Sequence record: MF327009 | Source: Shigella phage Sf25 | Strand: one strand, 5' to 3' | DNA length: 64,000 nt | Shown: piece by piece, positions 1 to 64,000 of the stretch | Position numbering within the stretch: position 1 is the stretch's first letter | Layout: every line of letters begins with the position of its first letter | Made by a program: the position numbers and the translations under genes | Notes under the pieces: model-generated | The model's database searches: none | What the model was told of the DNA's origin: nothing | Seen by the model: only the letters and a program-made list of their open reading frames with translations

Positions 1-25
1 TACCACATCCTTGTGGTAAAGTAAA

Positions 26-1846
26 CTACTGGCTCATCCATTCTTTACGAAGGTCAGCATTATCTCCCATGAGCATTTCAAAAAGCTCTTTCCAGTTCTC
101 AGGAAGTTTAACAACATCATATACTGGGTTTTGAATCATCTCACGATATTCAGATTTTTCCAAAGAGCCAAGTCCCTTAATATAACGGATGCTATGTTTA
201 GGTAGAGCATCTTTGGCACTCTCATATTCAGCAACTGTATAAAACCATTCTTGTTTTTTACCGACCTGAGCGATGATTACAGGAGTTTTGACGAAGCGAA
301 TTCTTCCTTGTTCAAACAGTTCTGGCCAATTACTAAAAAATCCGAGCAGAGAAGGATAAATGCTTCCTAGACCATCATGGTCAGCGTCAGTCATAATGGC
401 AATATTATGATAATTTAAGTTTTCAGCCTTTTCACCAAGAACTAATCCAGTGATTGCGCAAATATCAAACAGTTCTTTATTTTTAAGCATATCAGCATAT
501 GACATACCCCAACTGTTGAGAACTTTACCACGTAATGGATAACCACCATGAAGTTCTTTATCACGAACATCAATAAGATATCCGATAGCAGAATCACCCT
601 CAGTCAAGAAAAGAGTCGTGTCAGCATCTTTACCACAAAGATTCGCTTTAATATGTTTATGAACCTTAGCTTTAGAAGCCTTTTTAGCTGCTTTAGTTTC
701 TGCTGCTTTTTCTGCCGCCAATTTACGAGCCAAGGCAGCTTCAATAATTGGCATTAAAATTGCTTCATTATTTAAAATAGCACGTGAAATCTTTTTAGCA
801 TCAAGCTGAATATGACTACGGATTTCACCAAATGGAGAAGTCAGACGCTCTTTAGTTTGAGAATCAAATCGCATGTTTTTCATATCGCGAACAAACATAA
901 CGATAGTCAAACATTCTTTAACACGTGCTTTAGTTACGTCAATTTTAAATTTACGTTTGATTTGTGGAATAAGGTCTTCACAAATATCATCCATAACACA
1001 GTCAATATGATGACCACCATTCTTAGTATGAATGTTATTGACGTATGTTAATTGACGAAAACCATCCGGTGAACGACCAACCGCAATAGAACAATTTTCT
1101 TGTTCTTGAACAATAGCATGTTCATCATATTGGCGTGCATATTTCTTAAAATTGCCCTGAACCTTTTTACCATTAAAGGTAAATTGAATATCAGGATAAA
1201 CAACAGCAAGTGTCTGGAGACGATCTAATGTAATGTCAAGATAAACTTGGGACAGCTCATTAGTTTCAAATGACATAAAATCAGGAATGAAAGTAACACG
1301 AGTTCCTTTCCATTTTCCAGGAATATCTTCCCATGATTTATTTTCCATGCCATTTGAACAACGAACTACAATATTATTTTGACCGTCGCCAGTTTCACCG
1401 ACAAACATAACAGAAAAAATGTTAGTTAAACTAGAGCCAACACCGTTCATACCGCCAGTGACGCGTTCTTTATCATCGCCGAAGTTACCACCTGCTTTTG
1501 GAATAGTCCAGGCGGCAACAGGACCAGGAATTTCTTCACCAGTAGGTGTTTTAACCATCGCTTGTGGAATACCACGACCGTTATCTTCAACTGTTACTTG
1601 ATTGTTTTTAATAGTAACGTTAATTTTATTTGCGAATTTAAACTTAGTACGAATACCTTCATCTACTGAGTTATCGATAATTTCATCAATAAGCTTAACA
1701 AGACCAGGTACATACTGAACACTTTCCCATTTACCAAACAGAAAGCGCTCATGCATTTCATTAGCTGAAGAGCCAATGTACATGCCGCTACGCTTTTTGA
1801 TATGTTCAATATCGCTCAGAATTTTAATTTCATTCTTAATCATCAC
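26..1846 (-). CDS. 39: DNA topoisomerase II large subunit, continuous 39+60-type ORF (606 aa)
   Basis: GyrB/GHKL ATPase-like N-terminus (EDNGRGIP) and toprim-like C-terminal part in one uninterrupted ORF, as in T2/T6 rather than the split 39/60 of T4. Confidence 0.9.
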   Translation of the reverse strand: MMIKNEIKILSDIEHIKKRSGMYIGSSANEMHERFLFGKWESVQYVPGLVKLIDEIIDNSVDEGIRTKFKFANKINVTIKNNQVTVEDNGRGIPQAMVKTPTGEEIPGPVAAWTIPKAGGNFGDDKERVTGGMNGVGSSLTNIFSVMFVGETGDGQNNIVVRCSNGMENKSWEDIPGKWKGTRVTFIPDFMSFETNELSQVYLDITLDRLQTLAVVYPDIQFTFNGKKVQGNFKKYARQYDEHAIVQEQENCSIAVGRSPDGFRQLTYVNNIHTKNGGHHIDCVMDDICEDLIPQIKRKFKIDVTKARVKECLTIVMFVRDMKNMRFDSQTKERLTSPFGEIRSHIQLDAKKISRAILNNEAILMPIIEAALARKLAAEKAAETKAAKKASKAKVHKHIKANLCGKDADTTLFLTEGDSAIGYLIDVRDKELHGGYPLRGKVLNSWGMSYADMLKNKELFDICAITGLVLGEKAENLNYHNIAIMTDADHDGLGSIYPSLLGFFSNWPELFEQGRIRFVKTPVIIAQVGKKQEWFYTVAEYESAKDALPKHSIRYIKGLGSLEKSEYREMIQNPVYDVVKLPENWKELFEMLMGDNADLRKEWMSQ

Positions 1847-1912
1847 TTATCCTCGTTTGGTTTCGGGAATATTATACTCCGGTAATCATAAAGCTAAAGG
1901 CCCGAAGGCCTT

Positions 1913-2182
1913 TTATTTAAAACGAATAGTTGAATCCTTAAAGAACAGCCCAGAACATACTGTTCCTTCTACTTTCTGCCCGGTAGGTCCAATAGCACGA
2001 AATCCAGTGTGTTGGAAATCATTTTCAGAGCAACCGAACCAATTGTATCCAGTGATTTCAATATTAGTAAAACCACTTGATGATAAAATTTTAGTTGCAT
2101 TATCAGCATCAGTACATCCTACTAAAGATACTGCTAATACTAATGCTGCGATAGAACGATTAATATATTTCATAATTTTCAC
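1913..2182 (-). CDS. small secreted lipoprotein, function unknown
   Basis: N-terminal signal peptide with lipobox (LVGC); 89 aa. Confidence 0.5.
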   Translation of the reverse strand: MKIMKYINRSIAALVLAVSLVGCTDADNATKILSSSGFTNIEITGYNWFGCSENDFQHTGFRAIGPTGQKVEGTVCSGLFFKDSTIRFK

Positions 2183-2550
2183 TTAAATTTAATGGCTTGA
2201 AGAAGACTAATAATTCTCAAACGGCTTCTTTCATCTTTAACTGTAAAAGAAAGAGGGTCGCCAGATTTCATGGTAATAGTGCATTCAAAATCAAAATCTT
2301 CTGTGACTTCTTCGAAGAAGTCAAATTCTTCATCATAAATTAGAACACTACTTTGCAGACTGTGAAGAGTTTTTCCAGCATTTCCAGATGCTGTACCAAT
2401 CATTGTAACATTATGACCTTTCATATCTTCAACGATAAATTCACTAGTCAATATTACAGCATTAATAGAACTATTCCTATTACTAGCAGAAAGTAGAAAT
2501 TTCTGTTCTTCACCTTCGCGAATACGATATTTCTTACCCATTTTAAACAT
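2179..2550 (-). CDS. hypothetical protein
   Basis: ORF track; start/stop coupling with neighbours on minus strand; no recognisable motif. Confidence 0.4.
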   Translation of the reverse strand: MFKMGKKYRIREGEEQKFLLSASNRNSSINAVILTSEFIVEDMKGHNVTMIGTASGNAGKTLHSLQSSVLIYDEEFDFFEEVTEDFDFECTITMKSGDPLSFTVKDERSRLRIISLLQAIKFK

Positions 2551-2552
2551 AA

Positions 2553-2729
2553 TTATCCCTTAAGTAAGTCGTAAAATCCGCCATTCACATGCTTAGGAGC
2601 AGAAGGCCGACGAGTAGACAAACGATGACATTTAGGGCAAACATCATTTTCTCGTTCAGAAATCTTTTTAATTTTTTCATATTCATGCCCGCAATCTTCG
2701 GATTGGCATTTATAATCATACATCGGCAT
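2553..2729 (-). CDS. small zinc-ribbon protein (about 58 aa), below ORF-track cutoff
   Basis: Own translation: MPMYDYKCQSEDCGHEYEK...VCPKCHRL, two CxxC pairs; fills the gap between flanking ORFs. Confidence 0.35.
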   Translation of the reverse strand: MPMYDYKCQSEDCGHEYEKIKKISERENDVCPKCHRLSTRRPSAPKHVNGGFYDLLKG

Positions 2730-2731
2730 AA

Positions 2732-3145
2732 TTATTCCTTAAAATGTGCTTTCAGCATTTGATACAAGGACCATGCCTGTTCATTACTTTCAATAGTAAC
2801 TTTCATTATCGGGAATTCTGTAAAATCTTCTATCTGTTCCTGCTCTTCCTGCTCTTCGGCTGCCTGGTATGGATTTTCCACTTCATCAAAGAACTCAGCT
2901 TCGCTCGTTGAAAGCCAGATAAAATCTTCATCCAAAATATCTTTACCAGAAGATAATGCCAATTTTCCACTAGATGTCACAAGTTTAGTAGGACGACCAA
3001 GATAGTCAATATCTGTAACTCTAAAAGGTTCCATACCAAGACGTCGTGCATAAATTCCGTTTTCAGTATGGTCCTTGATAAAATCTTCTTGAGCTTGTTT
3101 ATTTTTAAATTGATACCATTTATTAACTTCAAATTTAATAGCCAT
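2732..3145 (-). CDS. hypothetical acidic protein
   Basis: ORF track; acidic EEQEEQEQ stretch; position between 39 and dexA. Confidence 0.45.
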
Positions 3146-3393
3146 TAATAAATTTCCTTCCAGTAAGTTGTACCGTCTTCAGTGATTTCGCGAAATACAC
3201 CGTAAATTGGTTGTTTATCACCGACTTTTTCATACACATAAACCGAAGTCAAGTGAGTGAACTTGTTGGTATGCTCTTTTTGAACTACTACCAAATTTGG
3301 GTCGAATAATACATCTTCAAATTCGTCATTAGTGCAATTCTGAACAATTTTACGTTTCATTACAATTTCCTCATTAATTGAACAGCGGAGCAA
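3145..3393 (-). CDS. hypothetical protein
   Basis: ORF track; overlapping start/stop with neighbour. Confidence 0.4.
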
Positions 3394-3700
3394 TACGTTT
3401 CAGAAGAGTAGCAGCACCTTTAGCGAATTTTACATCATGGAAAACGGTTTCTTCTTCTGTAACAACTCGAGCTTTAATATTTTCACAATCAAAGTGTTTG
3501 CGAACAATCTTCAAAAGCTGTAATAAATCTTTACATTCAGCAATATCAATAACATATCCACGGGAATCTTCCATTATCGCACGATAACCGTAAGCCATAC
3601 CATAATCGTTGAAAGATTGCTCGATGATAATTAAATTTTCCATTTTATTCTCCAAGTTTTTCTGTATCAGTAGTTGATATTGATATAGTACCATAATCAA
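3374..3700 (-). CDS. hypothetical protein
   Basis: ORF track; promoter-like AT-rich region just upstream (3700-3750). Confidence 0.4.
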   Translation of the reverse strand: MIMVLYQYQLLIQKNLENKMENLIIIEQSFNDYGMAYGYRAIMEDSRGYVIDIAECKDLLQLLKIVRKHFDCENIKARVVTEEETVFHDVKFAKGAATLLKRIAPLFN

Positions 3701-3747
3701 CTACTGATGTATATAGTTTTATGAAAAATTTTAAACTTTATGCAAAT

Positions 3748-4167
3748 TTATGCTAAAGCTGCTTCGCACCATTTTTTAATTTGGAATTCAGGAACTACCA
3801 TGAACTGGCCTGCAAAAACAATATTGTAGAGCTTGACACCATCTTCTACCCAACGGTCAGAAATAAAACCAGCGACTTGATTCGTTGTCCATGGAGTTCC
3901 ATCTGTTGCTGCCGCAATTGTGAATTTATGGTCTTTTACAACTAAAACTGAAGAACAAAGTTTCCATTTAAATGCGCTTTCTTCTGGCTCAATGAATTGG
4001 CTTGAGACGTAACCAATGTTACCATCGGCGTCACGAACTTTAACCTCGTTACGACCAAAAACTGGATCACTTACAGAAAGAACTTCAACCAGCTTTCCTG
4101 CAACTTTAGAACGAGAAGCAACGGATACATATACGTAATCACCAATAGAGAGATTTACAATATTCAT
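3748..4167 (-). CDS. hypothetical protein, member of a 3-gene paralogous family
   Basis: Shares C-terminal block (W.TDQWIEDG.KLYNIVF.G.F.VVPE) with ORFs 4177..4695 and 4723..5223. Confidence 0.5.
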   Translation of the reverse strand: MNIVNLSIGDYVYVSVASRSKVAGKLVEVLSVSDPVFGRNEVKVRDADGNIGYVSSQFIEPEESAFKWKLCSSVLVVKDHKFTIAAATDGTPWTTNQVAGFISDRWVEDGVKLYNIVFAGQFMVVPEFQIKKWCEAALA

Positions 4168-4176
4168 AATAATTCC

Positions 4177-4695
4177 TTAAGCTTTACGAGGAGAAACATA
4201 ACGAGTGATTTCAGATTCTTCAACAACTCGGAAGTCACCTAAAAATACAATATTGTATAGCTTTTTACCGTCTTCAATCCATTGGTCTGTGATGAAGCCA
4301 CACATCCTATCAGTTTTACTTGGACCAGCGAAATCATCAATATAATCAAATTCTTCATCAGTTACAAATTCAACGCCTTTACACAACGCCCATTTAAATT
4401 GTGCATTAGACTCAGTGGATTCAACTTCTTCAACAGAAGCAAAATGAGCGCTAACATGAGTTTCCAAAAATTTAGGACTTACGTAAGCGTACTGAGTTTC
4501 AGTTTTTCCAGAACTAGGAATGATTCGAACTTTAACTTCTTTAACACGACCAGTACCATTAGTACGAAGTCCTACCACTTCAACTAGACGACCTGCAGCT
4601 TTAGAACGAGATGCAGACGATACACGCTTAATTTCACCAATAGTAATCATAATTTTTCTCTCTTTGTTGTTAAGATTTATACTCCACAGGACCAT
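4177..4695 (-). CDS. hypothetical protein, paralogous family member
   Basis: Conserved motif FITDQWIEDGKKLYNIVFLGDFRVV shared with neighbours. Confidence 0.5.
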   Translation of the reverse strand: MVLWSINLNNKERKIMITIGEIKRVSSASRSKAAGRLVEVVGLRTNGTGRVKEVKVRIIPSSGKTETQYAYVSPKFLETHVSAHFASVEEVESTESNAQFKWALCKGVEFVTDEEFDYIDDFAGPSKTDRMCGFITDQWIEDGKKLYNIVFLGDFRVVEESEITRYVSPRKA

Positions 4696-4722
4696 TATAC
4701 TCTGGTCCCAAGAGTTTGTAAA

Positions 4723-5223
4723 CTAGTTTACATGAACATTAATCATTGCGCTGCGAGGAACTACGGAATACTCTCCAGCATGAACTACGTTCAGAAGTTC
4801 AACACCATTTTCAATCCATTGGTCAGTTACCCATCCATTTACTGGACCAGCGAATGGGCGTCGAATTGAAACATATTTACACAGCAGATCTGTAGGATCT
4901 GGAATTTTTTCAACTGGTGTTACATACATAGAAACTAAATCCATATCAATATGGGATTTTTCCTGTTCTTCTTTTTCAATTTCTGTCAATAAATTAAAAT
5001 CTTCTTCATAGATGATTAATGATGATACCTTTCCATAATAGTTTCTAATTTCCATGTACATCATACCAATGAGAATTCCATTATTAACACTAATAACAGT
5101 AAAAGGATATCCGCCAGTTGTACTAAGAAGTTCCCAAAACTTGCTATCAGTCGTATTCGACGTTGTCTGGAAATCAATTTCAGACGGTTTTTTCATTTGA
5201 TACGCAGCATTAATTTTAATCAT
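4723..5223 (-). CDS. hypothetical protein, paralogous family member
   Basis: Conserved motif WVTDQWIENGVELLNVVHAGEYSVVP shared with neighbours. Confidence 0.5.
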   Translation of the reverse strand: MIKINAAYQMKKPSEIDFQTTSNTTDSKFWELLSTTGGYPFTVISVNNGILIGMMYMEIRNYYGKVSSLIIYEEDFNLLTEIEKEEQEKSHIDMDLVSMYVTPVEKIPDPTDLLCKYVSIRRPFAGPVNGWVTDQWIENGVELLNVVHAGEYSVVPRSAMINVHVN

Positions 5224-5232
5224 ATTTTTCCC

Positions 5233-5775
5233 TTAATCTAAGGTAATAAAGCCTTTTAATTCGGCATGGGATTTACGGAACATTACTTGATGCCCACCAA
5301 TGATAACTTTATCTTCAGGAACTTCATATATAGCGAGATAAAATCCTTTAGAAGATAATTCTTCACGCTCTTCTCGTGTGAACCATCTCATCATATCATA
5401 TTCACTAGCAAAAGCAAAATGATAAAGAGCTATAAACCATCCTGGAATATAGTGATCTACGCCTACATATTCTTCTTTCTCAAAATTAGTATTAATTGCT
5501 ATATTAGCATTTTTAACTAATAATTTGTCTTCACGCGGAACAGGAATTCTTTTATTATCATTACTATGGTGCATAAAATTAGGCCTGTCATAACCTACAC
5601 GTAATAACCACTCTTCACTCCATGAATCTATTATACTCCTGTACGGAGTTATTTGAACACAAAGATCTCGACGTATTGTTATAGCATCTTCATAATTAAG
5701 AATACTAAATGATGATTCAACACGATAAATTTTCATTTTATTATCCTCAGTAGCTATGGTGTTATAATACCACAA
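5233..5775 (-). CDS. hypothetical protein (true start probably the internal Met near 5736)
   Basis: ORF track; early-promoter-like site at about 5762-5793 overlaps the annotated N-terminus, SD GAGGA before the internal ATG. Confidence 0.45.
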   Translation of the reverse strand: MWYYNTIATEDNKMKIYRVESSFSILNYEDAITIRRDLCVQITPYRSIIDSWSEEWLLRVGYDRPNFMHHSNDNKRIPVPREDKLLVKNANIAINTNFEKEEYVGVDHYIPGWFIALYHFAFASEYDMMRWFTREEREELSSKGFYLAIYEVPEDKVIIGGHQVMFRKSHAELKGFITLD

Positions 5776-5799
5776 CTAACCGAGGAAGTAAACAACTTT

Positions 5800-6483
5800 T
5801 TATCGTTTAGTTGGAAGAGATAGAGGATCGCATTCTTCCTCTGATGGAGCGTCTTCTAGACCCATAGCATAGCGCAAAGCATACTTCATCATCAGGATGT
5901 CTTTCGCACAGTCATGAATAGAATCATGTGCAACGAATCCATCTAAAGTTCCCTTTGGAAGAGGACACGTGGTCATATCACGAACAAGCAGAAGTGCTTC
6001 AATTCTAGTACGAATGTCGCGTTGATTCCAGAATTTACAAGGTTCTAACTTAAATGTATCAAGTTCATTTTCAGAAACACCGTTGAAGCGCTGAATATCA
6101 CGAATAAGATCAACTAAAATTGGAAAATCAAATGACATTCCACGACACCAACCCTGAGATTTCCAAGGATCGATATTATGTGCATTGATGTAATCATTGA
6201 ATTTTGCAATACCATCAACGGTGCTTACATCTTCATCTGATGGTGCAATATTTTTTCTAGCTTCAGGCGATTGATTTTTCCACCATTCAATAGTGCTTTT
6301 AGTAAAAAGACGGTGTCCTTTTTGACTTTTTAAGTCAAATTTAATTTTAATGCCACGTGAAACTAGTTCATCGAATGTTTCAACAACTTCCGGGTTAGGG
6401 TCAAAAGCAATTACAGCCAAATCAATAACAGCTGCTTTTTCACCACTTCCCATCGTTTCAAAATCTATAATAAAATCAAACAT
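5800..6483 (-). CDS. dexA: exonuclease A (DexA), 227 aa
   Basis: Length and N-terminus (MFDFIIDFETMG, DEDD-type exonuclease start) match T4 DexA; conserved position upstream of dda. Confidence 0.85.
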   Translation of the reverse strand: MFDFIIDFETMGSGEKAAVIDLAVIAFDPNPEVVETFDELVSRGIKIKFDLKSQKGHRLFTKSTIEWWKNQSPEARKNIAPSDEDVSTVDGIAKFNDYINAHNIDPWKSQGWCRGMSFDFPILVDLIRDIQRFNGVSENELDTFKLEPCKFWNQRDIRTRIEALLLVRDMTTCPLPKGTLDGFVAHDSIHDCAKDILMMKYALRYAMGLEDAPSEEECDPLSLPTKR

Positions 6484-6758
6484 TAAATTTTCCTCGCTAA
6501 ATCGCGAATTTGACCTACAGTATAATCTTGGATATAAACTTTATTAATAGGCTCATCAATAAATTTTGCCATAGATTCAATATCTTTTTGTATCTCTTCA
6601 AGACTGTATACTATCTTTGAAGCTTTTTCGCGAATAGTAACATTATCAGGTCCTGGATTTTCTTGAATGACAGCTTTAACATTTGCCATAAGAGATTTAA
6701 ATTGGTACAAACTTAATTCAATCATTAATAACCGCCTTATAAAGATGGCTAATTTCAC
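6483..6758 (-). CDS. hypothetical protein (dexA.1 position)
   Basis: ORF track; overlapping start/stop. Confidence 0.4.
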   Translation of the reverse strand: MKLAIFIRRLLMIELSLYQFKSLMANVKAVIQENPGPDNVTIREKASKIVYSLEEIQKDIESMAKFIDEPINKVYIQDYTVGQIRDLARKI

Positions 6759-6978
6759 CTAAAACATAATCACTGATTGTAACAGTTTTCACTTCGCCAC
6801 AAAAGAATTCTAACGCAATTAAATCTCGTTCAATTTCTTCTAATTGAAGCATTAACTTGCCTGATTCAATTTTCACGTTTTTGCGATTTTTACTATAAGC
6901 TAATTCATAAATTTCACTTACTTTATCTTGAAGAAGATAAAATTGATCTTTAGTTATTTCCACGAATAGCTTCCTCAA
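6718..6978 (-). CDS. hypothetical protein (dexA.2 position)
   Basis: ORF track. Confidence 0.4.
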   Translation of the reverse strand: MRKLFVEITKDQFYLLQDKVSEIYELAYSKNRKNVKIESGKLMLQLEEIERDLIALEFFCGEVKTVTISDYVLGEISHLYKAVIND

Positions 6979-7210
6979 ATTTGATTAGTAATTTACAGAT
7001 ACTTTCATCTAATGAAATCGACGTATCCGTATTACTATGATAAGACTGTTTTTCAATTCGTTTAATTGCAAGTATAGTATCACTTATAAGATTAAGCTTA
7101 TAAAGGAGCTCAGCTCCTGTTACCATAACATCGAGATTATCTTGCTTATCGGTGTGCATCTTTATACCATCGATTAAGCGATTTAAATATTTTAAATTGA
7201 TGTTAATCAT
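6950..7210 (-). CDS. hypothetical protein
   Basis: ORF track; immediately downstream of dda. Confidence 0.4.
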   Translation of the reverse strand: MININLKYLNRLIDGIKMHTDKQDNLDVMVTGAELLYKLNLISDTILAIKRIEKQSYHSNTDTSISLDESICKLLIKFEEAIRGNN

Positions 7211-7216
7211 ATATCC

Positions 7217-8536
7217 TCACACATAAAATACATCATAACGACCACGAGTTACACCAACATAAAGAAGCTGCTGAGCTAGTTCAGCGTCTGCATAATGAAT
7301 GCAAGGCGTATAAATGAAAGCACGATCTACAGACATACCCTGAGCTTTATGAAATGTTGATGCAGGAAGTGCTTTCACTTTACTAAACTGTGATTTAGCA
7401 TCCCAAAAATCGCTCCAAGGTGCTTTTCCGCCTTTGTTCCAATTTTTATAAGTTTCTGCTGTTTTACCTAAAAATAGGTTAAACTTATACAATTCTTCAT
7501 CAGATGAAATTATTTTAATCTTTTCACGATAATATTCATCATCACCATAAGTTTCTACTGTTAAATCCCAATGACGAATTAGATATTCTCCAGGAACACC
7601 ACGAGCTTTAACAAACGTTGATGTATACTCTGCTTCTATAATACGAACTAACTGTCCATTGTTAAAAATAATTTCTGATACCGGTTTTCCGTCAATTTTA
7701 TATGTTTTAATTAACGGTTCTTGCATTACAATAATTTCACCAACAATAAAATCTTTATCAGTTTCAAAAATCTTTTTACGAATAATGCTATTTAACTTGT
7801 CAACGGATTTATTCGTAAATGCCATTACGCGATTTTCAAACAAATCATCTAGTGATTTAACGATTGAAAAATAATTTACCATAAAATCACGTAAAGCGGT
7901 ATCACCTGTAAATCCGCGTACTCCATGACCATCAATGATTTTATCATAAATCCATTTGCCATTACGAACATCAGTAGCTACATCAATAATAGGAGCATTA
8001 CTACGTTTAACTTCAGTAAGTTCACATTGATAAAAATCTTTATGCGTAAAGAATGGACTGATATAAGCAGTATTTTCTCCTGGATCAACAGGCCTAATTT
8101 GCTTATTATCGCCTATTCCAATTATAGTACACCACGGTGGGATAGTTGAAAGCAAAATTTTGAAGAGCTTTCTATCATACATTGATACTTCGTCACAGAT
8201 TAAAACTCGACATTTAGCTAAATCTGGTACTTCTTTTTGTTCAAAAAGAACGTTTTCTTCATACGTAACTGGGTTAATTTTAAGAATACTGTGAATAGTA
8301 CTCGCTTCTTTCCCTGACAGTTTTGAAAGAATCTTTTTAGCTGCATGAGTAGGAGCTGCTAAAATAATACCAGTTTCGCCTGTAGATATTAAAGCTTCAA
8401 TGATGAATTTTGTAAGAGTAGTCTTACCAGTACCAGCAGGTCCATTAATAGTTACATGATGTTTCTTTTCTTTAATAGCCCTCATAACGATGTTAAAGGC
8501 ATTTTTCTGGCCTTCTGTCAAATCATCAAATGTCAT
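7217..8536 (-). CDS. dda: Dda DNA helicase (SF1B), 439 aa
   Basis: Walker A GPAGTGKTT, SF1 helicase motifs, exact T4 Dda length. Confidence 0.9.
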   Translation of the reverse strand: MTFDDLTEGQKNAFNIVMRAIKEKKHHVTINGPAGTGKTTLTKFIIEALISTGETGIILAAPTHAAKKILSKLSGKEASTIHSILKINPVTYEENVLFEQKEVPDLAKCRVLICDEVSMYDRKLFKILLSTIPPWCTIIGIGDNKQIRPVDPGENTAYISPFFTHKDFYQCELTEVKRSNAPIIDVATDVRNGKWIYDKIIDGHGVRGFTGDTALRDFMVNYFSIVKSLDDLFENRVMAFTNKSVDKLNSIIRKKIFETDKDFIVGEIIVMQEPLIKTYKIDGKPVSEIIFNNGQLVRIIEAEYTSTFVKARGVPGEYLIRHWDLTVETYGDDEYYREKIKIISSDEELYKFNLFLGKTAETYKNWNKGGKAPWSDFWDAKSQFSKVKALPASTFHKAQGMSVDRAFIYTPCIHYADAELAQQLLYVGVTRGRYDVFYV

Positions 8537-8844
8537 CGGAAAGTCCCTGCAATTGGAATACTAACAATACGCCCAGTATCTAAAATTCGCTGATATAATC
8601 TTTGTGTGTCTACGTCAGGCTTAACATGTTTAACTTCTATTTTATTAAACCAAAACTTGCGTGGAGTCTCAACTAGTCTTGGAATTCCCATACCTAAAGC
8701 TAGTTTATATTGGTCTTTGAGAGTAGTAAAAACTCTATCAGCAATCTCTCTTTCAAAAAACACAGCAGGACGATGTTCATCAAGTGGAACTGGCGCCGTA
8801 AATCCGTCTTTGTCTCGGTAAACTATCGCATATACATAAACCAT
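8533..8844 (-). CDS. hypothetical protein (dda.1 position)
   Basis: ORF track; start overlaps dda. Confidence 0.45.
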   Translation of the reverse strand: MVYVYAIVYRDKDGFTAPVPLDEHRPAVFFEREIADRVFTTLKDQYKLALGMGIPRLVETPRKFWFNKIEVKHVKPDVDTQRLYQRILDTGRIVSIPIAGTFR

Positions 8845-8845
8845 A

Positions 8846-9592
8846 TTATCCTCGGATAAGTTTAAAAATTGAACAATTTAGCGGGTATCCTCTTTTCAGT
8901 TTAAGTTTATCAATAAAAGACAAGTTTTGATACCGCTCTACACCTTGAATAATTTTATCACACATATCATATTGCATTTCTGCTTCTGACAACTTTTTCA
9001 CAATTTTCCAATCCGAGCCTTTAAGAAGAACGTTCAGTTTAACAACTTCTGCGCCTTCTGCTATGCGAGAACCATCAATACGAGCTTTAAGTGCTATAAT
9101 CCTTAGCTTAATGTCAGAGGTCTGTTTTGATTTAGAAAGCTGAGAAATGTGTTCAATTCGATTTTCACGCTTTTTCTGTATAGCTTTAATTTGATTATAA
9201 GTCTTTTTGATTTTAGCCCATTTCTTTTCATCTAAATTTAGTTTATGAACTTTTTTCGCAGATGAACGACCAATTCGCAAAGCAAATAAATCCCGTTTTT
9301 CAATCAACTCTTCTAAAGTATAATCAGAACGAAATGTATTATACTTTTTCTTAACAGGGATAACATTTCCTTTAATATATCCAATGTCATTATTAAAACG
9401 TTCTAATGATAATTTCTCTCCTTCAATACGATTATCAAAAGGTTCTCCTGAATAGGCACAAACTTTTTGATCTAAAATGTTCTTAATGTAATTGAAGTCT
9501 AAGTTAAAATCTTTAGAACGTCTTTTTGCAGATGCCTGAGTGTGCTCTAAACGACGTTTAATTTTACGAATTTGGTTATTAGACAGTTTCAT
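8846..9592 (-). CDS. basic Lys/Arg-rich protein at the srd position
   Basis: 248 aa, very basic; position between dda.1 and modA-like matches T4 srd; weak degenerate HNH-like CxY..G..N..N stretch, not convincing. Confidence 0.4.
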   Translation of the reverse strand: MKLSNNQIRKIKRRLEHTQASAKRRSKDFNLDFNYIKNILDQKVCAYSGEPFDNRIEGEKLSLERFNNDIGYIKGNVIPVKKKYNTFRSDYTLEELIEKRDLFALRIGRSSAKKVHKLNLDEKKWAKIKKTYNQIKAIQKKRENRIEHISQLSKSKQTSDIKLRIIALKARIDGSRIAEGAEVVKLNVLLKGSDWKIVKKLSEAEMQYDMCDKIIQGVERYQNLSFIDKLKLKRGYPLNCSIFKLIRG

Positions 9593-9716
9593 ATTTTTCT
9601 CACATCTTACGGACGATTTAATACTTTATTACTATAACATTTTTACTTCAGATTGTAAACAACTTTATGCAAAATGCTTTAAAACTTTCATGGTATAATG
9701 AATCTAAGTCCTTCCA

Positions 9717-10163
9717 TTATAGATTAAATCCTTCAAAATCAAGAGTATAGATAGTATATGTTGAATACTTTTTGTACTCATATCTATCTGCAATTCTAAA
9801 TACACTTCCAGCTGGTATCATTACTTCTTGTTCATCTGAAACTAATTCCATATTACGATAACGATGACTATCCGGAAACTTAAAGTTTGGATTGTATTCT
9901 TTACAGCGTAGAGCTTTTATAGCATACTCCTGGAAATTGAATACCATAGGAGCTTTGAATTCAAAAATAACTTGTGTGTTATACTCTAAAATTTCATTTA
10001 ACCAAGTATGGTCATCTGGTTTATTAGTAATACAATGAATTAAAAGTTCAATTTCAGATAAATTAAACCCTTCAGAAAGTAATTCTTCACGAATAGAAGC
10101 ACGCACCGATGCATCCATTGATTTTATTTTAAAATCTTTTAGTTGCATTACTGAGTATTTCAT
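9717..10163 (-). CDS. ModA-like protein, short (148 aa), ADP-ribosyltransferase-like C-terminal motif only
   Basis: SDEQEVMIPAG resembles the ExE region of the adjacent ModB-like ORF (REQEWMIPIG); R and STS motifs not found. Confidence 0.45.
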   Translation of the reverse strand: MKYSVMQLKDFKIKSMDASVRASIREELLSEGFNLSEIELLIHCITNKPDDHTWLNEILEYNTQVIFEFKAPMVFNFQEYAIKALRCKEYNPNFKFPDSHRYRNMELVSDEQEVMIPAGSVFRIADRYEYKKYSTYTIYTLDFEGFNL

Positions 10164-10783
10164 TCAACTACCTCAATATCATAAACTTTAAATGTTCCAA
10201 ATGAATCGTGTAATTTTTCTTTTGAAATAGAAGTTATTCTATACTTTCCAATTGGAATCATCCATTCTTGTTCACGCACAATCATCATTAAGTTATCAGT
10301 ACGCTCTGAATCTAGCCCATCAGTATCTTCATACGTGTACTTAAACTCAGTATTAGGAGAAGAAAGTATAATATCGCTGATATGGTCAGAATAATTAAAA
10401 GCTTTATCAGTTTTTAAGCGAAATATTATTTCAGTGAAATACTCAACATAAGAAAAACCACATGCTGTGTGCAAACTAGTAGTAAATGAATCTACCCTAT
10501 TCGTTGAAAACACTTCTCCAACTTGTAAATCTTTAATGAGTTCTTTTGTCGATTTTGATATACCACGATATAACTGATAAGGTGATTTAGTTAAATGCTT
10601 TTTAACGATTTTATTCAACTGCCGATGAAGAGCTTCATTCTTTTTAGCTTCCATACATTGCCAAAGAACAGACTGCTCAAAGTCAGTAAATTTTTCACAG
10701 ACTTTTTTATACATATCATATTGAAAATCGACACTTTCAGCTTTTATAGATAACTGTTCAACATCTGCAAGATTAATAATCAT
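10160..10783 (-). CDS. ModB-like ADP-ribosyltransferase (207 aa)
   Basis: R (LYRG), STS-like (FSTNRVDSFTTS) and ExE (REQEW) motifs in canonical order; length as T4 ModB. Confidence 0.5.
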   Translation of the reverse strand: MIINLADVEQLSIKAESVDFQYDMYKKVCEKFTDFEQSVLWQCMEAKKNEALHRQLNKIVKKHLTKSPYQLYRGISKSTKELIKDLQVGEVFSTNRVDSFTTSLHTACGFSYVEYFTEIIFRLKTDKAFNYSDHISDIILSSPNTEFKYTYEDTDGLDSERTDNLMMIVREQEWMIPIGKYRITSISKEKLHDSFGTFKVYDIEVVE

Positions 10784-10810
10784 GATAGCCTCCGTATACT
10801 TCAGAAGCTA

Positions 10811-11226
10811 TCATATCATCGTTAGAAAGGAAAGTAAACAACTTTTTGAATTATTTTGCCCAGGGAGCCCAAGGCGGAGGGTCAAGATGGTATGAAGCTA
10901 GTTCTTCTAGAAGAGCATCTGGGGCTTCAATTCCATAATTCTGTAATACTATACGGTACTCTTTCTTATAATCACTAGAATCATTCTGGTTATTCGTAGA
11001 ATGATTATCTTCTAACATTCATATCATCGTTAGAAAGGAAAGTAAACAACTTTTTGAATTATTTTGCCCAGGGAGCCCAAGGCGGAGGGTCAAGATGGTA
11101 TGAAGCTAGTTCTTCTAGAAGAGCATCTGGGGCTTCAATTCCATAATTCTGTAATACTATACGGTACTCTTTCTTATAATCACTAGAATCATTCTGGTTA
11201 TTCGTAGAATGATTATCTTCTAACAT
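10811..11226. repeat. exact tandem duplication, 2 x 208 bp
   Basis: Unit tcatatcatcgttagaaagg...gattatcttctaacat occurs twice head-to-tail with no mismatch; covers codons 6-60 and 3' flank of the small ORF 11059..11241. Confidence 0.85.
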
Positions 11227-11241
11227 CTCAAATAAATCCAT
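11059..11241 (-). CDS. small hypothetical protein (60 aa); partial second copy downstream
   Basis: ORF track; truncated duplicate (from internal Met) lies in repeat copy at about 10851-11018. Confidence 0.35.
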   Translation of the reverse strand: MDLFEMLEDNHSTNNQNDSSDYKKEYRIVLQNYGIEAPDALLEELASYHLDPPPWAPWAK

Positions 11242-11249
11242 ATTAATTC

Positions 11250-11732
11250 CTAGCGATAAAAACCAAATTGACGATTAGCTTCAATAATCTTTCTTTCTTC
11301 TTCGGACATTCTCCAGCGTAGTCCAACATCAAAATGAGCCCAGACCATCTTAACAAATGCATTTATATCTTTAATATCTTCAATAATGAATGTTTTACTT
11401 TTAGAAGGTTGACCTGCTAAATTAAGTGCTAATTTAACTTTATCGTCTTCAAACAGGGCAAAAAGACCATATTCATGAGCTCTTTTATAGCCTTTAATAG
11501 TTAAAGCTTCAGAAGAAGAAAACGGTGAATCAGTATTCTGTAAAATATCTTCAGTATGCTTTATAATTAGAATAACATTTTCTGGATATTTTCTTTCTTT
11601 TATATCTTTAATTAAAATATCCGGATTTTCTGCTAAAGGAATAATTAATGAGCACTTTTTATCAAGTGTATTTACCGATTTACCTTCTTTAGACATAAAT
11701 TCTATTGAATAATGTTTTGCTACTTCAATCAT
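11250..11732 (-). CDS. hypothetical protein
   Basis: ORF track, 160 aa. Confidence 0.45.
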
Positions 11733-11885
11733 GTGATTTCCTCTTGCCTACTAATGGGCCGTCAGGAATTTTGTTTTCCTGGATATATTTCTCATTTTCT
11801 TCCATCATTTTACTGCCAATTTTAAGAAGCAAATCCAATGCTTCATTTGCTTTAGCCTTGGCCTCTTCTAGCGTCATATCTCTGT

Positions 11886-12089
11886 TCACGATTTATCCCC
11901 ATAGATGTCTCTCATCAATTTAAGCGCTGAGCGTTCTAATTTCTTTTCTTTCTCAACGCTAATCATTGATTTCATCCATTCTTCTGATTCGTTCTGCATT
12001 TCTTTATTTGCTTGTTCAACCCAACCATCATCAATGTACATTGAGTTTGGTCTATTGAACCATTCAAACATTTTCTTCAGAACTTTCAT
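11886..12089 (-). CDS. hypothetical protein
   Basis: ORF track, 67 aa. Confidence 0.35.
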
Positions 12090-12582
12090 TTGTTTTACCT
12101 AAAACAACAGTAGGAGCATCATCAAATTCATGAATTTTTAGCAAATTTGGATGTAAACTATTCCATACAGAAGAAATAAAGTATGATAAAGCATCTTCAC
12201 TCACAATTATAAATTTATTTCCTTTATCTATTTTCCAACTATATACTGAATCATACGAATAGAAAGATAAAGGTTTATCATTATAATGTTCTGTGCTAAC
12301 ATTAATGTATTCAGATTTAGTAAATGCTTCAATTGCTCTAAACGGAATATTTGGTACAGTTTCAATAATACCAATCTTTTTAAGTTTTATTTCAGCATCT
12401 TCTGGAACTGGCATTGAAACAAAATTTTCTACGAGATACATTGGGTCACAATAACCCTTATCAATCATTACTGCTACGGTAATTGGAACGTCTTTAGCAA
12501 ACGACATGCTATTACTGCTAATATACATTTCAAACAAAATCGCTTCCATATTTTTCCTCAATCGCAAGATGTAGATGAACAA
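12064..12582 (-). CDS. hypothetical protein
   Basis: ORF track, 172 aa. Confidence 0.45.
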
Positions 12583-12899
12583 CTAGAATCGCAAGAACTT
12601 CCACACGAATCGCCCGTCCATACATGAACAGGAACATTAGTGTCATATGAATCAGAACTAGACTGTGTATTCTGCGTATTAGATGATGTAGTAGGTGTTG
12701 ACCAGCGCCAAGGATTTTTATAATATTCTTGGGCTTCTTCATAAGTCATAGTAACTGCTTCTACTGTTCCATCTCCCATATAAACATATTCAACTACAGT
12801 TAAAGGAAGGTAGTCATTTGAAATAGGAACTACACCTTCCCCAGGAGTCGTAGAGAAAAAATCCGTAAAGAAACTTTTAAACCAATTAAAGATAAACAT
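12558..12899 (-). CDS. hypothetical protein with Cys/Ser-rich C-terminal tail
   Basis: C-terminus [18 protein letters not shown]. Confidence 0.4.
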
Positions 12900-13105
12900 T
12901 ACAAAAAGCCTCTTTTGAATTCAACTTGTTTATCGCCATAATCATATCGAATCTCTGCATTAAATTCAACAGAACCATCTGCGTACATCATAAATGAATG
13001 CACAACAACTTCTGTGGACCATGGCTGTAGTTCATATTTCTTCATTACATGTCGTGAAATGATAATATCTAAATCTTCATTTGGTTTAATCCAGCGATTT
13101 AACAT
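12899..13105 (-). CDS. hypothetical protein
   Basis: ORF track, 68 aa. Confidence 0.35.
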   Translation of the reverse strand: MLNRWIKPNEDLDIIISRHVMKKYELQPWSTEVVVHSFMMYADGSVEFNAEIRYDYGDKQVEFKRGFL

Positions 13106-13171
13106 AGTGCTCTCCTCTATAAGATAATTCTATTATACCATACTCATTTTGGAAAGTAAACCATTTAAATG

Positions 13172-13197
13172 AAAAAAGGACTCCCGAAGGAGTCCTT
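13172..13197 (-). terminator. intrinsic terminator after soc
   Basis: Minus-strand hairpin GGACTCC-TTCG-GGAGTCC followed by TTTTTT. Confidence 0.7.
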
Positions 13198-13201
13198 GAA
13201 T

Positions 13202-13447
13202 TTATTCACCAGTTACTTTCCACAAATCTTCATTTGCAGCAATCCATTCAGTACGTTGATTTTCTTCATATACTGTAGAATATGCTGCTTTTTCTGAAGG
13301 GAATATCTGGTAATGAGCGCCAGAAATTTTATGAACGTCAGAATAAAGAGGGAAAGCTACAGAAATTTCCTTTCCTTCAATTTTCTTATTTCCATCTAAT
13401 TTTTGCTCAAATGTTTTAATATTAACATAACCGCGAGTACTAGCCAT
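13202..13447 (-). CDS. soc: small outer capsid protein Soc
   Basis: 81-codon ORF MASTRGYVNIKTFEQKLDGNKKIEG..., near-identical to T4 Soc as recalled. Confidence 0.9.
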   Translation of the reverse strand: MASTRGYVNIKTFEQKLDGNKKIEGKEISVAFPLYSDVHKISGAHYQIFPSEKAAYSTVYEENQRTEWIAANEDLWKVTGE

Positions 13448-13530
13448 GTAATTCTCCTTTTATTTAAATTACATGATTATTTATAATAAATTCTCGCGGC
13501 TTTTAAGTCGTCGTTTATTTAAATGAGCTA

Positions 13531-14308
13531 TTAATAGCCTCGATCTTGACGAGCGAAGTTTTCAGCATTTTTCAGATAATAAAGTTTAAAGATTTCCTCA
13601 GCTGACATTCCAAGAGCAATGAATTTATTCATGAAAAAGTGAAATTGGTCAATCAGTTCAAATTTAATTTCAAGCTGATCTTCAGGAGATAAGTCTTGAA
13701 TTTTCTTGGATTGCATTTCAGAATAACGTTTCTTCCAAGGTTTCCATACAGCAGAAGCTTCTTTTTCACCATTACTCATACCACCAAGAGAAGTATATAG
13801 CTCGCGAGTTTCATCTGCGATATAATCGTCTTGGTTTCGCAACCAAGCAAGAACTTCTCCTGCAGTTTCAAGTGAATCAGGATGACGATTTGTTTCTGGT
13901 TTATCATTAGCCAAACGAATCTGTAAATGCCGCTGCATGTCAAATTTTCTTGGATTGCATTTCAGAATAACGTTTCTTCCAAGGTTTCCATACAGCAGAA
14001 GCTTCTTTTTCACCATTACTCATACCACCAAGAGAAGTATATAGCTCGCGAGTTTCATCTGCGATATAATCGTCTTGGTTTCGCAACCAAGCAAGAACTT
14101 CTCCTGCAGTTTCAAGTGAATCAGGATGACGATTTGTTTCTGGTTTATCATTAGCCAAACGAATCTGTAAATGCCGCTGCATGTCAAGCATAACCTGCAA
14201 TGGGTCAATACTGTGCATAATATACTCAGCATATGCACGATTTGCTTTATCAACACCTTCGATCAAATGAGCACATTCATTAAAGTGAGCCATTATTTTT
14301 CCTTTCAA
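13531..14308 (-). pseudogene. 56: dCTP pyrophosphatase gene 56 (MazG-like) disrupted by a 244-bp tandem duplication
   Basis: Two overlapping ORFs (13940..14308 and 13531..14016) share an identical 81-aa block; removing one repeat unit restores one ORF of about 171 aa at the gene 56 position between soc and dam. Confidence 0.7.
13699..14186. repeat. exact tandem duplication, 2 x 244 bp, inside gene 56
   Basis: Head-to-tail identical copies; unit length not a multiple of 3. Confidence 0.85.
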
Positions 14309-14353
14309 TTCATTAATAAGTTAAATAATTATATCATTTGAGTATGTAAGCAA

Positions 14354-15693
<1,340 letters not shown>

Positions 15694-15714
15694 TATATCA
15701 TCCTCAGCAATTTG

Positions 15715-15748
15715 TTTTATAATACCATAACAAGCTGAGAAAGTAAAC
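15715..15748 (-). promoter_or_regulatory. early-promoter-like site (GTTTAC -35, TGGTATTATAA -10) for the nuclease-like gene
   Basis: Minus strand reads GTTTAC-N17-TGGTATTATAA. Confidence 0.45.
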
Positions 15749-15786
15749 AAATTTATGATAAATATTAATTTAAAGGAGGACGACGC

Positions 15787-15987
15787 ATGGTACAAAAATT
15801 AATGGCACTTGTTAATGCCATCAAAGGTAATAAAAAACGTATAGCTTTTACTATTTCTGCTATGGTAGGAATTTTACTCTGGAACTTTATTTTATCACCT
15901 GTTGCAATTGCACATGGTATTAATATTCCAGTAGTTACTCTTGATACATTCGTAGATTTAGCATTTGCTTTAGTTGGGTTAATTTAA
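15787..15987 (+). CDS. small hydrophobic (two predicted TM) protein on the opposite strand
   Basis: Strong SD AAAGGAGGA 6 nt before ATG; fills the otherwise empty 290-bp gap between gene 61 and the nuclease-like gene. Confidence 0.3.
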   Translation: MVQKLMALVNAIKGNKKRIAFTISAMVGILLWNFILSPVAIAHGINIPVVTLDTFVDLAFALVGLI

Positions 15988-17012
15988 ATCTTAGCATATT
16001 TAGATAACCTCATTTTAGCCATCAACCCCTGGGCAATATTATTTTTCATATATTCCATAATTTGTTCAGGGGTTGCACCTTCCTTTCTAATCATATCATT
16101 AACATCTTTTGATTTCCAGGGAGATTTATCCCAAAACATAACTCTTTCTCCTGCATCAACTAATTTAGTCATTCGTTTGATAGTGTCAGGGTGACGAGGT
16201 TCATTATCTAAAACCCACACTCGTCTATCTTTAAATGGAACAACTTCTAGGTCTAATTGACCACCCGTAATAGCTATACCATTTTCAATAAAAAGTGAAT
16301 CTATAGGTCCTTCTAGAACATATACATCACCATCTTTAACTCGTTCAACACCGTAAATTTTTGTTGCCTCAGGATAAGCTTTGATGGTGATATACTTTTG
16401 TGGAGCATCTTTCTTTAATGCACGACCTTGAAAAGACTCAGCTTTTCCGTTAGCATTATAAATTGGAATAACAAGACGAGGCTCAGAAATTTCCTTTTTG
16501 TATGTTCCCGGTGCTATGCTATTAACTAATTTAGGCCATTCGGTTGTAAACCAAAGATATTTCCATTTATCCTTTGGAATACAACGAGCTTTTACATATT
16601 TTATAATTGGATGGTCTTCCGCCAGTTTATCTAATCTAACGCATGACGGAAGAGATTTAATTATTTTCTTCTCAGGCTGTTTAGGAAGTTCTTTAGGTTT
16701 TTCTACTGGACGACTTTTACCTTTTTCTTTTCTTATTTCAAAGATATACTCACGATATAAATCAGGTTCAAACTCCTTTAAATATATTCCGATTGGTGCA
16801 TGATAGTTACAGTTATAACAATGAATATTTCCTTCATTATTATCACCATAATACCATCCACGGGCTTTATTTTGGTCGGTTTTTGAATCTCCACAAACAG
16901 GGCATCTAAACCGCAACTTAAAGGTTGAACTATTATTTACTTGTGTAAATTTAGGTAAATGAGCTAATGCACGGTATGCAAACTCATTATCAATCCAAGG
17001 TATTGATGACAT
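15984..17012 (-). CDS. 61: DNA primase gp61, 342 aa
   Basis: N-terminal zinc ribbon CPVCGDSKTD...CYNCNYH, toprim-type primase; T4 gp61 length. Confidence 0.9.
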   Translation of the reverse strand: MSSIPWIDNEFAYRALAHLPKFTQVNNSSTFKLRFRCPVCGDSKTDQNKARGWYYGDNNEGNIHCYNCNYHAPIGIYLKEFEPDLYREYIFEIRKEKGKSRPVEKPKELPKQPEKKIIKSLPSCVRLDKLAEDHPIIKYVKARCIPKDKWKYLWFTTEWPKLVNSIAPGTYKKEISEPRLVIPIYNANGKAESFQGRALKKDAPQKYITIKAYPEATKIYGVERVKDGDVYVLEGPIDSLFIENGIAITGGQLDLEVVPFKDRRVWVLDNEPRHPDTIKRMTKLVDAGERVMFWDKSPWKSKDVNDMIRKEGATPEQIMEYMKNNIAQGLMAKMRLSKYAKI

Positions 17013-17014
17013 TT

Positions 17015-17179
17015 TTACTCTTCTTTTTCTTTAGATTCCTCTTTCTTCTTTTTAGGAATCTGTTCAGGACCTTTATTTACTACAGCACCTGACGTTGTTC
17101 CAGTAGAGATATTTTCAGGATTACCACCTGAATCTCCAGCGACCATATCTTCTTTAATAAATTCTTTATATGTTTTCAT
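17015..17179 (-). CDS. small protein (54 aa) with capsid-targeting-sequence-like N-terminus, 61.1 position
   Basis: Own translation MKTYKEFIKEDMVAGDSGGNPENISTG...; resembles the MKTYQEFIAE leader of internal proteins. Confidence 0.4.
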   Translation of the reverse strand: MKTYKEFIKEDMVAGDSGGNPENISTGTTSGAVVNKGPEQIPKKKKEESKEKEE

Positions 17180-17180
17180 A

Positions 17181-17807
17181 TTAACCTCTATTCATAAAAG
17201 CATTAAAAATTTGGTCATCAATAGAAACATTTACTTTAGACTGTTTTTCTGATGGTAATTCATATCCACATATCACAATTTTATGATCAATATCAAAATA
17301 CACAGAAGCAATATGATTAATGATATTTTCAGTGAAGTCTAAATCGACATCAATATCTTTTTGACCAAAGCCCAAAGGATAAATAATGCGAGTAATTCGA
17401 TTATCTTTAACAAAGATTCCACCGACATACTCTGTACTGCGTTTAAAGTCTACACGCCGACGAAATGAAAAATATTCAGGCTCTTTATGAGCTCGGCTCA
17501 TAGGACACAACGAATAACTAGAATAAGAGATGTCAAATCCTACGCCTTCAATATGAGCCAAAGTGTCATGATTAAACCAATTATAATCGTACGCCAAATC
17601 CATTAGATTATAATATGTAAAAGGCACCGGATTAACATCATTAGTCACAAGCATGTAATTAGCAACTGCTATAATTTCATTGTTTTTAACGAATACAAAC
17701 CGTGATTGATGCGAATGACCTGGACCCGCGTTTTCACGATTAATGATATAACACTGGGCACCTTTATATTTGTATGTATCTTTGCACTTGTGCATTTGAT
17801 AGAGCAT
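17181..17807 (-). CDS. hypothetical protein, 61.2 position
   Basis: 208 aa ORF at the position of T4 61.2. Confidence 0.5.
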   Translation of the reverse strand: MLYQMHKCKDTYKYKGAQCYIINRENAGPGHSHQSRFVFVKNNEIIAVANYMLVTNDVNPVPFTYYNLMDLAYDYNWFNHDTLAHIEGVGFDISYSSYSLCPMSRAHKEPEYFSFRRRVDFKRSTEYVGGIFVKDNRITRIIYPLGFGQKDIDVDLDFTENIINHIASVYFDIDHKIVICGYELPSEKQSKVNVSIDDQIFNAFMNRG

Positions 17808-18100
17808 TATTCACCTACCACTTCAGCGATGATATTTTTGTTATTAAAGTTTTTATCGCAATACAGAACATAATTATACTGCATTACACCACCAGACTTA
17901 AGCTGTTTTTGCACTTCAGCTTTCATTTCAGGACGATCGCGCTCAACAATATTCATAATATCCGCTTCAATTTGAGTTTCAACCTCAGTCTGATCAGCAG
18001 TCATAGACCATTCGCACAAATCTTTATCATAACCTGCCATAGCAGGCTGAGCAGCACAAGAAGCTAAAGCAAAAATTGTAGCAAAGATAAATTTTTTCAT
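17807..18100 (-). CDS. sp: periplasmic protein, spackle (sp) position
   Basis: 97 aa with N-terminal signal peptide (MKKFIFATIFALASCAAQPAMA); size and position match T4 Sp. Confidence 0.6.
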   Translation of the reverse strand: MKKFIFATIFALASCAAQPAMAGYDKDLCEWSMTADQTEVETQIEADIMNIVERDRPEMKAEVQKQLKSGGVMQYNYVLYCDKNFNNKNIIAEVVGE

Positions 18101-18160
18101 GATAATCTCCTCAGTAGTTTATGTTTATATAGTATCTCAATTTCCAACAAAAGTAAACAG

Positions 18161-18460
18161 TTATTTTAAAACTTCTGTGTAATCACATGTTACAAACTGT
18201 TTCTCTAGCTTGACGATTTTACGAAAGTATCTTTTACATTGACGAATCTGTCGCTTAGTAGGGCGCACAGCAAACTTAATAAATTCCACTCGACCAAATG
18301 GAGGGCTTTCTTCTGATGGAATATCTAACACCAATTCCCATGTATCTGCAATAAGTGCTTTGAATTGAGTATTTTTCCTAACGTTATACGGAGTAGGTTT
18401 AAATAAAACAATATGCATATTATCCTCGGCAATCCACTTCACATACTTTCTTGTCATCAA
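18161..18460 (-). CDS. hypothetical protein, 61.4 region
   Basis: ORF track; N-terminal part overlaps dmd and may be shorter. Confidence 0.4.
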   Translation of the reverse strand: MMTRKYVKWIAEDNMHIVLFKPTPYNVRKNTQFKALIADTWELVLDIPSEESPPFGRVEFIKFAVRPTKRQIRQCKRYFRKIVKLEKQFVTCDYTEVLK

Positions 18461-18602
18461 TGAAAGCTTTAACTAATGCTTTATTAACTTCAGCATACTG
18501 AGTAGTAGCCCATTGAACGTCATCTTTCATCATTGTGGTTTCTTTAGTAAACATGCTTTCATTCTTAAACCACCCCATAAAAACTACCTTTACCAATTCC
18601 AT
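18420..18602 (-). CDS. dmd: Dmd antitoxin-like protein (60 aa)
   Basis: 60-aa ORF MELVKVVFMGWFKNESMF... immediately downstream of gene 41, as T4 dmd (61.5). Confidence 0.75.
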   Translation of the reverse strand: MELVKVVFMGWFKNESMFTKETTMMKDDVQWATTQYAEVNKALVKAFIDDKKVCEVDCRG

Positions 18603-18629
18603 AACAATCTCCTCATTTAACCAACAAGA

Positions 18630-18661
18630 TTACTATACCATAGTCTTGTCAGCTTGTAAAC
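18630..18661 (-). promoter_or_regulatory. early-promoter-like site upstream of dmd
   Basis: Minus strand reads GTTTAC-N17-GTATAGTAAT. Confidence 0.45.
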
Positions 18662-20088
18662 TAAAATTTTAATTCATTTGCCAAAGCATCTAACTGAGCT
18701 CGAGTAGATTCATTTCTTTGATAGCGATTCTGCTCAGCCTGAATCTGTTGTGAACCTGCTACTTCGTTCACTTCAGTTGGAGTAGAATCTTGTTCAATTT
18801 CTACCCATTTCTGATTTCCTTTTTGAACACCCATCAAAAACTTATTCCATTTATTCTTATCGCCATATCGTGATTTGATTTGCTTAATGAGTTGTTGTTC
18901 AGCAGCTGCTAGCTCCTCGGTTTCAATGACCGCAAGCATAAAATCAGCTGTTGCTGGAAGACCAGCAGATTCTGCAATATCGCTCATGTTAACATCGGAA
19001 GAGTCCCAAGCTTGTTTACCAACCTGCGCTGCGGTCCAAAGAACAGTTTCGGTTTCAACAGCAAGAGCACGCAATTCCTCTGCAATAGCTTTAACAGTTG
19101 TGTAACTATTTTCTGAATAAACTCTAATGCGGCAAGATTTACAAATACCTAGATAGTCGACAATAATGATTGTTGGAACAAAATTCTTCTTGAGCTTCAA
19201 TTCATTCAAGAGAGACCTGAATGTATTAGCGTCTGCTCCACCAGTAGGATATTGCTTAACGATTAAACGACCGAGAGTAGATTTCTCACGCCATTTTTCC
19301 ATTTTTCCTTTATATTCGGCGTAAGAAATATGTCCATCATCAATATCGTCAAGAGAAACATCGAGCATGTTAGCATCAATACGTTTAGCACAGACTTCTT
19401 CTGCCATTTCCATGGAGATATAAAGAACGTTATGACCAAGCTGCAAATAATCTGCTGCTAATGAGCAAAGTCCTAATGATTTACCAACGTTAACGCCAGC
19501 CATTAAAACGTTCAGTGTTCCTGTTTCAGCTCCGCCTTTTGTAATTTTATTCAAAATACGAAGTTTAAATGGAACCTTACGAGCTTTATTCATATAAGAT
19601 AGCCAGCGTGCTTCGTAGTCATCCATCCAATCATGACCAACGTAGCTATCAAATGAAATTGATAATGCTTGGCGCATGATGTCAGGAATAGCACCTACAT
19701 CTGGCATTTTCTTATTTCGTTTTTCCGGAGGAAGCTCAGCATTAGTTTGAATTTCGATTATTTTAGACGTAGCATTAAACATCGCCCTTTGCTGAACATA
19801 TTTTTCTGTTTCTTTTACTAACCAACTATGGTCTTCCGGAGAATCAGCTAGTTTTGAAATAAGTGTTTTTACACCAGAATATTCTGTTTCAGTAAATGAA
19901 CTATTTTCTAATGCAACATTTAACGCATTAATAGATGGAACGCTATGATACTCATTAACATGAGATTTAATTAATTTGAATGTATTTTTAGCTGGACCAC
20001 TTTCAAAATATTCTGAATCCATATATGGCCAAACTTTTGAAAAATAAGCTTGATCAAATATGAGATGAGAAAGAATAATTTCTACCAC
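18661..20088 (-). CDS. 41: replicative DNA helicase gp41 (DnaB-like), 475 aa
   Basis: RecA-like core with Walker A AGVNVGKS; T4 gp41 length and position. Confidence 0.9.
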   Translation of the reverse strand: MVEIILSHLIFDQAYFSKVWPYMDSEYFESGPAKNTFKLIKSHVNEYHSVPSINALNVALENSSFTETEYSGVKTLISKLADSPEDHSWLVKETEKYVQQRAMFNATSKIIEIQTNAELPPEKRNKKMPDVGAIPDIMRQALSISFDSYVGHDWMDDYEARWLSYMNKARKVPFKLRILNKITKGGAETGTLNVLMAGVNVGKSLGLCSLAADYLQLGHNVLYISMEMAEEVCAKRIDANMLDVSLDDIDDGHISYAEYKGKMEKWREKSTLGRLIVKQYPTGGADANTFRSLLNELKLKKNFVPTIIIVDYLGICKSCRIRVYSENSYTTVKAIAEELRALAVETETVLWTAAQVGKQAWDSSDVNMSDIAESAGLPATADFMLAVIETEELAAAEQQLIKQIKSRYGDKNKWNKFLMGVQKGNQKWVEIEQDSTPTEVNEVAGSQQIQAEQNRYQRNESTRAQLDALANELKF

Positions 20089-20097
20089 ACTTACTCC

Positions 20098-20454
20098 TTA
20101 AAAGAATTTAAATTTTTTCTTTGACCTTTTATTAAATGCATCTTGCAGTTGCATTGTAATACATTTTTCTACATGAGGAGCTAACTCAGCTTTTCTTTCT
20201 TGGTCAAGAACAGCAAAGTCCATTACAACCTTTCCATCAACCCAATCCAGTTTAGTTACATACACTATATGTGTAGAACCATCTTCTAGTTTAATGACAA
20301 TCTCCTGGATAACATTTTCCATAGCGGATTTAATTATCTTAAGAGACTCATTAAAAAGACGTTCTTTTCTTTCTTTTTCCCCCTCCGAAGAGGGGGATTC
20401 ATCGATAATTTCTAAATCTAAATCATCTTTACTCATTAAATTCTTCCATATCAC
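20098..20454 (-). CDS. 40: gp40-position protein
   Basis: Position between uvsX and 41; acidic N-terminus; contains a strong GC hairpin. Confidence 0.5.
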   Translation of the reverse strand: MIWKNLMSKDDLDLEIIDESPSSEGEKERKERLFNESLKIIKSAMENVIQEIVIKLEDGSTHIVYVTKLDWVDGKVVMDFAVLDQERKAELAPHVEKCITMQLQDAFNKRSKKKFKFF

Positions 20455-21610
20455 TTAACTGCTCGAGGTCAGTTTCTAAATCAGCTGCTGATTTACTTTT
20501 ACTTTCTGGAGATTTAAATTTTTCAACCTTTGAGTTAATCAATTCATCAACTTCAGCTTCAACAATTTCATTACTATCAATAGCACCTAACTGATAAGCA
20601 CGTTTAATAGCATCTCGGAATGGCTGATGCTTAAATAAAGGACCCCAGAATGTAGTGCAGTTGGTATCTTTTGCACGCCAAGATTTTTCTTCGCGAATCA
20701 TCTCACCGGTTTCTTCGTCAAGAAATTCACGAGCATACCAGCCATTTTTAGGTTTTACCACAAATCCTAATTCAAGAGCCATATCTAACAATCCAGAATA
20801 AGGATCGATGCCACCGTCAAATTTAACATCAATAAAGAATTTACTTTTTTCTTTAACGGTACGAGATTTTTCTACATTTAGAACAAATTGATACCCCTGA
20901 AGATCAGAACCATCTTTAATCTGGCGCTTACCGATAATGAATACAGTATCAGCCGAATACATTACGCCTGTACCACCTGTCATCACGGTTTTACTAAACA
21001 TTTCAATTGTTTCAATTGTATGGTTAACCGCAACACATGGAATATTTTTAATGCTAAAGTAAGGAGTAACAATACGGAATAATGACTTCAGTGATTTAGC
21101 ACGAGTCATATCTGCCACAGATTTTTCATTCAAGGCATCTTCAGTTTCTTTCTTAGAAGCCATATTACCGATTGAGTCGATGAATACAATAACTTTTTCA
21201 CCGCGCTCAATAGCTTCAAGCTGATTCACCATATCAATTTTTAGCTGTTCAACTGACTGAATCGGCGTATGAATTACTCGTTCTGGGTCAACCCCCATGG
21301 ATCGCAAATAAGCTGGAGTAATACCAAATTCGCTATCATAGAATAGACAAACCGCGTCAGGATATTTGTTCAAATATGCCGCAACCATAGTCAAAGACAT
21401 ATTTGATTTAAAGTGTTTAGAAGGCCCTGCGAAAATAGTTAAACCAGACTGCATACCGCCATCAATCGCACCAGAAATAGCAATATTAAGCATTGGAATT
21501 TTTGTACGAATTACATCCTTTTCATTAAAGAATTTAGATGTAGTCAGTTCAGCAGTCATTTTAGAAGTGGAAGCTTTAATCAAACGGGATTTTAAATCTG
21601 CAATAGACAT
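20429..21610 (-). CDS. uvsX: UvsX recombinase (RecA-like), 393 aa
   Basis: RecA fold with Walker A GPSKHFKS; T4 UvsX-like N-terminus MSIADLKSRLIKASTSKMTAELT. Confidence 0.9.
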   Translation of the reverse strand: MSIADLKSRLIKASTSKMTAELTTSKFFNEKDVIRTKIPMLNIAISGAIDGGMQSGLTIFAGPSKHFKSNMSLTMVAAYLNKYPDAVCLFYDSEFGITPAYLRSMGVDPERVIHTPIQSVEQLKIDMVNQLEAIERGEKVIVFIDSIGNMASKKETEDALNEKSVADMTRAKSLKSLFRIVTPYFSIKNIPCVAVNHTIETIEMFSKTVMTGGTGVMYSADTVFIIGKRQIKDGSDLQGYQFVLNVEKSRTVKEKSKFFIDVKFDGGIDPYSGLLDMALELGFVVKPKNGWYAREFLDEETGEMIREEKSWRAKDTNCTTFWGPLFKHQPFRDAIKRAYQLGAIDSNEIVEAEVDELINSKVEKFKSPESKSKSAADLETDLEQLSDMEEFNE

Positions 21611-21687
21611 TCATTTTTTCCATAGGCATCATTATATTTTCCTCACTGGTTAAAGATAGAGTAATTATAACACAATAAATTTAGGCA

Positions 21688-22536
21688 TTAATCAACTGCT
21701 ATTGGATGAATAGCATTAAACTTATGAAATGCTTCTGATTTTTCTTTACGTGAAACGCACATGCGAAGAACCTTTAATGGTTCGTCTTCTTCACCCAACG
21801 ATTTTCGTTTTTCAATATTAGAAGTTTTCCAACGAGCTTGCTCTGGAAACTCTCTATTGATTTGCTCAAGCGCTCTATTATGTTTAGAATTACTACGAAT
21901 TGAACTGCACCCGCCAGGAGCTTGTGCTTTTCCAGATACAACCAGATATTTGAACAAGGCCAAATGCGGATAACCTTGATTAATTAAATTGAGAAATGCA
22001 TACATATCTTCGCACAAATCAATTTTTCCATACCCAATTTGTTCTGTCGTAAGTTTTCCAAGGTCATACCATGTATTCGTGAATCCATATGAATTTTCAC
22101 GATAATTACCCCAAGATGAAGTAATTTTAAAAATTGGTAGGCGAGCATGACCATGATAATACCCGCAATCCATGGCATCCTCAACGTATTGAATCAATTC
22201 ATAGAACTGTTCACGGGTTAATTGATTGACTTTATCTACACAACGACGGTCATCTCTTTTTCGCATTGAACTCATACGAATAGTAGTATCATCGTCAATC
22301 ATCCAGATTCGTTGACCTGCATACATATCAGTAATTGCTTTACGAGTACCGGCAATTCCGTTTACATCATCAGGAATAGTTATAATTTTAGCTCTAGACC
22401 CATAAGCGTCATAATAAGCTTTTTCTTCATGTTCACGCACTACAATATGGGGTTCATAATCAGTCGGAAACATATCAAGGGCAGAAACTGCCCCGACACG
22501 CTGATAACTTGGAATTACGAATTGAATCATTTCCAC
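21688..22536 (-). CDS. GT-A type glycosyltransferase at the beta-gt locus (282 aa)
   Basis: IWMIDDDT motif typical of GT-A folds; replaces the 351-aa T4 beta-gt between uvsX and 42, consistent with T2/T6-type glucosylation. Confidence 0.55.
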   Translation of the reverse strand: MEMIQFVIPSYQRVGAVSALDMFPTDYEPHIVVREHEEKAYYDAYGSRAKIITIPDDVNGIAGTRKAITDMYAGQRIWMIDDDTTIRMSSMRKRDDRRCVDKVNQLTREQFYELIQYVEDAMDCGYYHGHARLPIFKITSSWGNYRENSYGFTNTWYDLGKLTTEQIGYGKIDLCEDMYAFLNLINQGYPHLALFKYLVVSGKAQAPGGCSSIRSNSKHNRALEQINREFPEQARWKTSNIEKRKSLGEEDEPLKVLRMCVSRKEKSEAFHKFNAIHPIAVD

Positions 22537-23381
22537 TCACCGTTATAATCTTTTTTCACAATATGAGTTTCGCCAGTATTCCACCAATGATCAACCAAGT
22601 AAAAATGACGAGAATATACATGAAGACTTCCAACATTCCATATAATAGAACCTGCTTTATACTGACGAGTTGAATCGCCGGCATTCAAATCAGATACTAA
22701 TTTATCTAATACGTATTTTTGCCATGCATAATCATTACGGAATCCGAAGACCACGTCATTTGAGCGCATGCTTACTACTGCATTGACTTTCTTATCACGA
22801 ATCAGGTACTGTACTGTATTAGTACACATGAAATCTGACATACCATCTTTATTGTAGTCAAATTGCATGGATGGACGAGTCATGCTTACTACTGCATTGA
22901 CTTTCTTATCACGAATCAGGTACTGTACTGTATTAGTACACATGAAATCTGACATACCATCTTTATTGTAGTCAAATTGCATGGATGGACGAGTATAAAT
23001 CATGATACCACGTCGAGAATCAGGATTTTGACCAAGTTCAGCTAAACACATATCATACTGGGCATAGTTATCTTCTGACCAAATAGCCCAACCATAATTC
23101 GAGTTAATTTCGCCTTTAGAAGATGCTACCTGCTGCCAAATCTTTGGTGTTTCGCCTGGAATATCTTTGACAAACAGACTTTGAGACTTGTACCATTCAA
23201 GTTCACGCTGAATGTATTCATCATTAAGAGCGCCAAAAATAAAGGGTTCATCTGCTACAAATGATGCGCCAATAATTTCAATAGTTTTAACACCGGTTTT
23301 ATCAACTACGAAATCTTTTTCTTTTAATGCAAGCCCCAAATGAAGACGGATTTCTTCAACTGTCATAAAGTCACTAATCAT
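22527..23381 (-). CDS. 42: dCMP hydroxymethylase gp42 carrying an in-frame 38-aa tandem duplication (284 aa)
   Basis: Thymidylate-synthase-like fold; peptide VNAVVSMTRPSMQFDYNKDGMSDFMCTNTVQYLIRDKK occurs twice. Confidence 0.85.
   Translation of the reverse strand: MISDFMTVEEIRLHLGLALKEKDFVVDKTGVKTIEIIGASFVADEPFIFGALNDEYIQRELEWYKSQSLFVKDIPGETPKIWQQVASSKGEINSNYGWAIWSEDNYAQYDMCLAELGQNPDSRRGIMIYTRPSMQFDYNKDGMSDFMCTNTVQYLIRDKKVNAVVSMTRPSMQFDYNKDGMSDFMCTNTVQYLIRDKKVNAVVSMRSNDVVFGFRNDYAWQKYVLDKLVSDLNAGDSTRQYKAGSIIWNVGSLHVYSRHFYLVDHWWNTGETHIVKKDYNGEWK
22767..22994. repeat. exact tandem duplication, 2 x 114 bp, inside gene 42
   Basis: Identical head-to-tail copies, in frame. Confidence 0.85.
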
Positions 23382-23534
23382 TTAAACCTCAATTGATACA
23401 TTCATATTTAACTTGTAACAGTAATAAGCTCCAACCTAAAATAATAGTCGGAATCATAAGAGGAACCGTTACACTATAGTATATACTTATTATAATCATC
23501 AAGATTAAAAGCAACACTGTTATAATTTTGCTTT

Positions 23535-23786
23535 TCATTCTTTCTCTCTGATGATAATTACCTGATTTGGCTGTGCAGACTTTTTAGTTTCACCAGCAAT
23601 TGACCAAATAAATGTAATAAACCAACCAATAATTGACCAGTTAAACAGTAAAGATGTGAAAAAGATTCCTACTGTCGATTTTGACCCACGCATCAAGGCG
23701 ATAAACCATGGAAGCATGTATATAATAATAGCCAACACACCTGAAACTAAAACCATAAAAATTGAACCTGCTACTAAAGTTTCCAT
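23535..23786 (-). CDS. imm: Imm superinfection-immunity membrane protein (83 aa)
   Basis: Two TM helices; size and position upstream of gene 42 as in T4. Confidence 0.7.
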   Translation of the reverse strand: METLVAGSIFMVLVSGVLAIIIYMLPWFIALMRGSKSTVGIFFTSLLFNWSIIGWFITFIWSIAGETKKSAQPNQVIIIREKE

Positions 23787-23793
23787 GTTTTCC

Positions 23794-24174
23794 TCACTTA
23801 GTCAAATTTTTTACGCATGAATTATAAGAATTCACTACATACTCCATCGGAGCATTTTTACCAGTACGCCATTGGTAATTATTAGCCCAATTAGCCCAAA
23901 GCTCGGCGCAGTAGTTTTCAATTTTTTCTTCGCGTGTAATTACATCAGAATTACGATATGCTTGAGCAGATTCATTTGGACGAATAGCTTCGTCAAAATT
24001 CGCCTGCATTTGTTCTACTGTTTGCTTTGGAGCTTCTTTATAACACTTGACATTAGGATTATAAAATTTGCTTGAACAGTTTACAATTTTTCCTACATCA
24101 GACTGATTTATTACCGGTCCTTGAGCTACACAACCAGTAAGACCTAATGCAATAACCAAAATAGCGATTTTCAT
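23794..24174 (-). CDS. secreted lipoprotein (imm.1 position)
   Basis: Signal peptide with lipobox LTGC. Confidence 0.5.
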   Translation of the reverse strand: MKIAILVIALGLTGCVAQGPVINQSDVGKIVNCSSKFYNPNVKCYKEAPKQTVEQMQANFDEAIRPNESAQAYRNSDVITREEKIENYCAELWANWANNYQWRTGKNAPMEYVVNSYNSCVKNLTK

Positions 24175-24184
24175 AATAATTTCC

Positions 24185-24433
24185 TCAAATGCAAGTAGTA
24201 ATTACTCCAGTAGTGCTTATGCAGGTATTACCCATTTGCACACCTAAAGATCCATTTGTATTCACATGAAGATTATCATCAATTTTAACTGATATTTTAC
24301 CATTAGTGTGAATAACGGTGCTAGATTCAATCACAGGTTGAGTATCATTTTCAACACTAACAAATGGAACTGCTGCTAATGCAACTAAACAAACTGCTAA
24401 GCATCCCATAACAATTTTCATTTTATTCTCCAA
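24185..24433 (-). CDS. small secreted protein
   Basis: N-terminal signal peptide (MKIVMGCLAVCLVALAAVPFVS). Confidence 0.4.
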   Translation of the reverse strand: MENKMKIVMGCLAVCLVALAAVPFVSVENDTQPVIESSTVIHTNGKISVKIDDNLHVNTNGSLGVQMGNTCISTTGVITTCI

Positions 24434-24565
24434 ATCCGTATTAGTTGATAGTTGTATAGTACCATGGAAGAACAGTCTTGTAAACAGTTTTGTGAAAATT
24501 TTTTAGGGAATTCTAAAGGTCCAGAATCATCTGTTTTTCATAAGTATAGATTTATATTACTTGTA

Positions 24566-24589
24566 TGAAAAAGGGACCCGGAGGTCCCT
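24566..24589 (-). terminator. intrinsic terminator after gene 43
   Basis: Minus-strand hairpin GGGACC-TCCG-GGTCCC followed by TTTTTC. Confidence 0.6.
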
Positions 24590-24601
24590 AGATTTATTCT
24601 A

Positions 24602-27445
24602 TCAGCCAAACAGGAAGTCTAACGAAGCTTTTTCTTCATAGTCCATACCAGCCGATTCACACATGCCTGCAAGCGGTTTAACAAACGATTTTTGGAACAA
24701 AGTTGAGTAGTCAATCCAAGACAGTACGTCAGAACGAATTTCTTTTGGAAGTTCTGTACCCGACGGCCAAGCAATGCATTTGTCACCAAATGGATTTCCT
24801 TCACGCAATGGAAGAACCATTACTTTATTTCCATCCAAAATTGGAGCTACACCTAAACCGCTAACAGCTCGACGATAAGTTAGCACACCACGAATATGGA
24901 ACGGACATTTAAATCCTGGCCAACCTTTATCATCATATTTCGCTATATCGTTCGCAGTTTTTACTTCAGCAATAACTTTATAGTCAAGTTGACGATATTC
25001 TTTCTCGAAGTTCTTGTAATATTCTTGGACAGACTCTTCACCTTCCTGAAGAATACGACGAATACTTTCTTCGAGAGCTTCTTGGACCGCTTTAGGCGTT
25101 GAACTCTGCTGAGTTTCCATACCCATGATTTTTAGATGCGGTTCAGCAAATCGCTTATCTTCCATATCATATACGTTCAGAGCATAACGCTTTTTCGCTT
25201 TCCAAAATCCGCCAACGCCCTTTGAACCAAGTGGAGGGCAAGAAATAGCTTCACGGTCCATATGCATCAGATGCTCGCGGTTATTCATATAATCACATAA
25301 CTCACGATATGCAACATCAATCATAGGTTCCATCTTTTTCTTACCGAACTGATTCATGAATTCAACTAAATCGTTCTGCTCTTTGAATCGGTCAAGACCA
25401 ACTTTTTCAATAACTTTATCTACACAAACATATACCGAATCAGTATCACCTGCTGCAATGAAATCTTCGCCATTAGTTCCGCATACTTTATTCAGATATT
25501 CATTAATTTTACGAGCAATCCACTGAATACCAACTTGGCCGAAAATTGTGATAGCAGTAGCATTTCGCAAATCATAGTAACGGAAATGAATATTACCAAG
25601 AGCACCATAAAGACTGTTAATAAGAATTTTACGGTTCAGCTGATTTGTGTTAGCAAGTGTAGCTGCTTTTTCACACTCTTCGATCAAACTATTAAGAACA
25701 GATTCGGTGTAATTCGATAGTTCATTTAAGAAATCATCACTGAACTTAACATATCGTTCAACTTCTGGTTTAGTTGAGCAAGACCCTGCGCCTTTCATAA
25801 TAATCTTTTTAATAGCTTCGGCATTCATTTCTTCAGCGAACATTTTCTTTTTCCAATCTTTACGCTGGAAAAATACTTTAGCGATTTCCTTTGGAATGAT
25901 ACCTTCTTGATGCTTATCATACATCCATCCATTCGGAGAACAAGAATATTCATCACTCGGTTTAGGAGCTGTTCCTGCGATATATTCATGAATTGGATGA
26001 ACTTTAAACTGACCACGAATAGTCTCAGGACTAATGTTAACCTGACGAATAATGCTCGGATACAGAGACGTCAAGTCAAAACTCATAATATATCGACGAG
26101 CAATTGGTTTAGGTTCAAACACAAATGCACCCGGAAAACTCTGTTTAACGTGCGAACCTTGTTGAGGAATAACCTTATGTTCACCTTTCAATGAGTTAAA
26201 AATAATAGCATCCCAAGTTTTAATAGGACTCATTACACCGGAAAAAGGCATTTTAGCGTAATAAGACATACTTAAAACTAGATCGATAAACCCGCGAATT
26301 TTATCAATTGCTTGAACTGATTCTACGTCAATGATGTTATAACTAATGTATCGTTGATGATTAGTCTCACGAAGTTTATTAATAGGACCGTCGTATGGTA
26401 ATTTACCTTTTTTGGTTTCATGTTGAGCAACTGATTCCAAAGAGAATGACGGCAAATTAGTAAAAGCGAATTTCTTGTACAAATCTAAATAATCAAGAAT
26501 AGATACGCCATCAATAGAATAAATTTCTTTGCTGCCGTACATATTTTGAATTAGTTTGGATTTTACCCGACCGATTGGAGAGAAACGTTTCATACTGCGT
26601 TCGCCTAGAATCATTTTAACACGATTCATGATATATGGAACGTCAAACCCCTCAATATTCCAACCGGTAAAAATAGCAGGTCGTTTCTGTTCCCAGAGAT
26701 TGATATATTCCATGAGCATATCACGCTCATTATCGAATGGCATATAAATTACTCGGTCAAGAATTTCTTGAGGAACTTCATCACCACCTTCACAGTCAAG
26801 CTTAGCAGCTAACTTTGCATCCCATTTTGATACTGAACCGTACATTGAATTCAAAAGGTCGAAAACATAAAAACGATCGTCAATTGAATCGTAATGAGTG
26901 ATAGCATCAATTTCATATTCAGCTTTCATTGGGTCAGGAAATTTATCACCAGTAACCTCAATGTCACAGTTAGCTACACGAACACCGTACATTGAATTCA
27001 AAAGGTCGAAAACATAAAAACGATCGTCAATTGAATCGTAATGAGTGATAGCATCAATTTCATATTCAGCTTTCATTGGGTCAGGAAATTTATCACCAGT
27101 AACCTCAATGTCACAGTTAGCTACACGAACAAATTTTCGGTCATAAACAATTTCTGAACCATATGTATCACTGATATAAGCGAGTTTAAAATCGTTCATA
27201 CCGAGAGCTTCGAGACCGATGTCTTCCATTCGCTTCATCCAATCTCGAGCATCTTTCATTGATGGAAATTTTTGAGGAGCGCAGTTTTTACCATAGATGT
27301 CTTTGTACTTTGACTCTTCCTTACAATGCCTAAACATAGTTGGAAGATATTCTACTTCACGAGTACGTTCCTTTCCATTTTCATCAATATAACGTTCAAC
27401 AATATTATTTCCGACTGTTTCAATAGAGATATAAAATTCTTTCAT
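24602..27445 (-). CDS. 43: DNA polymerase gp43 (family B) carrying an in-frame 49-aa tandem duplication (947 aa)
   Basis: Exo I (CDIEVTG), DTDS polymerase motif, KKRY; T4 gp43 is 898 aa; duplicated block RVANCDIEVTG...LLNSMYG. Confidence 0.95.
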   Translation of the reverse strand: MKEFYISIETVGNNIVERYIDENGKERTREVEYLPTMFRHCKEESKYKDIYGKNCAPQKFPSMKDARDWMKRMEDIGLEALGMNDFKLAYISDTYGSEIVYDRKFVRVANCDIEVTGDKFPDPMKAEYEIDAITHYDSIDDRFYVFDLLNSMYGVRVANCDIEVTGDKFPDPMKAEYEIDAITHYDSIDDRFYVFDLLNSMYGSVSKWDAKLAAKLDCEGGDEVPQEILDRVIYMPFDNERDMLMEYINLWEQKRPAIFTGWNIEGFDVPYIMNRVKMILGERSMKRFSPIGRVKSKLIQNMYGSKEIYSIDGVSILDYLDLYKKFAFTNLPSFSLESVAQHETKKGKLPYDGPINKLRETNHQRYISYNIIDVESVQAIDKIRGFIDLVLSMSYYAKMPFSGVMSPIKTWDAIIFNSLKGEHKVIPQQGSHVKQSFPGAFVFEPKPIARRYIMSFDLTSLYPSIIRQVNISPETIRGQFKVHPIHEYIAGTAPKPSDEYSCSPNGWMYDKHQEGIIPKEIAKVFFQRKDWKKKMFAEEMNAEAIKKIIMKGAGSCSTKPEVERYVKFSDDFLNELSNYTESVLNSLIEECEKAATLANTNQLNRKILINSLYGALGNIHFRYYDLRNATAITIFGQVGIQWIARKINEYLNKVCGTNGEDFIAAGDTDSVYVCVDKVIEKVGLDRFKEQNDLVEFMNQFGKKKMEPMIDVAYRELCDYMNNREHLMHMDREAISCPPLGSKGVGGFWKAKKRYALNVYDMEDKRFAEPHLKIMGMETQQSSTPKAVQEALEESIRRILQEGEESVQEYYKNFEKEYRQLDYKVIAEVKTANDIAKYDDKGWPGFKCPFHIRGVLTYRRAVSGLGVAPILDGNKVMVLPLREGNPFGDKCIAWPSGTELPKEIRSDVLSWIDYSTLFQKSFVKPLAGMCESAGMDYEEKASLDFLFG
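26837..27130. repeat. exact tandem duplication, 2 x 147 bp, inside gene 43
   Basis: Identical copies, in frame; includes the Exo I motif. Confidence 0.85.
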
Positions 27446-27502
27446 AGATATTCCTTAGTTTATAGCCCGAGTTATTAGGCTCTTGATATATTATACTCCA
27501 AA

Positions 27503-27520
27503 TAAGGGGCCGAAGCCCCT
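27503..27520 (-). promoter_or_regulatory. hairpin upstream of gene 43 start (terminator and/or translational operator)
   Basis: AGGGGC-TTCG-GCCCCT hairpin about 60 nt upstream of the gene 43 ATG. Confidence 0.4.
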
Positions 27521-27523
27521 TGC

Positions 27524-27787
27524 TTAAATTAGTACTATTTGTCGGTGAAAAATTGTCATTCCATCTGCATTAATTGACTTAACGACTGCAGTAAAGTGTT
27601 TTTGTTCTGGATGAATTAATTTTTGAAATTCTACCTGAAATTTTAGTTGAAGGTTTTCTGGTAAATCAAAAAGTGTTTCTGTTGCAGAAAGATTATATTT
27701 TTCTTTAAGAGACGTCATGTATTCTTGTGGAGTTATAGCAGTCATATTAATTACCAATCGTATATTTAGGAACGAGTTTCCATTCAT
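27524..27787 (-). CDS. small hypothetical protein between regA and 43
   Basis: ORF track; probable start at internal ATG just after regA stop. Confidence 0.3.
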   Translation of the reverse strand: MNGNSFLNIRLVINMTAITPQEYMTSLKEKYNLSATETLFDLPENLQLKFQVEFQKLIHPEQKHFTAVVKSINADGMTIFHRQIVLI

Positions 27788-28115
27788 GTTTTTGTTTAAA
27801 AGAAATAACTCGGAAGTTATTAGTTAAATCTTTCATAAAAGTTCTTTGACCAGGAACGATTTCAATCAATCCCCAATCTTCTAACAACCATGCAATCGAA
27901 TCACGACGAACTTCATCTTCTTCTGCCATTTCAACTTGACGACCATCCATACGAAGCATTTCTTTAAAATGAACGATATAGTATAGTCCTTTTTTCTGAA
28001 GAATATGACAGGACTGATACAGAACTTTATCTTTATTATTAGCAATTCCCATACGAGTCAAAGTTTCTTTTACTTTCAGAAAATCTTCAGGTTTTTTAAG
28101 AGTAATTTCAATCAT
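27747..28115 (-). CDS. regA: RegA translational repressor, 122 aa
   Basis: 122-aa ORF MIEITLKKPEDFLKVKETLTRMG... at conserved position upstream of 43. Confidence 0.8.
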   Translation of the reverse strand: MIEITLKKPEDFLKVKETLTRMGIANNKDKVLYQSCHILQKKGLYYIVHFKEMLRMDGRQVEMAEEDEVRRDSIAWLLEDWGLIEIVPGQRTFMKDLTNNFRVISFKQKHEWKLVPKYTIGN

Positions 28116-28540
28116 TTTACCATTCCAATGCTAGTTTTTTGAGTTGTTTCTGTTCTTTTACGTTCTTAGTCACTTCTTTCAAAAAATCATATCTTCGACC
28201 AGTTTTGCCCATTTACCATATCTTTTACCACGAGGAACTGCAGCCATCAGATAATTAAAATGAGCTTCATCACTTAAGCCTGATCCAATTAAATTCATAG
28301 CATATACAGCTGGCATGCACTCTGGAAATTGTGATAATGCATTTTCAACCATGAATTTTGAATAATCTTTTTGAGCAATAGAGCATTTAGTTTTATTATT
28401 AATAGCTCCAATTATTTCAAAAAATTCATTTTCAGCTTTTTCTTTAAAAGAATCAGCAGCAGATTGGACAGCTGTCCAATCTTTTGAATACCAAGCAACT
28501 TGATGCTCGTTTAATTGAATATCATCTTCAAATAAGCTCA
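28116..28540 (-). pseudogene. 62: clamp-loader small subunit gene 62, frameshifted/truncated
   Basis: ORF ends prematurely (KLVEDMIF-stop, about 120 aa); conserved C-terminal peptide [23 protein letters not shown] is in the +1 frame ending at the regA start; about 46 codons missing versus T4 gp62 (187 aa). Confidence 0.6.
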
Positions 28541-28542
28541 TA

Positions 28543-29517
28543 TCACTTCCACTGCATTTCACATGCTAATTGAATGAAAAGATAAGCTAAATGTAATTCA
28601 GTGTTAGCTGCAATACCATGATACTGATTATTTTCACCAACAATTTCGTACATACGAATAATACTTTGCGGAGTTACACGTGAATAGATTTCTTCGGCAA
28701 GTTTACCCACGAACCACGAATAATCAGCTGCATATTTTGGTGCTAAAGCTCTGAGTTGTTTAACATCTTTATTTTTGAGAGACTCAAGAACATCATCAAT
28801 AGCACCACGATCGTTAGTAACCAGTGATAAAATACCAGCATCCAAAACACCTTTAGATGAATAACTATCGAGCTCACCAATAGTTTTACGAAAATCAGGA
28901 AAATTCTTTTTAACCAAAGCTGCTACAACTTTCATATCAGCTATAGCAATTCCTTCATGCTTGCAGATTTCAGTCAATCGACGAATCATCTGCTTCATCA
29001 TTTCAATTTTATCTTCATCGGTCGGTTGACCGAATGTAATAACTCGGCAGCGTGACTGGAGAGGTTTAATAATACCATCAATATTGTTAGCAGTAATAAT
29101 AATACTACAGTTTGAACTATAAGCTTCCATAAAGGAACGAAGATGTCGCTGAGACTCTGCTAACCCTGAGCGGTCAAATTCATCAATAACGATTACTTTT
29201 TGACGACCATCAAATGAAGCGGCGCTGGCAAAATTAGTCAAAGGACCACGAACGAAATCAATTTTACAATCTGACCCATTCACAAACATCATATCAGCAT
29301 TTACATCATGACACAATGCTTTCGCTACAGTTGTTTTACCTGTTCCTGGAGAAGGAGAATGAAGAATAATATGTGGAATTTTACCTTTACTTGTAATAGA
29401 TTTAAAGGTTTCTTTATCAAAGGCGGGAAGAATACATTCATCGATAGTAGATGGACGATATTTCTGTTCAAGAATGTGTTCTTTTTCATTTACGGTAATC
29501 ATAATTTCCTCATACAA
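28543..29517 (-). CDS. 44: clamp-loader ATPase gp44 (AAA+)
   Basis: Walker A GTGKTT, Walker B DEFD, SRC motif. Confidence 0.9.
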
Positions 29518-29533
29518 GTTTTAGTGTAAATTA

Positions 29534-29550
29534 TAAAGGGCCGAAGCCCT
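29534..29550 (-). terminator. hairpin between genes 45 and 44
   Basis: AGGGC-TTCG-GCCCT hairpin in the 36-bp intergenic region. Confidence 0.45.
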
Positions 29551-29553
29551 CTA

Positions 29554-30240
29554 TTAAAAATCGTGGGTAGAATCAGCTTCAAGAGCTACTACATAATTCG
29601 CATGTTCACCTTCAAATTTAGCAGCGCCTTGTTTACCTTTTGCCCAAAGCAGAAGTTTATAATTTCCTGGTTGCATTTTCATATTTGCCATATTGATAAT
29701 GAAATTAAATGTATTTTCACCATCATAATCACCAAGAGTCAAAGAATATTTAACACGGGTAAGAGCAGAATCTTCTACTTTATTAAAACCGTTAATTACG
29801 ATTTTACCTTCTTTTACCGTGATAGCAATTGTATCAATTTGCAGACCACGAGATACACGCAACAGCTGTTGAAGGTCTTCAGCTTTAATTTCAGTAACAA
29901 CAGATGCTACCGGGAATGGAATTGGTTTATTAGGAGCAACTACTGTACTCGGATCGGCTGCTGGCCAAAAAATTGTTGAACGAGCATCAGCAATTTTAAT
30001 ATTTCCATCTTCTGACTGGGAAATTTCTGCATCATCATTAACTAGAGACAGAATACCGAGAAAACCGTTCAAATCGTAAATTGCTACATCAAAATCAATA
30101 ACGTCAGAAATATTTGCTTCCGCATAAGTTGTACCATTAACTGCGCGAGTCATAATAAATTGACCGGATTTAAGCATAATACCGGAGTTAATAGTAGCGA
30201 AATTTTTAAGCAGAGCAGTAGTATCTTTAGACAGTTTCAT
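29554..30240 (-). CDS. 45: sliding clamp gp45, 228 aa
   Basis: Exact T4 gp45 length; position upstream of 44. Confidence 0.85.
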   Translation of the reverse strand: MKLSKDTTALLKNFATINSGIMLKSGQFIMTRAVNGTTYAEANISDVIDFDVAIYDLNGFLGILSLVNDDAEISQSEDGNIKIADARSTIFWPAADPSTVVAPNKPIPFPVASVVTEIKAEDLQQLLRVSRGLQIDTIAITVKEGKIVINGFNKVEDSALTRVKYSLTLGDYDGENTFNFIINMANMKMQPGNYKLLLWAKGKQGAAKFEGEHANYVVALEADSTHDF

Positions 30241-30295
30241 GTAATTTCCTTCAATTCAAATGAGATTTAATTTTATAACTAATTTAATAAAGCAA

Positions 30296-30685
30296 TTAAC
30301 GATTAAAATCAGCCGCAATTGTTTCAGCAACAATTTGAGCAGCAACAATTAGGCGTTCATCTGCATTACCGCAATATTCATCTTCTAAACGTTCACCGCA
30401 TGAAGTCATAATAAATTTAGCACCGGCGTTTAGGGATTCTGCAGTATGTTTGCGCATTAGTTCAATCCATTTATTACTTACTTCACGATCGATAGCTTCA
30501 TAATACGCATGACGAGCAGGTGCAGATTTAATTTTGTTCTGAATAACTTCCATTGCGTTATCAGAAAGAGACAAAACCCATGCGCGACGAATTTTATTTT
30601 GGTTTTGCGGATTTGAGTCAGAACGCACGTGTTTTGGCTGAATATCTTTTACATCAACAGTATAATTCACAGTAATTTTAGTCAT
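30296..30685 (-). CDS. rpbA: RNA polymerase-binding protein RpbA-position ORF (129 aa)
   Basis: Size and position downstream of 46-47 and upstream of 45. Confidence 0.6.
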
Positions 30686-30694
30686 AATACACCT

Positions 30695-30883
30695 TTAGTC
30701 ATAATAATCAGTAACAGTCCAAGCTTCATTTCTATTGGACATTATTTTTGTATATTCTGCTTTAAATGCATTCCTAAGCATAGATTCAGTAACTATATGC
30801 TCTTCATTAGAAAAATTATTTCTCAGAATATATCGTTTTATTTCAGGAAAAGTTAATAGATGCTGTCCAGTTGAATATTCCAT
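30695..30883 (-). CDS. hypothetical protein
   Basis: ORF track, 62 aa. Confidence 0.35.
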   Translation of the reverse strand: MEYSTGQHLLTFPEIKRYILRNNFSNEEHIVTESMLRNAFKAEYTKIMSNRNEAWTVTDYYD

Positions 30884-30938
30884 GTTTTTCCTCCATAGAG
30901 ATTATACTCTAATAAATTAAAGCATAATCTCTTATAAA

Positions 30939-32621
30939 TTAAACCATTACAGTAAATCGACCAACTTTCTTCATTTGAAGATGCTGACCATATTCTTGCG
31001 GGTCATGGTCTTTATGCGAAATTATAAAAACATTAGTGTTTTTCATTGAATTTATAATATTAGCTACACCTTTAATACCTTCGGCATCAAATGACCCATC
31101 AAACACTTCATCGAGTATTAACGTACTAATACTAACACCAGATACAATAGAAGCAATATCACGCCAAGTAAATAAAAGAGCAATATCAATTCGTGCTTTT
31201 TCACCTTCACTAAATGAAGCATAACTAAAATCTTCACGACCACGGGATTTAATTGTCTCATTAAATTCTTCATCTAATGTAAACACATAATCCGCTTCCA
31301 TTATTTTAAGATAATGGTTAATCTGCTTATTAAATAATGGAACGTACTTTTTAATAATAGCACCTTTAATACCAGAATCTTTGAGCATATCAGTCAAAAT
31401 TCCTCGGTGGTATTTTTCCATTACTAAATTAGTTTTTGTCTTAACAATTTTATCAAGTTCTTCTTGAAGCAGTGCTATTTCATCAGCATGGTCAATAAAC
31501 TCAGAAGATGCTTTTTCTATAGCTGCTTTAACTTTTTTAGCTTTATCTACCGTCGTGATTAGAGATTGCTTTTTATTGCGAATATCATTTGCCAACGACT
31601 GCTGAGTTTTAATATTATCTCGGTATTCATCAACAAGAACTTTTAAATTATCACGGTGTGTTGAAAGCTGTTCAAACGAATGCGTACATTCAGAAACTTT
31701 ATCTTTAATTTTAGAAACAACTTTATCACCGGAACTTAATTGTGACAAACAGGTTGGACATAATCCACCTTCGTGATACATATTAATGACTTTATTATAC
31801 GAGTCAATTTTTGATTTAATTAAAACTGCTTCTTGACCGATTTTATTAAATGCATCAGTCGGGTCTTCATCCAAAACAATATTAACTAATCTTTCGTTAG
31901 CTTCTTCTATTTCCGATTTTAGCGTTCTAGCTTCTTTTGCCAAATCATCATACATATTTTGTAGACGTGTAAGGTTGTCACCCGTTAATTTTTTCTGGCG
32001 TTCAACGTTATCATTATATATTTTAATTTGTTGGATAATACTATCTTTTTTAACATCAAGCACTTGGTTCTGCGAATTTAATTCACGTATTAGTGCTTTA
32101 TTAAGCTTATCCATTTCAGCTAATGTTCCTACCTCAAGCAGGTCTTCCACAAGCTTTCTTCGCGCAGGGGTCGACAAACCCATGAAAGGGGTATACCCTG
32201 CTGTACCAAGGACAACAATCTGCTTGAAACTGGCATATGACATTCCGATAAGCTGTTCAAATTCTGCTTGGAAATCTTTACTGCTGGCAGATTCATTAAG
32301 ACGTGTACCGTTAACGGTGATTTCGAAAACGTTTGGTTTTTGTCCTCTTTTGATATAGTACTTTTTCTCATCATATTCCATCCACAGTTCAACTAAAAGT
32401 TCTTTCTTATTTGTGCTGTTTATTAATTGACCTTTCTTTACATCACGAAATGGCTTGCCAAAAAGCCCAAATGTGATGGCTTCTAACATAGTAGACTTAC
32501 CACCGCCATTTCGGCCAGTAATAAGAGTTTTTTGAACCTTATCTAATTGAATGTCAATAGGATTTCCACCTACTGACATTATATTTTGATACCTAACTCG
32601 GTTTAGTTTAAAATTCTTCAC
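30939..32621 (-). CDS. 46: recombination nuclease subunit gp46 (Rad50/SbcC-like ATPase), 560 aa
   Basis: Walker A GRNGGGKST, long coiled coil, CPTC zinc hook, C-terminal Walker B/signature. Confidence 0.9.
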   Translation of the reverse strand: MKNFKLNRVRYQNIMSVGGNPIDIQLDKVQKTLITGRNGGGKSTMLEAITFGLFGKPFRDVKKGQLINSTNKKELLVELWMEYDEKKYYIKRGQKPNVFEITVNGTRLNESASSKDFQAEFEQLIGMSYASFKQIVVLGTAGYTPFMGLSTPARRKLVEDLLEVGTLAEMDKLNKALIRELNSQNQVLDVKKDSIIQQIKIYNDNVERQKKLTGDNLTRLQNMYDDLAKEARTLKSEIEEANERLVNIVLDEDPTDAFNKIGQEAVLIKSKIDSYNKVINMYHEGGLCPTCLSQLSSGDKVVSKIKDKVSECTHSFEQLSTHRDNLKVLVDEYRDNIKTQQSLANDIRNKKQSLITTVDKAKKVKAAIEKASSEFIDHADEIALLQEELDKIVKTKTNLVMEKYHRGILTDMLKDSGIKGAIIKKYVPLFNKQINHYLKIMEADYVFTLDEEFNETIKSRGREDFSYASFSEGEKARIDIALLFTWRDIASIVSGVSISTLILDEVFDGSFDAEGIKGVANIINSMKNTNVFIISHKDHDPQEYGQHLQMKKVGRFTVMV

Positions 32622-32881
32622 AAAAGATTCCTTTTAATGTATCTTTTAGACCATTCTATCATATCATCATAATCTAAAAAGTATTCATCAAATTCAGCCA
32701 TGCAAACAACACCTTGTACTGTTTTTGATGTAATATAAATTATTCCAACATATCTGGAATCTTCTTCGGTGTAATCAATATTTGCTACGAATTCATCGTT
32801 AATGTCAAATGTCGAAAACTTCACAGTATGCATCCTTAATACAAGATACAGCCATATCTCGTAATGATTTAGGTGTGTCAT
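32618..32881 (-). CDS. hypothetical protein (46.1 position)
   Basis: ORF track. Confidence 0.4.
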   Translation of the reverse strand: MTHLNHYEIWLYLVLRMHTVKFSTFDINDEFVANIDYTEEDSRYVGIIYITSKTVQGVVCMAEFDEYFLDYDDMIEWSKRYIKRNLL

Positions 32882-33068
32882 TATCTAAAATGTTGAAGTT
32901 AAAAGATACAGCCCAGTCAGTGCAGACCGTAACCTTTTTAATACAATCATCTTCAACCTCTAGCGGTTCAAACCAATATTCAATAATTTCTTTATTCCCA
33001 ATATCATCTTTTACTTCGCATTCAAAATGCTGACTCATCATAACATTTTTAAATTCATCAAAAGTCAT
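32805..33068 (-). CDS. hypothetical protein (46.2 position)
   Basis: ORF track. Confidence 0.4.
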   Translation of the reverse strand: MTFDEFKNVMMSQHFECEVKDDIGNKEIIEYWFEPLEVEDDCIKKVTVCTDWAVSFNFNILDNDTPKSLRDMAVSCIKDAYCEVFDI

Positions 33069-34084
33069 TGTGTTGCCTCTACATATAACTGATTTGCATA
33101 TTGAATAAGTGCTTCGCGATCAGAATCAGTGATGTCTGGAATTGCATTAATGTATTCTTCCATCAACGTCTGAAGAGATTGAACTTCCACTTCTTCGCTA
33201 TCATCTGACTCAACAGAGTTATCAATCTTTGACACAACTCGTAATGAATGCACAACTTTTTCTAGTTCAGATTCGAACTTCGTTAAATTTTTGTCTACTT
33301 CAGTTACTATAACACGCACTGATAGATTTGTAAAATCTTTATAGTCAATTTTTCCCTTAAATGGATATTGAATTCGACGATGCCAGGTAGTGTTGTTTGG
33401 AATAAATTCCATTCGTTCTGTTTCTGTATCAAACATCCAGAACCCGCGAGGGTCATTCTCGTCACCTGCAGTTAGTGTCCATGGTGTCCCAATATATCTG
33501 ACGTTAGCAGCCTCAGAGATAGTATGGAAGTGACCAGACCACACTTCTTTATAAGTCTTAAGGAAATCAGGTTCAAGACCATGAGATTTCATTCCTTTAT
33601 AAAAATAAAATCCGTTCAGTTCCCAGTGACCAACGCAAAAAGAAGCAAATGAAGTTTTGATGTGTTCAAGAATTTCACCAGTATTTTCTTCGCACATCCA
33701 AGGAATTAAATCAATCAAACATCCGTCAAAATCTACTGTAGTAGGCTTATCATATACTTTAACATTAGAATATTTAGCCAAAAGCTCAGTAGAAGCATTT
33801 GGAGTTAAAGTATTTTTAAAGTGCATATCATGGTTTCCTACAACAGTATGTAGGGTAATACCAGCATCATCAAGCATTTGAACTATTTCACGGGCGAACT
33901 CCATAGTTTTATGTGTGATTGCTTTTCGCACATCAAAAATATCGCCGTATTGAATCCATGTAGTAATTCCATTTTTCTTAGAATATTCTATTGCTTGTTT
34001 AATTCCATCCAACTGAATGGATTGAACCCACTCATCATCGGCTTTAACACCTAAATGCCAATCACCTAAATTTAAAATTTTCAT
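33065..34084 (-). CDS. 47: recombination nuclease subunit gp47 (Mre11/SbcD-like phosphoesterase), 339 aa
   Basis: Calcineurin-like phosphoesterase motifs (LGDWH, GNHD). Confidence 0.9.
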   Translation of the reverse strand: MKILNLGDWHLGVKADDEWVQSIQLDGIKQAIEYSKKNGITTWIQYGDIFDVRKAITHKTMEFAREIVQMLDDAGITLHTVVGNHDMHFKNTLTPNASTELLAKYSNVKVYDKPTTVDFDGCLIDLIPWMCEENTGEILEHIKTSFASFCVGHWELNGFYFYKGMKSHGLEPDFLKTYKEVWSGHFHTISEAANVRYIGTPWTLTAGDENDPRGFWMFDTETERMEFIPNNTTWHRRIQYPFKGKIDYKDFTNLSVRVIVTEVDKNLTKFESELEKVVHSLRVVSKIDNSVESDDSEEVEVQSLQTLMEEYINAIPDITDSDREALIQYANQLYVEATQ

Positions 34085-34242
34085 ATATCAAGAACCGTCA
34101 TTGAAATGCAAAATAAAATTATTGAAATAAATCCATCTGGAGTGCTAAAGAACCCAATCCAACATGCTCTAGTGAATAGATAAAATGCGAGAAAAAGTAT
34201 CACATATCCAAGAAATATCATTATATCAAACTCCGTATAAAG

Positions 34243-34262
34243 CTAAAGGGCCGAAGCCCTTT
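34243..34262 (-). terminator. hairpin at alpha-gt 3' end
   Basis: AAGGGC-TTCG-GCCCTT hairpin overlapping the stop codon. Confidence 0.45.
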
Positions 34263-35463
34263 ATTTTGTAATAATGTCAAACTGTTCTTTAAAGCAGAAG
34301 CTTGAATCTTGATGCTGATACAAAAATTCATAAGCTTTTTCGCGTTCACGGTCATAAAGAGTTCGGTCAGATGACAGTTCTTTAATACGCTCAAATGTTG
34401 ATTCCATGTCATTTTCATCAAACCAAACGATACCGCTATCATGAGAAATTAACGGAGTATTATCAACACGGAATTTTAAATTTTCGCCAGTAGATTTCCA
34501 AAATACCGGAATTGTTCCACATGCACCAAGCTCGAGATGAGTATATTCTAAAGAACGTTGTAGATATTTTTTGTCCAACTTACTCAGCTGATAACCAAAT
34601 CCGGATTTACTCATGCGTTCAAGCATTTCGCTATTTACATAACGGTCAAGAATTTGCGTTGGCAAATTAGGAGCAATTTTAATTTGGTCTACTTGATGAA
34701 GACGATAATACTCGTATGGAATTCCTTTTTCTTTAATAGGAATGAACGCTGGAGAACGTTCCAGACCTTCCATAATAGTACTTAGTCCTGCAGGTTTAAG
34801 ATGTTTTTCATGAAAATCAAACATCTGATAAAAACCTTTCCATGTAGTCGTACGACCAATCCAACGGTTGATATTCATGTTAATTTCAGAAACATCTTTC
34901 CAGTAGGTTGACCGAACCTTCGCAATATCCATAGGAGGCTGAAAGTTATATACTGTCGGTGCTTCTTCAATATCATCAAACAGAGAAACTGTTTCAGGAT
35001 ACCATTCTTTCATCAGAACTTTATTAAAATCACCATTATCAGAATGGCTAAAAATAACATCAGCTCGACGAACAGTTTCTTCTAATCCCAAATTTCGGCG
35101 CAAAGAAAGAGAAGAATGGTCATGTTGATAAACTACAACACGAACAGAAGGTTTAATGTTATCAATAATTTTTTTATAGTTATTAATAGTGTCTTCTTCA
35201 ACCGAAGTAGCAGGAACTGAATTGATAATTAGAATATCACAATCATTTACCAGCTTAAGTGTTTTATCATATTCTTTTGCCAATAAAACCGGAATTGAAA
35301 ATGATTTATAATCATGCGCGCAATTACGAGTAAATGATTTATCTTTAGCATAAACCAAAGTTACTTCATGACCATTCTTAATAAACCAATCACGTTGCTC
35401 AAGAGAAAATTTAGTTACACCACAACCTTCAAGACCTCGAGCCATAAAAATACATACTTTCAT
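34261..35463 (-). CDS. a-gt: alpha-glucosyltransferase (400 aa)
   Basis: Exact T4 alpha-gt length; N-terminus MKVCIFMARGLEGCGVTKF. Confidence 0.8.
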   Translation of the reverse strand: MKVCIFMARGLEGCGVTKFSLEQRDWFIKNGHEVTLVYAKDKSFTRNCAHDYKSFSIPVLLAKEYDKTLKLVNDCDILIINSVPATSVEEDTINNYKKIIDNIKPSVRVVVYQHDHSSLSLRRNLGLEETVRRADVIFSHSDNGDFNKVLMKEWYPETVSLFDDIEEAPTVYNFQPPMDIAKVRSTYWKDVSEINMNINRWIGRTTTWKGFYQMFDFHEKHLKPAGLSTIMEGLERSPAFIPIKEKGIPYEYYRLHQVDQIKIAPNLPTQILDRYVNSEMLERMSKSGFGYQLSKLDKKYLQRSLEYTHLELGACGTIPVFWKSTGENLKFRVDNTPLISHDSGIVWFDENDMESTFERIKELSSDRTLYDREREKAYEFLYQHQDSSFCFKEQFDIITK

Positions 35464-35706
35464 TTAATATCCTCTTTGTTTTGGTTTATTTTACCAAAAA
35501 TTTATAAAGCAATATAGGAGCCGAAGCTCCTATCCACATAATACGCCATACAGAGGCTCATTAGAACTTTTAAATTTTATGCGCTTATATTTTATAGTTC
35601 CTTCTGCTTTAGCTTTATCATGAGACGCTTTAAAGAGTCTCATCATTTCCTCTTTAGAGGAACGAATTTTATTATAATCTATTTCAGAAGTCTGGGTGTT
35701 CATCTT

Positions 35707-35913
35707 TCATAACTGCCACCATTTTTTGACTTGATAAGAATCAACCCACACTTTCATATTAGGGTCTGCTCTTACAATAGGAGGATTAACTTCTTTAATT
35801 GAACTATCATGGTATTCTTTTTCAGAAATTTTCACACAAAGATGACCATTCAAAGATTCAGTAAATCCTGCATTAATTTTAAGACGCTTGAATTTTACGT
35901 GTGTAAGCATCAA
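35707..35913 (-). CDS. hypothetical protein
   Basis: ORF track. Confidence 0.35.
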   Translation of the reverse strand: MMLTHVKFKRLKINAGFTESLNGHLCVKISEKEYHDSSIKEVNPPIVRADPNMKVWVDSYQVKKWWQL

Positions 35914-36196
35914 TCATATCCTCAATTTGCGATCTAGTAGTCTTCCAAAGAATACTGATGAGTTCATCGTTATATGGCTGTTTTAGAATATCCCGACTTT
36001 TCTTGATAGCATATTCGTATTGAGCAAAATTATTATTTTCAGCTGCGATCTGAGCGTGCTTATAAAGACGATTCAGTTCGCGTTTGTTTTTAGACAATAA
36101 CTTATTTGCTTTTCTTTCTGCTTCAAGACGGTTCTTTTCTTCAATAGAAGAAATAAGCTTTTCCACTTCATCATTAATTTCGGGTTTATCAGTCAT
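35879..36196 (-). CDS. hypothetical coiled-coil protein
   Basis: ORF track. Confidence 0.4.
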   Translation of the reverse strand: MTDKPEINDEVEKLISSIEEKNRLEAERKANKLLSKNKRELNRLYKHAQIAAENNNFAQYEYAIKKSRDILKQPYNDELISILWKTTRSQIEDMIDAYTRKIQAS

Positions 36197-36197
36197 A

Positions 36198-36416
36198 TTA
36201 TTTCTCTAATATAAAATAAAAATCATCATCTGTTAAATGATACCGATAGTTTAATTCTACACCATTAGATTTAAAAGCGGTATCATACGGATTTTCTGGA
36301 TCAATATCAATGTCAAGAGCTAAAACTTCCCTGAGATACATTTTAAGTAAATAGGGAATAGCTTCAACTTCAGGTATTTCTTCCAAGAATCCGGAGAGGT
36401 TAATCGTTAGCCTCAT
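36198..36416 (-). CDS. hypothetical protein
   Basis: ORF track. Confidence 0.35.
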
Positions 36417-36963
36417 ATAAAAAATCCAAACTAGGAGAATCGTCTACAACACTTTTCTTTTCAGCCCCCGGTGTTCTATAGGTTGATTCTTCGTAATGCG
36501 TCATTTTATCATAGATGTCTTGAATAAAAGTTTCATCTACTAACGCAACCATATCGTCGTCACGACTGTCATAGACATTGTGAACGAAGTAACTATATTT
36601 CTTTGCAACTTCCTTACGTTCTTTTTTAATACGCTGGACGAATGCATTAAAACAAGCTTGAGTTATATACGCATGTGGGTTTTTATATTTCGTTTCATCA
36701 AAATTATGAAGCCCCTTAATAGAAGCTTCTATACCATCTGCAATCATTTCTTGTTTCCAAGACTGGGTGTATCCTGAAAAGTTGAAACGTTTAGATAAGC
36801 CTTCTGCAATAAGCATAATGGCTAATCCAATAGTATCATTTTGACGAACTACTTTATTTGGGTCTTTATTATTTGCTAATTCTGTTTTCCAATCAATAAT
36901 AGCTTGTAAAAGCTCTTTATTGTTTACGTAATTATATTTAGGCTTAGTTTCTGACATTTTCAC
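36400..36963 (-). CDS. 55: late-transcription sigma factor gp55
   Basis: 187 aa; position between alpha-gt and nrdH as in T4. Confidence 0.8.
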
Positions 36964-37035
36964 CTCTTAGCTCAATTCATAGATCTATTATATCATAATA
37001 TTTGAAGATCTATCTTAAAGCATAGAGGATATCAG

Positions 37036-37305
37036 TTATCTAAGTAAACAGTATGCTTGGAATACTTTTTCCATCATCTTTTTAAATTCATGAATATCTA
37101 TATAATGACTAGTTAAATCAGCATGATATAAAAAGTCTAAAAACTTTTCATGTGTACTAACATATTCGCTTTCATTTAATTCAGAAACATGGCTTTCCCA
37201 ATATCCAACACCAGTCTTATTTGGGAAAAATGAAATTTTCATGTATTGGTCAACATAGAAAATGCCATAATTTTCAATAGTAATAGAAATATTAATAAAT
37301 TTCAT
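37036..37305 (-). CDS. hypothetical protein
   Basis: ORF track. Confidence 0.35.
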   Translation of the reverse strand: MKFINISITIENYGIFYVDQYMKISFFPNKTGVGYWESHVSELNESEYVSTHEKFLDFLYHADLTSHYIDIHEFKKMMEKVFQAYCLLR

Positions 37306-37517
37306 ACATTCATCAACTTAGCCGCTTCAAGAGCTGCATCTAGTGAATCAAATTGGTCAACATATTCAATCAATTCGCCATAATTGGCATATAACCACCA
37401 TTGGCTAAATTCATACTCAAGGATGAATCCATTTCCTTCAATTTGAGTTAAACCATTGCCGTTTGTATTTACTTCATATCCGGCAAGACGCAAATCGTTA
37501 ATAAGAGCTTCGTTCAT
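37302..37517 (-). CDS. hypothetical protein
   Basis: ORF track. Confidence 0.35.
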   Translation of the reverse strand: MNEALINDLRLAGYEVNTNGNGLTQIEGNGFILEYEFSQWWLYANYGELIEYVDQFDSLDAALEAAKLMNV

Positions 37518-37519
37518 AA

Positions 37520-37846
37520 TTATACCTTAGTAATTTTCAGGTCTGCAAATTTTTTCTTGCGTTGATTTTTCATACGACGAATAGTTTTATCGGAAATTTC
37601 ATGTTTTTGATAAGCTTTAGATTCTACACCAAAAGCTTTAACATCAAATTCTGACAAGATATATTGAACCAACAATTCACGGACAGTATTTCGTCCAATC
37701 TTCTGATCATTCTGTTTCATCGTCTGATGAAGCTCTTTTTCCCATTTATCCAAAATTTGAGGAGTTACAATATCGCCTTTTTCTAGCAAAGAAACTACTT
37801 TATCATATGCGTAAGAATTGATGGCGTTTTTAATTTGAATAGTCAT
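37520..37846 (-). CDS. hypothetical protein
   Basis: ORF track. Confidence 0.4.
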   Translation of the reverse strand: MTIQIKNAINSYAYDKVVSLLEKGDIVTPQILDKWEKELHQTMKQNDQKIGRNTVRELLVQYILSEFDVKAFGVESKAYQKHEISDKTIRRMKNQRKKKFADLKITKV

Positions 37847-37881
37847 ACATTATCCTCAATTGCGTTAAAATTTTATTATCC

Positions 37882-37900
37882 AAAAAGGGCCGAAGCCCTT
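37882..37900 (-). terminator. hairpin terminator-like element
   Basis: AAGGGC-TTCG-GCCCTT hairpin in intergenic region. Confidence 0.45.
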
Positions 37901-38099
37901 AGCTAAACTTTTTGGCACCCTTCCAGCCTTCATACATCATTGCGGCTGATATTAATATTGCTCCTGAGCATTTTGAATATTTGGTATTCCAAAACCAGTT
38001 TAGAAAAACTTCGTCATCAATACCTTGGGCTATCATGTTTTCAAAGAACTGACGACGAGCTTCAGCAATTCGTTGTGATAATTTAGATTCAGGATTCAT
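37899..38099 (-). CDS. hypothetical protein
   Basis: ORF track. Confidence 0.35.
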   Translation of the reverse strand: MNPESKLSQRIAEARRQFFENMIAQGIDDEVFLNWFWNTKYSKCSGAILISAAMMYEGWKGAKKFS

Positions 38100-38237
38100 T
38101 TAAATTTTCCAGTTACCGTTTTCATCAATAAATTCAATCCAGTCATTTACTGACCACTTAGTTGTATCGCCTTTGGGGCAGAATTTAAAGTGTATAACCC
38201 CTGCTTAAAAAGCATTCGTTTGATATTCATATTTTCC

Positions 38238-38570
38238 TCAACTGTAACGATAACATTTGTTTGATTTACGTTTTGCAACACGATGAGAAGTATTGTAATC
38301 CAAATCATCCTCAACGTATACATCTTTTTTCAACTGACGAACTTCTTTACGCAGTTGACGATTCATCTCATTCTTGACTTCTGAATCAACGCCATAAAAA
38401 CGTTTCCATTTGTCCGAACGGAAGATATTTTTATTCAAAGTTTCTTCTGATACACCGTCAGGTGCTTTACGTCTAGCCATGCAATTAAAATCTTTAGAAG
38501 ACAATTCTTTACGACGATACGTTTTACCCATGGAGTTTAATTTCCTTAGCAACTGAACTAAATGCAGCAC
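38238..38570 (-). CDS. hypothetical basic protein
   Basis: ORF track. Confidence 0.4.
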   Translation of the reverse strand: MLHLVQLLRKLNSMGKTYRRKELSSKDFNCMARRKAPDGVSEETLNKNIFRSDKWKRFYGVDSEVKNEMNRQLRKEVRQLKKDVYVEDDLDYNTSHRVAKRKSNKCYRYS

Positions 38571-38706
38571 GATCGCAAATCATGCGTTTATGTAACTTGA
38601 GTATAATATAGCAAACTTCAAAACTATTTACATGAGTAACACGAACAGCATTACCATTAATGAGATAATACTGTCCCTTTTTAATTTCTTTATCAACCAC
38701 AACCAT
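38524..38706 (-). CDS. hypothetical protein
   Basis: ORF track. Confidence 0.3.
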   Translation of the reverse strand: MVVVDKEIKKGQYYLINGNAVRVTHVNSFEVCYIILKLHKRMICDRAAFSSVAKEIKLHG

Positions 38707-38864
38707 ATCAATTCCTCAAAGGTAATTCATATGTTAATAATACCACGGTTTGAACTTGTTGTAAACAACTTTGTGAAAAATATTTTAGGGAATGATAAGA
38801 AAGGAACGATAGCTTAGAATGGTAATATACAGAATGCGAGAAAGAAAGGCCCAGAGGGCCCGTC

Positions 38865-39173
38865 TTAATCTTCTATGATATCTCTATCATATCCAAGTGA
38901 AATGAGAGTTTCTTTGAAGTGTTTAATGTTCTTTTGTCTAGAATCATTAATGAAAATGACTGGATAACGAATGTTAAGAGATGTGAATCCAGCGCGTTTA
39001 GCAAGAGATACAATCAGTGGACGATCATACTCAATCTTACCGTTATTTGTAAGAACTTTATAGAAAGTAAAAGGAGCATTGAGCTCCTTTAGAAGTTTTG
39101 TAACTGATTGACATCCAGGACAACGACCTACTTCATCTGGAATTCCATAGACTTCAATCTTATTTTGTTTCAC
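38865..39173 (-). CDS. nrdH: glutaredoxin-like protein NrdH
   Basis: CPGC redox motif near N-terminus; position upstream of nrdG/nrdD. Confidence 0.6.
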   Translation of the reverse strand: MKQNKIEVYGIPDEVGRCPGCQSVTKLLKELNAPFTFYKVLTNNGKIEYDRPLIVSLAKRAGFTSLNIRYPVIFINDSRQKNIKHFKETLISLGYDRDIIED

Positions 39174-39175
39174 AA

Positions 39176-39412
39176 CTATTCCTTACTAAGAGCAGCATTC
39201 AGCTTGTTAGTAATTTTATCCAGACGCTCATTGAACTCACTAGAAGATAGTCCTTTTTCTGGAGAAATCAAACTAATCACGAAAAATATAGCAATAAAAG
39301 GAATAAGGAAAATAGCTCCAACTGCCATAAACAAAAAGAATGTTACAGTTGTAAGAAAATCAGCTAAACCTTTACGAAATTTATACATATTTACCCTTAA
39401 TTGATTAACCAA
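39176..39412 (-). CDS. small membrane protein
   Basis: Central hydrophobic helix. Confidence 0.4.
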   Translation of the reverse strand: MVNQLRVNMYKFRKGLADFLTTVTFFLFMAVGAIFLIPFIAIFFVISLISPEKGLSSSEFNERLDKITNKLNAALSKE

Positions 39413-39502
39413 GCATTGATAAGCACTAAACTATATTGCGAATAAAATTCTGGACCAAAATGAAAAATCATATCATTTATAGTGTCCATAATATAATTCA
39501 AT

Positions 39503-39973
39503 TTAATCATGTTTCCACACCCCATCGGTATTTGACCAAAGTCGCTGATTATCTGATCCTCGCCACAGCTTTTTGGTCGGAAGATTTTTCTCATACTTCC
39601 CATCAATAATAACATCAACATATTTAAGCATTTCTAGTTGTTTAATATCTTCAAATTTATATCCTGTCCACAACCAAATGCTTTTATTGGGATAAAGATT
39701 TTTTACTGTTTGAACAATGCAATGAACAACATCTCGGTTATCAGGATAGAGAGGGTCTCCTCCAGTTATAGTTAATCCTTCTATATAATCATTATTCAAA
39801 CATTCAATTAATTGTTCTAGTGTTTCACCAGTGAATGGAACACCGTTTCTAGCGTTCCATGTTGATTTATTATAACACCCTTCGCATTTATGCAAACAAC
39901 CTGTAACGAAAAGAACGACCCTGCAACCAGGGCCATTCACAAAATCACAAGGATAAAATCTATCATAATTCAT
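39503..39973 (-). CDS. nrdG: anaerobic ribonucleotide reductase activating protein NrdG (radical SAM), 156 aa
   Basis: CxxxCxxC cluster (CLHKCEGC); stop/start overlap with nrdD. Confidence 0.85.
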   Translation of the reverse strand: MNYDRFYPCDFVNGPGCRVVLFVTGCLHKCEGCYNKSTWNARNGVPFTGETLEQLIECLNNDYIEGLTITGGDPLYPDNRDVVHCIVQTVKNLYPNKSIWLWTGYKFEDIKQLEMLKYVDVIIDGKYEKNLPTKKLWRGSDNQRLWSNTDGVWKHD

Positions 39974-40227
39974 TGATGCTTAACCCTATGCATGATTTCT
40001 TTATTTTTACCGAGATTAAATCCGCGCTCGTTAGGATTTCCCAAATAACCAACACCCTTCGCATTTATGCAAACAACCTGTAACGAAAAGAACGACCCTG
40101 CAACCAGGGCCATTCACAAAATCACAAGGATAAAATCTATCATAATTCATTGATGCTTAACCCTATGCATGATTTCTTTATTTTTACCGAGATTAAATCC
40201 GCGCTCGTTAGGATTTCCCAAATAACC
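39874..40227. repeat. exact tandem duplication, 2 x 177 bp, at the nrdD/nrdG junction
   Basis: Identical copies; second copy carries an orphan duplicate of the nrdG start region and a duplicate nrdD 3' end. Confidence 0.8.
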
Positions 40228-41964
40228 GCATGTTCTTCTTATAGTATTCATCTTTTTGGGATCAGTTTCTCCACAAATAGAACAAACAAATCCGTTTTCA
40301 GTAGGAGTCATTTCATGGGTGCTTCCGCATGTAAAACATTTATCTACTGGCATATTAACACCAAAATAATCTAAATGTTGTGCAGCATAATCCCATACGG
40401 CCTCAAGACCTTTTAAGTTATTTTTCATATCAGGAAGTTCAACATAAGAAATGTGACCGCCTGTCGCAATGAAATGATATGGGGCTTCGCGAGAAATCTT
40501 TTCAAACGGAGTAATATTTTCTTCTACTGAAACATGGAAACTGTTAGTGTACCAACCTTTATCGGTAACATCTTTTACGCTTCCATATTTTTCTGTATCG
40601 AGTTTACAGAAGCGATAGCACAGGTTTTCAGCGGGAGTAGAATACAAGCTAAAAGCAAATCCAGTTCTTTCAGTCCACTGTTTAAGATGAGCATTCATTT
40701 TAGTTAAAATTTCTCGTCCAATATCACGACCGACAAGAATATTCAATTCGTGAATACCAATGTATCCTAAAGACACTGAACTTCTACCGTTTTTAAATAA
40801 CTCAATTATGTCGTCATCAGGTTTAAGACGAACCCCGAATGCACCTTCTTGGTAAAGAATAGGAGCAACAGTAGCTTTAACTCCTTTTAAGGAACTAATT
40901 CTACACATCAAAGCTTCAAAACATAAATCCATTCGTTCATTGAATAATTCAGCAAATTTCTGTTCATTGAACTGTGTTCCAATATAAGAATCTAACGCGA
41001 TGCGAGGAAGATTCAGTGTTACAACACCAAGATTATTACGTCCATCAAGAATTTCATTACCAGTCGAATCTTTCCATACGCTCAAGAAACTACGGCAACC
41101 CATTGGAGAAACAGGAACAGATGAACCAGTGATAGCTTTATTGTTCTTAGCTGAAATAATATCAGGATACATCCTTTTGCTTGCACACTCTAGAGCAAGC
41201 TGCTTAATATCATAGTTCGGATCGTCTTTGTAAAGATTAACGCCTTCTTCGACGAACATAACAAGCTTAGGAAAAATAGGAGTTATCCCATCACGACCGA
41301 GACCTTTAATACGATTTTTCAGAATTGCTTTCTGAATCATTCGTTCAGTCCAGTCAGTTCCCGTACCAAATGTAATTGTTACAAAAGGCGTTTGCCCGTT
41401 TGAACTAAAGAGAGTATTTACTTCATATTCATAAGCTTGAAATGCATCGTATACGTCTTTTTCTGTTTTAGATTGAGCATAATTCAACGCATCAGCGATT
41501 TGCCATTTTTCTGCATCCTCAATATGTTTTGCATAGGTGCGTTTAACATAAGGAGAAAGTACTTTATCTACATTCGCAAAAGTCGTTCCGCCGTATTGGT
41601 GAGAAGCAACCTGTGCAGTAATTTGTGCCATAATTGCAGTAGCAACGCCAATTGATTTAGGAGTTTCAATCTGTGCATTACCAAGCTTAAATCCGTTCTC
41701 AAGCATTCCTTTTAAATCTACTAAACAGCAATTAGTAAATGGAAGAGCAGGGGAATAATCAATATCGTGGAAATGGATAATTCCGCTTTCATGTGCTTTC
41801 ATAATAAAAGACGGGACCATATTTTTGGCAATGTGTTTAGACACAATACCAGCCATAAGGTCCCGTTGAGTTGGAAAAACACGAGAATCTTTATTAGCAT
41901 TCTCGTTTAAAAGGTCTTTATTAGTTTTATGAATCAATCCTTCAATTTCTTTTTCAATTGTCAT
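40147..41964 (-). CDS. nrdD: anaerobic ribonucleoside-triphosphate reductase NrdD, intronless (605 aa)
   Basis: C-terminal glycyl-radical and zinc-ribbon region (CFTCGSTHEM...CSICG); continuous ORF. Confidence 0.9.
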   Translation of the reverse strand: MTIEKEIEGLIHKTNKDLLNENANKDSRVFPTQRDLMAGIVSKHIAKNMVPSFIMKAHESGIIHFHDIDYSPALPFTNCCLVDLKGMLENGFKLGNAQIETPKSIGVATAIMAQITAQVASHQYGGTTFANVDKVLSPYVKRTYAKHIEDAEKWQIADALNYAQSKTEKDVYDAFQAYEYEVNTLFSSNGQTPFVTITFGTGTDWTERMIQKAILKNRIKGLGRDGITPIFPKLVMFVEEGVNLYKDDPNYDIKQLALECASKRMYPDIISAKNNKAITGSSVPVSPMGCRSFLSVWKDSTGNEILDGRNNLGVVTLNLPRIALDSYIGTQFNEQKFAELFNERMDLCFEALMCRISSLKGVKATVAPILYQEGAFGVRLKPDDDIIELFKNGRSSVSLGYIGIHELNILVGRDIGREILTKMNAHLKQWTERTGFAFSLYSTPAENLCYRFCKLDTEKYGSVKDVTDKGWYTNSFHVSVEENITPFEKISREAPYHFIATGGHISYVELPDMKNNLKGLEAVWDYAAQHLDYFGVNMPVDKCFTCGSTHEMTPTENGFVCSICGETDPKKMNTIRRTCGYLGNPNERGFNLGKNKEIMHRVKHQ

Positions 41965-42434
41965 TTTAAACTCTTTCTAAGCTGCTTCTTAAATGAAGCT
42001 ATTAACTGTGTTTTAGTGTCAGATTCATTATATTCAAATCCTCTTTGAAGCATCTCGGCCATCATTTCCTCTTTTCCTAAACGAGAAAATTCCTTTGATT
42101 TATCTCCAACAAAGTTAGGGTGAATATTATTTTGGGTGTAATCGGATTTTAAATAAGTAAGTAAATTTTCTAACCATTCAAGATAATCAACACCTTGTCC
42201 CTTTAAGCCAGAACGATTAAATTTGTGCTTCATTTGACCTTCTGTGGCATTGCAGAGATTACAAAGCAATCCACGTACTTTTCCTGCTTTTGGTCCATTT
42301 AATTCATGGTCATGGTCGAGGTGATTAGCTTGAACGTCAGGATTTAGTTCTCGTTGGCAAATTAAGCATTTACCGTTTTGTGCATCATAAAATTTCTGTT
42401 TTTCTTCTTTATATAATTTGCCAGTCAATAACAT
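41961..42434 (-). CDS. 49: endonuclease VII (Holliday junction resolvase gp49), 157 aa
   Basis: Zn-binding CLICQ...HLDHDH...CNLCN motif; T4 gp49 length. Confidence 0.85.
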   Translation of the reverse strand: MLLTGKLYKEEKQKFYDAQNGKCLICQRELNPDVQANHLDHDHELNGPKAGKVRGLLCNLCNATEGQMKHKFNRSGLKGQGVDYLEWLENLLTYLKSDYTQNNIHPNFVGDKSKEFSRLGKEEMMAEMLQRGFEYNESDTKTQLIASFKKQLRKSLK

Positions 42435-42476
42435 AATAAAACCCTTACCTTAAATAGATAAGGGTATTTATTATTT

Positions 42477-42980
42477 TCAAGTATTGTAAAACATTTGATT
42501 CAATCGCTTATATTGCCGAATCTTTTGGTCAGAAAAAGAAATTTGAGTTTCAAGCCATTCAATATATTCTGCCGCAGCTTGCATCAAATTTCCTTCATAG
42601 CCATCGTTATTTTCTTGTGCAGCTAATTTAGCTAATGCATATGAAATACGTTCACCTTGAAAATCGGCTTTAGGCTTCTGAACAACTTGATTAGTTCGCT
42701 CTACAACTTCTTCAATTTCGCCATTTTCGACTGATTCAGTATTCCACAAGCACCAATACGTAATTGGCTTATCGTAGATGTTAATAATCTTTCCATCAGA
42801 AAGTTCAATTTCAATAATTCCAGTGTCAGGCTCTATATCATCTTCACATTCTTTTGCAAGTTCACGAACTTTAAAGACAGTACCTGCACTAAGTTCCGGC
42901 CAGTAATTACACAGCCCTTTATCAGCACGATTAATTCTAAACCACTTATTTACTGCAATCATGTCCCATCTCCATATCAA
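42477..42980 (-). CDS. hypothetical protein (pin-region position)
   Basis: ORF track. Confidence 0.4.
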   Translation of the reverse strand: MIWRWDMIAVNKWFRINRADKGLCNYWPELSAGTVFKVRELAKECEDDIEPDTGIIEIELSDGKIINIYDKPITYWCLWNTESVENGEIEEVVERTNQVVQKPKADFQGERISYALAKLAAQENNDGYEGNLMQAAAEYIEWLETQISFSDQKIRQYKRLNQMFYNT

Positions 42981-43085
42981 TTAAGTCATTTATTGTTGGT
43001 TCATTATATACTGTTTCTTCATCAGTGTAAACCGGTTCTTCCGGCTCTGGCTCTACAGTTTCCCATCTAGCCGCCCACCAAGGTT

Positions 43086-43406
43086 TTATAGCGTAATCCA
43101 TTCTCGTACTGTCTGAGTTACTACACGTTCACGGGGCTCGACTAGTTCAACAGTCGGAACTGCATAATACCAGTCAGAATGATAAGAACCTGAGCGAGTT
43201 TCATTTACGGAAACATGTACATTGTGTTTTGGACTAAAATAAACACACTGACGATATTGGCATTTACCATCTTGCACCCAGTCTTCTATTTCGATAGGTT
43301 TAAGATAATCCGAAAAATCGAAATCATAATTTTCTGAAAATGCATCATGGTCTTCGATGATTTCACTCAGAACTGCATCAACATCTAATTTATTTTCAAT
43401 ATTCAT
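43086..43406 (-). CDS. hypothetical acidic protein
   Basis: ORF track. Confidence 0.4.
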   Translation of the reverse strand: MNIENKLDVDAVLSEIIEDHDAFSENYDFDFSDYLKPIEIEDWVQDGKCQYRQCVYFSPKHNVHVSVNETRSGSYHSDWYYAVPTVELVEPRERVVTQTVREWITL

Positions 43407-43416
43407 TTTTCACCAA

Positions 43417-43626
43417 TTAATTTCGCAATTTATTAAGTTCTTCATAATCAATCCATGATTCTAGTCCTGATGGCAAATCAGATTCAATTTCCCAAAGAAG
43501 TTCTTCAATTTTCTGAAGACGATCTAGTTCTTCAGCAGGAATAGTAACCATTGACGGAGTTCTTGATACGCTAATATCGTAAATCATATTTACCCCAGTT
43601 TGACCATACAATCGCCGTATTTCCAT
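43417..43626 (-). CDS. hypothetical protein
   Basis: ORF track. Confidence 0.35.
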   Translation of the reverse strand: MEIRRLYGQTGVNMIYDISVSRTPSMVTIPAEELDRLQKIEELLWEIESDLPSGLESWIDYEELNKLRN

Positions 43627-43805
43627 TTAGAAATAGACTTTTCACCATTAGAATAATAAACTTCGAGTTTAGCACGGTTATTTTTAATTTGAATAACTTT
43701 GGCTGTCATCAAAGTTCCATAACCATAGTAAACTGCGACTTCATCACCTACATATACCGCGCTTCCGCGGTAGTCATGGATATAATCAGTTCCTTCGAGC
43801 ATCAT
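43590..43805 (-). CDS. hypothetical protein
   Basis: ORF track. Confidence 0.35.
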   Translation of the reverse strand: MMLEGTDYIHDYRGSAVYVGDEVAVYYGYGTLMTAKVIQIKNNRAKLEVYYSNGEKSISKWKYGDCMVKLG

Positions 43806-44065
43806 TTAAAGTATTCCCGCAATTGGTCAAATCCACCAATATGACTTCCATCAGGAGCAAATACTTGTGGCATCGTCAAACCAATTTGAGTATCACGACC
43901 TAGTTTCGTCAGAAGCTCAGCAATTTTCTCATCATCAAAAACACCTTTTTCCGGCATAATGTTGATAAATTCAAACGGCTGTTTCTTTACAGTCAAAAGA
44001 CGTTTTGCATTATCGCAATACACACATTTATGGATGTTGCTATTATAACCATATACTTTAAACAT
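43802..44065 (-). CDS. nrdC: thioredoxin/glutaredoxin NrdC, 87 aa
   Basis: CVYC active site, 87 aa as T4 NrdC. Confidence 0.8.
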   Translation of the reverse strand: MFKVYGYNSNIHKCVYCDNAKRLLTVKKQPFEFINIMPEKGVFDDEKIAELLTKLGRDTQIGLTMPQVFAPDGSHIGGFDQLREYFK

Positions 44066-44066
44066 A

Positions 44067-44309
44067 TTATTCCTTAATTCCTAGTACTTGTTTAAAAGTC
44101 TCGTCGTAATCAAGACTTTGACCCGTTTGTTCTTTATGTTTGTATATAATATCACTTACTTCTGATAGCATATTTTTATATGAACGAGTTAAAGCAGATT
44201 TAAGCACGCTGTATCTATCAGGAAATTTACCATGTTCATTATAATAAGCTATTGCTAATTCACGGACTGCCTTTTCAGCAGCCTCCATATATTCTTTACG
44301 CTTGGTCAT
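44067..44309 (-). CDS. hypothetical protein
   Basis: ORF track. Confidence 0.4.
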
Positions 44310-44311
44310 TT

Positions 44312-44701
44312 TTAATCCAAAATATTATTAGGCATTGGTTGAACACTCACAAGTTCTTTAAAGAACTCAGTAGAGTCAGGCAATTTAACCATTTCCGGAG
44401 CATGCTTACTGAATTTATGTTTACATTGACGGCATTTATATTCAAGCTCTGGTTTACGCCAGTTAATCAATTGAACTTGTTCAGTACCGCATTCAGGGCA
44501 ATTAGGAACGTTTTTAGAAGCCCTTTCACGACGTTCAACCATAACCATAATAGCATCCCATGCTGGAGGTTTAAAATCTAAATCGTCGCAGCCGTGAATC
44601 TTTCCACGCATTTCCATATCATCTTCCTCACCAGCCATAATAATTTTAATTAAACTGGAATTACTTGAAGCTGCAATGTCTTCTAATAAACGCTTTTTCA
44701 T
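44312..44701 (-). CDS. zinc-ribbon containing hypothetical protein
   Basis: CPECG...CRQCKHKF. Confidence 0.45.
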
Positions 44702-45447
44702 TTCAATACCTCAATAGCATTACGTAAACCATTTGCTTTTGCATTAAGAGCTTTTAACAATTTGGTGTGTTCTGCAATTTGGGCTTCAACTTCAATCAAA
44801 CGGGCATTGAGATATTCACGTTCTTCACTCAGATTATCAACCTTTTCTACTTTAGGCTCTTTTACAACTGTCTTATATGTATTAGGGTTCTTCAGTTTAA
44901 TTAGAATGCGTGAACTGTATAACATTGAACCATTATCTTCGGTTTCGTCATACATTTCCACTACGTCCATAATTTTTAACATCATGCGGAGTTTATAAGA
45001 CAACGAACGAATAGTTTTGTTGTGCTTATTAATTTCTTTAGCTGTCATGGTGCCAAGATTACGTGAGTAATAATAAGGAACCTGGATATTAATTAATACT
45101 GATGAACCACCTGGCTTGTGTGTTACTTCATCAGCAATAACCCAGTCCTTAACATGAACTGTATTTGTACGGTCATCGCCCGCGGTAAATAGTTTGCGAG
45201 CATGCTTAAAAAGCATATTCACTTGGTCATTGAATTGACAAGCAAATTTATCAGCAAATTTAGTTTCAGGAATGGTAGAAAACCAATCAGCCAAATGAGT
45301 CTTTTTAACATCATTAACAATAGTAAATTCAACCAAATCGGTTATAGATGTCTCAGATTTAATGAAGCTCGGCTTCATAAAGTTTTTAATGTTCTCATGA
45401 GCTACAGTAGAAGATAACATACGAGAACGTTTAAACCATTCAAGCAA
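44698..45447 (-). CDS. hypothetical protein with C-terminal coiled coil
   Basis: C-terminal heptad-rich segment. Confidence 0.45.
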   Translation of the reverse strand: MLEWFKRSRMLSSTVAHENIKNFMKPSFIKSETSITDLVEFTIVNDVKKTHLADWFSTIPETKFADKFACQFNDQVNMLFKHARKLFTAGDDRTNTVHVKDWVIADEVTHKPGGSSVLINIQVPYYYSRNLGTMTAKEINKHNKTIRSLSYKLRMMLKIMDVVEMYDETEDNGSMLYSSRILIKLKNPNTYKTVVKEPKVEKVDNLSEEREYLNARLIEVEAQIAEHTKLLKALNAKANGLRNAIEVLK

Positions 45448-45632
45448 ATTGCCTAACGAATGAGAATAAGCGTTTTGAGTATCTTTACAGATATGATTTT
45501 CCTGACCAACATATTGAAGGAAATCACGAAGAATATTATTGATTACTGCTCTGTGTCCTATCTGATAATTACGATGTTTAGTAATAAGACTGTGGTTAAT
45601 GGTTTATACTCCGAGCCATACTTGGCTTTAAA

Positions 45633-46934
45633 TTACTTAATTAACTGTAAAGCTTGTTCAAGACGATCAAGACGATTAACGGATTCTTCCCAAATCTTTT
45701 TAGCACTTTCATATTCTTTTTCTGCTTTATTTTTAATTTCTAAAGCTTCTTTATAAGCTTTTTCTAGTGCAATAACTTCTGGACGAATTTCTATTGGCTC
45801 AGGAGAATCATCGAGCCAATCCATCAATTCTTCAAGTGTGGTTTCTTCTTTAGGAGCATTCACAATTTCTTCACATTTCTTCTGATGAATTTCTTTATCT
45901 GTTAGTGAATAAGCACATTTCACTTCACGAAGACTAATTACAATTTTATATCCTTCCCATCCGCATATATTCTTAAAAGGATATGTATGAATATTTTCTA
46001 CTGTTTCCATACAAAGTAATGCAGTCTCTAACTGACGAGTTATAGTGCTAGCAATTGAGAAAAATTTATTAATATTCTTTTGGTTAGCGTTTGGTGTAAA
46101 AAATCCATAATTCACAAAAATAGCTACTTTATTTTCATCAAGCTCATATTCTAGTGAATAAGCACATTTCACTTCACGAAGACTAATTACAATTTTATAT
46201 CCTTCCCATCCGCATATATTCTTAAAAGGATATGTATGAATATTTTCTACTGTTTCCATACAAAGTAATGCAGTCTCTAACTGACGAGTTATAGTGCTAG
46301 CAATTGAGAAAAATTTATTAATATTCTTTTGGTTAGCGTTTGGTGTAAAAAATCCATAATTCACAAAAATAGCTACTTTATTTTCATCAAGCTCATATTC
46401 TTTTACGATAATCATATCAGAAGCCAAAGGATGAATTTGACGATAATCGCCATAACATAATTTAGAAGCTGATTTTAGAATTTGTCCTTTGAAAAGTCTG
46501 AAATTACTAATCCAACGACGAGTAAAAATATTCTCAGGGTCTTCTTTATTATTAAGATGATAAGAATTAACATCACCGAACCAATTATATCCTACTACAT
46601 CTTTGGTTCGTTTAATTTCTTTCCCAAAATTACCAAGAATATCCCGATTAACCAAATATGAAAGAAGACGAGACTCTTTAAAGGTTTTCTTGATATTATC
46701 TTTATCTACACGGCTAGAAATTTTACGAATTTCATGAATAAATTTAGTAGAAGAAACAATACTTGCATCAACACTATTGAGCCATTGATTGATAATGGAA
46801 AGAACGATATTTTGACCAAACATCGGTATAGCTTTATCATCAATAACGCTATTGAATGATTTGATATATTCGTTACGAGTCATATTAATCTCCTCAGTAG
46901 AAAGTAAGAACATTATACCACATCCTTGTGGCAA
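45633..46934 (-). CDS. hypothetical protein with C-terminal coiled coil, carrying an in-frame 83-aa tandem duplication
   Basis: Block EYELDENKVAIFVNYGFF...REVKCAYSL repeated twice; shares FRLFKGQILKSASKL-like motif with next ORF. Confidence 0.5.
   Translation of the reverse strand: MPQGCGIMFLLSTEEINMTRNEYIKSFNSVIDDKAIPMFGQNIVLSIINQWLNSVDASIVSSTKFIHEIRKISSRVDKDNIKKTFKESRLLSYLVNRDILGNFGKEIKRTKDVVGYNWFGDVNSYHLNNKEDPENIFTRRWISNFRLFKGQILKSASKLCYGDYRQIHPLASDMIIVKEYELDENKVAIFVNYGFFTPNANQKNINKFFSIASTITRQLETALLCMETVENIHTYPFKNICGWEGYKIVISLREVKCAYSLEYELDENKVAIFVNYGFFTPNANQKNINKFFSIASTITRQLETALLCMETVENIHTYPFKNICGWEGYKIVISLREVKCAYSLTDKEIHQKKCEEIVNAPKEETTLEELMDWLDDSPEPIEIRPEVIALEKAYKEALEIKNKAEKEYESAKKIWEESVNRLDRLEQALQLIK
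45903..46400. repeat. exact tandem duplication, 2 x 249 bp
   Basis: Identical head-to-tail copies, in frame. Confidence 0.85.
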
Positions 46935-46941
46935 AGTAAAC
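46912..46941 (-). promoter_or_regulatory. early-promoter-like site
   Basis: Minus strand reads GTTTAC-N17-TGGTATAATG. Confidence 0.45.
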
Positions 46942-48215
46942 TAGTTCAGTGCATTTAGTGCATTGTTCAGTTTAGAACGTTGCTTCGTGAGATTTTTGAC
47001 TTTTTCTTGTGCTTTTTCTAGCATCTTTTCAGCTTCTAACACTTCATTGGTCGCTTTAACGAGTTCATCATCTACTGCCTTAAGGGACTTCTCAATCGCA
47101 TCCGCGTGCCATTTTTCAACAGGTTTAAGACTCGGATTTTCAATAGGAAGAAAATTCACTTTATTGAATTTCCATGCATCTTTATTACCTGAACTATACA
47201 TCCAAAATTTAGGATCGTTTGATGAGTAATTGGATAAATTTAAATTTAAGTTATCTTGCACTTCTTGCTTTTTCTCTTGCGTGACTTCGTCCTTTCTCAA
47301 AAAATCGTATTTAAATGAAACGATCATATCAAGTTCATATGTTGTTGTGTCTAATTTAAATCGTTCGAAATGCTGTGAAATCTTAGACTGAATAGGAAGA
47401 AAATTCACTTTATTGAATTTCCATGCATCTTTATTACCTGAACTATACATCCAAAATTTAGGATCGTTTGATGAGTAATTGGATAAATTTAAATTTAAGT
47501 TATCTTGCACTTCTTGCTTTTTCTCTTGCGTGACTTCGTCCTTTCTCAAAAAATCGTATTTAAATGAAACGATCATATCAAGTTCATATGTTGTTGTGTC
47601 TAATTTAAATCGTTCGAAATGCTGTGAAATCTTAGACTGAACAGCAGCAACAACATCCATATACTTAAATGCTTCTGTCAACTGTGATTTAAGACATTCG
47701 CAAATTGAAAGAGAATTTTTTGTATTAGGTTTAAAGCTAATTCGTGCAGTTCTATTATTTTCTTTTAATGGTCTTACTTCCATCTGAAGAGTATAACCAT
47801 CAAATTTCAGGTTCTTTAAGTTAATATCAGAACCTTTTAATCGACTCGCAGTTGATAAAATTTGCTTTAATTGTCTACGGAATAGAGCAATAAATCTCCA
47901 TTCAATACGATAATGATTTGGATTGAAAAATCCAGATGATAAATCGACCTTACTTTGACCAACGCCTTGAACAAATAGAGGATTTTTATAATCAATAGTT
48001 TTACAGAAATCGGTTAGCTGCTCACGAGCAGTCATTTGTGTAATATACCCCGCTTTACTAAAATGACGTAACCATTCACTGCTATTCATATATTTAAAGT
48101 GAATATCACGATTAACTTTATCAGGGTCTAAATTATTTTGGCACAAAAATGTCATAACATCACGAGTATAGCTGGCATTACGAATCATATCTTCAATTTG
48201 AGAACGAGTTTTCAT
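46941..48215 (-). CDS. hypothetical protein with C-terminal coiled coil, carrying an in-frame 83-aa tandem duplication
   Basis: Block QSKISQHFERFKLDTTTYEL...KVNFLPI repeated twice. Confidence 0.5.
   Translation of the reverse strand: MKTRSQIEDMIRNASYTRDVMTFLCQNNLDPDKVNRDIHFKYMNSSEWLRHFSKAGYITQMTAREQLTDFCKTIDYKNPLFVQGVGQSKVDLSSGFFNPNHYRIEWRFIALFRRQLKQILSTASRLKGSDINLKNLKFDGYTLQMEVRPLKENNRTARISFKPNTKNSLSICECLKSQLTEAFKYMDVVAAVQSKISQHFERFKLDTTTYELDMIVSFKYDFLRKDEVTQEKKQEVQDNLNLNLSNYSSNDPKFWMYSSGNKDAWKFNKVNFLPIQSKISQHFERFKLDTTTYELDMIVSFKYDFLRKDEVTQEKKQEVQDNLNLNLSNYSSNDPKFWMYSSGNKDAWKFNKVNFLPIENPSLKPVEKWHADAIEKSLKAVDDELVKATNEVLEAEKMLEKAQEKVKNLTKQRSKLNNALNALN
47142..47639. repeat. exact tandem duplication, 2 x 249 bp
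   Basis: Identical head-to-tail copies, in frame. Confidence 0.85.
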
Positions 48216-48223
48216 GGTGTTCC

Positions 48224-49381
48224 TTAAGATTTAAGTAAATCAACAATTTTAATTAACTTTTCACGCTCGGATTTAGCTTTACTACTCAGTCCAGATAGTC
48301 TGAAAATTTCATCATCATATTGTTGAATAGAAATATTCAGCTCTTCAATCTGTTTATTAAAATAATCAATTTGTTCAGAATGTTTTTCGTTACTACGAAC
48401 TGGTACAGGTTTTGTAGGCAATTTAGTTGAACTGGATTCATCCGGGCGATAAATTAAAATACAACTTGAACCAATAGGGCATTTTGCACCAGATGAATAT
48501 TCTAATGTTCCAGCTTCTTTTAAAACTTCAAAAGCTAAACAGAGATGATGCCCCATATTAACATAATCTGTAGAGTGAGCTCTGATCAGCTCTTCAATCT
48601 GTTTATTAAAATAATCAATTTGTTCAGAATGTTTTTCGTTACTACGAACTGGTACAGGTTTTGTAGGCAATTTAGTTGAACTGGATTCATCCGGGCGATA
48701 AATTAAAATACAACTTGAACCAATAGGGCATTTTGCACCAGATGAATATTCTAATGTTCCAGCTTCTTTTAAAACTTCAAAAGCTAAACAGAGATGATGC
48801 CCCATATTAACATAATCTGTAGAGTGAGCTCTGATGTAATAATCATCTCCACGAATACTAAATTTAAAGCATTTAAGGTCTTCTGTATTATTGGTCTTAA
48901 AAATCATTTGTTTATCTAGACCTTTAGCTAATCGAGCGCCTAATGCTAATAATCGTCGTTGATTTTCCCACAAATCCGCAATCATTTGATCGAATGATAA
49001 TTTCGGCATTAGTCGACCATAAAGGTCATATCCTTTATTATAATTGCGAAGGATTTCACTCGCATTAATACGAGACAACGCTCCAATTTTATTAAGGGCT
49101 TTCATGATGCGATTAGATAAACCCATTCCAGACCCGTTTGTTCGTTGTAAATGTTTATCTAATCCAAACCCAATATCAACTTTAAATTTATCTAAAATTT
49201 CAGCATGAACATCTCTGTCAATAACATTCAAATCCAAAGTTTGGTTAAATCTATGAAAAAATTTATCTGGCTCTCCACGACGAAGTACAGTCCATTCATT
49301 CAATTTTTTATTAACTAAAGATTTAATTACTGCATTGACATTATTAATTACTACTGACATATTTTCCTCACTCAATTTCAA
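48224..49381 (-). CDS. hypothetical protein with C-terminal coiled coil, carrying an in-frame 83-aa tandem duplication
   Basis: Block IRAHSTDYVNMGHHLCLAFEV...NKQIEEL repeated twice. Confidence 0.5.
   Translation of the reverse strand: MKLSEENMSVVINNVNAVIKSLVNKKLNEWTVLRRGEPDKFFHRFNQTLDLNVIDRDVHAEILDKFKVDIGFGLDKHLQRTNGSGMGLSNRIMKALNKIGALSRINASEILRNYNKGYDLYGRLMPKLSFDQMIADLWENQRRLLALGARLAKGLDKQMIFKTNNTEDLKCFKFSIRGDDYYIRAHSTDYVNMGHHLCLAFEVLKEAGTLEYSSGAKCPIGSSCILIYRPDESSSTKLPTKPVPVRSNEKHSEQIDYFNKQIEELIRAHSTDYVNMGHHLCLAFEVLKEAGTLEYSSGAKCPIGSSCILIYRPDESSSTKLPTKPVPVRSNEKHSEQIDYFNKQIEELNISIQQYDDEIFRLSGLSSKAKSEREKLIKIVDLLKS
48337..48834. repeat. exact tandem duplication, 2 x 249 bp
   Basis: Identical head-to-tail copies, in frame. 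Confidence 0.85.
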
Positions 49382-49775
49382 TTTTACTAAATATACAGAA
49401 TAAGATGGAACAGACTATATAAGCACCACACACAGATTGAACTAATACCATTCCAAAGAACCAAACAATATTATCAAACAATGTCTGTTTTACGTCGAAA
49501 GGACGTAAACTTACAGTAATATTATCGCCTTTTTCTATTGATGAATACATCTCTGGTGAAATATATTCGCTAAATCTATAACCGTCTTTGAGTTCATATA
49601 CGGCAATAAACGATAAACTAGACCCCTTTACTTGAGTTCCTGTAAGGGTATTAACTACAGTAACATCATAATCTTTATAATGCATATAATCATTAATTGC
49701 GTAATAACCATATGCAACTACTACACATAAACAACATATCAATAAATTCAATCTTTTAATTATCAACTGTTTCAT
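49368..49775 (-). CDS. membrane protein
   Basis: N- and C-terminal hydrophobic helices. Confidence 0.4.
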   Translation of the reverse strand: MKQLIIKRLNLLICCLCVVVAYGYYAINDYMHYKDYDVTVVNTLTGTQVKGSSLSFIAVYELKDGYRFSEYISPEMYSSIEKGDNITVSLRPFDVKQTLFDNIVWFFGMVLVQSVCGAYIVCSILFCIFSKIEIE

Positions 49776-49830
49776 AATAATCTCAGTTAAAAGGGCTTAG
49801 AACCATTATACCATCCTTGGTATAAAGCTG

Positions 49831-50358
49831 TTATGCGAGTACCGTCTTTAACCGTTCTTCAAACTTCCGAAGAGTATTCTGGCGTTCAGCTCTTTGCTTT
49901 TTATAAGTTTCAATACGCTCTGAAATGAGAGTGTATCGTTCATTTACTGATTCTTTCATAAAATCAGGAATTTCACGAGAAGCTTTAATCTCGTCAAATT
50001 TATCAATAACAGCTTGCTCTTCAGCAATTAAGTTATCATACATCAAAATATCTTTCTTGATGAACTCAATATCTTCTTGAGTTACACGAGATAATTTAGA
50101 TGCTTTATCCTTTTTGTACTGTTCGTTAGTATCACGAGACCAGTGTAATGTACGATTTTTATTCGTATTCTTGTAAATTTCTACAATACCAATCTCATCA
50201 ATAATAACGATCCAATTCCAACGTGATTTGTAAATTTGTCCTCCATCAACAGTGATTTCACCTCCGATTGAGATGTCGTTAAAGAACTTGCTTTGTGCTT
50301 CAGATTTAAATTTACCATCGTTGTAATTTACCAAGTTGAAAATATCTTTAGCGTTCAT
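49831..50358 (-). CDS. hypothetical protein with C-terminal coiled coil
   Basis: ORF track. Confidence 0.4.
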   Translation of the reverse strand: MNAKDIFNLVNYNDGKFKSEAQSKFFNDISIGGEITVDGGQIYKSRWNWIVIIDEIGIVEIYKNTNKNRTLHWSRDTNEQYKKDKASKLSRVTQEDIEFIKKDILMYDNLIAEEQAVIDKFDEIKASREIPDFMKESVNERYTLISERIETYKKQRAERQNTLRKFEERLKTVLA

Positions 50359-50418
50359 TTTCTGTTCCTCCGTAGTTGATAGTTGTATAGTACCACAGAG
50401 GAACAGTCTTGTAAACCA

Positions 50419-50733
50419 CTAAAAGAAACTTCTTTCACAATTTTTTCCACTGAACCATGCACTTACCGCTTTCTTAGTCTCAGGAGCAGTGTTATCCATA
50501 AACCATTCAAAGGCAGCCTTTTTATGATTCTGGAGGGCTTCTCGGGCTTTAATCTGCTCACGGTCTATTAACACTAACATATGAGCCTTTCTTGTCACCA
50601 TGGGCTTCTTATGATTTTTTGAATACTCCCAGTCATTTGTCCATCGCATTGTCGTTGCGAACTGAAATACTGCTTCTTTAATTTTAGTTTCGTAAATTTC
50701 ACGAGCCTTTGAGTATAACATCATTACCTCCAT
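50419..50733 (-). CDS. hypothetical protein
   Basis: ORF track. Confidence 0.4.
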   Translation of the reverse strand: MEVMMLYSKAREIYETKIKEAVFQFATTMRWTNDWEYSKNHKKPMVTRKAHMLVLIDREQIKAREALQNHKKAAFEWFMDNTAPETKKAVSAWFSGKNCERSFF

Positions 50734-50822
50734 TCACCGGTTTAATTCTAGTCATCTTTTTAATGGCAGTCCATATAATCTATTTCTGAACTGCCTTTTT
50801 GTCATAGAAGTCCTCTTATGAA

Positions 50823-51857
50823 TTATTTCAGAAGAGTAACCTCAGCAATTTCTTCCCAACCGTTTTTGTCGGTCATAATAAAGTCAGCAAGATAAAGAGC
50901 AGTACGCAGTGAAACATTGCGTAAACGATTAACATTAACTTTCATCCATGATAATGCTTTATAAGTTTCTTCATCAGAAAGACCGCGCTTTTGCATCATG
51001 TCAGTTGAAAGAATAACATCTTCAACCCTGACCATAATTTCTTCATTAGTGTGAACACCCAAATCTAAATAAACCGAGCGGGACACTAATGCTTGTAAAT
51101 GTGGAGCAAGTTTAGTACCACGGTCTAATTCGCGGTCAATGTCAACGTTTGTGATAAAAACAATCGTTCCTTTAAATTCAAACTCACGCTCAATGCCTTT
51201 TTCTTCTAAGTAAGAAGACGCAGTGCTCCAGCAGACTTTACGGGTCTCTCCAGTGTCCAGAGCGGCTTTTAGAAGATTAAGAATGTCCATATCAGAGAAA
51301 ACATCCACATCATCAATCAAAAGGACAGAATTCTCTTCACGATTATTCCAAAGCTGTTCATAAAGACCGATACCAGAGATTTTACCATTAATGCTTTTAT
51401 ATTCAATGTATCCAATATCATTTGCTTTATTTAAAGCTTTATCTAAAGAATACGTTTTACCAATACCTGCTGCACCAGAGATAATTAATGAACGAATGTT
51501 TCCGTTAATAATACCATTCGTCATCATTCCCATAACATTAAATCTTTTATTAATGCGGGTTTTCATATCTTCATACGATTCTTTAACTTCTTCAACTTTT
51601 ACACCATCATATGAAATGTCTGATTTGTAAACCCAAACACCGCGACGCTTACCGTCAATTTCAACAAAAACTTTACCATCTCCTTGCGCATCTACTGGAG
51701 CATTATCAGGGAACCACTCACCTAAGAGTTCAAAAGTTCCAGAGATTTCTTTGCCAAAGTAGATACCCTTATTGATAGTTACAGTTTTCATTTTATTCTC
51801 CAAATCCGCATCAGTTGATAGTTGTATAGTACCATAAAGCTTTATGCTTGTAAACAA
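50823..51857 (-). CDS. AAA+/P-loop ATPase
   Basis: Walker A GAAGIGKT, Walker B LLIDDVD. Confidence 0.55.
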   Translation of the reverse strand: MFTSIKLYGTIQLSTDADLENKMKTVTINKGIYFGKEISGTFELLGEWFPDNAPVDAQGDGKVFVEIDGKRRGVWVYKSDISYDGVKVEEVKESYEDMKTRINKRFNVMGMMTNGIINGNIRSLIISGAAGIGKTYSLDKALNKANDIGYIEYKSINGKISGIGLYEQLWNNREENSVLLIDDVDVFSDMDILNLLKAALDTGETRKVCWSTASSYLEEKGIEREFEFKGTIVFITNVDIDRELDRGTKLAPHLQALVSRSVYLDLGVHTNEEIMVRVEDVILSTDMMQKRGLSDEETYKALSWMKVNVNRLRNVSLRTALYLADFIMTDKNGWEEIAEVTLLK

Positions 51858-51879
51858 CTTTGTGAAAAAATTTTGAAAT

Positions 51880-51904
51880 AAAAAAGGGAGCCCGAAGGCT
51901 CCCT
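51880..51904 (-). terminator. strong intrinsic terminator
   Basis: Minus-strand hairpin GGGAGCC-TTCG-GGCTCCC followed by TTTTTTATTT. Confidence 0.7.
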
Positions 51905-51905
51905 A

Positions 51906-52919
51906 TCATTTATAATAACTTCGGTGGTTTTCAAGATAAACCCTCTCAAGGAAGTCATCCCAAAAACTCATGTCTACTTTTTGCTGCATACCGTTCTTAG
52001 AAGCTTCAGTAGATGCTGCTTCTACTTGATCGACCACATCTTCCAAAAACTCTTGAACTGTTTTAAATGGATGTTTACCCAACTTCACGTCGAGAATAAA
52101 TGGAGCATCTTGGAGTGGATAGACTAAGTCACCAGTTTTGTAAATTTCCAATAGTTGAAGTCCACCACGACAGGCATGGCTCAGAGCTTTCCAGTCAATG
52201 CCCTCATTCGCTTCAGCCTTACGAGCACGTTCGCCGTATTCAGCATCAAGTTTATTCAAAGACTGCTTAAGCTCAATAAGAGAAAGTGTTGTCTGATATT
52301 TACGACCCAACACAGTATAGAACGTTTGCGGCCCTGTTTTCTCATGATTATGGAATACCCATTCGCAGAATTCGTTTTCTGGAAGACGATGCTTAATATC
52401 TTCAACTTTAGTACGACGCTGCTTAATAGAACCATCTTCTTGGTAATCAATCCACTGCTCAGGAATTTGATTAACTACTTTCAATACATCACGTAATGCA
52501 GCCAAACGAGAACCCTTGACACCGTATTTAGAAGCTTGCTTGCGAACATATCCTAAATAGGATTTCATGTTAGTCGTATAAAAACGAGAACGGTTGTCTT
52601 GAATAAACTTCCACACATCAGGCAAATCAGATTTAACCACTAGTTCAGGTGGAGTGTGAAGCATATCCAACGCTACAGTTTCACCATCTGCTGCTAATTT
52701 AAAGAAATATTTAAGACTGTATAGTTCATGGTCAATATCATCTTTAGTGTTTTTAGATGATGTATTGTTGGTATTTTTACTCATATGCTCTTTAACATTT
52801 CCGATAAGAATATCACGAGCAGGAGGAACAAAGATTTCTTTAAAATCTACATCAGATTCTGGGGTAGAAGTTCCATAAAGATGACTACCAAAATAGCTTT
52901 TCATTACTGTTTTCATCAT
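51906..52919 (-). CDS. predicted pol-beta-superfamily nucleotidyltransferase
   Basis: N-terminal GS...YG...DxD motif (FGSHLYGTSTPESDVDF). Confidence 0.5.
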   Translation of the reverse strand: MMKTVMKSYFGSHLYGTSTPESDVDFKEIFVPPARDILIGNVKEHMSKNTNNTSSKNTKDDIDHELYSLKYFFKLAADGETVALDMLHTPPELVVKSDLPDVWKFIQDNRSRFYTTNMKSYLGYVRKQASKYGVKGSRLAALRDVLKVVNQIPEQWIDYQEDGSIKQRRTKVEDIKHRLPENEFCEWVFHNHEKTGPQTFYTVLGRKYQTTLSLIELKQSLNKLDAEYGERARKAEANEGIDWKALSHACRGGLQLLEIYKTGDLVYPLQDAPFILDVKLGKHPFKTVQEFLEDVVDQVEAASTEASKNGMQQKVDMSFWDDFLERVYLENHRSYYK

Positions 52920-53377
52920 TCAGCCTTATATTCAATAACAGGACATACTTTAGCTTTACGCGCTTTTAAAAATTCGACGATAATAGATTTCTTGGGTTGA
53001 ATAGGAGGTAAACCTTTATACGCTCTATCAATATTTTCTACATGTAAAGCATAATCCTTTTTCCATTTATAATCTTTATATTTTTCATGCAGTTGTGCAG
53101 GAATAACAAATGAACCAATAATAAGTAAAACAAGCAAAATGGCAAGTATAAATGCTGATGGAATAAGAGTCCATAAACTACCAAAAATAAGCCATTTCTG
53201 TATGATTTCTGCACAGATAATAGTTAGACCTGTGAGTATAGTACATCCGAAAAAAGAAACGAAAAATGTAGGGATAACAATAGACCAAAAGTATGCACAC
53301 AGTGTCTTAGGTCGTTTCCATTCATCATTAAACAGTTTGAATAATTTATAGTGCCAAGAGTTTTCATTAATAATCAT
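52916..53377 (-). CDS. membrane protein
   Basis: Multiple hydrophobic helices. Confidence 0.45.
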   Translation of the reverse strand: MIINENSWHYKLFKLFNDEWKRPKTLCAYFWSIVIPTFFVSFFGCTILTGLTIICAEIIQKWLIFGSLWTLIPSAFILAILLVLLIIGSFVIPAQLHEKYKDYKWKKDYALHVENIDRAYKGLPPIQPKKSIIVEFLKARKAKVCPVIEYKAE

Positions 53378-53379
53378 AA

Positions 53380-53901
53380 TTATCCTTTCATTGAAGGTGT
53401 AACAGTTGTTAAATACTTAATCATAGCTTCAGCTTCTGATTTTGATAATGAAATTTCTCCATTGTTTTGACGAATAGAAATAAAATCCGGATGACGGTCA
53501 CCACCAGCTTTTAAAACACACATATAAGTATCAGTTTCATCTTCAATATCTGAAATGATTGAAGCAGTTCCACATGAATGTGGTTTTTGATAAATCAATG
53601 CAGCTTTTCTTCCACCGTTTGACTGTTCATAAACTTTTAACACATCAAACAAATCGCTTCTTTTATCAATAGCTAAGATGTTGTTTTCATCTTCAATGTT
53701 AAATCCTTCGGATACTTCATAAAGTGTCACCCATAAATCACCTATATCGATAGTAGCATTTCCTTTTCCACGACTTTCAAGAATATGACAAATTTTCTTG
53801 ATTTCGTCATAACTCATTTTAATAATATCATCTCCTTGAATAAGGAAGATGTCATTTTTAAATTCAACACGAATTAAACCACTTCCACTTGAAATAAACA
53901 T
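53380..53901 (-). CDS. hypothetical protein, paralog of next ORF
   Basis: C-terminal block ISLSKSEAEAMIKYLTTVTPSM resembles TFTKDEAIALKTYLDSVIPTM of 53908..54465. Confidence 0.45.
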   Translation of the reverse strand: MFISSGSGLIRVEFKNDIFLIQGDDIIKMSYDEIKKICHILESRGKGNATIDIGDLWVTLYEVSEGFNIEDENNILAIDKRSDLFDVLKVYEQSNGGRKAALIYQKPHSCGTASIISDIEDETDTYMCVLKAGGDRHPDFISIRQNNGEISLSKSEAEAMIKYLTTVTPSMKG

Positions 53902-53907
53902 ATTTCC

Positions 53908-54465
53908 TCACTTTGAAATCATAGTTGGAATGACAGAATCAAGATAAGTCTTTAGCGCAATAGCTTCGTCTTTGGTAAATGTGACAATATGCGATCGAAA
54001 ATCATCAATTTGACGAATAGTTAAGACATCACCATCTTCATAGCATTTTGATACGTTTAAAACAGTTTCATCATTCTGATTGCAAGCGTTAGTAATAATA
54101 GCATTGCAATTTTTGAGCCATTTTAAACTATGTTTTCTTTCATTAGAATAATAAAAATATTTAATCTTATCTATAAAACTATCCCAATGGATAACTGATA
54201 AACACATTGACTCACTTTTAATATTAAATCCTGGGCATGAAGAATAAAAATGAATTTTGTGCTCATCATTGATGCTTACTATTTTATCAGTATAAGGATA
54301 TTCAATTTGGGTTAAATGAATGATTTCGCTAGGAGTAAAATATAGCATATCATCTTCTTGCGTCAAACGATACATATTATTTACTTTTTCTATAGCCAAT
54401 TCGCCAAAAAGCGGACTAACTTCTAATACTAATCGTTTCATATTGATTCTCTTCGACTCACTCAC
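53908..54465 (-). CDS. hypothetical protein, paralog of previous ORF
   Basis: Shared C-terminal block. Confidence 0.45.
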   Translation of the reverse strand: MSESKRINMKRLVLEVSPLFGELAIEKVNNMYRLTQEDDMLYFTPSEIIHLTQIEYPYTDKIVSINDEHKIHFYSSCPGFNIKSESMCLSVIHWDSFIDKIKYFYYSNERKHSLKWLKNCNAIITNACNQNDETVLNVSKCYEDGDVLTIRQIDDFRSHIVTFTKDEAIALKTYLDSVIPTMISK

Positions 54466-54795
54466 AATTACATACTCCTTTGAATAATATCAATAATGTT
54501 GTTCACCAAATTATACGTAAACATTGGGTAATTATATTGAATCATCACATACACAACAAACAAAACTTTCATTCTCTTCTCCTTAGCAGTTGACAAGATT
54601 ACTATACCATAACCTTGCCAACTTGTAAACCATTAAATGACGTTTTCAATAAAATTCTGAAGCTTTGTGTGAGCATCAACCATGATTTTCATTTCTTCCT
54701 TTGCGAAAGCTGTACCTCTTTCCCTAGCAGAATACTCATAATCAGAAACTGCATTAGCATATTCTTCAATTAGCTTCATTAAAAACATCTGCTTT

Positions 54796-54990
54796 TCAGT
54801 TTTCATTATTCCACCTAATCATTTCAAGATATTGAACTAACTTAGCTTTGGATTTATCCAAATCTCTTTTAGCTGCTTCTATACCATCGTATGAGTATCC
54901 TTCACAATGCTCAACTGCCAATTGGTATGAATCTATTTCAATATCACGTGCTAATTTAATGATTTTTTCAAACTGTTCGCGTGTTAACAT
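54796..54990 (-). CDS. hypothetical protein
   Basis: ORF track. Confidence 0.35.
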   Translation of the reverse strand: MLTREQFEKIIKLARDIEIDSYQLAVEHCEGYSYDGIEAAKRDLDKSKAKLVQYLEMIRWNNEN

Positions 54991-54992
54991 AC

Positions 54993-55211
54993 TTAAACTC
55001 TCGTATTATGATCGATAATTTCATCAAGAAACATATCTAAAGCTTCTAAAGCATTATCAACTTTAGCTTCAAATTCTTCAATACCTGATAAGGCAAAGTT
55101 AACGCGTTCCTCATCTGCTTTGCGAATTAAAGCTACCAATTCTTTAATTTTATCTGCTTGTTCGATACTAATCATTATTCCACCACATATGAAAGAGAGA
55201 ATATTGCACAC
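54993..55211 (-). CDS. hypothetical protein
   Basis: ORF track. Confidence 0.35.
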
Positions 55212-55363
55212 GCCATGTGAGTTGCAACTTCATCACACATATTATAACGTTTCTTAAGAAATTCTACAAGTTCTTCACTAGTAACTTCATCCATGTCGAC
55301 GAAAAAATCACCATTAATGATGACGTAGATATTTCCTTCTTGATTGAGTGCTTCAATTTTCAT
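55175..55363 (-). CDS. hypothetical protein
   Basis: ORF track. Confidence 0.3.
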
Positions 55364-55376
55364 GATGTTCTCCTCT

Positions 55377-55700
55377 TTATCCGATAGTTGTATAGTACCA
55401 CAGAATGCTGTTAGATTGGTCTAGTATGTGATCAATCATTTTAATTGTGTCGGTAGGAAGTTTACTGGCATCTGGAATTGAAGGCGTGTATTTTCTACCA
55501 GAATACCCCAAATATTGCTCACCAAATTTATCAATCAAATCTGGCAACTCGGAGAAAATAAAATCGTATGCTTTGTGTCTAGCATAACTTTTAGTTTCAA
55601 AATGCGCAGAATGAAAATAAGCTTGTGCAGCCATTAATAAACCTAAGTATTCATCTGCCTTTGAAGGTTTTCCACTTTGTGAAAAGTCGCTGAATTTCAT
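55377..55700 (-). CDS. hypothetical protein
   Basis: ORF track. Confidence 0.4.
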
Positions 55701-55990
55701 TCAGTCTCCAATTTAATGTTCATAATTCTAGCGTATGATTGTGCCATCTCCGCGCCTCGCTCTATACATTCAAAATCGGAAGAGCACGGGTCATTTTTAT
55801 AAGTCGTTCGCATAAAACTATAGAACTGTTCAGATGATTCTACGCTTTTATTTTCAAAAAGCATATAAACGTGTCTAATACCAGATTCCATAAATTTATC
55901 AAAATGAGGATCGACATTCGCTTCAATCGGTGGAGATAAAGCAAACGCTAATCCTAGCATGGCAAATAGTGCCGTTGCTTTTAAGGCCAT
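55697..55990 (-). CDS. rI: lysis-inhibition regulator RI (97 aa, secreted)
   Basis: Signal-anchor N-terminus MALKATALFAMLGLAFALSPPIEA, 97 aa, position upstream of tk. Confidence 0.75.
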   Translation of the reverse strand: MALKATALFAMLGLAFALSPPIEANVDPHFDKFMESGIRHVYMLFENKSVESSEQFYSFMRTTYKNDPCSSDFECIERGAEMAQSYARIMNIKLETE

Positions 55991-56002
55991 AAAGGCCTCC
56001 TA

Positions 56003-56215
56003 TCATTTTTGTCCTGTATTTACTTTATGCCGATGCACGGCCTTAACTTTATCAAGGTATTTTTCAAAATTTCGCAATCTAGTATAGTCTGCCGGAGATT
56101 GGTTGAGTGATACTTCTCGACGCAAAGCTGAAATGATATTTCCAACTTCCCTACGAATTTCATCTAATTGAAGAACAGTAAGATTGCGAAGTTGCTTTTC
56201 AGTTAATTGTAGCAT
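56003..56215 (-). CDS. hypothetical protein
   Basis: ORF track. Confidence 0.4.
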
Positions 56216-56257
56216 ATATACCCCTTTAGTTAGATAAACCTATTTATAACTTTTGCA

Positions 56258-56839
56258 CTAACCGAGCTTTTTAGTTAATTCATTCCAATGTTTTCTGCAC
56301 AAAGAAACATAAATTTCATCACCAATACAGATTTGATTACCTTCTTTAACTGGTGTTCCATCTTCCATTAATCGAGCTGTCATAATAGCTTTTTTACCAC
56401 AATGACAAACTGCTTTTAGTTCAATAAGTTTATCTGCAATCGCCAAAAGTTCTTTAGAACCTTCAAATAATTTTCCAGCGAAATCAGTCCTTAGTCCATA
56501 AGCCATAACAGGAACATTATATGTATCAACAATTCGGCTTAATTGATGCACCTGTTCAGTTTTTAAAAACTGAGCTTCATCTACAAATACACAATGAATA
56601 TCTTTTTGTGCTTCAGCCCATTTATAGAACTCAAAAATATCCATATCATCCGTAATAATATTCGCTTCCTGCTTAATTCCAATGCGAGAAACGACTTCAC
56701 AGACAGAATCGCGAGTATCAATAGCAGGTTTAAGAACTAATACACCCATTCCGCGTTCTTTATAATTATGCGCAGCAGTCAAAAGAGAAGCAGATTTTCC
56801 AGCATTCATTGCTGCATAAGTAAAAATTAAACTCGCCAT
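56258..56839 (-). CDS. tk: thymidine kinase, 193 aa
   Basis: Walker A NAGKSASL, C-terminal zinc ribbon CHCG...C..H; T4 Tk length. Confidence 0.9.
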   Translation of the reverse strand: MASLIFTYAAMNAGKSASLLTAAHNYKERGMGVLVLKPAIDTRDSVCEVVSRIGIKQEANIITDDMDIFEFYKWAEAQKDIHCVFVDEAQFLKTEQVHQLSRIVDTYNVPVMAYGLRTDFAGKLFEGSKELLAIADKLIELKAVCHCGKKAIMTARLMEDGTPVKEGNQICIGDEIYVSLCRKHWNELTKKLG

Positions 56840-56848
56840 ATCACCTTC

Positions 56849-57034
56849 TTAAAGCGTATTCACATAAGCTATTAATTCGTTTTCTTTCTTATCAAACCGG
56901 TCAGCAAATTCTTCTTGCTGTTCGGGAGATAGCGGGCCGTATTCATCATAAAAGGTGTTTGCTTCTGTATGCTCATCTAGAAGTTCATGGATAAGCTCAA
57001 ACAATTTATCTTTTTGTTCTTTGCTTAGGCTCAC
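56849..57034 (-). CDS. hypothetical acidic protein
   Basis: ORF track. Confidence 0.4.
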   Translation of the reverse strand: MSLSKEQKDKLFELIHELLDEHTEANTFYDEYGPLSPEQQEEFADRFDKKENELIAYVNTL

Positions 57035-57203
57035 AGTATGTCAATCCCCAAAAGTTTTAAAATGACTCGTTTCTGATTCATAACCGCTACGATTGAATGA
57101 CCGTTGGGGTCTTTTTGACCTGATCCAATTATAAATCCTTTTTGCGCAGAAAGTTTAATCAAAACATCAAGTTCACGTAATAATTGATATTTTAAATCAT
57201 CAT

Positions 57204-57431
57204 TCATTTTGGTTTACCTTCTTTAACGAAATCAGGATAAGGATAAAATCCTGAATAAAATCCTTCACCTTTATGATTGATGCATCCTTTATTAGAACAA
57301 TAGCACCAATAATCGAAATCACAAGCCATTTCATCGTTGCATAAAGCAAAAACAACCGGCCACTTACACTTTTCACAGTGGGCATTTTTAAGAATACTAG
57401 TTTGGCTCATAACCATGTAACCTTTAAGCAA
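57204..57431 (-). CDS. Cys-rich small protein (putative zinc binding)
   Basis: CEKCKW...CNDEMACDFDYWCYCSNKGC. Confidence 0.4.
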   Translation of the reverse strand: MLKGYMVMSQTSILKNAHCEKCKWPVVFALCNDEMACDFDYWCYCSNKGCINHKGEGFYSGFYPYPDFVKEGKPK

Positions 57432-57619
57432 TATTCTTCTACATGTTGTTTACGACCTTTCTTATCAATAAAGGTATATTCAACGAATGTTCCAATGTAG
57501 TCTTTATCTACATCATGTGGACTATTAATTGGACATTTAGTACGGCAAATGCGTTCCCATTGACGAATAATTACTGCTTTGTTTTTAGGATCAAACGGAT
57601 GTGGGTAATGCACTTTCAT
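57407..57619 (-). CDS. hypothetical protein
   Basis: ORF track. Confidence 0.35.
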   Translation of the reverse strand: MKVHYPHPFDPKNKAVIIRQWERICRTKCPINSPHDVDKDYIGTFVEYTFIDKKGRKQHVEEYCLKVTWL

Positions 57620-58070
57620 AATCCACCGCTATTAAATCAATATCAGGAGTAAACATGTCGATTAATTTAGAAACCTTATCCCAATCGCCGCCAGCAATAC
57701 CACAACCTATGCGTGGAATGTAAATTACCGGTTTAAACAAAAGGGTTTCTGCCTGTAGATTTAATTCTATCATGCAGTTTACTAAAGCACCATAATCAAG
57801 ATTAGGACCTGGTTCGTATTGCGTATACAGGTTATAGCATATACCAAATCCCGTAGGACTATGTTTAAAAACAATAGACATATCGCCTAATTTATCGCGA
57901 GAACCGTACTCAGTAGTGGTTTTATCTATTTCTAAAATTTTGGGATAGGCTCTGGCTAATTGACCCGCTACACCTGAACCCATAGTATGAAAACAATTGC
58001 ACCCGTGCGCAATAATATTACCTTGAAGAAATAGGGCGACAATATCGCCCTTGATATATTTTACAATCAT
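57591..58070 (-). CDS. macro-domain protein (ADP-ribose binding/processing fold)
   Basis: GDIV...IAHGCNCF...GSGVAGQL...IPRIGCGIAGGDW aligns with canonical macro-domain motifs (NAAN / GGGV / GxG). Confidence 0.6.
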   Translation of the reverse strand: MIVKYIKGDIVALFLQGNIIAHGCNCFHTMGSGVAGQLARAYPKILEIDKTTTEYGSRDKLGDMSIVFKHSPTGFGICYNLYTQYEPGPNLDYGALVNCMIELNLQAETLLFKPVIYIPRIGCGIAGGDWDKVSKLIDMFTPDIDLIAVDYESALPTSV

Positions 58071-58408
58071 CTAGTACTCAATCCTCGATTATAAGAATCT
58101 ACCAAACGGTCAACCATTGAATGACAAGCGGCTTTATCTTTTTCCTCCGCAACTGAACATTCTAAGGTATTCCACTTTTTAGCATATCGTTTTAACAATG
58201 TATCATTTTTGTATCTGCTTGATTTATCTCTTTCTCCGTCTTTATATGCATATATTAATTTCTGTGCAAATTCAGCTTGGCATGCTTTATTTTTCCCGCA
58301 ATAATCCGCTGCAGTACGGTTTACATACTCTCTAATTTCAGTATATGATGTATCTGCTAACGCAGAAAATGAAATTAATCCTATACATAAAACCAAAATT
58401 TTAGTCAT
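58067..58408 (-). CDS. small secreted protein
   Basis: N-terminal signal peptide MTKILVLCIGLISFSALA. Confidence 0.4.
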   Translation of the reverse strand: MTKILVLCIGLISFSALADTSYTEIREYVNRTAADYCGKNKACQAEFAQKLIYAYKDGERDKSSRYKNDTLLKRYAKKWNTLECSVAEEKDKAACHSMVDRLVDSYNRGLSTR

Positions 58409-58946
58409 TTACTATTTCCAAAAGTTTATTATTTTTAAGGTAATTAGCCTTTTCTAGGACTTCAGAAGCATATTTAGAACCAGCTTTAACATTCCATCCC
58501 GAATTATAAGAGGATATTGCTTTTCTTATATCGCCCTTATGTATATTTAACCAATAAGAAAGTTCAATGTACGCCCAGGAAGCTGAATTGGACCGTTTAT
58601 TCAACATTCTTTTTATTTCAGCATCGGTCATATTATAACCAAGTTCCTTAACTCTTGCTCGCATAGTAGGCAAATAATTTTGGAACATTCCATAAGCGTG
58701 ATGCTTTGGTTTAGATTTTAAATTAACTCCGCCAGAGCTTTCTTGCCATAAAATAGCAGCCATTATATGACCTAATCCGCTCTTGTGGATATTTTTGTGT
58801 GTTTTATATTTTCCATCCTTAGAAAATTGTTCCCCGAATTGATACGCGTAACGCATGTTATCGAGTTGGACATTACTGAAAGTATGCTCGGAGCTATGTG
58901 CCATCATTGAAATGGCCAATAGACCAGCGAGTAGTGCTTTTCTCAT
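58401..58946 (-). CDS. periplasmic lytic transglycosylase-like protein
   Basis: Signal peptide plus SLT family-1 motifs (ILWQESSGG, YGMFQ, SYNSG). Confidence 0.6.
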   Translation of the reverse strand: MRKALLAGLLAISMMAHSSEHTFSNVQLDNMRYAYQFGEQFSKDGKYKTHKNIHKSGLGHIMAAILWQESSGGVNLKSKPKHHAYGMFQNYLPTMRARVKELGYNMTDAEIKRMLNKRSNSASWAYIELSYWLNIHKGDIRKAISSYNSGWNVKAGSKYASEVLEKANYLKNNKLLEIVND

Positions 58947-58953
58947 GCTTACC

Positions 58954-59415
58954 TCATTGAGTTTTAATTACTGCTTTAGAAGCCTTTCCTGGTAAACGAC
59001 GACTGTTGATAATTGCCATCCTGCATTGAAGTGACGGGTTTTTAAACTTCTCATTAGGCTTACAAACTGTAAATCCAAGCCAAAGATTTCCATCTGTGAT
59101 TTCTAAACGTCCAGGACGATATTCAACCCCATCAATAAAATCCTCGTCAATGTCAGGACGCGGAGGCATACTCAGGAATTCATTAACTTCTAAAACATGG
59201 TCTTTTATTTTATGGAATAATTCAAAAACATATGTCTCATCAATCTCCCGTTGAATTGCACGATCAAGAAGATGCTGAGAATATTTTAGATGAAACGATG
59301 AGACCCCTGCTGCTTTTGATGCCTCACGAATCTCATTGTTAATTTGACGAAACTCCGACTCAAAATGACGACGAAGCTTATTTCGACGGATAAAAACTTC
59401 TGTATTGATAGTCAT
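58954..59415 (-). CDS. regB: RegB site-specific endoribonuclease, 153 aa
   Basis: 153-aa ORF MTINTEVFIRRNKLRRHFESEF... matching T4 RegB length and N-terminus as recalled. Confidence 0.8.
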   Translation of the reverse strand: MTINTEVFIRRNKLRRHFESEFRQINNEIREASKAAGVSSFHLKYSQHLLDRAIQREIDETYVFELFHKIKDHVLEVNEFLSMPPRPDIDEDFIDGVEYRPGRLEITDGNLWLGFTVCKPNEKFKNPSLQCRMAIINSRRLPGKASKAVIKTQ

Positions 59416-59442
59416 GTTATTCTCCTCTTAACTGATAGAAAA

Positions 59443-59471
59443 ATTATACCACAGTCAAGAGGAAAAGTAAA
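59443..59471 (-). promoter_or_regulatory. early-promoter-like site upstream of regB
   Basis: Minus strand reads GTTTAC-N-TGTGGTATAAT. Confidence 0.45.
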
Positions 59472-59474
59472 CAG

Positions 59475-59795
59475 TTATTCTTTAAATCTAATCAATTTAT
59501 TCATAGACTTTGAAACTTCTGCACGAACCTCATGCAAGTTTTTAAGCTGTTCAAGACGCTGTTCATAGTAAGCAATTTCATCTTCTTCGAGACAGTCCTG
59601 TGAATCTTCTTTAAGATAATGTGCATAGTCCTGAAAAGCTTTACGGACTACTTCCTGGAAGTCATCAAGACTTTGAATTTTCTTAGGAGCGGCAGATACA
59701 CGACGAGGTGCAGTATAATACTCATAACCAAACCCTGCACTTAATTGAGCCATTAGTATTTTTCCTCTGGTTGGAACACTGCACGACAAGCCCAC
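59475..59795 (-). CDS. hypothetical protein (vs.3 position)
   Basis: ORF track. Confidence 0.35.
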
Positions 59796-60055
59796 ATACT
59801 GGCTTCTTTGAGTTTCGTTTTAGCAATAGTTAACTGATCGAGGCTTTCAGCATAATTCTTCGCGAGTTCATCGTCTTCACAGCTATCAAATGCTTCCCAA
59901 AATTCATCGTATAAAGCATCAAAGATAAGTCCTAAACGAACTTCAGCGTCTTTAATAGCATTTACTTTACCGATTTTTTCGTCGGTATGTGGCTTATAAC
60001 CTTTAATATCTTCAATCATATTTGACTTCCTCGCCAGTACATAAATCGTATTCAA
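59753..60055 (-). CDS. hypothetical protein (vs.4 position)
   Basis: ORF track; position-based only. Confidence 0.4.
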
Positions 60056-60233
60056 CTAAACGAATAGGTTCATGAATGCCATATCCTTGAACAGAAATTT
60101 CTGTCGTAGGATAAATTCCATCAATATCACCCATATTCCAGGCTTCATTAAATTGCTGTTCGCCTGAATTACTAAACCACTCGGCGAAAGCATTTAGCAC
60201 ATCTTTAGAACCTTCAATAATTATCTTTGCCAT
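60012..60233 (-). CDS. hypothetical protein
   Basis: ORF track. Confidence 0.35.
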   Translation of the reverse strand: MAKIIIEGSKDVLNAFAEWFSNSGEQQFNEAWNMGDIDGIYPTTEISVQGYGIHEPIRLVEYDLCTGEEVKYD

Positions 60234-60595
60234 TACAAACTCTCAGTAAAGGTACGAGCGATAACGTCGCGCTGCTGTTCCGGAGTCAGAGAGTTAAAGC
60301 GAACTGCATAACCAGATACACGGATGGTCAGCTGCGGATATTTTTCCGGATGCTTAACTGCATCTTCCAGAGTTTCACGACGCAGAACGTTAACGTTCAG
60401 GTGTTGACCACCTTCAATTTTAACTGTAGGTTGTGTTTCAATTTCAATTTCACGGGCATGCAAACCATAGAAAATTTCTGGGTCTACAAAGGAGTCTTCT
60501 TTAAAAGTTTTAGAGACAATAATTCGTGCTTGAATACCATCTTCAAAATAAATAGTACCTTTGTGTGTGCCTTCAAGAATTTGATATGCTTTCAT
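60233..60595 (-). CDS. autonomous glycyl-radical cofactor (GrcA/YfiD-like), 120 aa
   Basis: C-terminal glycyl-radical signature RVSGYAVRF, YfiD-like length. Confidence 0.7.
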
Positions 60596-60602
60596 ATAAA
60601 CC

Positions 60603-60983
60603 TCAATTAGAAAATAAATTTATCCAAGATTGTTCTTTAATTAAAAACGGCTCAGAATCATATGCCATTAAACTCTGTGTGATTAGTCCTTTAAAAGGCC
60701 CATCAATAAATTCCATGGTAAAATATGGAATTTTATTCATTAATCTTGCATTAGGAGCAGTGCACAAAACTCTGCATCCTTCGAATACGCCTTTTTGTAA
60801 TTTGTATTGCTTAGGATAAAATTCGCTCAAGACGTTGTTATTTGCCAAAATTTCAAAATGATTCACCAATTTATTTTTAATAGTTTTTGGCGAAAAATAA
60901 AGATATTCGAAAAGTTGCGTGTCTGTCATCATTGCATTCCGATTATGAAAAACTGTGGACGAGTAATACCACCAATGCAACAT
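60603..60983 (-). CDS. hypothetical protein
   Basis: ORF track. Confidence 0.4.
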
Positions 60984-61468
60984 TTACTATTGCAGCAGTG
61001 TTGCACAGTTTCAATATGAATATCGTAAATTTTATCCATATCAGGAGATTTAACAGGCTCATCGATTATATACAAAATCCGTGAAAGCGATAAACCTCTG
61101 AACTTGCTTCCTTTATTACCGATAAAACTACGGACAGAATCGGTAAATAAACGGAATCGAATATCATCGCTAGAATAACGAGAAAATTCTTTTTTAATGT
61201 GGCCTGCAGAAATTTTAGCGTAAGCTGAAGTATTAGAAAGAACAATAACTGTTCCACCATCATACAGCCAATTAGCAGCAAAGTTAGTCACAGCAGTTGA
61301 TTTACCGGATTGTCTGCCACCATCTAATCGAAGTGTGCAATACTGCTTGAGTAAGTCTTCAAATGGTGGGATATAATCGTTTTTACAAATTTCTTCTACT
61401 CTAGCATCAGAATGGTGTGTAAAAGCATTCATCAGGGATAGATAAGGACCAGTTAAAAATGTTCTCAT
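60929..61468 (-). CDS. small P-loop NTPase-like protein
   Basis: Walker A GGRQSGKST, Walker B-like ILYIIDEP. Confidence 0.45.
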   Translation of the reverse strand: MRTFLTGPYLSLMNAFTHHSDARVEEICKNDYIPPFEDLLKQYCTLRLDGGRQSGKSTAVTNFAANWLYDGGTVIVLSNTSAYAKISAGHIKKEFSRYSSDDIRFRLFTDSVRSFIGNKGSKFRGLSLSRILYIIDEPVKSPDMDKIYDIHIETVQHCCNSKCCIGGITRPQFFIIGMQ

Positions 61469-61608
61469 TTCTTCTCTCTAAGTTTGGGCCATTCCATGGC
61501 GCATGAATTGTCCATTTCTGTATTTACCCATTACCGCACTTGGGCTCGACCTTATTACAGGTTGGCGGGAATCCCTCATAGAATCATGAGGTCCAGTTTG
61601 TTCCCATA

Positions 61609-62082
61609 TTATTTGAACGATTTAACGTACTGAATAGAACCTTTACTATTTACAAAGGCAATTTTACCATTTTTATTATACATTGTAGCAGTACGTTGAT
61701 AGCCATAAGTTTGTTTACCAGATTGATAACCAACTAATGCAAAATTATCTTCACCCATTTTATTCTGTTTAGCGCGAATGCGTTCATGACCATGTGCCAT
61801 AAGAACCTTAGCATCACCAGTTGCAATGGATCGACGAGTTTTTTCATCTTCAACTGTATTAACAAAGTCGTCAAATGAATCAAATTTAGCATGAGATTTA
61901 TTATACAATTTTCCATCTACTGCATAATTATATCCCTGTACATCCATCTCAACTTCTGTACCATCATCCAATACAGCAGTAATTTTCTGTCCTTTTTTAA
62001 ATTTCAAAAGATCAGTAAAAGATTCAGCAATAATTTGAGAATTAATAGCTGCTTCAGTGATAAATTCTTGATATGTTTTCAT
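61609..62082 (-). CDS. internal protein (capsid-targeted), 157 aa
   Basis: N-terminal capsid targeting sequence MKTYQEFITEA; adjacent to e as T4 ipII/ipIII. Confidence 0.55.
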   Translation of the reverse strand: MKTYQEFITEAAINSQIIAESFTDLLKFKKGQKITAVLDDGTEVEMDVQGYNYAVDGKLYNKSHAKFDSFDDFVNTVEDEKTRRSIATGDAKVLMAHGHERIRAKQNKMGEDNFALVGYQSGKQTYGYQRTATMYNKNGKIAFVNSKGSIQYVKSFK

Positions 62083-62098
62083 GTGTATCCTTTAATTT

Positions 62099-62416
62099 TT
62101 ATTCTTTAGGGAAGTTTTTAGAATATGCATCATAAAGCTTATTTCCAATACGGCGGAAAACTCTAGCCGCAAAACGATTTTCTGGGTTTTTAATCATGAT
62201 TTGCATCATATAAGTACCCGCGTCAGAAAGAGCTTCTTCATAGTACCCGTTAATTTCTTTAAGAGTCCTACGTTTACCGCCAGGACCATCAACAGTGATT
62301 TTCCATTTACCTGTAGAAGTGCGACTTGGCGGCTCAACTTGTTCAATCCAGATATAACCGCCTTCTACACGTTGTCCTGCAGCAGATTCTGCAATAAATT
62401 CTTGATAGGTTTTCAT
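62099..62416 (-). CDS. internal protein (capsid-targeted), 105 aa
   Basis: N-terminal capsid targeting sequence MKTYQEFIAES. Confidence 0.55.
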   Translation of the reverse strand: MKTYQEFIAESAAGQRVEGGYIWIEQVEPPSRTSTGKWKITVDGPGGKRRTLKEINGYYEEALSDAGTYMMQIMIKNPENRFAARVFRRIGNKLYDAYSKNFPKE

Positions 62417-62470
62417 GTGTTTCCTTTAAATATTTTAATTAGTAATTTGTCTCTTCAAGCAACTGTGAAT

Positions 62471-62500
62471 ATACTATCACAATTCTAGGAGAAAGTAAAC
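62471..62500 (-). promoter_or_regulatory. early-promoter-like site upstream of internal-protein genes
   Basis: Minus strand reads GTTTAC-N-TGATAGTAT. Confidence 0.4.
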
Positions 62501-62504
62501 AACT

Positions 62505-63035
<531 letters not shown>

Positions 63036-63491
63036 TTAAAAGAGGCTGTTCATTATTCGGTAAAGTGAAGGACCCATCACATATTGCCACTGAGTACGAG
63101 GAATAAGAGCAAAAGCATCCATCTCTGGAATCATAACGCCATCTTTATTTTCAAAATAAGACTCACAACGGCAATTTCTGAACATCTCATGCTCTACTGG
63201 AATCGTATAATAAAATAACTGTAAGTCTTTATTACTAGAATATTTAAATACACCTAGGTCTTCTAGAAGGTCTGGATTATAATTGTTAAAACCAGTCTCT
63301 TCTGAGCATTCTCTTCGTGCTGCATCTAATGCGCTTAAATCAGAATTTTCTACACGCCCCTTTGGAATATCCCAGCGATGTGCCATCATTCCAGGCTTAC
63401 GAGAACCAGTAACTCGTCCCATAAATAAATCTTTATCTTCTGTCATAAAGATAATACCAGCTGATAATGTTTTCATTTTAATTTCCTGCAT
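63036..63491 (-). CDS. nudE: Nudix hydrolase
   Basis: Nudix box region (RRECSEETG); 151 aa, position next to e. Confidence 0.8.
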   Translation of the reverse strand: MQEIKMKTLSAGIIFMTEDKDLFMGRVTGSRKPGMMAHRWDIPKGRVENSDLSALDAARRECSEETGFNNYNPDLLEDLGVFKYSSNKDLQLFYYTIPVEHEMFRNCRCESYFENKDGVMIPEMDAFALIPRTQWQYVMGPSLYRIMNSLF

Positions 63492-63961
63492 TCAGTGATA
63501 AAATTATTTAAATTTTGAGTATATTTCTTTTCATCAAAAATCTTTTGCTGCCTACGTAACCGCCATGGCATTTCAATGAACACGCACCATATTCCTGATA
63601 GTACTGCTGCTGTAAAAATATTAACAAGTATAATTAAAAGAATCCAATCTTCCGTTCTGCCTACTGGACTTTCTCCAAAGAAGCAAAATACAAATGATGT
63701 CACAGGAAAACTAATAATATACCACAGAATAACCTTCTTATCTGTGAACCAATCAGCGTTCGTTAACTTAGCACGACCATTTTGAATACACACGAATTTA
63801 TCATCTGTTACAGTAGATGGCTTAACTGCTTGATATCCCATTCTAAACTCCCTAATTAATCGTTTCTTTGTATCTTCAGAACAGCCGCTCCAGTCAACTC
63901 TATCGACTGAAATGCCATCGTCCCCATCATCTAAATCATACCAGCGAGTTTTTAAAATCAT
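63473..63961 (-). CDS. membrane protein (e.2 position)
   Basis: Two central hydrophobic helices. Confidence 0.45.
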   Translation of the reverse strand: MILKTRWYDLDDGDDGISVDRVDWSGCSEDTKKRLIREFRMGYQAVKPSTVTDDKFVCIQNGRAKLTNADWFTDKKVILWYIISFPVTSFVFCFFGESPVGRTEDWILLIILVNIFTAAVLSGIWCVFIEMPWRLRRQQKIFDEKKYTQNLNNFITECRKLK

Positions 63962-64000
63962 TTGATTTTCCTACAATCATTCACGAATTCTTTCATTGAT

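What the first reader, a model, noticed from the sequence alone, without database searches (positions are those of the whole stretch)
26837..27130. In-frame 147-bp perfect tandem duplication inside DNA polymerase gene 43, duplicating the Exo I motif
Gene 43 encodes 947 aa rather than the 898 aa of T4 gp43. The extra 49 aa are an exact repeat of RVANCDIEVTGDKFPDPMKAEYEIDAITHYDSIDDRFYVFDLLNSMYG, which contains the 3'-5' exonuclease Exo I carboxylates (DIE). The DNA copies are identical, with a few bp of junction microhomology.
Basis: seen in the sequence. Interest (0 to 1): 0.65.

Follow-up and report, generated by a model that had tools for sequence, protein, structure and literature searches.

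The report
Assembly-join duplication in T4-like polymerase gene
The perfect 147-bp duplication inside the DNA polymerase gene is really in the sequence, but it is one of eleven join-like scars (eight perfect duplications and three clean deletions, two of which break essential genes), so it is almost certainly an error in how the sequence was put together and not a property of the phage.

Summary
Window 26837-26983 is repeated exactly at 26984-27130, in frame, inside gene 43 (24602-27445, minus strand), giving 947 aa instead of 898. The repeated unit is T4 gp43 V106-G154, which includes the Exo I residues D112 and E114.

The interpretation does not hold. The same 64-kb window carries seven more perfect two-copy tandem duplications (114, 177, 208, 244 and 249 x3 bp) and three clean deletions (156, 139 and about 145 nt). 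The homologous 70 kb of T4 and of Sf24 contain none. Two of these events frameshift essential genes: 56 (dCTPase) and 62 (clamp loader). The written sequence therefore cannot be a viable phage genome.

None of the eleven junctions occurs in 50,697 phage records, and every relative examined is single-copy. Junction microhomology is 0-2 bp, which is chance level. Three duplications share the same maximum length of 249 bp, and two deletion joins lie exactly 249 nt from the last variant site. That is a k-mer or read-length signature. Sequence affinity also shifts at several joins, including the gene 43 join.

Best reading: overlapping or gapped contigs of a T4-like phage were abutted without trimming the overlaps. 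Not a real feature; low interest.

The parts
24602..27445 (-). Gene 43 (family B DNA polymerase) as written: 947 aa, i.e. the 898-aa T4-type gp43 plus a 49-aa internal repeat
   Evidence: ORF list and translation; Pfam DNA_pol_B_exo1 + DNA_pol_B; 1NOY alignment; collapsed protein differs from T4 gp43 by 2 aa
26837..26983 (.). Copy 1 of the 147-bp unit. Under the join model this is the 3' end of the left contig (22881-26983). It encodes the second (C-proximal) copy of V106-G154 on the minus strand
26984..27130 (.). Copy 2 of the 147-bp unit. Under the join model this is the 5' end of the right contig (26984-28190). The novel junction lies at 26983|26984
   Evidence: junction 40-mer absent from phages, IMG/VR, GTDB genomes and JGI metagenomes
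10811..11226 (.). Sibling scar: perfect 208-bp x2 duplication (3' part of modA.2 plus intergenic DNA); an intact gene copy remains
13699..14186 (.). Sibling scar: perfect 244-bp x2 duplication inside essential gene 56 (dCTPase); not a multiple of 3, so it frameshifts the gene (aa 1-117 in frame -1, aa 36-172 in frame -2)
22767..22994 (.). Sibling scar: perfect 114-bp x2 duplication inside gene 42 (dCMP hydroxymethylase), +38 aa in frame
39874..40227 (.). Sibling scar: perfect 177-bp x2 duplication across the end of nrdD and the start of nrdG
45903..46400 (.). Sibling scar: perfect 249-bp x2 duplication in nrdC.4 (+83 aa)
47142..47639 (.). Sibling scar: perfect 249-bp x2 duplication in nrdC.5 (+83 aa)
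48337..48834 (.). Sibling scar: perfect 249-bp x2 duplication in nrdC.6 (+83 aa); a variant base follows immediately after the unit
9990..9991 (.). Sibling scar: clean 156-nt deletion relative to T4, Sf24 and six further relatives (inside modA, 52 codons)
28190..28191 (.). Sibling scar: clean 139-nt deletion inside essential gene 62 (clamp loader). It removes aa 118-164 and shifts the frame. The last variant against Sf24 lies exactly 249 nt to the left
55403..55404 (.). Sibling scar: clean 145/146-nt deletion that removes the C-terminal 29 aa of rI.-1 and the spacer to mobD.5. The last variant against Sf24 lies exactly 249 nt to the left

Best explanation
The duplication is a scar from how the sequence was built, not a mutation of the phage. 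The window is a natural T4-like (Tequatrovirus) genome that was reconstructed from at least 12 separate pieces (contigs of about 1.0-11.9 kb). These were ordered along a reference and joined end to end without reconciling their ends. Where two neighbouring pieces overlapped, the shared stretch was written twice, giving a perfect two-copy tandem duplication whose length equals the overlap. Where they left a gap, the missing stretch appears as a clean deletion. The gene 43 event is the join between piece 22881-26983 and piece 26984-28190, which overlapped by 147 bp. That 147 is a multiple of 3, so that the ORF stays open, is coincidence. The recurring 249-bp maximum suggests a k-mer size or read length of about 249-250, and the affinity shifts at several joins suggest the pieces came from a sample with more than one closely related variant. 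Shown: the eleven scars, their absence from all relatives, the broken essential genes, the chance-level microhomology and the 249 regularity. Inferred: the specific pipeline (contig abutment, a large-k graph or 250-nt reads, a mixed sample).
For: (1) Eight perfect 2.0-copy tandem duplications in 64 kb, against zero in the homologous 70-72 kb of T4 and Sf24. (2) Three clean deletions of similar size against every relative. (3) Essential genes 56 and 62 are frameshifted by a 244-bp duplication and a 139-nt deletion, so the sequence as written cannot be one viable genome. (4) None of the 11 junctions exists in 50,697 phage records; the gene 43 junction is also absent from IMG/VR, 185,579 GTDB genomes and JGI metagenomes; the exact 947-aa protein is not on record; all full-length homologues among the best 120 are 829-920 aa. 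(5) The relatives fetched in detail (17 loci) are single-copy at every junction they cover (at least 5 per junction covered, except del55404 with T4 and Sf24 only), and their alignments break at identical window coordinates. (6) Microhomology at the 8 duplication junctions is 0,1,0,1,0,1,2,1 bp, against a chance expectation of about 0.4. (7) Length signature: three duplications are exactly 249 bp, the maximum seen (P about 1.6e-5 under uniform lengths); at two deletion joins the nearest left variant against Sf24 is exactly 249 nt away, and dup249c is followed at once by a variant. (8) The duplicated units are nearly identical to Sf24 (0.43% mismatch against 2.5% in the flanks, permutation P=0.015), and identity to Sf24 steps between about 99.7% and 95-98% from block to block. 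At the gene 43 join the left flank and unit are JK1-like and the right flank is FT-like (Fisher P=0.006). (9) The background is natural: 50 of 53 nt differences from T4 gene 43 are at third codon positions. (10) Duplicated overlapping contig ends that must be trimmed, and duplications made by scaffolders, are documented artefacts (PMC5513972; PMC10166144).
Against: No reads are available, so the artefact is inferred and not observed. Six of the eight duplication lengths are multiples of 3 (P=0.02, or 0.10 if 249 is counted once), which would also fit selection on real in-frame events. Overlaps below the 249 cap vary (114-244), so a single fixed-k graph does not explain them all without assuming extra coverage breaks. 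The variant-to-end distance (248 matching bases) is off by one from the 249-bp overlap. Not every identity step against Sf24 sits exactly on a join (for example dup114), and T-even phages are natural mosaics, so the affinity shifts are only supportive. The source record and its assembly method are unknown.
Confidence: 0.8

Rival explanations
1. The rearrangements were introduced computationally in some other way: deliberately simulated or planted structural variants, a faulty polishing or consensus step, or output of a generative sequence model that repeats and skips segments. The duplication would still not be biology.
For: The same core facts fit: eleven events of 114-249 bp, perfect copies, chance-level microhomology, broken essential genes and absence from every database. 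Strain-specific internal 40-mers of the window are also absent from IMG/VR and JGI metagenomes, so no public parent sequence was found.
Against: Random placement does not predict that the duplicated units fall in Sf24-identical islands (P=0.015). Nor does it predict that variants sit exactly 249 nt from two deletion joins, or that nearest-relative affinity shifts at the joins. Uniformly drawn lengths would not hit 249 three times.
Confidence: 0.13
2. The 147-bp duplication is a genuine in-frame tandem duplication in gene 43 of this phage. It would have arisen by replication slippage or unequal recombination, producing a 947-aa polymerase with two copies of the first strands of the exonuclease domain and two Exo I motifs, possibly with altered proofreading.
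For: It is in frame and keeps a full-length ORF with every other motif intact. The surrounding sequence is natural and under purifying selection. T4 is known to generate tandem duplications (background knowledge, not tested here).
Against: It is indistinguishable in kind from seven sibling duplications and three deletions, two of which are lethal as written. Junction microhomology is 1 bp. The junction is absent from 50,697 phage records and three other collections, and no homologue has this length. Sequence affinity changes at the join. Background knowledge: 147-bp perfect direct repeats would be removed quickly by T4's very active homologous recombination unless selected, and the insert duplicates core beta-strands of the exonuclease fold.
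Confidence: 0.04
3. The events are real but belong to a minority of defective or rearranged genomes in a mixed lysate, and an assembler stitched them into a consensus.
For: A mixed population is suggested by the blockwise affinity changes. Defective genomes can be propagated by complementation at high multiplicity of infection (background knowledge).
Against: Eleven independent rearrangements of 114-249 bp, three of them exactly 249 bp, with no microhomology, is not what replication or recombination errors produce. A consensus assembler would not prefer minority variants at eleven sites.
Confidence: 0.03

Closest known systems
Untrimmed contig-end overlaps (for example the k-length terminal repeat of circular de Bruijn-graph contigs, the duplicated overlapping ends of HGAP assemblies, or scaffolder-made duplications)
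   Same: Exactly two perfect copies in tandem, with length set by the overlap and bounded by a software parameter. They recur at many joins, are absent from relatives and pay no regard to gene integrity. They are documented as needing trimming (PMC5513972; PMC10166144).
   Different: Here the overlaps are internal to a linearised genome, not at its ends. They vary from 114 to 249 bp and are interleaved with gap-type deletions, which implies naive concatenation of many ordered contigs and not a single circularisation overlap.
T4 gp43 (family B replicative DNA polymerase; PDB 1NOY N-terminal fragment, full-length 9E5Y, RB69 homologue 1IG9)
   Same: With the duplication collapsed, the protein is 898 aa and differs from T4 gp43 at 2 residues. 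Exo I D112/E114 and both Pfam domains are present.
   Different: As written it carries a second copy of V106-G154 between G154 and S155. None of the 120 closest homologues has this: all full-length ones are 829-920 aa.
Genuine T4 tandem duplications (the classical rII-region duplications; background knowledge)
   Same: Head-to-tail direct repeats in a T-even genome.
   Different: The classical cases are kilobase-scale, arise at short homologies, are selected for and segregate rapidly. Here there are eleven small events with no microhomology, a common 249-bp ceiling and lethal frameshifts.

Membership tests
Assembly-join artefact (abutted contigs with untrimmed overlap) | Copies are exactly identical and there are exactly two | tested here: met
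   100% identity and 2.0 copies for all eight arrays
Assembly-join artefact (abutted contigs with untrimmed overlap) | Recurs at many places in the same sequence and is accompanied by gap-type deletions at other joins | tested here: met
   8 duplications plus 3 clean deletions in 64 kb; 0 in the homologous regions of T4 and Sf24
Assembly-join artefact (abutted contigs with untrimmed overlap) | Lengths bounded by a software parameter (k-mer size or read length) | tested here: met
   Three events are exactly 249 bp, the maximum; variants lie exactly 249 nt from two deletion joins
Assembly-join artefact (abutted contigs with untrimmed overlap) | Indifferent to gene function (breaks essential genes) | tested here: met
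   Frameshifts in genes 56 and 62
Assembly-join artefact (abutted contigs with untrimmed overlap) | Junctions absent from all independent genomes | tested here: met
   No match for any of the 11 junction 40-mers in 50,697 phage records; the 17 relative loci examined are single-copy at every junction they cover
Assembly-join artefact (abutted contigs with untrimmed overlap) | Sequence source or affinity changes at the joins | tested here: inconclusive
   Sharp at dup244 and significant at the gene 43 join (P=0.006), but offset at dup114; natural mosaicism could contribute
Assembly-join artefact (abutted contigs with untrimmed overlap) | No read spans both copies with unique flanks | not testable with these tools
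   Reads and the source record are not available
Genuine slippage or unequal-recombination tandem duplication | Short homology at the duplication end points above chance | tested here: not met
   1 bp at the gene 43 junction; 0-2 bp at all eight; chance expectation about 0.4
Genuine slippage or unequal-recombination tandem duplication | The genome carrying it is viable | tested here: not met
   The same sequence has frameshifts in essential genes 56 and 62. That these genes are essential is established T4 genetics (background knowledge)
Genuine slippage or unequal-recombination tandem duplication | Independent confirmation (other isolates, reads, PCR) | tested here: not met
   Absent from phages, IMG/VR, GTDB genomes, JGI metagenomes and the protein collection. 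Reads and PCR are not testable here
T4-type gp43 family B DNA polymerase | Exonuclease and polymerase domains with Exo I D-x-E | tested here: met
   PF03104 + PF00136; DIE at T4 positions 112-114, present twice
T4-type gp43 family B DNA polymerase | Canonical architecture and length (about 898 aa with a single exonuclease N-terminal strand set) | tested here: not met
   947 aa as written. It becomes 898 aa and 2 substitutions from T4 once the repeat is collapsed

The most novel reading that the evidence does not exclude
The 147-bp duplication is genuine. In that case a natural T4-like phage replicates with a polymerase whose exonuclease domain carries a 49-aa internal duplication (V106-G154) and so two Exo I motifs. 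That would be a tolerated partial-domain duplication in a textbook replicative polymerase, possibly changing proofreading and mutation rate, and maintained against T4's strong recombination.
Probability: 0.03. Interest if true: 0.55.

Novelty: not a real feature. Interest (0 to 1): 0.06.

Why it matters
As biology it does not matter: the polymerase underneath is an ordinary T4-type gp43, two substitutions from the T4 reference. It matters for data quality. This 64-kb stretch contains at least eleven join errors, which inflate five proteins (gp42, gp43, NrdC.4, NrdC.5, NrdC.6), truncate or shorten four (gp56, gp62, ModA, rI.-1) and create spurious partial gene copies. Any annotation, protein-family statistic or search for 'novel variants' based on this record would be misled. 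Other findings from the same window that rest on repeats, unusual protein lengths or pseudogenes should be read in that light.

Tried and rejected
1. I looked for the same duplication elsewhere. The junction 40-mer was searched against phages, IMG/VR (8), GTDB genomes (9) and JGI metagenomes (11), the exact protein was looked up (10), and the 5.8-billion-protein collection was searched for homologues (28). Nothing was found.

2. I tried to find the source strain or its original contigs. Strain-specific internal 40-mers had no hit. Exact-protein look-ups of the window's NrdD and Dda returned 12 related contigs, none more than about 98.4% identical to the window blocks. I could not show that contig ends coincide with the joins.

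3. I tested whether every duplicated unit is bounded by variant sites, as a strict de Bruijn-graph model predicts. This holds only partly, for dup249a, dup249c and dup244. Other units have the nearest Sf24 variant 30-140 nt away, so I do not claim one fixed-k graph.

4. I considered selection for in-frame events, since 6 of 8 lengths are divisible by 3. I rejected it: P is only 0.02, or 0.10 once the three 249s are treated as one bound, and the 244-bp duplication and 139-nt deletion frameshift essential genes.

5. I considered random simulated variants. This is less likely because of the triple 249, the 249-nt variant distances and the placement in Sf24-identical islands, but it is not excluded.

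6. I searched the literature for a precedent of tandem duplication in gene 43 and found none in the open-access library. The search on instability of T4 duplications gave nothing directly usable.

7. I did not run structure prediction of the duplicated polymerase, because it could not change the verdict.
Full report
OBSERVATION. Tandem Repeats Finder reports a single array in the region, 26837-27131, with period 147, 2.0 copies, 100% matches and no indels. An independent repeat search gives 26837-26983 = 26984-27130 at 100%. The array lies inside the minus-strand ORF 24602..27445, which encodes 947 aa. That protein aligns to the solved T4 gp43 N-terminal fragment 1NOY as residues 1-154 followed again by residues 107-380, and it carries the Pfam family B exonuclease and polymerase domains. 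The repeated peptide is 49 aa long and corresponds to T4 gp43 V106-G154, with the Exo I D-I-E at 112-114. There are two small corrections.

THE BACKGROUND IS AN ORDINARY T4-LIKE PHAGE. The window is a Tequatrovirus. Its closest record is Shigella phage Sf24, at 99.0% over window 20000-44000. With the duplication collapsed, the polymerase is 898 aa and differs from T4 gp43 at two residues. Of the 53 nucleotide differences from T4 gene 43, 50 are at third codon positions. The underlying sequence is therefore natural and under purifying selection.

THE DUPLICATION IS NOT UNIQUE TO GENE 43. A scan of the whole window finds eight perfect 2.0-copy tandem duplications:
- 10811-11226 (208 bp)
- 13699-14186 (244 bp)
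- 22767-22994 (114 bp)
- 26837-27130 (147 bp)
- 39874-40227 (177 bp)
- 45903-46400, 47142-47639 and 48337-48834 (249 bp each)

The homologous 72 kb of T4 and 70 kb of Sf24 contain none with a period of 50-600. Aligning the window to T4 and Sf24 also shows three clean deletions relative to both: 156 nt at 9990|9991, 139 nt at 28190|28191 and 145/146 nt at 55403|55404. The window has no ambiguous bases, so gaps were not marked.

CONSEQUENCES FOR GENES. tblastn of the reference proteins against the window gives the following.
- The 244-bp duplication splits essential gene 56 (dCTPase) between two frames: aa 1-117 in frame -1 and aa 36-172 in frame -2.
- The 139-nt deletion removes aa 118-164 of essential gene 62 (clamp-loader subunit) and shifts the frame.
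- ModA loses 52 aa, and rI.-1 loses its C-terminal 29 aa.
- gp42 gains 38 aa, gp43 gains 49 aa, and NrdC.4, NrdC.5 and NrdC.6 gain 83 aa each.

By established T4 genetics (background knowledge), genes 56 and 62 are indispensable, so the sequence as written cannot be one viable genome. The gene 43 event is of the same kind as events that are clearly wrong.

ABSENCE ELSEWHERE. A 40-mer centred on the gene 43 junction can match only a record that contains the junction, because megablast needs a 28-base exact word. It has no match in 50,697 phage records, IMG/VR, 185,579 GTDB species genomes or JGI metagenomes. A multiplexed query made of the other ten junction 40-mers also finds nothing in the phage collection. 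In the ordinary search, 540 records cover the region and every one of the 40 listed spans 799-802 bp where the window has 946. The exact 947-aa protein is not on record. Among the 120 best homologues, all full-length proteins are 829-920 aa, and the closest cluster (436 member sequences) is 898 aa. I fetched 17 relative loci in detail: T4, Sf24, JK1, FT, SHBML-50-1 and twelve contigs found through the window's NrdD and Dda. In all of them, the alignments break at exactly the same window coordinates, and the overlaps or gaps on the relative's side equal the duplication or deletion lengths.

SIGNATURES OF A COMPUTATIONAL ORIGIN.
1. Microhomology at the eight duplication junctions is 0,1,0,1,0,1,2,1 bp, against a chance expectation of about 0.4. 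There is no sign of slippage or recombination at short homologies.
2. Three duplications share exactly the same length, 249 bp, which is also the maximum. Under uniformly distributed lengths this has a probability of about 1.6e-5.
3. At two of the three deletion joins, the nearest variant against Sf24 on the left is exactly 249 nt from the join. The third 249-bp unit is followed immediately by a variant base. A fixed distance of this kind is what a k-mer size or a 250-nt read length imposes on contig ends. Biology has no reason to produce it.
4. The duplicated units are almost identical to Sf24 (7 mismatches in 1,637 nt, against 2.5% in the flanks; permutation P=0.015), but they are not unusually conserved against T4. 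Identity to Sf24 also steps from block to block, for example 96.3%, 99.78%, 97.25%, 98.4% and 99.72%.
5. At the gene 43 join itself, the last kilobase on the left plus the unit is JK1-like (9 mismatches against 25 to FT). The 400 nt on the right are FT-like (1 mismatch against 6 to JK1; Fisher P=0.006). The gene 43.1 variant just beyond is shared only with FT and SHBML-50-1.

Because T-even phages are natural mosaics, I treat points 4 and 5 as supportive and not decisive.

MECHANISM. The most economical account is as follows. A fragmented short-read assembly produced pieces of 1,028, 2,924, 8,938, 4,103, 1,207, 11,860, 6,101, 1,239, 1,195 and 6,818 nt between the joins. It probably came from a sample containing more than one close variant. 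The pieces were ordered on a reference and concatenated. Overlapping ends became perfect tandem duplications, and uncovered gaps became deletions. Duplicated overlapping ends that must be trimmed, and duplications created by scaffolding, are documented artefacts (PMC5513972; PMC10166144). The eleven scars and their properties are shown. The pipeline is inferred, and I could not recover the reads, the contigs or the source record: strain-specific 40-mers are absent from IMG/VR and JGI metagenomes.

RIVALS.
- Another computational origin (planted or simulated variants, faulty polishing, generated sequence) fits the core facts. It fits less well with the triple 249, the 249-nt variant distances and the placement in Sf24-identical islands. 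I give it about 0.13. It would not change the verdict that this is not biology.
- A genuine in-frame duplication in gene 43 is left at about 0.04. In its favour are the preserved ORF and the excess of lengths divisible by 3 (6 of 8, P=0.02, falling to 0.10 if the three 249s count once). Everything else counts against it.
- A minority population of defective genomes stitched into a consensus is given about 0.03.

COMPARISON WITH THE KNOWN, AND NOVELTY. The gene is a standard member of the T4 gp43 family B polymerases once the repeat is collapsed. The repeat itself belongs with untrimmed contig overlaps, not with genuine tandem duplications: the defining features of a genuine duplication that could be tested (end-point homology, a viable carrier genome, independent occurrence) were not met. 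No open-access paper reports a tandem duplication in gene 43. Verdict: not a real feature, and of very low biological interest. The practical value is a warning that this sequence holds at least eleven join errors, which affect nine protein-coding genes and leave spurious partial copies of three more (modA.2, nrdD, nrdG).

DECISIVE TEST. Either read mapping across 26983|26984, or PCR across 26750-27200. A 304-bp product would indicate an artefact and a 451-bp product a real duplication. The same checks should be run on genes 56 and 62.

Noticed in passing
window 10811-11226, 13699-14186, 22767-22994, 39874-40227, 45903-46400, 47142-47639, 48337-48834: Seven further perfect two-copy tandem duplications (208, 244, 114, 177, 249, 249, 249 bp), affecting modA.2, gene 56 (frameshift), gene 42, the nrdD/nrdG boundary and nrdC.4/.5/.6. 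All are absent from every relative examined.
   Followed up: yes
window 9990|9991, 28190|28191, 55403|55404: Three clean deletions relative to all relatives: 156 nt in modA, 139 nt in essential gene 62 (frameshift), and 145/146 nt removing the 3' end of rI.-1. At the last two, the nearest left variant against Sf24 is exactly 249 nt away.
   Followed up: yes
window 13943-22880, 28191-40050, 47391-48585 versus the remaining blocks: Identity to Shigella phage Sf24 alternates between about 99.7-99.8% in these blocks and 95-98% elsewhere, with several steps at or near the join scars. This may be a natural mosaic, a mixed-strain assembly, or both.
   Followed up: partly
all eight duplications and three deletions: Seven of the eleven event lengths are multiples of 3 (114, 147, 177, 249 x3, 156; P about 0.04, inflated by the three 249s). 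Probably coincidence, but not explained.
   Followed up: partly
window 3652-3733, 18096-18141, 24411-24504, 38723-38785, 50342-50435, 51781-51874, 54568-54613, 55359-55404: A dispersed 46-63-nt repeat family (core TAGTTGATAGTTGTATAGTACCA). Its reverse complement reads GTTTAC...TGGTACTATAC upstream of minus-strand genes, which resembles T4 early promoters. The resemblance is judged from memory and was not tested.
   Followed up: no
window 26-1846 (-), and 361/426 versus T4 2794-3910: The topoisomerase II large subunit is one uninterrupted 606-aa ORF, as in Sf24. The window lacks the T4 segment that holds the gene 60 translational-bypass region, 60.1 and mobA, which separates genes 60 and 39 in T4.
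   Followed up: partly
window 40147-41964 (-), junction near 41426/41429: nrdD is an uninterrupted 605-aa ORF. The ~1,035-nt T4 group I intron with I-TevII (T4 44815-45849) is absent, as it is in Sf24. Several T4 homing-endonuclease genes (segA, mobB, mobC, mobD) also fall in stretches of T4 that did not align to the window.
   Followed up: partly
window 27531-27746: The small gene between 43 and regA (ORF 27524-27787, 87 aa) is an allele shared with phages FT and SHBML-50-1. It does not align to JK1, Sf24 or T4, so this is a local cassette swap right next to the gene 43 join.
   Followed up: partly

Follow-up and report, generated by a model that had tools for sequence, protein, structure and literature searches.

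Gene 62 in T4-like phages and in the window

The gene 62 product (gp62) is the clasp (A-position) subunit of the gp44/gp62 clamp loader, and engineered T4 without its clamp and clamp-loader genes grows only with a helper plasmid (PMC8121543). T4 gp62 is represented by the Pfam family PF16790 (Phage_clamp_A) and by the PDB entries 3U5Z, 3U60, 3U61 and 8UH7, and its chain 8UH7_A differs in one residue from the gp62 of Shigella phage Sf24. The window (i.e., the whole 64-kb stretch of DNA analysed here) is that of a Tequatrovirus, a T4-like phage, and is closest to Sf24, with which it shares 99.1% identity over 20 kb. As in other T4-like phages, the gene order 45-44-62-regA-43 is kept. Gene 62 is located between gene 44 and regA, and its start is coupled to the gene 44 stop in a TGAnATG arrangement: the TGA occupies 28545-28543 and the ATG 28541-28539, one base further on along the minus strand. 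The features of the region are listed below, with gp62 residues numbered as in T4 gp62 according to the PDB alignment.

28543..29502, minus strand: gene 44 (clamp-loader ATPase subunit), intact, 319 aa, the same length as in the Sf24 annotation (from the ORF list)
28191..28541, minus strand: native codons 1-117 of gene 62 (MSLFEDD...KLVED), from the ORF list, the alignments and the PF16790 match
28190..28191, minus strand: blunt joint at which 139 bp are missing, from the alignments, the junction contexts and the 499/499 records that carry the segment
28179..28190, minus strand: out-of-frame tail ATG ATT TTT TGA (M-I-F-stop), which ends the 120-aa gene 62 product
28117..28188, minus strand: 3' end of gene 62 (codons D165-W187 and the TAA stop), stranded in the -1 (= +2) frame relative to the 5' part and identical to relatives
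27747..28115, minus strand: regA (translational repressor), intact, 122 aa

Read from its native start, gene 62 is normal up to the joint (..GKWAKLVED), enters the tail and stops at 28181-28179. On the minus strand the joint reads GAAGAT/ATGATTTT, where the slash marks the point at which the two sides meet. The loss comprises codons S118-T163 and the first base of D164, so that, unlike T4 gp62, the window's gene 62 is without 46 codons plus one base and its frame is broken. Agreement with relatives is nevertheless 99-100% both in residues 1-117 and in the last 23 codons, which are stranded, and the stop of the stranded part (TAA at 28119-28117) is followed one base beyond by the ATG of regA at 28115. 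The gene 62 start and this stop enclose 425 bp, whereas the gene measures 564 bp in relatives.

These coordinates bear out what the preliminary description had read from the letters. It had placed the start near 28540, coupled to the gene 44 stop, and the ATG is found at 28541; it had ended the reading frame after about 120 codons (..KLVEDMIF, stop at 28179), and the product is 120 aa long. The gp62 C-terminus that it had seen stranded in another frame up to the regA start consists of 23 codons in the -1 frame. Its estimate of an internal deletion of about 139 bp (about 46 codons plus 1 nt), drawn from the lengths of 425 and 564 bp, is matched exactly by the alignments to phages KMB42 and Sf24, both of which present a single clean 139-bp gap at 28191/28190.

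The 120-aa product is matched by PF16790 with 148.1 bits (cut-off 27, E = 3.1e-43). The match extends over residues 37-117 and, of the 144 profile positions, takes in only 1-88, whereas the 187-aa gp62 of Sf24, used for comparison, covers positions 1-144. The complete domain is therefore not found in one frame in the window, as it would be in a protein of about 187 aa. A sub-threshold match to another Pfam family, SIR2_2 (PF13289, E of about 4e-4, 21 bits against a cut-off of 24.5), spans gp62 residues 3-110 in both the truncated protein (window 28182-28541, minus strand) and the full-length protein of Sf24. Although it is reproducible in both sequences, this match is probably spurious.

The region was compared with 50,697 phage records by megablast and blastn. 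A 1.3-kb query across the gene 62 site matched 605 records, the best of them 98-99% identical, and these best matches come as two pieces that together take up 1440 bp in the record but 1301 bp in the query. With a 121-bp query that has the joint at its centre, 499 records were matched at a coverage of at least 80%, all of them in two pieces spanning 260 bp. The preliminary description had held that a natural gp62 of about 120 aa in close relatives would speak against a deletion; the missing 139 bp are present in 499/499 phage records that cover the site. The junction string has no match in IMG/VR, in the JGI metagenome contigs or in the GTDB genome contigs. Exact-product look-ups in the gene index returned no called gene with either the 120-aa gp62 or the 947-aa polymerase described below. 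The Dda and NrdC.11 products match those of other phages, including AR1 (AP011113), at a DNA identity of 92-97%.

A Logan contig from a different strain (ERR9613155_766, 1.4 kb) encodes a gp44 protein identical to that of the window and terminates within gene 62 in CTGTCTCTTATACACATCTCC (1340-1383). We take this terminal sequence to be the Nextera transposase adapter, which would make it untrimmed adapter in an unrelated assembly.

Duplications and deletions elsewhere in the window

The window was compared by local BLAST with Sf24, Ge15, slur08 and seven further relatives, each discontinuity being checked against at least two relatives. Thirteen window-specific discontinuities were found from 9990 to 55403, namely eight duplications and five deletions including that in gene 62, which separate pieces of 0.4-11.9 kb. 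Besides the gene 62 joint, the junctions are at 9990, 11019, 13499, 13943, 22880, 26984, 40050, 45593, 46152, 47391, 48585 and 55403. When Tandem Repeats Finder (TRF) was applied to the whole window, it reported eight two-copy repeats with 100% identity and 0 indels:

10811-11226: tandem duplication of 208 bp (TRF)
13699-14187, minus strand: tandem duplication of 244 bp, which frameshifts gene 56 (dCTPase)
22767-22994: tandem duplication of 114 bp (TRF)
26837-27131, minus strand: tandem duplication of 147 bp within gene 43 (DNA polymerase), 1.2 kb from the gene 62 joint
39874-40227: tandem duplication of 177 bp (TRF)
45903-46401, 47142-47641 and 48337-48835: three tandem duplications of 249 bp, in the nrdC.4/.5/.6 genes

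Where relatives align across any of the eight, all of them have a single copy. The genes distorted by them are modB/modA.2, gene 56, gene 42, gene 43, nrdG/nrdD and nrdC.4/.5/.6. In gene 56 (13940-14308, minus strand), which is essential in T4, the reading frame from the native start stops after the first copy, following 'SEMQSKKI', and the remainder of the gene is in a second reading frame at 13531-14016. The gene 43 polymerase is 947 aa long, with 49 residues doubled, including the ..NCDIEVTG.. stretch, presumably the Exo I motif. In gene 42, 38 aa are duplicated. The length of 249 bp is exact in all three of the longest duplications. At least nrdC.3 and nrdC.4 belong to one Pfam family, and repeats such as neighbouring nrdC genes are places where assemblers tend to break.

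The four deletions other than that in gene 62, likewise blunt, are the following:

9990/9991: deletion of 156 bp in modA, microhomology 0 bp
13499/13500: deletion of about 335 bp between soc and gene 56, two small genes affected
45593/45594: deletion of 48 bp at the start of nrdC.3, start codon affected
55403/55404: deletion of 145 bp between mobD.5 and mobD.6, microhomology 0 bp

All four deleted blocks are carried by every relative checked. Microhomology at the five deletion joints, including that in gene 62, amounts to 0, 2, 0, 1 and 0 bp, which is the chance level.

Between the junctions the sequence is clean in comparison with Sf24, with no gap over 8.9 kb and three over 11.9 kb. Hence, the fault lies in joining and not in base calling. 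The density of single-nucleotide differences from Sf24 also shifts at the 13 junctions: with 500-bp flanks, the mean absolute log ratio is 1.28, against 0.65 +/- 0.19 at random positions (p ~0.003), in a statistical test with Sf24 as sole reference, whose natural mosaicism adds noise. At 13943, for example, the number of differences per kb drops from 26 to 2, and at the gene 62 joint it drops from 13 to 1. Such shifts are the pattern expected of contig ends at strain-variation boundaries.

Over window positions 5200-55700, identity to Sf24 is strongly mosaic, at about 99.8% in 13943-22880 and 28191-40050 and 93-97% elsewhere, and several of the identity switches coincide with structural junctions. 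This mosaic suggests either that a mixed T4-like population was assembled into a chimera or that natural mosaicism caused breaks in the assembly graph.

Several other differences were considered as candidate anomalies and set aside. Those at about 12620, where another relative agrees with the window, and at about 51800 and 62430, where Sf24 agrees with it, are natural gene-content variation. At about 17200 Sf24 again agrees with the window, the extra sequence being present in slur08 only. The segment at 27530-27747, a short divergent stretch downstream of regA, was likewise rejected; it holds a small ORF in the gene 43.1 position and has no megablast match to Sf24. Near motB, the segment at 3744-4592 has no megablast match to slur08. 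Both resemble the variable segments that are ordinary in T4-like genomes rather than artefacts.

Origin of the gap in gene 62

The pattern of discontinuities across the window makes it very probable that the 139 bp are missing from gene 62 through an error of assembly or joining and not through a mutation of a living phage. Given 12 similar anomalies in the same window, the gap is almost certainly an assembly fault. Discontinuities of the same style occur repeatedly in this one sequence and are absent from all relatives compared, and the duplications have a fixed upper length, three measuring 249 bp and none being longer. Genes that the phage needs are damaged by them: genes 62 and 56 are frameshifted, gene 43 gains 49 aa and gene 42 gains 38 aa. 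The preliminary description had rightly called for read support before any biological conclusion; the biology that it implied, a truncated clamp-loader subunit or a need for programmed frameshifting, is not supported, with 12 further discontinuities in the window and no frameshift signal at the joint.

The window resembles known contig-join artefacts in draft phage genomes in its 100%-identical two-copy repeats capped at 249 bp, its blunt deletions of similar size, its junctions at strain-variation boundaries and the clean sequence between them. It differs from them in that the overlap lengths are not all equal. Since three duplications share the maximum length of 249 bp, a technical length is indicated, such as a read length or a k-mer size; since the lengths vary (114-249 bp), however, one fixed k-mer overlap cannot account for all of them.

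A plausible course of events is that contigs were joined end to end, possibly in a reference-guided scaffolding step applied to a short-read assembly that was fragmented and may have mixed several strains. Overlapping contig ends that were retained twice would yield perfect duplications in tandem, the longest of 249 bp, and contig ends that did not meet and were closed without Ns would yield blunt deletions. One gap closed in this way would then lie in gene 62. Editing of the sequence, whether deliberate or by some other computational step, would have an identical appearance and is counted within this explanation. From the observed gap, its uniqueness and its 12 sister anomalies, we infer contig joining as the most likely mechanism. 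In the actual phage, gp62 is expected to be normal, with 187 aa.

The strongest competing explanation is that the 139 bp are truly deleted in a defective phage, whose loss of gp62 would be complemented by a co-infecting wild type or by a complementing host. The deletion is clean and its flanks are otherwise perfect, the sample may have contained several strains, as the shifts in SNP density at the junctions hint, and the helper plasmid is a precedent for sustaining T4 without its clamp-loader genes (PMC8121543). Such a deletion, however, must coexist with 12 other lesions in 46 kb, including the gene 56 frameshift and the three 249-bp duplications, and no biological process predicts such a lesion set. 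Its joint is in no other record or contig among the phage records, IMG/VR, the JGI metagenomes and GTDB. We therefore consider a real deletion unlikely, with the variant that it may be genuine at the gene 62 site alone, amid unrelated artefacts.

Spontaneous deletions in T4 usually arise between short direct repeats, as is reported from classical rII deletion studies. The gene 62 gap is compatible with these repeat-mediated deletions in size (tens to hundreds of bp). It is unlike them at its end points, where neither a direct repeat nor microhomology (0 bp) is found, which also counts against a real deletion. The GAT triplets that the preliminary description had noticed on both sides of the joint are literally present (GAAGAT/ATGAT), yet they provide no usable microhomology. 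A deletion mediated by GAT repeats was rejected, given that the loss would then be of 141 or 144 bp, in frame, and not of 139.

A further version, more doubtful again, combines a real deletion with a means of survival: the genome, or a defective subpopulation, would persist through co-infecting wild type or through a low-level -1 slip on U6-UGA that makes a mini-clasp gp62. If the mini-clasp were true, the clasp subunit could do without residues 118-164, a stretch of 47, in clamp loading.

It is very improbable that a -1 slip on the U6 run (AUU UUU UGA, tRNA-Phe re-pairing one base back) yields a working minimal clasp without residues 118-164. The joint does put a six-T run right before the frame-0 stop, and the -1 frame runs straight into the native gp62 C-terminus. 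However, the T run occurs in every relative as ordinary in-frame GAT TTT TTG and is no evolved signal, and the frame-0 reading ATT TTT TGA does not fit the X XXY YYZ pattern, so that only single-tRNA slippage at the stop is conceivable. No canonical slippery heptamer was found in the zero frame at the joint, and no stable downstream stimulatory RNA structure over the 98 nt from the joint onward, which have a minimum free energy of -4 kcal/mol (z = +1.99; 197/200 shuffles fold at least as well). The product would also lack PF16790 positions 89-144 of 144. No two-frame arrangement of gene 62 was found in relatives, those aligned or annotated having a single 564-bp frame. With neither heptamer, nor structure, nor conservation, programmed -1 frameshifting at gene 62 was rejected.

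A natural lineage with a gp62 of about 120 aa and exactly this terminus is hardly credible and, within the reach of the databases, refuted, given that the extra 139 bp are in all 499 of the 499 records, including relatives 98-99% identical over 1.3 kb, that the joint is missing from the three large contig collections, and that a 3' remnant 100% conserved and ending precisely at the regA start means that the loss is not ancient.

Meaning for the phage and its annotation

As a matter of quality control, joining errors number at least 13 in the 64-kb window and break or distort genes 62, 56, 43 and 42, modA, nrdG/nrdD, nrdC.3-.6 and the mobD.5/mobD.6 region. Gene-level oddities in this sequence (i.e., frameshifts, truncations, internal repeats and 'novel' fusion ORFs) are suspect until they are checked against the reads. 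If the deletion were real, it would give an internally deleted clasp subunit in a well-studied replication machine, which would be of moderate interest to clamp-loader specialists. In all likelihood, though, the gene 62 truncation is not a real feature and offers nothing new as biology. The biological weight of the finding is small: this phage almost certainly has a normal clamp loader.

Follow-up and report, generated by a model that had tools for sequence, protein, structure and literature searches.

Among the early genes of T4-like phages, nrdC.5 of T4 was reported to restore plating on MG1655 with dsr1 from ECOR17 when it was expressed from a plasmid (PMC9391042), and Dsr1 reportedly recognises the major capsid protein through its sensor domain (PMC12803255). 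A functional analogue is DSAD1 (anti-DSR2) of the SPbeta-like Bacillus phages, a phage protein that turns off a defence-associated sirtuin NADase; it is reported to act by binding the sensor region (PMC10973363, PMC10981675). The NrdC.3, NrdC.4 and NrdC.6 proteins of T4 are all of unknown function, as are the orthologues studied here, and the literature on nrdC.3, nrdC.4, nrdC.6 and nrdC.8 was found to hold incidental mentions only. The genes nrdC.3 to nrdC.8 are already known as T4-type early genes catalogued long ago, and finding them is ordinary.

In our study, we analysed a stretch of 64,000 nucleotides of Shigella phage Sf25 (MF327009), referred to as the window. The phage is T4-like, and its sequence identity with Shigella phage Sf24 across the region is 97.9%. 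An earlier sequence-only reading had listed five consecutive ORFs with unrelated N-terminal domains and a similar C-terminal coiled-coil tail. Our best overall explanation, to which we give a probability of roughly 0.6, is that nrdC.3 to nrdC.6 would form a tandem array of fast-diverging paralogs in T4-like phages, with a common head, a common tail and an anti-defence role, and that the duplications found in the array would be defects of the record.

Genes and features of the locus

All five ORFs were present with the stops given in the sequence-only reading, and comparison with the nrdC.x genes of T4-like phages identified them as nrdC.3, nrdC.4, nrdC.5, nrdC.6 and nrdC.8 (Table 1). Three of the five starts were revised (nrdC.3, nrdC.4 and nrdC.6); the ORF listed at 44698..45447 was merely the end part of nrdC.3. 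With the Sf24 orthologues as queries, nrdC.3 and nrdC.4 both matched PHROG 1435 over their full length (E 8e-117 and 3e-169, respectively), and nrdC.6 was assigned to PHROG 2257. The nrdC.5 protein scored 464.2 bits against Pfam DUF7235, for which the gathering score is 30; this was the sole family recognised in the Pfam scan of the genes, and the NCBIfam scan gave zero matches. No thioredoxin or glutaredoxin family was present in the Pfam and NCBIfam results for these genes. The "thioredoxin" label carried by all of them is wrong, and it appears to have been copied over from the neighbour gene nrdC.

The nrdC.4 and nrdC.6 genes flank nrdC.5 at a conserved position in T4-like genomes. The surroundings form a unidirectionally transcribed block with nucleotide-metabolism and host-shutoff genes. 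Promoter-like sites were found at chance level (47 found, 42.9 expected), and a terminator between nrdC.11 and nrdC.10 was the sole one to stand out in the promoter/terminator scan.

Table 1. Positions of genes, tails, head motifs and rearrangements of the nrdC.3 to nrdC.8 region in the window
Feature	Coordinates	Strand	Description
nrdC.3 remnant	44698..45603	-	Translation: 301 open codons, no start codon; 309 aa in relatives
nrdC.4	45633..46883	-	416 aa; 333 aa without duplication; ATG start at 46883
nrdC.5, Pfam DUF7235	46941..48215	-	424 aa; 341 aa without duplication; orthologue of T4 anti-Dsr1 gene
nrdC.6	48224..49360	-	378 aa; 295 aa without duplication; ATG start at 49360; identical to Sf25_gp220
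nrdC.8	49831..50358	-	175 aa; helical C-terminal half; separate small family, PHROG 2274
nrdC.3 heptad tail, last 56 aa	44701..44868	-	Coiled-coil scan and shuffles
nrdC.4 heptad tail, last 50 aa	45636..45785	-	Ending ...RLEQALQLIK; scan and shuffles
nrdC.5 heptad tail, last 58 aa	46944..47117	-	Ending ...KLNNALNALN; scan, shuffles and AlphaFold helix 286-341
nrdC.6 C-terminal helices, kink at SGLSS	48227..48388	-	Ending ...KLIKIVDLLKS; scan, shuffles and AlphaFold
Head motif FRLFKGQILKSASKL in nrdC.4	46458..46502	-	Aligned columns of A2
Head motif FRRQLKQILSTASRL in nrdC.5	47838..47882	-	Aligned columns of A2
Head-motif counterpart QRRLLALGARLAKGL in nrdC.6	48917..48961	-	Paired by hhalign with the nrdC.3/4/5 motif
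Perfect 249-bp tandem duplication in nrdC.4	45903..46401		In frame, 83 aa; absent from relatives
Perfect 249-bp tandem duplication in nrdC.5	47142..47641		83 aa
Perfect 249-bp tandem duplication in nrdC.6	48337..48835
47-bp deletion junction	45593..45594		Alignment to phage NR1

Heads and tails of the encoded proteins

The N-terminal domains, previously read as unrelated, were found to be related in nrdC.3, nrdC.4 and nrdC.5 and are probably related, at a greater distance, in nrdC.6. In hhalign, the heads of nrdC.3 and nrdC.4 alone were matched with 97% probability (E 1.5e-11) and those of nrdC.4 and nrdC.5 alone with an E of 1e-4, and at full length nrdC.3 and nrdC.5 were aligned over 278 collinear columns (E 2.4e-6, 86-89% probability). 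The null came from 176 comparisons in which unrelated window ORFs served as controls, and none of them reached an E below 0.006. In BLASTP, nrdC.3 and nrdC.4 were 25.5% identical over 231 aa. The match of nrdC.6 to the joint nrdC.3/4/5 profile was weak (E 6.8e-4, 27% probability, 70 columns). These 70 columns put helix on helix in the AlphaFold models of nrdC.5, a mediocre model with a mean pLDDT of 64, and of nrdC.6, and the structural elements of nrdC.6 followed the same order as those of nrdC.5. Both models also shared six BFVD matches of near-full length, each to an uncharacterised protein of a T4-like phage (IME523, Cronus, Mineola, CBH8, PS2 and PM2).

The common architecture could be read directly from the models of nrdC.5 and nrdC.6. 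Its N-terminal domain, which is helical and holds an R-x-x-L-x-x-(I/L)-L-x-x-A-(S/R)-(R/K)-L block, was followed by a small strand-strand-helix-strand-strand module, then by a linker of poor order and an amphipathic terminal helix of about 50-58 residues. The internal motif noticed earlier in two of the proteins was indeed present in nrdC.4 and nrdC.5, at equivalent positions of the collinear alignment; it is one conserved block of the common head. The nrdC.3, nrdC.4, nrdC.5 and, probably and more distantly, nrdC.6 proteins are whole-length paralogs of a single architecture and not grafted modules. On the basis of profiles and models, we propose NrdC.3 to NrdC.6 as one putative superfamily with a common tail.

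The all-vs-all alignment gave no such relationship for nrdC.8, for which every hhalign E against nrdC.3 to nrdC.6 was at least 0.03, inside the null. Because nothing exceeded the null in head or tail, and its heptad signal was marginal, nrdC.8 was rejected as a family member; it is a small protein of its own, whose C-terminal half happens to be helical too. The common-tail family proposed in the sequence-only reading holds for nrdC.3 to nrdC.6 and loses nrdC.8.

A profile of nrdC.5 and nrdC.4-like sequences matched 17 of 1.84 billion representatives at E<=0.001, with zero nrdC.3-like or nrdC.6-like proteins among the full-length matches inspected. When the nrdC.5 model was compared with solved structures in Foldseek, the best E was 0.019, to small ferredoxin-like or tail-terminator-like pieces, and the sequence search of solved structures (nrdC.5/4 profile, nrdC.6 profile and nrdC.8) yielded no meaningful match, the best being a keratin coiled coil (E 0.68). 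Neither a solved structure nor a named domain was matched to the head in Foldseek, the sequence search of solved structures or NCBIfam.

The tails were examined with a COILS-type matrix that was calibrated empirically, solely on shuffles and on ORFs of the window itself. The scan covered 91 ORFs of the minus strand with 80 aa or more; for coiled coil, nrdC.5 ranked 1st, nrdC.3 3rd, nrdC.4 4th, nrdC.6 6th and nrdC.8 11th. The 2nd rank went to a 546-aa ORF that, from its position and size, is presumably a part of the Rad50-like gp46. Heptad phase was separated from composition by shuffling the last 56 residues. The tails of nrdC.5 (z 4.5, p <0.001), nrdC.3 (z 3.3, p <0.001) and nrdC.6 (z 3.3, p 0.003) exceeded their shuffles, and those of nrdC.4 (z 1.8, p 0.044) and nrdC.8 (z 1.7, p 0.058) were borderline; the heptad-rich C-terminal helices and coiled-coil propensity ascribed earlier to all five proteins are thus supported in three and marginal in two. 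The ending (K/R)-L-x-x-(A/I)-(L/I/V)-x-(L/V/A)-(L/I)-K was shared by nrdC.3 to nrdC.6 in the same heptad phase of the best-scoring prediction, and the tail was the best-conserved segment, or among the best, in most orthologue comparisons.

In the AlphaFold models, the terminal helices of nrdC.5 and nrdC.6 comprised 53–56 residues. The helix of nrdC.5 was uninterrupted, whereas that of nrdC.6 was split by a kink into 242-271 and 277-294. Both tails stuck out free of the head, with a tail pLDDT of 65-92. Oligomerisation via the tail is plausible; the models are of monomers and as such incapable of showing oligomers.

Duplications, hybrids and variation

The three 249-bp duplications are part of a larger set, eight perfect duplications in all, none of which was found in the relatives examined, and the 83-aa internal duplication of nrdC.5 was seen in no other retrieved family member. 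One of the eight frameshifts gene 56, an essential gene, and the duplications are therefore probably assembly artefacts. In nrdC.3, the 47-bp deletion takes out the ribosome-binding site, the ATG and 12 codons, as seen in the alignment to phage NR1. The duplications and the lost nrdC.3 start are probably defects of the genome record, from assembly, and not features of the family. The sequence-only reading had remarked that the tailed genes are those hit by the duplications; three copies do lie in nrdC.4, nrdC.5 and nrdC.6, but the link with the family is most likely an artefact of a single record. The 378-aa nrdC.6 has been deposited in NCBI and UniProt as Sf25_gp220, and the assembly-type duplications of the Sf25 record have apparently propagated to protein and structure databases as this and similar "proteins". 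Equivalent positions of the duplications in the paralogs were considered and rejected on reading alignment A2, where the duplication of nrdC.4 begins roughly where the small mixed module has its first strand and those of nrdC.5 and nrdC.6 begin later and extend into the linker or tail.

Alleles of nrdC.3 were just 60% identical between near-identical phages (36-56% in the central block), and the family copy number was found to differ among phage genera. Two in-frame hybrids were found, namely Manna_094, with the head of nrdC.6 and the linker and tail of nrdC.4, and P0056, in which nrdC.5 is joined to nrdC.3; P0189 contained an nrdC.4-like head and an nrdC.5-like tail. Manna_094 and P0056 are products of deletion between adjacent paralogs and not acquisitions of foreign heads. 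Decayed family copies also exist. The T4 reference nrdC.6 has lost its tail by a frameshift, and the tail is therefore dispensable, at least for laboratory growth. Allelic divergence, copy-number variation, hybrids and decayed copies have an accessory, arms-race character and are typical of accessory host-range genes.

Proposed role and comparison with known systems

In the explanation that we prefer, the tail would oligomerise each protein and the variable head would bind a host target. The nrdC.5 protein is known to neutralise the host Dsr1 sirtuin NADase; it would do so probably by direct binding, early in infection, ahead of the late capsid protein reported to trigger Dsr1. The "effector" role suggested in the sequence-only reading is consistent with the published anti-Dsr1 activity of T4 nrdC.5 (PMC9391042). 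Most plausibly, nrdC.3, nrdC.4 and nrdC.6 would likewise counter other host defences; if they truly are whole-length paralogs of nrdC.5 with the same tail, they are three obvious counter-defence candidates. An extension of this idea, which we hold to be speculative and improbable, is a combinatorial anti-defence toolkit in which the variable heads would be tuned to different host immune sensors (Dsr1 in the case of nrdC.5), the near-identical heptad tails would form homo- and mixed oligomers, and the conserved ends would serve as recombination handles for hybrids such as the nrdC.6::nrdC.4 of Manna.

A different origin, in which unrelated heads were shuffled onto a common, exchangeable oligomerisation tail, nrdC.8 included, would fit the conservation of the tail among orthologues, the tail-swapped hybrids Manna_094 (nrdC.6/nrdC.4) and P0056 (nrdC.5/nrdC.3) and the helix-rich end of nrdC.8. 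It was nevertheless judged very doubtful, given that the heads of nrdC.3, nrdC.4 and nrdC.5 are collinear well past the null, that nrdC.6 has the element order and structural neighbours of nrdC.5, that the hybrids come from deletions between neighbouring paralogs, and that nrdC.8 is unrelated in both head and tail. The tails might also be mere charged amphipathic helices, alike through descent and composition, which form no coiled coil and may fold back against the head or contact a binding partner. Against this stand the heptad phase of nrdC.3, nrdC.5 and nrdC.6, strongly above shuffles, its constancy relative to the terminal motif in all four proteins (best-scoring prediction), and the well-separated helices of 50-58 residues in the models; with the merely marginal phase of nrdC.4 and nrdC.8, the kink at SGLSS in nrdC.6, the monomeric state of the models and the tail-less T4 reference nrdC.6 on its side, this reading is unlikely but not negligible.

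We regard as rather improbable the view that the proteins act not in counter-defence but in phage physiology or the takeover of the host in general, for instance as scaffolds or early regulators, and that the effect of nrdC.5 on Dsr1 is indirect. The genes do lie within the block of nucleotide-metabolism and host-shutoff genes, and no similarity to known anti-defence proteins was found in Foldseek and the sequence searches of solved structures. However, the genes are non-essential, their deletion in evolved T4 carries a host-specific cost, and they show presence/absence variation, allelic mosaicism and decay, as is typical of accessory host-range genes.

The window genes are orthologues of T4 NrdC.3 and NrdC.4 (PHROG 1435, with the protein-database tag PF26897) and of NrdC.6 (PHROG 2257, tagged PF26899 there) by sequence and synteny. 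They differ from the T4 genes in that nrdC.3 is without a start and nrdC.4 and nrdC.6 contain duplications. The databases hold NrdC.3 to NrdC.6 as three or four separate families, whereas our analysis unites NrdC.3, NrdC.4 and NrdC.6 with NrdC.5. The gene at 46941-48215 is the orthologue of T4 NrdC.5, with 464 bits to DUF7235 and, as in T4, nrdC.4 and nrdC.6 for neighbours, and T4 NrdC.5 is about 94% identical to the protein of Sf24, a close relative of the window phage. Unlike the T4 allele, from which the anti-Dsr1 activity is known, the window copy has the extra 83-aa internal duplication.

Between DSAD1 and nrdC.5 a relationship was not found; the target of DSAD1, in Bacillus phages, is DSR2, whereas that of nrdC.5 is Dsr1. 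The tifA, dmd, adfA and ipIII genes of T4 are likewise non-essential, lost free of cost on laboratory hosts and required on particular strains. They differ in their unrelated sequences and other loci, and none of them is a four-copy paralog array like nrdC.3 to nrdC.6.

Gene identities and reading frames

The window is from a T4-like phage of the genus Tequatrovirus, and nearly all of its genes are carried on the minus strand. The segment 44300-50800 was 97.9% identical to that of Shigella phage Sf24 and found matches in 742 phage records. By their annotated relatives in NR1, Sf24 and T4, the five ORFs are nrdC.3, nrdC.4, nrdC.5, nrdC.6 and nrdC.8, orthologues of already catalogued T4 genes. 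A membrane protein gene, nrdC.7, is present between nrdC.6 and nrdC.8, followed upstream of nrdC.8 by nrdC.9, nrdC.10 (AAA-type ATPase) and nrdC.11 (RlaP-type nucleotidyltransferase).

The sequence-only reading had placed the stop codons correctly, but its starts of nrdC.3, nrdC.4 and nrdC.6 were wrong. In relatives nrdC.3 contains 309 aa. Compared with phage NR1, 47 bp are deleted here (junction 45594/45593), and with them the beginning of this gene: ribosome-binding site, ATG and first 12 codons. The ORF 44698..45447 was therefore merely the first in-frame TTG of a frame without a start. The gene may be a genuine null allele, or the deletion may be an error of the record.

Coordinates of the features (window positions unless a phage is named)
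Feature	Coordinates	Remarks
nrdC.2	44312-44701	weak, sub-threshold Pfam zinc-ribbon match; two C-x-x-C pairs in translation (CPEC ... CRQC)
nrdC.3	44698-45603	minus strand
nrdC.4	45633-46883	minus strand; ATG at 46883; 333 aa minus the 83-aa duplication
nrdC.5	46941-48215	minus strand; 341 aa minus the 83-aa duplication
nrdC.6	48224-49360	minus strand; ATG at 49360; 295 aa minus the 83-aa duplication
nrdC.8	49831-50358	minus strand
nrdC.10/nrdC.11 region	50823-51857, 51906-52919	nrdC.10: only weak, sub-threshold Pfam matches to AAA and STAND-type NTPase families; nrdC.11: RlaP-type match, E 1.7e-11
Terminator	51885-51904	strong GC-rich hairpin separating nrdC.10 and nrdC.11
208-bp duplication	10811-11226	out of frame
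244-bp duplication	13699-14187	out of frame; gene 56
114-bp duplication	22767-22994	presumably gene 42
147-bp duplication	26837-27131	presumably DNA polymerase gene
177-bp duplication	39874-40227	
249-bp duplication	45903-46401	nrdC.4
249-bp duplication	47142-47641	nrdC.5
249-bp duplication	48337-48835	nrdC.6
nrdC.3 mosaic	L002 43756-44685, L004 (T4 reference) 6057-6983	genome records compared
nrdC.6, T4 reference	L004 3023-3850	275 aa, ends ...IEELIFLFNNMMMKFSDYLD
nrdC.5-like gene, SP18	L005 5038-5942	two ORFs (gp093, gp092) instead of one
nrdC.8, Bp7	L006 3366-3917	aberrant C-terminus (…GRSIVRTPASRTSGRAPIA)
nrdC.6::nrdC.4, Salmonella phage Manna	L010 4215-5252	in frame; junction (D/E)EI, overlap of about 22 nt
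nrdC.5/nrdC.3 remnant, ACG-C40	L011 4805-5216	out of frame

DUF7235 covers nrdC.5, and the protein-database tags were PF26897 on nrdC.3/4-like proteins and PF26899 on nrdC.6. Many database records name the homologues of nrdC.3-nrdC.11 'thioredoxin', and one 2026 paper took nrdC.8 as a nucleotide reductase (PMC13275509). Pfam and NCBIfam scans detected no thioredoxin-fold or reductase domain in these genes, and the 'thioredoxin' names apparently derive from nrdC, a neighbouring gene. The head (the protein minus its C-terminal tail) matched no solved structure or named domain in the fold search, in sequence searches of solved structures or in family libraries.

Heads and tails of the nrdC.3-nrdC.6 proteins

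The N-terminal domains had been described as unrelated; in our study, the heads of nrdC.3, nrdC.4 and nrdC.5 were found to be homologous beyond the null. One PHROG family takes both nrdC.3 and nrdC.4, which BLASTP matched across 231 head residues. Small family alignments from T4, Sf24, SP18, Bp7, MM02, EcWhh-1 and MN01 were compared by hhalign. With the last 60 residues cut off, nrdC.3 matched nrdC.4 with 97% probability (E 1.5e-11) and nrdC.4 matched nrdC.5 at E 1e-4; at full length, nrdC.3 and nrdC.5 shared 278 collinear columns (E 2.4e-6). The best E in the null, 176 comparisons of the four profiles with 44 unrelated window ORFs, was 0.0063. Deeper alignments gave similar values for these pairs.

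The joint alignment of the three contained common blocks from one end to the other: M(K)TR..(E)YI at the start of the protein, F.(K/R)S..LS..(V/A)R..L..F, the motif block, M(D/E).V and the tail. The internal motif that had been noticed in two proteins is indeed shared, as FRLFKGQILKSASKL and FRRQLKQILSTASRL fall in one aligned block together with the nrdC.3 form FNDQVNMLFKHARKL. A profile of nrdC.5 and nrdC.4-like proteins matched just 17 proteins at E<=0.001 among 1.84 billion representatives, and the family is thus narrow in sequence space; in one of the 17, P0189, the head is nrdC.4-like and the tail nrdC.5-like.

Against the joint nrdC.3/4/5 profile, nrdC.6 gave E 6.8e-4 over 70 columns, which beats every control, at 27% probability. 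These columns bring its helices 81-91, 94-106, 123-132 and 134-144 onto helices 46-55, 58-69, 104-115 and 117-128 of nrdC.5, and QRRLLALGARLAKGL of nrdC.6 stands opposite the motif common to the other three. In the models of both proteins a helical domain comes first, followed by strand-strand-helix-strand-strand, a low-confidence linker and the terminal helix. In a Foldseek search of BFVD, both models matched, near full length, the same six uncharacterised proteins, of Enterobacter phage IME523, Erwinia phage Cronus, Klebsiella phage Mineola, Serratia phages CBH8 and PS2, and Pectobacterium phage PM2. We consider nrdC.6, with moderate confidence, a fourth, older and more distant paralog.

The coiled-coil scan used a COILS-type matrix that was calibrated solely on the window's own ORFs and on shuffles. 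It covered the 91 ORFs on the minus strand with 80 aa or more, of which nrdC.5 ranked 1st, nrdC.3 3rd, nrdC.4 4th, nrdC.6 6th and nrdC.8 11th; rank 2 was a 546-aa ORF, presumably a portion of the Rad50-like gp46. The top-scoring stretch lay at the very C-terminus, with 50-58 residues in each of nrdC.3 to nrdC.6 and 33 in nrdC.8. Shuffling of the last 56 residues, which splits heptad phase from composition, gave z 4.5 for nrdC.5 (p <0.001), 3.3 for nrdC.3 (p <0.001), 3.3 for nrdC.6 (p 0.003), 1.8 for nrdC.4 (p 0.044) and 1.7 for nrdC.8 (p 0.058). The best-scoring prediction had the same register relative to the common ending in nrdC.3 to nrdC.6 (...RLEQALQLIK in nrdC.4, ...KLNNALNALN in nrdC.5, ...KLIKIVDLLKS in nrdC.6). 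AlphaFold models contained one terminal helix, 286-341, in an nrdC.5 orthologue (mean pLDDT 64) and terminal helices 242-271 and 277-294 in nrdC.6 (mean pLDDT 79). The tail proposed for all five proteins holds for nrdC.3 to nrdC.6 and only weakly for nrdC.8. As to membership of a modular family, nrdC.8 gave nothing beyond the null in any hhalign comparison with nrdC.3-nrdC.6 and, judged by sequence, does not belong to it.

Tandem duplications in the Sf25 record

Eight perfect two-copy tandem duplications were present in the window, with 0-2 nt of microhomology at the junctions. The three of 249 bp do lie in nrdC.4, nrdC.5 and nrdC.6, so that three of the eight are in adjacent genes. None of these three was found in the relatives examined: the best matches to the 6501-bp query covered about 5800 bp, and the NR1 orthologues lack them. 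The duplicated nrdC.6 is alone in its cluster; the normal form has hundreds of copies. The window nrdC.6 equals NCBI Sf25_gp220 of Shigella phage Sf25 at every residue, internal duplication included, and BFVD contains the same 378-aa protein, which makes the window almost certainly the Sf25 record. This form of nrdC.6 (P0072; BFVD A0A2K9VMF6) has been propagated to NCBI, UniProt and BFVD under the name 'thioredoxin'. The 244-bp duplication leaves gene 56, the dCTPase essential in T4, in two ORFs. Since a viable phage with gene 56 split is unlikely, all eight are probably assembly artefacts of the record. The genes given for the 114-bp and 147-bp copies are presumed from position relative to Sf24. 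The longest is 249 bp, a ceiling that, as a guess, would suit 250-nt reads.

Variation among relatives and possible function

The nrdC.3 alleles of otherwise near-identical phages were only 60% identical, with conserved ends. In the mosaic, identity was 86-90% over the first 60 aa, 36-56% in the central block and 76-100% in the tail; the pattern suggests allele replacement between conserved ends. Gaprivervirus and Dhakavirus phages lack an nrdC.3-type gene, and Mosigvirus MM02 lacks an nrdC.4-type gene. Through a frameshift, the T4 reference nrdC.6 has lost the coiled-coil tail present in Sf24, Sf25 and other genera, and the aberrant end of the annotated Bp7 nrdC.8 is likely a frameshift. Natural deletion hybrids of neighbouring paralogs occurred both in frame and out of frame; the protein P0056 is an in-frame nrdC.5::nrdC.3 hybrid. 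This pattern of alleles, gene loss, splits and hybrids fits accessory host-range genes.

Our study unites, as paralogs that share a tail, four families that had been filed apart; nrdC.3, nrdC.4 and nrdC.6 are therefore nominated as candidate counter-defence genes. The literature search found no functional treatment of these three; the sole functional datum for nrdC.3-nrdC.6 comes from nrdC.5. A deletion-bearing evolved clone of T4 no longer plated on E. coli ECOR17, owing to the Dsr1 sirtuin defence, and expression of T4 nrdC.5 restored plating on MG1655 carrying dsr1 (PMC9391042). The sensor domain of Dsr1 recognises phage major capsid proteins, according to a 2026 preprint (PMC12803255). The tail may oligomerise the protein and the head may bind a host immune protein; for nrdC.5 the target would be Dsr1, blocked early in infection, ahead of the appearance of the capsid protein.

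Follow-up and report, generated by a model that had tools for sequence, protein, structure and literature searches.

As deposited, the NrdC.4 homolog of Shigella phage Sf25 contains a 249-bp segment written twice, head to tail. Does the phage itself carry a duplicated protein module, or does the repeat belong only to the record? The window analysed here is a 64-kb stretch of the 168,573-bp Sf25 record and covers the early-gene region of this Tequatrovirus (T4-like phage), from gene 39 to e.2. Tandem Repeats Finder and direct string comparison both gave 2.0 copies of a 249-nt unit at 100% identity (45903-46151 = 46152-46400), which cannot be a chance occurrence. According to the ORF list, the repeat lies in frame within the minus-strand ORF 45633..46934. 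The gene and the two copies are:

45633..46883, minus strand: NrdC.4 homolog, deposited CDS (Sf25_gp218, AUV63498.1; exact match), 416 aa, with an ATG start at 46883
45903..46151, minus strand: copy 1 of the 249-bp unit, coding for the second 83-aa block of the minus-strand protein
46152..46400, minus strand: copy 2 of the 249-bp unit; the junction between 46151 and 46152 reads TTTTCATCAAGCTCATATTC/TAGTGAATAAGCACATTTCA

The repeated block comprises 83 aa (EYELDENKV...REVKCAYSL) and is present as residues 162-244 and again as residues 245-327. Without the duplication the protein has 333 aa, the usual length for its family. An earlier note on this DNA had reported a perfect, in-frame tandem duplication at 45903-46400 and had placed the gene at the head of a run of three neighbouring genes, each with a duplication of 249 bp. 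The first observation was confirmed by the identity of the copies and the reading frame of the 83-aa block. The second is also correct, the three genes being homologs of NrdC.4, NrdC.5, and NrdC.6 of T4 (gene names were taken from the annotation of Shigella phage Sf24). The latter two are the next genes upstream of the NrdC.4 homolog, on the same strand:

47142..47639, minus strand: perfect duplication, two copies of 249 bp, in the NrdC.5 homolog (46941-48215; Sf25_gp219, AUV63499.1), 424 aa against 341 aa
48337..48834, minus strand: perfect duplication, two copies of 249 bp, in the NrdC.6 homolog (48224-49360; Sf25_gp220, AUV63500.1), 378 aa against 295 aa

Each of these duplications adds 83 aa in frame, and each has its own, unrelated sequence. 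De-duplicated NrdC.5 matched DUF7235 and phrog_2351 at full length, while the NrdC.6 homolog belongs to phrog_2257. Pairwise comparison of NrdC.4, NrdC.5, and NrdC.6 revealed no significant similarity (E >= 1). The 249-bp unit begins at residue 162 in NrdC.4, 193 in NrdC.5, and 176 in NrdC.6, and its distance to the stop-codon end of the gene is 270, 201, and 113 nt, respectively. Homologous positions in paralogous genes were considered for the three units and dismissed on the basis of the differing starts and end distances and the lack of pairwise similarity. Because the units are unrelated, the proteins dissimilar, and the positions different, the shared length of 249 bp is a property of the generating process and not of the genes.

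Across the 64-kb window, eight perfect tandem duplications were identified, each consisting of exactly two copies with 100% identity. Their lengths are 114, 147, 177, 208, 244, 249, 249, and 249 bp, such that at least eight sites in this stretch have 114-249 nt written twice, head to tail. The five duplications beyond the three already noted are located at 10811, 13699, 22767, 26837, and 39874:

10811..11226, minus strand: 208 bp, two copies, from the 3' end of modA.2 across the intergenic promoter region into the 5' end of modB (Sf24 annotation)
13699..14186, minus strand: 244 bp, two copies, inside gene 56 (dCTPase)
22767..22994, minus strand: 114 bp, two copies, in gene 42 (dCMP hydroxymethylase; AUV63453.1, 284 aa against a family norm of 246 aa)
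26837..27130, minus strand: 147 bp, two copies, in gene 43 (DNA polymerase; AUV63457.1, 947 aa against 898 aa)
39874..40227, minus strand: 177 bp, two copies, from the 3' end of nrdD into the 5' end of nrdG (Sf24 annotation)

The 208-bp (modA.2/modB) and 177-bp (nrdD/nrdG) repeats cross gene boundaries, and intact copies of the genes remain. The other three lie within genes 56, 42, and 43, which established T4 genetics has shown to be essential. As 244 is not a multiple of 3, the repeat in gene 56 shifts the reading frame and breaks the 172-aa protein into two fragments, of 117 aa and 135/161 aa. The record lists these pieces as two proteins: AUV63439.1, a 117-aa ‘dCTP pyrophosphatase’, and AUV63438.1, a hypothetical protein of 135 aa. 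With the repeat collapsed, gp56 regains its normal 172 aa and is identical to a protein found on 55 contigs. In gp42, the duplication covers residues 130-167 (38 aa) and includes the FMCTN segment with Cys148. In gp43, it covers residues 106-154 (49 aa) and includes the D112-I-E114 motif. From established T4 biochemistry, we take the Cys148 segment of gp42 to be catalytic and D112-I-E114 of gp43 to be the Exo I motif. With gene 56 frameshifted and the cores of gp42 and gp43 disrupted, the sequence as deposited is implausible as that of a working phage.

These disruptions bear on the possibility that the duplications are genuine products of T4-type recombination, or of replication slippage, in the lineage of Sf25. 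Under this explanation NrdC.4 would contain a repeated 83-aa module, and independent events would have occurred in NrdC.5 and NrdC.6, possibly under anti-defence selection. In favour of it, all three 249-bp repeats are in frame. The genes nrdC.1-nrdC.11 form a non-essential accessory region in which NrdC.4-NrdC.6 are dispensable, so a real insertion there would be tolerable. Slight weight is added by the lengths, 6 of 8 being multiples of 3 (P ~0.02 if they are independent, ~0.2 if the three 249s represent one ceiling). Of the two that are not, one spans an intergenic region harmlessly, leaving gene 56 as the only frameshifted gene; this pattern might also be what selection on real duplications would leave. 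Against a genuine origin, equivalent repeats destroy the frame of gene 56 and interrupt the catalytic cores of gp42 and gp43, the two copies show zero divergence at all eight sites, and three unrelated units share an identical length, which no other unit among the eight exceeds.

T4 does make tandem amplifications readily, and its NrdC.5 restores infection on cells with the Dsr1 defence gene (Srikant et al. 2022, PMC9391042), so this gene block would be under arms-race selection. The dmd-tifA amplifications of T4 arise under selection and are accompanied by compensating deletions of 0.7-6 kb (Srikant et al. 2022, PMC9391042); the Hp17 amplifications of the same phage are credited to Wu et al. 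1991, as cited in PMC9391042. The Sf25 repeats resemble both in being head-to-tail, in a T4-type genome, and in a plastic accessory region. They differ in that the Sf25 units are gene fragments of 114-249 bp, present in two copies with 0-2 nt of homology, and that one of the events destroys gene 56. Genuine T4 amplifications typically show 6-10 bp of microhomology at their boundaries, with one copy kept between each repeat and the next (Srikant et al. 2022, PMC9391042).

We compared the Sf25 junctions with this signature. Junction homology, measured as periodicity continuing past two full units, was 0, 1, 0, 1, 0, 1, 2, and 1 nt at the eight sites (mean 0.75 nt). Simulated blunt copy-paste events of the same lengths, placed at random positions in the de-duplicated window, gave a mean of 0.79 nt and a probability of 0.003 per site for homology of 6 nt or more. 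Direct repeats of 6-10 bp at the unit boundaries were found at none of the eight junctions. Thus, the eight junctions do not look like products of the T4 microhomology mechanism. A genuine duplication in the Sf25 lineage is highly unlikely. If all eight were truly in Sf25 virion DNA, they would require a recent, microhomology-independent burst of duplications of at most 249 bp each, which we consider very improbable.

Comparison with related phages gave a consistent picture. Among the phages in the collection, Shigella phage Sf24 is closest to Sf25, with an identity of 93% to 99.8% that varies in blocks, and it has only one copy of each of the eight units. The 4.1-kb region containing the three 249-bp repeats matched 573 phage records, and it measures ~3.4 kb in all matches listed. 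When a 120-nt query across the junction was searched against phage records, it aligned in all matches listed solely as two pieces 248-249 nt apart. As these two pieces flank one unit, the unit is single copy in the records listed. The other members of the NrdC.4 90% protein cluster are likewise single copy, and the 63 NrdC.4 homolog clusters all have lengths of 299-343 aa, with 36-97% identity to the de-duplicated protein. For gp43 (a cluster of 436 members), the full-length members listed are all 898 aa, except for the 947-aa protein of Sf25. A search for perfect tandem duplications with a period of 30-1000 bp yielded none in ten loci (235 kb) of other T4-like genomes, which include the syntenic 66 kb of Sf24. 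Comparison with homologous genes in T2/T4-like genomes was one of the checks proposed in the earlier note; the single copy in Sf24, in the listed related records, in the other cluster members, and in the 63 homolog clusters speaks against a genuine duplication. The genuine gene-internal duplication that the note implied is thus unsupported, the repeat being one of eight blunt, identical-copy repeats in a single record.

Could the repeats have been added after deposition, by in silico editing of the sequence? Their regularity, with two copies, blunt ends, and capped lengths, would suit such an origin. However, the translated genes gave exact matches to six GenBank proteins of Sf25 (AUV63498.1, AUV63499.1, AUV63500.1, AUV63439.1, AUV63453.1, and AUV63457.1), and therefore the repeats belong to the assembly as deposited and are no later addition to the window. 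These GenBank/UniRef entries refute editing at 6 of the 8 sites. In addition, de-duplicated NrdC.4, NrdC.5, and NrdC.6 of Sf25 were not found in a collection of 15 billion proteins. The chance that the repeats were introduced by later editing is practically negligible.

The duplicated form is equally confined. The exact duplicated proteins, that of NrdC.4 included, are recorded on one contig only. The protein collection contained no Logan/SRA-derived copies of the NrdC.4 protein, whether duplicated or de-duplicated. Exact searches with 30-40-mers from the junction and boundaries gave no hits in IMG/VR, JGI metagenomes, or GTDB genomes.

Judging from these sequence comparisons, the 249-bp repeat is very probably an assembly artefact that was fixed in the deposited Sf25 genome and is absent from the phage itself. 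There are two identical copies, the repeat is found in one record only, such repeats recur with capped lengths, and essential genes are disrupted. The maximum of 249 bp is reached by 3 of the 8 units. A ceiling at this value suggests a limit set by 250-nt reads, the read length being our guess. An earlier paper crediting the same sequencing facility describes 2x150 reads and says nothing on Sf25.

We infer that untrimmed overlaps are the most likely mechanism. Adjacent contigs, or extensions derived from reads, would share an overlap that could reach one base less than a full read. The overlapping ends would then be joined end to end, or inserted at a finishing or gap-closing step, with the overlap left uncollapsed. 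Such uncollapsed overlaps would explain why the copies are identical and number exactly two, why the junctions are blunt, and why the lengths stop at a fixed maximum. Untrimmed-overlap and misjoin artefacts in deposited phage genomes resemble the Sf25 repeats in showing two identical head-to-tail copies with blunt junctions, many such repeats per record, a length bound near a read length, absence from relatives, and essential ORFs that are broken or lengthened. With De Bruijn assemblers, overlaps are usually of fixed k-1 length. In contrast, the Sf25 lengths vary from 114 to 249, a spread that suggests an overlap-layout or gap-closing step, or one done by hand.

Blunt junctions, perfect copies, and lengths bounded by reads or fragments would likewise be expected if physical but non-genomic molecules, either chimeric library fragments or minority defective or rearranged genomes, had been taken into the consensus. 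Such molecules need no viability, and broken essential genes would be tolerated. However, eight separate events must each win the consensus, and a ceiling hit three times suits a computational limit better than random chimeras. We regard this origin as extremely unlikely; for the record, its outcome would be the same as that of a join error, as the repeat would not be a feature of the phage.

For an assembly artefact, the placement of the units is also informative. Over 1637 nt, the eight units show 7 differences from Sf24, whereas the window as a whole averages 2.7% (permutation P = 0.014). Each unit adjoins a divergent flank, with a joint probability of ~3e-9 calculated from thresholds chosen after seeing the data. 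For each of the four longest units, one boundary lies no more than 6 nt from a difference between Sf24 and Sf25. Such a placement would be expected if the assembly broke where conserved islands end; we regard it as supportive and not decisive. A mixed-sample model, in which Sf24-like reads were co-assembled and breaks occurred at islands of identity, was retained as a possible sub-mechanism only, given many islands without duplication and the post hoc thresholds.

The relationship between the two phages is itself uneven. Blocks at approximately 14187-21950, 28213-38713, and 41890-44390 are essentially identical to Sf24 (0-2 differences per 500 nt) and alternate with blocks that are 3-15% divergent. 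Several duplications occur at or close to the edges of the near-identical blocks. These blocks could reflect natural mosaicism of co-isolated phages or cross-sample chimerism in the assembly. Four stretches had no megablast match to Sf24 (4896-5217, 27530-27747, 56839-56975, and 62095-62446) and represent small differences in gene content between Sf25 and Sf24 (indels or replacements), for example in the ipIV/denV region near 62.1-62.4 kb.

Once the repeat is collapsed, the NrdC.4 homolog conforms to its family. The de-duplicated protein matched phrog_1435, a family of unknown function, with E = 1e-165, aligning residues 1-333 to profile positions 1-334. It is thus a full-length, collinear member of the T4 NrdC.4 family, and it is located between nrdC.3 and nrdC.5, as in T4. 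All NrdC.4 homologs carry the precomputed Pfam assignment PF26897; a local Pfam scan of the de-duplicated Sf25 protein gave no match.

To relate the repeated unit to protein structure, we used an AlphaFold2 model of a single-copy homolog (P0024, 93% identical), built from a 37-sequence alignment with a mean pLDDT of 83. In the model, the N-terminal part is helical, the middle is alpha/beta, and a single long helix lies at the C-terminal end, continuous at residues 285-332 (pLDDT 75-87) in the single-copy protein. The earlier note had labelled the gene as coiled-coil, a plausible description to which this predicted helix gives indirect support. The unit at residues 162-244 runs from the last residue of the strand at 158-162 to the loop before the helix at 246. 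Boundaries at a strand end and in a loop would favour a genuine module duplication. The unit tracks the boundaries of structural elements only roughly, leaving out the partner strand of the first hairpin, and the predicted boundaries neither favour nor rule out a duplicated NrdC.4 protein that could fold. A common layout is seen in NrdC.4, NrdC.5, and NrdC.6, each of which has a helix-rich, charged C-terminal tail.

Several further observations concern the annotation of this region. NrdC.3 (44698-45447) and NrdC.4 (45633-46883) both belong to phrog_1435 and share 27% identity over 160 aa by BLASTP; on this similarity, they are neighbouring paralogs that have diverged. Homologs of the genes at 44698-49775 (NrdC.3-NrdC.7) are called ‘thioredoxin’ or ‘putative thioredoxin’ in many GenBank phage records. 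Scanning NrdC.3-NrdC.6 against Pfam and PHROGs gave no match to a thioredoxin family, and the label looks like a misannotation propagated from the neighbouring nrdC. The Sf25 database entry for the anti-defence candidate NrdC.5 (46941-48215) includes an apparently spurious 83-aa insertion.

The window also contains families of shorter, imperfect direct repeats (40-63 nt, 65-95% identity) directly upstream of minus-strand genes, with motifs such as GTAAACA...TATAGTACCA. These are probably T4-type early promoter regions:

3652-3733, 24411-24504, 38723-38785, 50342-50435, 51781-51874, 54568-54613, 55359-55404, and others: 40-63-nt repeats

If the eight duplications were real, they would imply an unknown mechanism of blunt-end duplication with a length limit. 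They would also mean that modules had been duplicated in the adjacent genes NrdC.4, NrdC.5, and NrdC.6, and that the phage tolerated a gene 56 in two pieces and extra residues in gp42 and gp43. In the phage, the gene very probably codes for a normal 333-aa member of the NrdC.4 family, whose function is unknown, and no new biology follows from the repeat. The consequence is one of data hygiene: the Sf25 genome and the UniRef/nr proteins derived from it appear to hold at least eight spurious insertions in a 64-kb stretch, affecting NrdC.4, NrdC.5, NrdC.6, dCMP hydroxymethylase, DNA polymerase, and a split dCTPase. Surveys of domain architecture, repeat discovery, catalogues of anti-defence genes, and polymerase phylogenies that draw on these entries would be misled.

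What the first reader, a model, noticed from the sequence alone, without database searches (positions are those of the whole stretch)
47142..47639. 249-bp perfect in-frame tandem duplication in coiled-coil ORF 46941..48215
An 83-aa block (QSKISQHFERFKLDTTTYELDMIVSFKYDF...KVNFLPI) is repeated exactly. The unit length is the same as in the two flanking genes.
Basis: seen in the sequence. Interest (0 to 1): 0.55.

Follow-up and report, generated by a model that had tools for sequence, protein, structure and literature searches.

The report
Artefactual tandem duplication in phage nrdC.5
The exact 249-bp repeat is really in the sequence, but it is one of twelve clean duplications and deletions unique to this T4-like phage sequence, two of which truncate genes for conserved replication and nucleotide functions (the gp62 clamp-loader subunit is core), so it most likely reflects how the sequence was put together and not biology.

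Summary
Observation confirmed. Window 47142-47390 and 47391-47639 are 100% identical, in frame, inside ORF 46941..48215 (- strand, 424 aa). The two flanking genes each carry a perfect 249-bp duplication.

The gene is the T4 nrdC.5 homologue (Pfam DUF7235), an accessory early gene reported to counter the Dsr1 sirtuin defence.

The duplication is not a feature of this gene family:
- About 500 GenBank Tequatrovirus records, 13 public contigs and 56 homologue clusters all show one copy (334-342 aa).
- The window holds eight perfect 2.0-copy tandem duplications (114-249 bp) and at least four clean private deletions (47-156 bp).
- Junction microhomology (mean 0.75 bp) equals the random-breakpoint expectation (0.77 bp). 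Genuine T4 rearrangements use 6-10 bp.
- One duplication frameshifts gene 56 (dCTPase) and one deletion truncates gene 62 (clamp loader).
- Point differences from the nearest relative are 391 synonymous to 35 non-synonymous, with no stops.

A well-selected natural genome therefore carries unselected, zero-age structural changes. The best reading is a sequence-construction artefact: pieces joined without merging overlaps or filling gaps (sizes cap at 249), or in-silico editing. Interest is low and this is not a real feature. Reads were not available, so this is inference.

The parts
46941..48215 (-). ORF of 424 aa. It is the homologue of T4 nrdC.5 (Pfam DUF7235) carrying the 83-aa duplication. 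Relatives are 334-342 aa.
   Evidence: (PF23882, 464 bits against a cut-off of 30, matched in two stretches)
47142..47390 (-). Copy 1 of the 249-bp unit (protein residues 277-359 on the - strand).
47391..47639 (-). Copy 2 of the 249-bp unit (protein residues 194-276). The junction at 47390|47391 has 2 bp of chance microhomology.
   Evidence: The junction 80-mer is never contiguous in the listed top hits among 491 phage records.
45903..46400 (-). Perfect 2 x 249-bp tandem duplication in the nrdC.4 homologue (ORF 45633..46934).
48337..48834 (-). Perfect 2 x 249-bp tandem duplication in the nrdC.6 homologue (ORF 48224..49381).
10811..11226 (-). Perfect 2 x 208-bp duplication covering the modA.2 3' part plus the intergenic promoter region. 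It breaks no ORF.
13699..14186 (-). Perfect 2 x 244-bp duplication inside gene 56 (dCTPase/dUTPase). It is a frameshift: the gene is split into ORFs 13940..14308 and 13531..14016.
   Evidence: Gene 56 is an intact 172 aa in L012-L015.
22767..22994 (-). Perfect 2 x 114-bp duplication in gene 42 (dCMP hydroxymethylase), adding 38 aa.
26837..27130 (-). Perfect 2 x 147-bp duplication in gene 43 (DNA polymerase), adding 49 aa.
39874..40227 (-). Perfect 2 x 177-bp duplication across the nrdD stop / nrdG start overlap. Both ORFs stay intact.
9990..9991 (-). Junction of a private 156-bp in-frame deletion in modA (148 aa here against 200 aa in relatives).
28190..28191 (-). Junction of a private 139-bp deletion in gene 62 (clamp-loader subunit). 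It is a frameshift: native sequence ends after residue 117 of 187.
45592..45593 (-). Junction of a private 47-bp deletion that removes the nrdC.3 start codon and ribosome-binding site.
55402..55404 (-). Junction of a private 145-bp deletion that removes the mobD.6 3' end and the intergenic region.

Best explanation
The ORF is the nrdC.5 homologue of a Tequatrovirus (T4-like phage). In T4, nrdC.5 is an accessory early gene reported to let the phage overcome the Dsr1 sirtuin defence. The exact 249-bp repeat inside it is not an evolved or functional feature. It is one of twelve junction offsets peculiar to this copy of the sequence: eight overlaps that read as perfect tandem duplications (114-249 bp) and four gaps that read as clean deletions (47-156 bp). 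The most economical mechanism is non-biological. Pieces of sequence were joined end to end without merging their overlaps or filling their gaps. The overlap would be bounded by roughly a 250-nt read, which would explain three events at exactly 249 bp. Alternatively, the sequence was edited in silico. The real phage is inferred to encode a single-copy NrdC.5 of about 341 aa. Shown here: the repeat exists, it is private, it is one of twelve such events, junctions behave as random breakpoints, and genes 56 and 62 are broken. Inferred: the artefactual origin and the particular route to it.
For: (1) Privacy. The closest GenBank relative, Sf24, has one copy at all eight duplication sites. In a 4-kb search of 502 phage records the best hits all align in five pieces, that is, broken at the three 249-bp duplications and the 47-bp deletion. 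The junction 80-mer matches the listed top hits among 491 records only as two pieces about 245 bp apart. Thirteen public contigs (L004-L016) all break at the same window coordinates. The exact 424-aa protein is not in a 153-billion-gene index. All 56 homologue clusters are <=342 aa, with an 83-column gap in all 18 aligned.
(2) It is not an isolated event. There are eight perfect 2.0-copy duplications plus four clean private deletions.
(3) Junction microhomology is 0,1,0,1,0,1,2,1 bp, mean 0.75, against 0.77 for simulated random breakpoints. None of 5,178 available >=6-bp direct-repeat pairs was used. Genuine T4 amplifications and deletions have 6-10 bp microhomology (PMC9391042).
(4) Viability. 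The 244-bp duplication frameshifts gene 56 and the 139-bp deletion truncates gp62 after residue 117 of 187. gp44/gp62 is listed in the T4 Core Genome table (PMC2993671).
(5) By contrast, point differences from Sf24 in 27 intact genes are 391 synonymous to 35 non-synonymous codons with no stops. The underlying genome is natural and selected, while the structural changes are unselected and of zero age (copies 100% identical).
(6) Internal control. The window's truly divergent stretches (3700-5300, 61900-62600) do have contiguous one-piece matches in other phages.
(7) All 12 events are <250 bp, and the maximum, 249, recurs three times, which suggests a technical cap.
Against: No reads and no source record were available. 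Three strain-specific proteins are not on record, a fourth occurs only on L016, which is a different strain, and a strain-specific 40-mer is absent from all three contig collections. The artefact is therefore inferred and not observed. Six of eight duplication lengths are multiples of three (p about 0.02 if independent) and seven of eight leave reading frames open, which could hint at selection. The signal weakens if 249 is a cap counted once. The three equal-length events sit in three adjacent genes next to a fourth event, a clustering that a purely random model explains only marginally. Base-level quality is otherwise high, with no small frameshifts, so this is not a generally poor assembly. 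Identity to Sf24 does not change abruptly at the junctions, so there is no positive evidence that the joined pieces came from different strains.
Confidence: 0.86

Rival explanations
1. These are genuine structural variants, but from non-clonal or defective genomes. One example is a haplotype assembled from a phage population or metagenome in which defective genomes persist by complementation. Another is a chimeric consensus of several minority variants.
For: The underlying sequence is a natural, previously unsampled Tequatrovirus strain. T4 is known to generate duplications and deletions readily (PMC9391042). Lesions in genes 56 and 62 could be tolerated if complemented in trans.
Against: Twelve events on one 64-kb haplotype, every one with two exactly identical copies or a clean junction, and none with the 6-10 bp microhomology typical of T4. 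A consensus assembly would not normally fix twelve independent minority variants. Three events have an identical length of 249 bp.
Confidence: 0.07
2. It is a genuine, very recent tandem duplication in a viable phage, made by homology-independent illegitimate recombination (for example topoisomerase-mediated or template switching). nrdC.5 tolerates the insert because it is non-essential.
For: nrdC.5 is dispensable in the laboratory, since it is lost in evolved T4 clones. The duplication is in frame and keeps the ORF open. The three nrdC.4/5/6 duplications alone would be compatible with viability.
Against: The same sequence carries a frameshifted gene 56 and a truncated gene 62, so the genome as written should not be viable. 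No relative or homologue shows the duplication. Microhomology is at chance level. There is zero divergence between copies at all eight sites.
Confidence: 0.05
3. It is an adaptive internal domain duplication in an anti-defence protein. NrdC.5 and its neighbours NrdC.4 and NrdC.6 would have expanded a module to alter their interaction with host defence proteins such as Dsr1.
For: NrdC.5 has an anti-defence role. Three neighbouring accessory genes of similar architecture carry same-sized in-frame duplications.
Against: The three proteins show no significant pairwise similarity, and the duplicated blocks are not at equivalent positions. The unit lies inside the single DUF7235 model and is not a recognised repeat module. 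In a low-confidence model its left boundary falls inside a predicted helix (168-197). No family member among 56 clusters has it. Identical DNA copies mean there has been no time for selection. Five further duplications and four deletions elsewhere have no such rationale.
Confidence: 0.02

Closest known systems
T4 NrdC.5 (Pfam DUF7235 / PF23882), accessory early gene that counters Dsr1 (Srikant, Guegler and Laub 2022, PMC9391042)
   Same: Strong Pfam match (464 bits). It is 96% identical to homologue P0001 outside the insert. Synteny is the same, between the nrdC.4 and nrdC.6 homologues, downstream of nrdC.7-11 and upstream of nrdC.
   Different: It is 424 aa here against 334-342 aa in all full-length family members, because residues 194-276 are written twice.
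Microhomology-mediated segmental amplifications and compensatory deletions in T4 (PMC9391042 and the works it cites: Kumagai 1993, Wu 1991, Mosig 1987)
   Same: Tandem head-to-tail repeats and deletions in the accessory early region of a T4-type genome.
   Different: The known events are kb-scale, contain whole genes under selection, are bounded by 6-10 bp microhomology and spare essential genes. Here the events are 47-249 bp, mostly intragenic, have chance-level (0-2 bp) microhomology, and two truncate gp56 and the core clamp-loader subunit gp62.
Assembly or finishing artefacts in which overlapping contig ends are concatenated without merging (for example k-mer-length terminal repeats on circular contigs). 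This comparison rests on my own knowledge.
   Same: Perfect identity of the two copies, no homology requirement at the junction, several events in one record, sizes bounded by a technical limit, co-occurrence with small gaps, and absence from all relatives.
   Different: Neither read support nor the source record could be examined. The usual de Bruijn artefact has one fixed length (k or k-1), whereas the lengths here vary from 114 to 249.

Membership tests
NrdC.5 / DUF7235 (PF23882) | Significant match to the family profile above Pfam's gathering score | tested here: met
   464.2 bits against a cut-off of 30, E 2.9e-139. The match comes in two stretches because of the duplication.
NrdC.5 / DUF7235 (PF23882) | Conserved position in the Tequatrovirus nrdC-mobD accessory region, between nrdC.4 and nrdC.6 | tested here: met
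   Collinear with Sf24 gp216-218 and with eight public contigs.
NrdC.5 / DUF7235 (PF23882) | Family length and architecture (single DUF7235 region, about 334-342 aa) | tested here: not met
   424 aa as written. All 56 clusters are <=342 aa. The criterion is met once one 83-aa copy is removed.
NrdC.5 / DUF7235 (PF23882) | Ability to restore infection against Dsr1 | not testable with these tools
   Known only for T4 nrdC.5 from PMC9391042.
T4 microhomology-mediated segmental amplification | 6-10 bp microhomology flanking the unit, one copy retained at each junction | tested here: not met
   2 bp at this junction. The eight junctions have 0-2 bp, mean 0.75, against a random expectation of 0.77.
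T4 microhomology-mediated segmental amplification | The unit comprises whole gene(s) whose dosage is selected, with variable copy number | tested here: not met
   The unit is 249 bp and intragenic, with exactly 2.0 copies. Copy-number heterogeneity cannot be assessed without reads.
Natural internal protein repeat / domain duplication | The repeat is present in homologues, or the copies have diverged | tested here: not met
   It is absent from all homologues, and the copies are 100% identical at the DNA level.
Sequence-construction artefact (unmerged overlaps, unfilled gaps, or in-silico edits) | Multiple perfect, private events with random-like breakpoints and no regard for gene function | tested here: met
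   Twelve events. Two truncate gp56 and the core clamp-loader subunit gp62. dN/dS-like contrast with point differences.
Sequence-construction artefact (unmerged overlaps, unfilled gaps, or in-silico edits) | No read support for the junctions | not testable with these tools

The most novel reading that the evidence does not exclude
The window faithfully records a T4-like genome, or a complemented defective genome, that underwent a burst of homology-independent small duplications and deletions of 50-250 bp. Such a burst could come from aberrant template switching by a DNA polymerase that itself carries a 49-aa insertion, working with a crippled clamp loader. Three same-length in-frame duplications in the adjacent anti-defence-region genes nrdC.4/5/6 would then be real.
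Probability: 0.03. Interest if true: 0.6.

Novelty: not a real feature. Interest (0 to 1): 0.06.

Why it matters
If taken at face value, the repeat would suggest domain expansion in an anti-defence protein (NrdC.5, anti-Dsr1) and its neighbours. The evidence shows it should not be read that way. Its practical value is as a quality flag. This 64-kb sequence contains 12 structural errors, and any gene model, protein length or repeat statistic taken from it would be wrong. Affected genes are 42, 43, 56, 62, modA, nrdC.3-6 and mobD.6. The underlying strain is a genuine, unsampled relative of Shigella phage Sf24.

Tried and rejected
(1) Finding the source record. The exact junction and a strain-specific 40-mer (window 45792) were scanned in viral, metagenome and genome contig collections and all returned 0. 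The negatives for the junction are therefore uninformative about the source. Exact-protein look-ups of 4723-5223, 2732-3145 and 49368-49775 are not on record. The one hit, Logan SRR10424189 (L016), is a different strain at 97-99% and lacks both events it spans.

(2) The idea that identity to Sf24 jumps at the junctions, which would indicate pieces from different strains. This is rejected. The 400-bp flanks on either side are similar, and the segment-wide differences come from internal divergent patches.

(3) Codon-phase alignment of the intragenic duplications as a sign of protein-aware editing. All six are compatible, but the chance probability is about 0.066, and the 244-bp event is not a multiple of three. 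Inconclusive.

(4) Excess of in-frame lengths (6 of 8, p about 0.02). It is not robust if 249 is a cap counted once.

(5) Paralogy of NrdC.4/5/6 with duplications at equivalent positions. There is no significant pairwise similarity and the boundaries are not equivalent.

(6) Structure of the 424-aa protein. The AF2 model had mean pLDDT 40.6, and only the C-terminal helix was confident, so no fold search was run. No PDB relative was found.

(7) The divergent stretches 3700-5300 and 61900-62600 as possible further rearrangements. They are natural alleles with contiguous matches in Salmonella phage Manna and phage PP01.

Full report
WHAT IS IN THE SEQUENCE

Tandem Repeats Finder reports a 249-nt unit in 2.0 copies at 47142-47641 with 100% matches and no indels. 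The repeat finder gives the copies as 47142-47390 and 47391-47639. A direct shift comparison shows 251 consecutive matching positions, that is, the unit plus 2 bases of chance microhomology. The repeat lies in ORF 46941..48215 on the - strand (424 aa, ATG start), and the 83-aa block QSKISQHF...KVNFLPI occurs at residues 194-276 and again at 277-359.

WHAT THE LOCUS IS

The window is the early-gene region of a Tequatrovirus (T4-like phage). It runs from rIIA.1/gene 39 to e.2, with essentially all genes on the - strand. The best GenBank relative is Shigella phage Sf24 (MF327008.1) at about 97%. By synteny and annotation the finding's ORF is the nrdC.5 homologue, flanked by the nrdC.4 and nrdC.6 homologues. 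It matches Pfam DUF7235 (PF23882) at 464 bits against a cut-off of 30, in two stretches because of the repeat. In T4, nrdC.5 is an otherwise uncharacterised early gene whose expression restored infection of cells carrying the Dsr1 sirtuin defence (PMC9391042). No solved structure is related. An AF2 model built with 18 homologues was poor (mean pLDDT 40.6). Only the C-terminal helix 366-423 was confident, so 'coiled-coil' applies at most to the tail, downstream of the duplicated block.

THE DUPLICATION IS PRIVATE TO THIS SEQUENCE

- Sf24 has one copy.
- In a megablast of 45500-49500 against 50,697 phage records, 502 records matched. The best all align in five pieces spanning about 3,300 bp, which is what three 249-bp duplications plus one deletion in the query would produce.
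- An 80-mer centred on the junction matched 491 records, but in the listed top hits only as two pieces about 245 bp apart, never contiguously.
- Eight public contigs carrying an identical NrdC.8 encode NrdC.4/5/6 of 333-343, 339-341 and 295-296 aa. All 13 fetched contigs break co-linearity at exactly the window's junction coordinates.
- The 424-aa protein is not on record in the gene index.
- A search of 5.8 billion proteins returned 56 homologue clusters, all <=342 aa. In an alignment, all 18 homologues show an 83-column gap opposite one copy, while the rest of the protein is up to 96% identical.

IT IS ONE OF TWELVE SUCH EVENTS

The window contains eight perfect 2.0-copy tandem duplications:

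| Start | Unit (bp) | Location and effect |
|---|---|---|
| 10811 | 208 | modA.2 3' part plus intergenic promoter; no ORF broken |
| 13699 | 244 | inside gene 56; frameshift |
| 22767 | 114 | gene 42; adds 38 aa |
| 26837 | 147 | gene 43 DNA polymerase; adds 49 aa |
| 39874 | 177 | nrdD/nrdG junction; harmless |
| 45903 | 249 | nrdC.4 homologue |
| 47142 | 249 | nrdC.5 homologue (the finding) |
| 48337 | 249 | nrdC.6 homologue |

Comparison with Sf24 and the other contigs also revealed four clean deletions found only in the window:

| Junction | Size (bp) | Effect |
|---|---|---|
| 9990\|9991 | 156 | in-frame loss in modA (148 aa against 200 aa) |
| 28190\|28191 | 139 | gene 62 frameshift; gp62 truncated after residue 117 of 187 |
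| 45592\|45593 | 47 | removes the nrdC.3 start codon and ribosome-binding site |
| ~55403 | 145 | removes the mobD.6 3' end and intergenic region |

Gene 56 is split into a 122-aa N-terminal ORF and an out-of-frame restart. It is an intact 172 aa in four contigs that share the window's Dda allele.

WHY THIS IS NOT BIOLOGY

First, junction microhomology at the eight duplications is 0,1,0,1,0,1,2,1 bp (mean 0.75), indistinguishable from 200,000 simulated random breakpoints in the de-duplicated window (mean 0.77). The window offers 5,178 pairs of >=6-bp direct repeats at 100-250 bp spacing, and none was used. Genuine T4 amplifications and deletions have 'typically 6-10 bp' microhomology at their boundaries (PMC9391042).

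Second, the genome as written should not be viable. The gp44/gp62 clamp loader and gp43 are listed in the Core Genome table of T4-like viruses, and gp56 dCTPase-dUTPase builds the hydroxymethyl-dCTP pool (PMC2993671). The lethality of gene 56 and gene 62 mutants in T4 is established knowledge that I cite from memory.

Third, the point differences tell the opposite story. Across 27 intact genes (24 kb) the window differs from Sf24 at 391 synonymous and only 35 non-synonymous codons, with no premature stop. No gene shows small frameshifts. The underlying genome is therefore a natural strain under purifying selection. The structural changes are unselected and of zero age, since all copies are 100% identical.

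Fourth, there is an internal control. The window's naturally divergent stretches (3700-5300, a MotB-region allele; 61900-62600, an ip10/ipIV-type allele) find contiguous one-piece matches in other phages. No structural-variant junction does.

Fifth, all twelve events are shorter than 250 bp, and the maximum value, 249, recurs three times, which suggests a technical ceiling.

MOST LIKELY MECHANISM (INFERRED)

Sequence pieces were joined end to end without merging overlaps, which gives perfect tandem duplications up to about one 250-nt read length, and without filling gaps, which gives clean deletions. Deliberate in-silico editing would look the same. Either way, the true phage is inferred to have a single-copy NrdC.5 of about 341 aa.

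WHAT REMAINS UNEXPLAINED

The three equal-length events lie in three adjacent genes, next to the 47-bp deletion, giving four events in 2.7 kb. That clustering is only marginally compatible with random placement. Six of eight duplication lengths are multiples of three (p about 0.02 if independent), and all six intragenic duplications can be placed on codon boundaries (p about 0.066). These could reflect a cap plus chance, protein-aware editing, or weak selection. They do not rescue a biological reading, because genes 56 and 62 are broken in the same sequence. The three proteins show no significant pairwise similarity and the duplicated blocks are not at equivalent positions. Identity to Sf24 does not change abruptly at the junctions.

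VERDICT

The interpretation as a noteworthy property of a coiled-coil gene is not supported. This is best explained as an artefact of sequence construction (confidence about 0.86). Interest is low. The decisive test is read mapping or PCR across 47,050-47,750 and across the gene 56 and gene 62 lesions.

Noticed in passing
window 10811-11226, 13699-14186, 22767-22994, 26837-27130, 39874-40227: Five further perfect 2.0-copy tandem duplications (208, 244, 114, 147, 177 bp). They lie in modA.2/intergenic, gene 56 (frameshift), gene 42 (+38 aa), gene 43 (+49 aa) and the nrdD/nrdG junction. All are absent from Sf24 and the other relatives.
   Followed up: yes
window 9990|9991, 28190|28191, 45592|45593, ~55403: Four clean deletions private to the window. 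A 156-bp in-frame loss in modA removes IKSRLVPNDKPLWRG...HFASG. A 139-bp frameshift truncates gp62. A 47-bp loss removes the nrdC.3 start codon and RBS. A 145-bp loss removes the mobD.6 3' end and intergenic region.
   Followed up: yes
window 4723..5223 (- strand) and surrounding 3700-5300: A MotB-region ORF of 166 aa is only 51% identical to the Sf24 counterpart and is not on record as an exact protein. It is a natural rare allele: the 1.6-kb stretch matches Salmonella phage Manna contiguously at 95%.
   Followed up: partly
window 62047-62100 and 62381-62434; 61900-62600: An 83%-similar 54-nt direct repeat at two gene starts, within a stretch that has no Sf24 counterpart. It is a natural internal-head-protein allele (ip10/ipIV type) and is contiguous at 98% in phage PP01.
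   Followed up: partly
window 3652-3733, 5763-5802, 15718-15764, 18096-18141, 24411-24504, 38723-38785, 50342-50435, 51781-51874, 54568-54613, 55359-55404, 62470-62516: Families of 40-63-nt imperfect direct repeats (GTAAACAAC...TATAGTACC-type) at gene starts. On the - strand they look like T4 early/middle promoter plus RBS regions. They are also present in Sf24.
   Followed up: no
GenBank relatives of window 44700-49800: Many deposited Tequatrovirus records label the nrdC.3-nrdC.7 homologues 'thioredoxin'. The nrdC.5 protein matches only DUF7235 and no thioredoxin family, so this looks like propagated mis-annotation from the neighbouring nrdC gene name.
   Followed up: partly
Sf24 homologues of window ORFs 44698..45447, 45633..46934, 46941..48215, 48224..49381 (alignment A3): NrdC.3, NrdC.4, NrdC.5 and NrdC.6 share a loose architecture: an MKTR/MTR-type N-terminus in three of the four, a central ...A(S/R)(R/K)L... 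motif and a C-terminal helical tail. Pairwise BLASTP is not significant. They could be very distant paralogues.
   Followed up: partly
protein hits P0053, P0003, P0010 and others: DUF7235 proteins are attributed in source databases to Enterococcus faecalis, Salmonella enterica, Shigella flexneri and E. coli assemblies. The contigs are ~166-170 kb or short fragments. These are most likely T4-like phage contigs deposited within bacterial assemblies.
   Followed up: no
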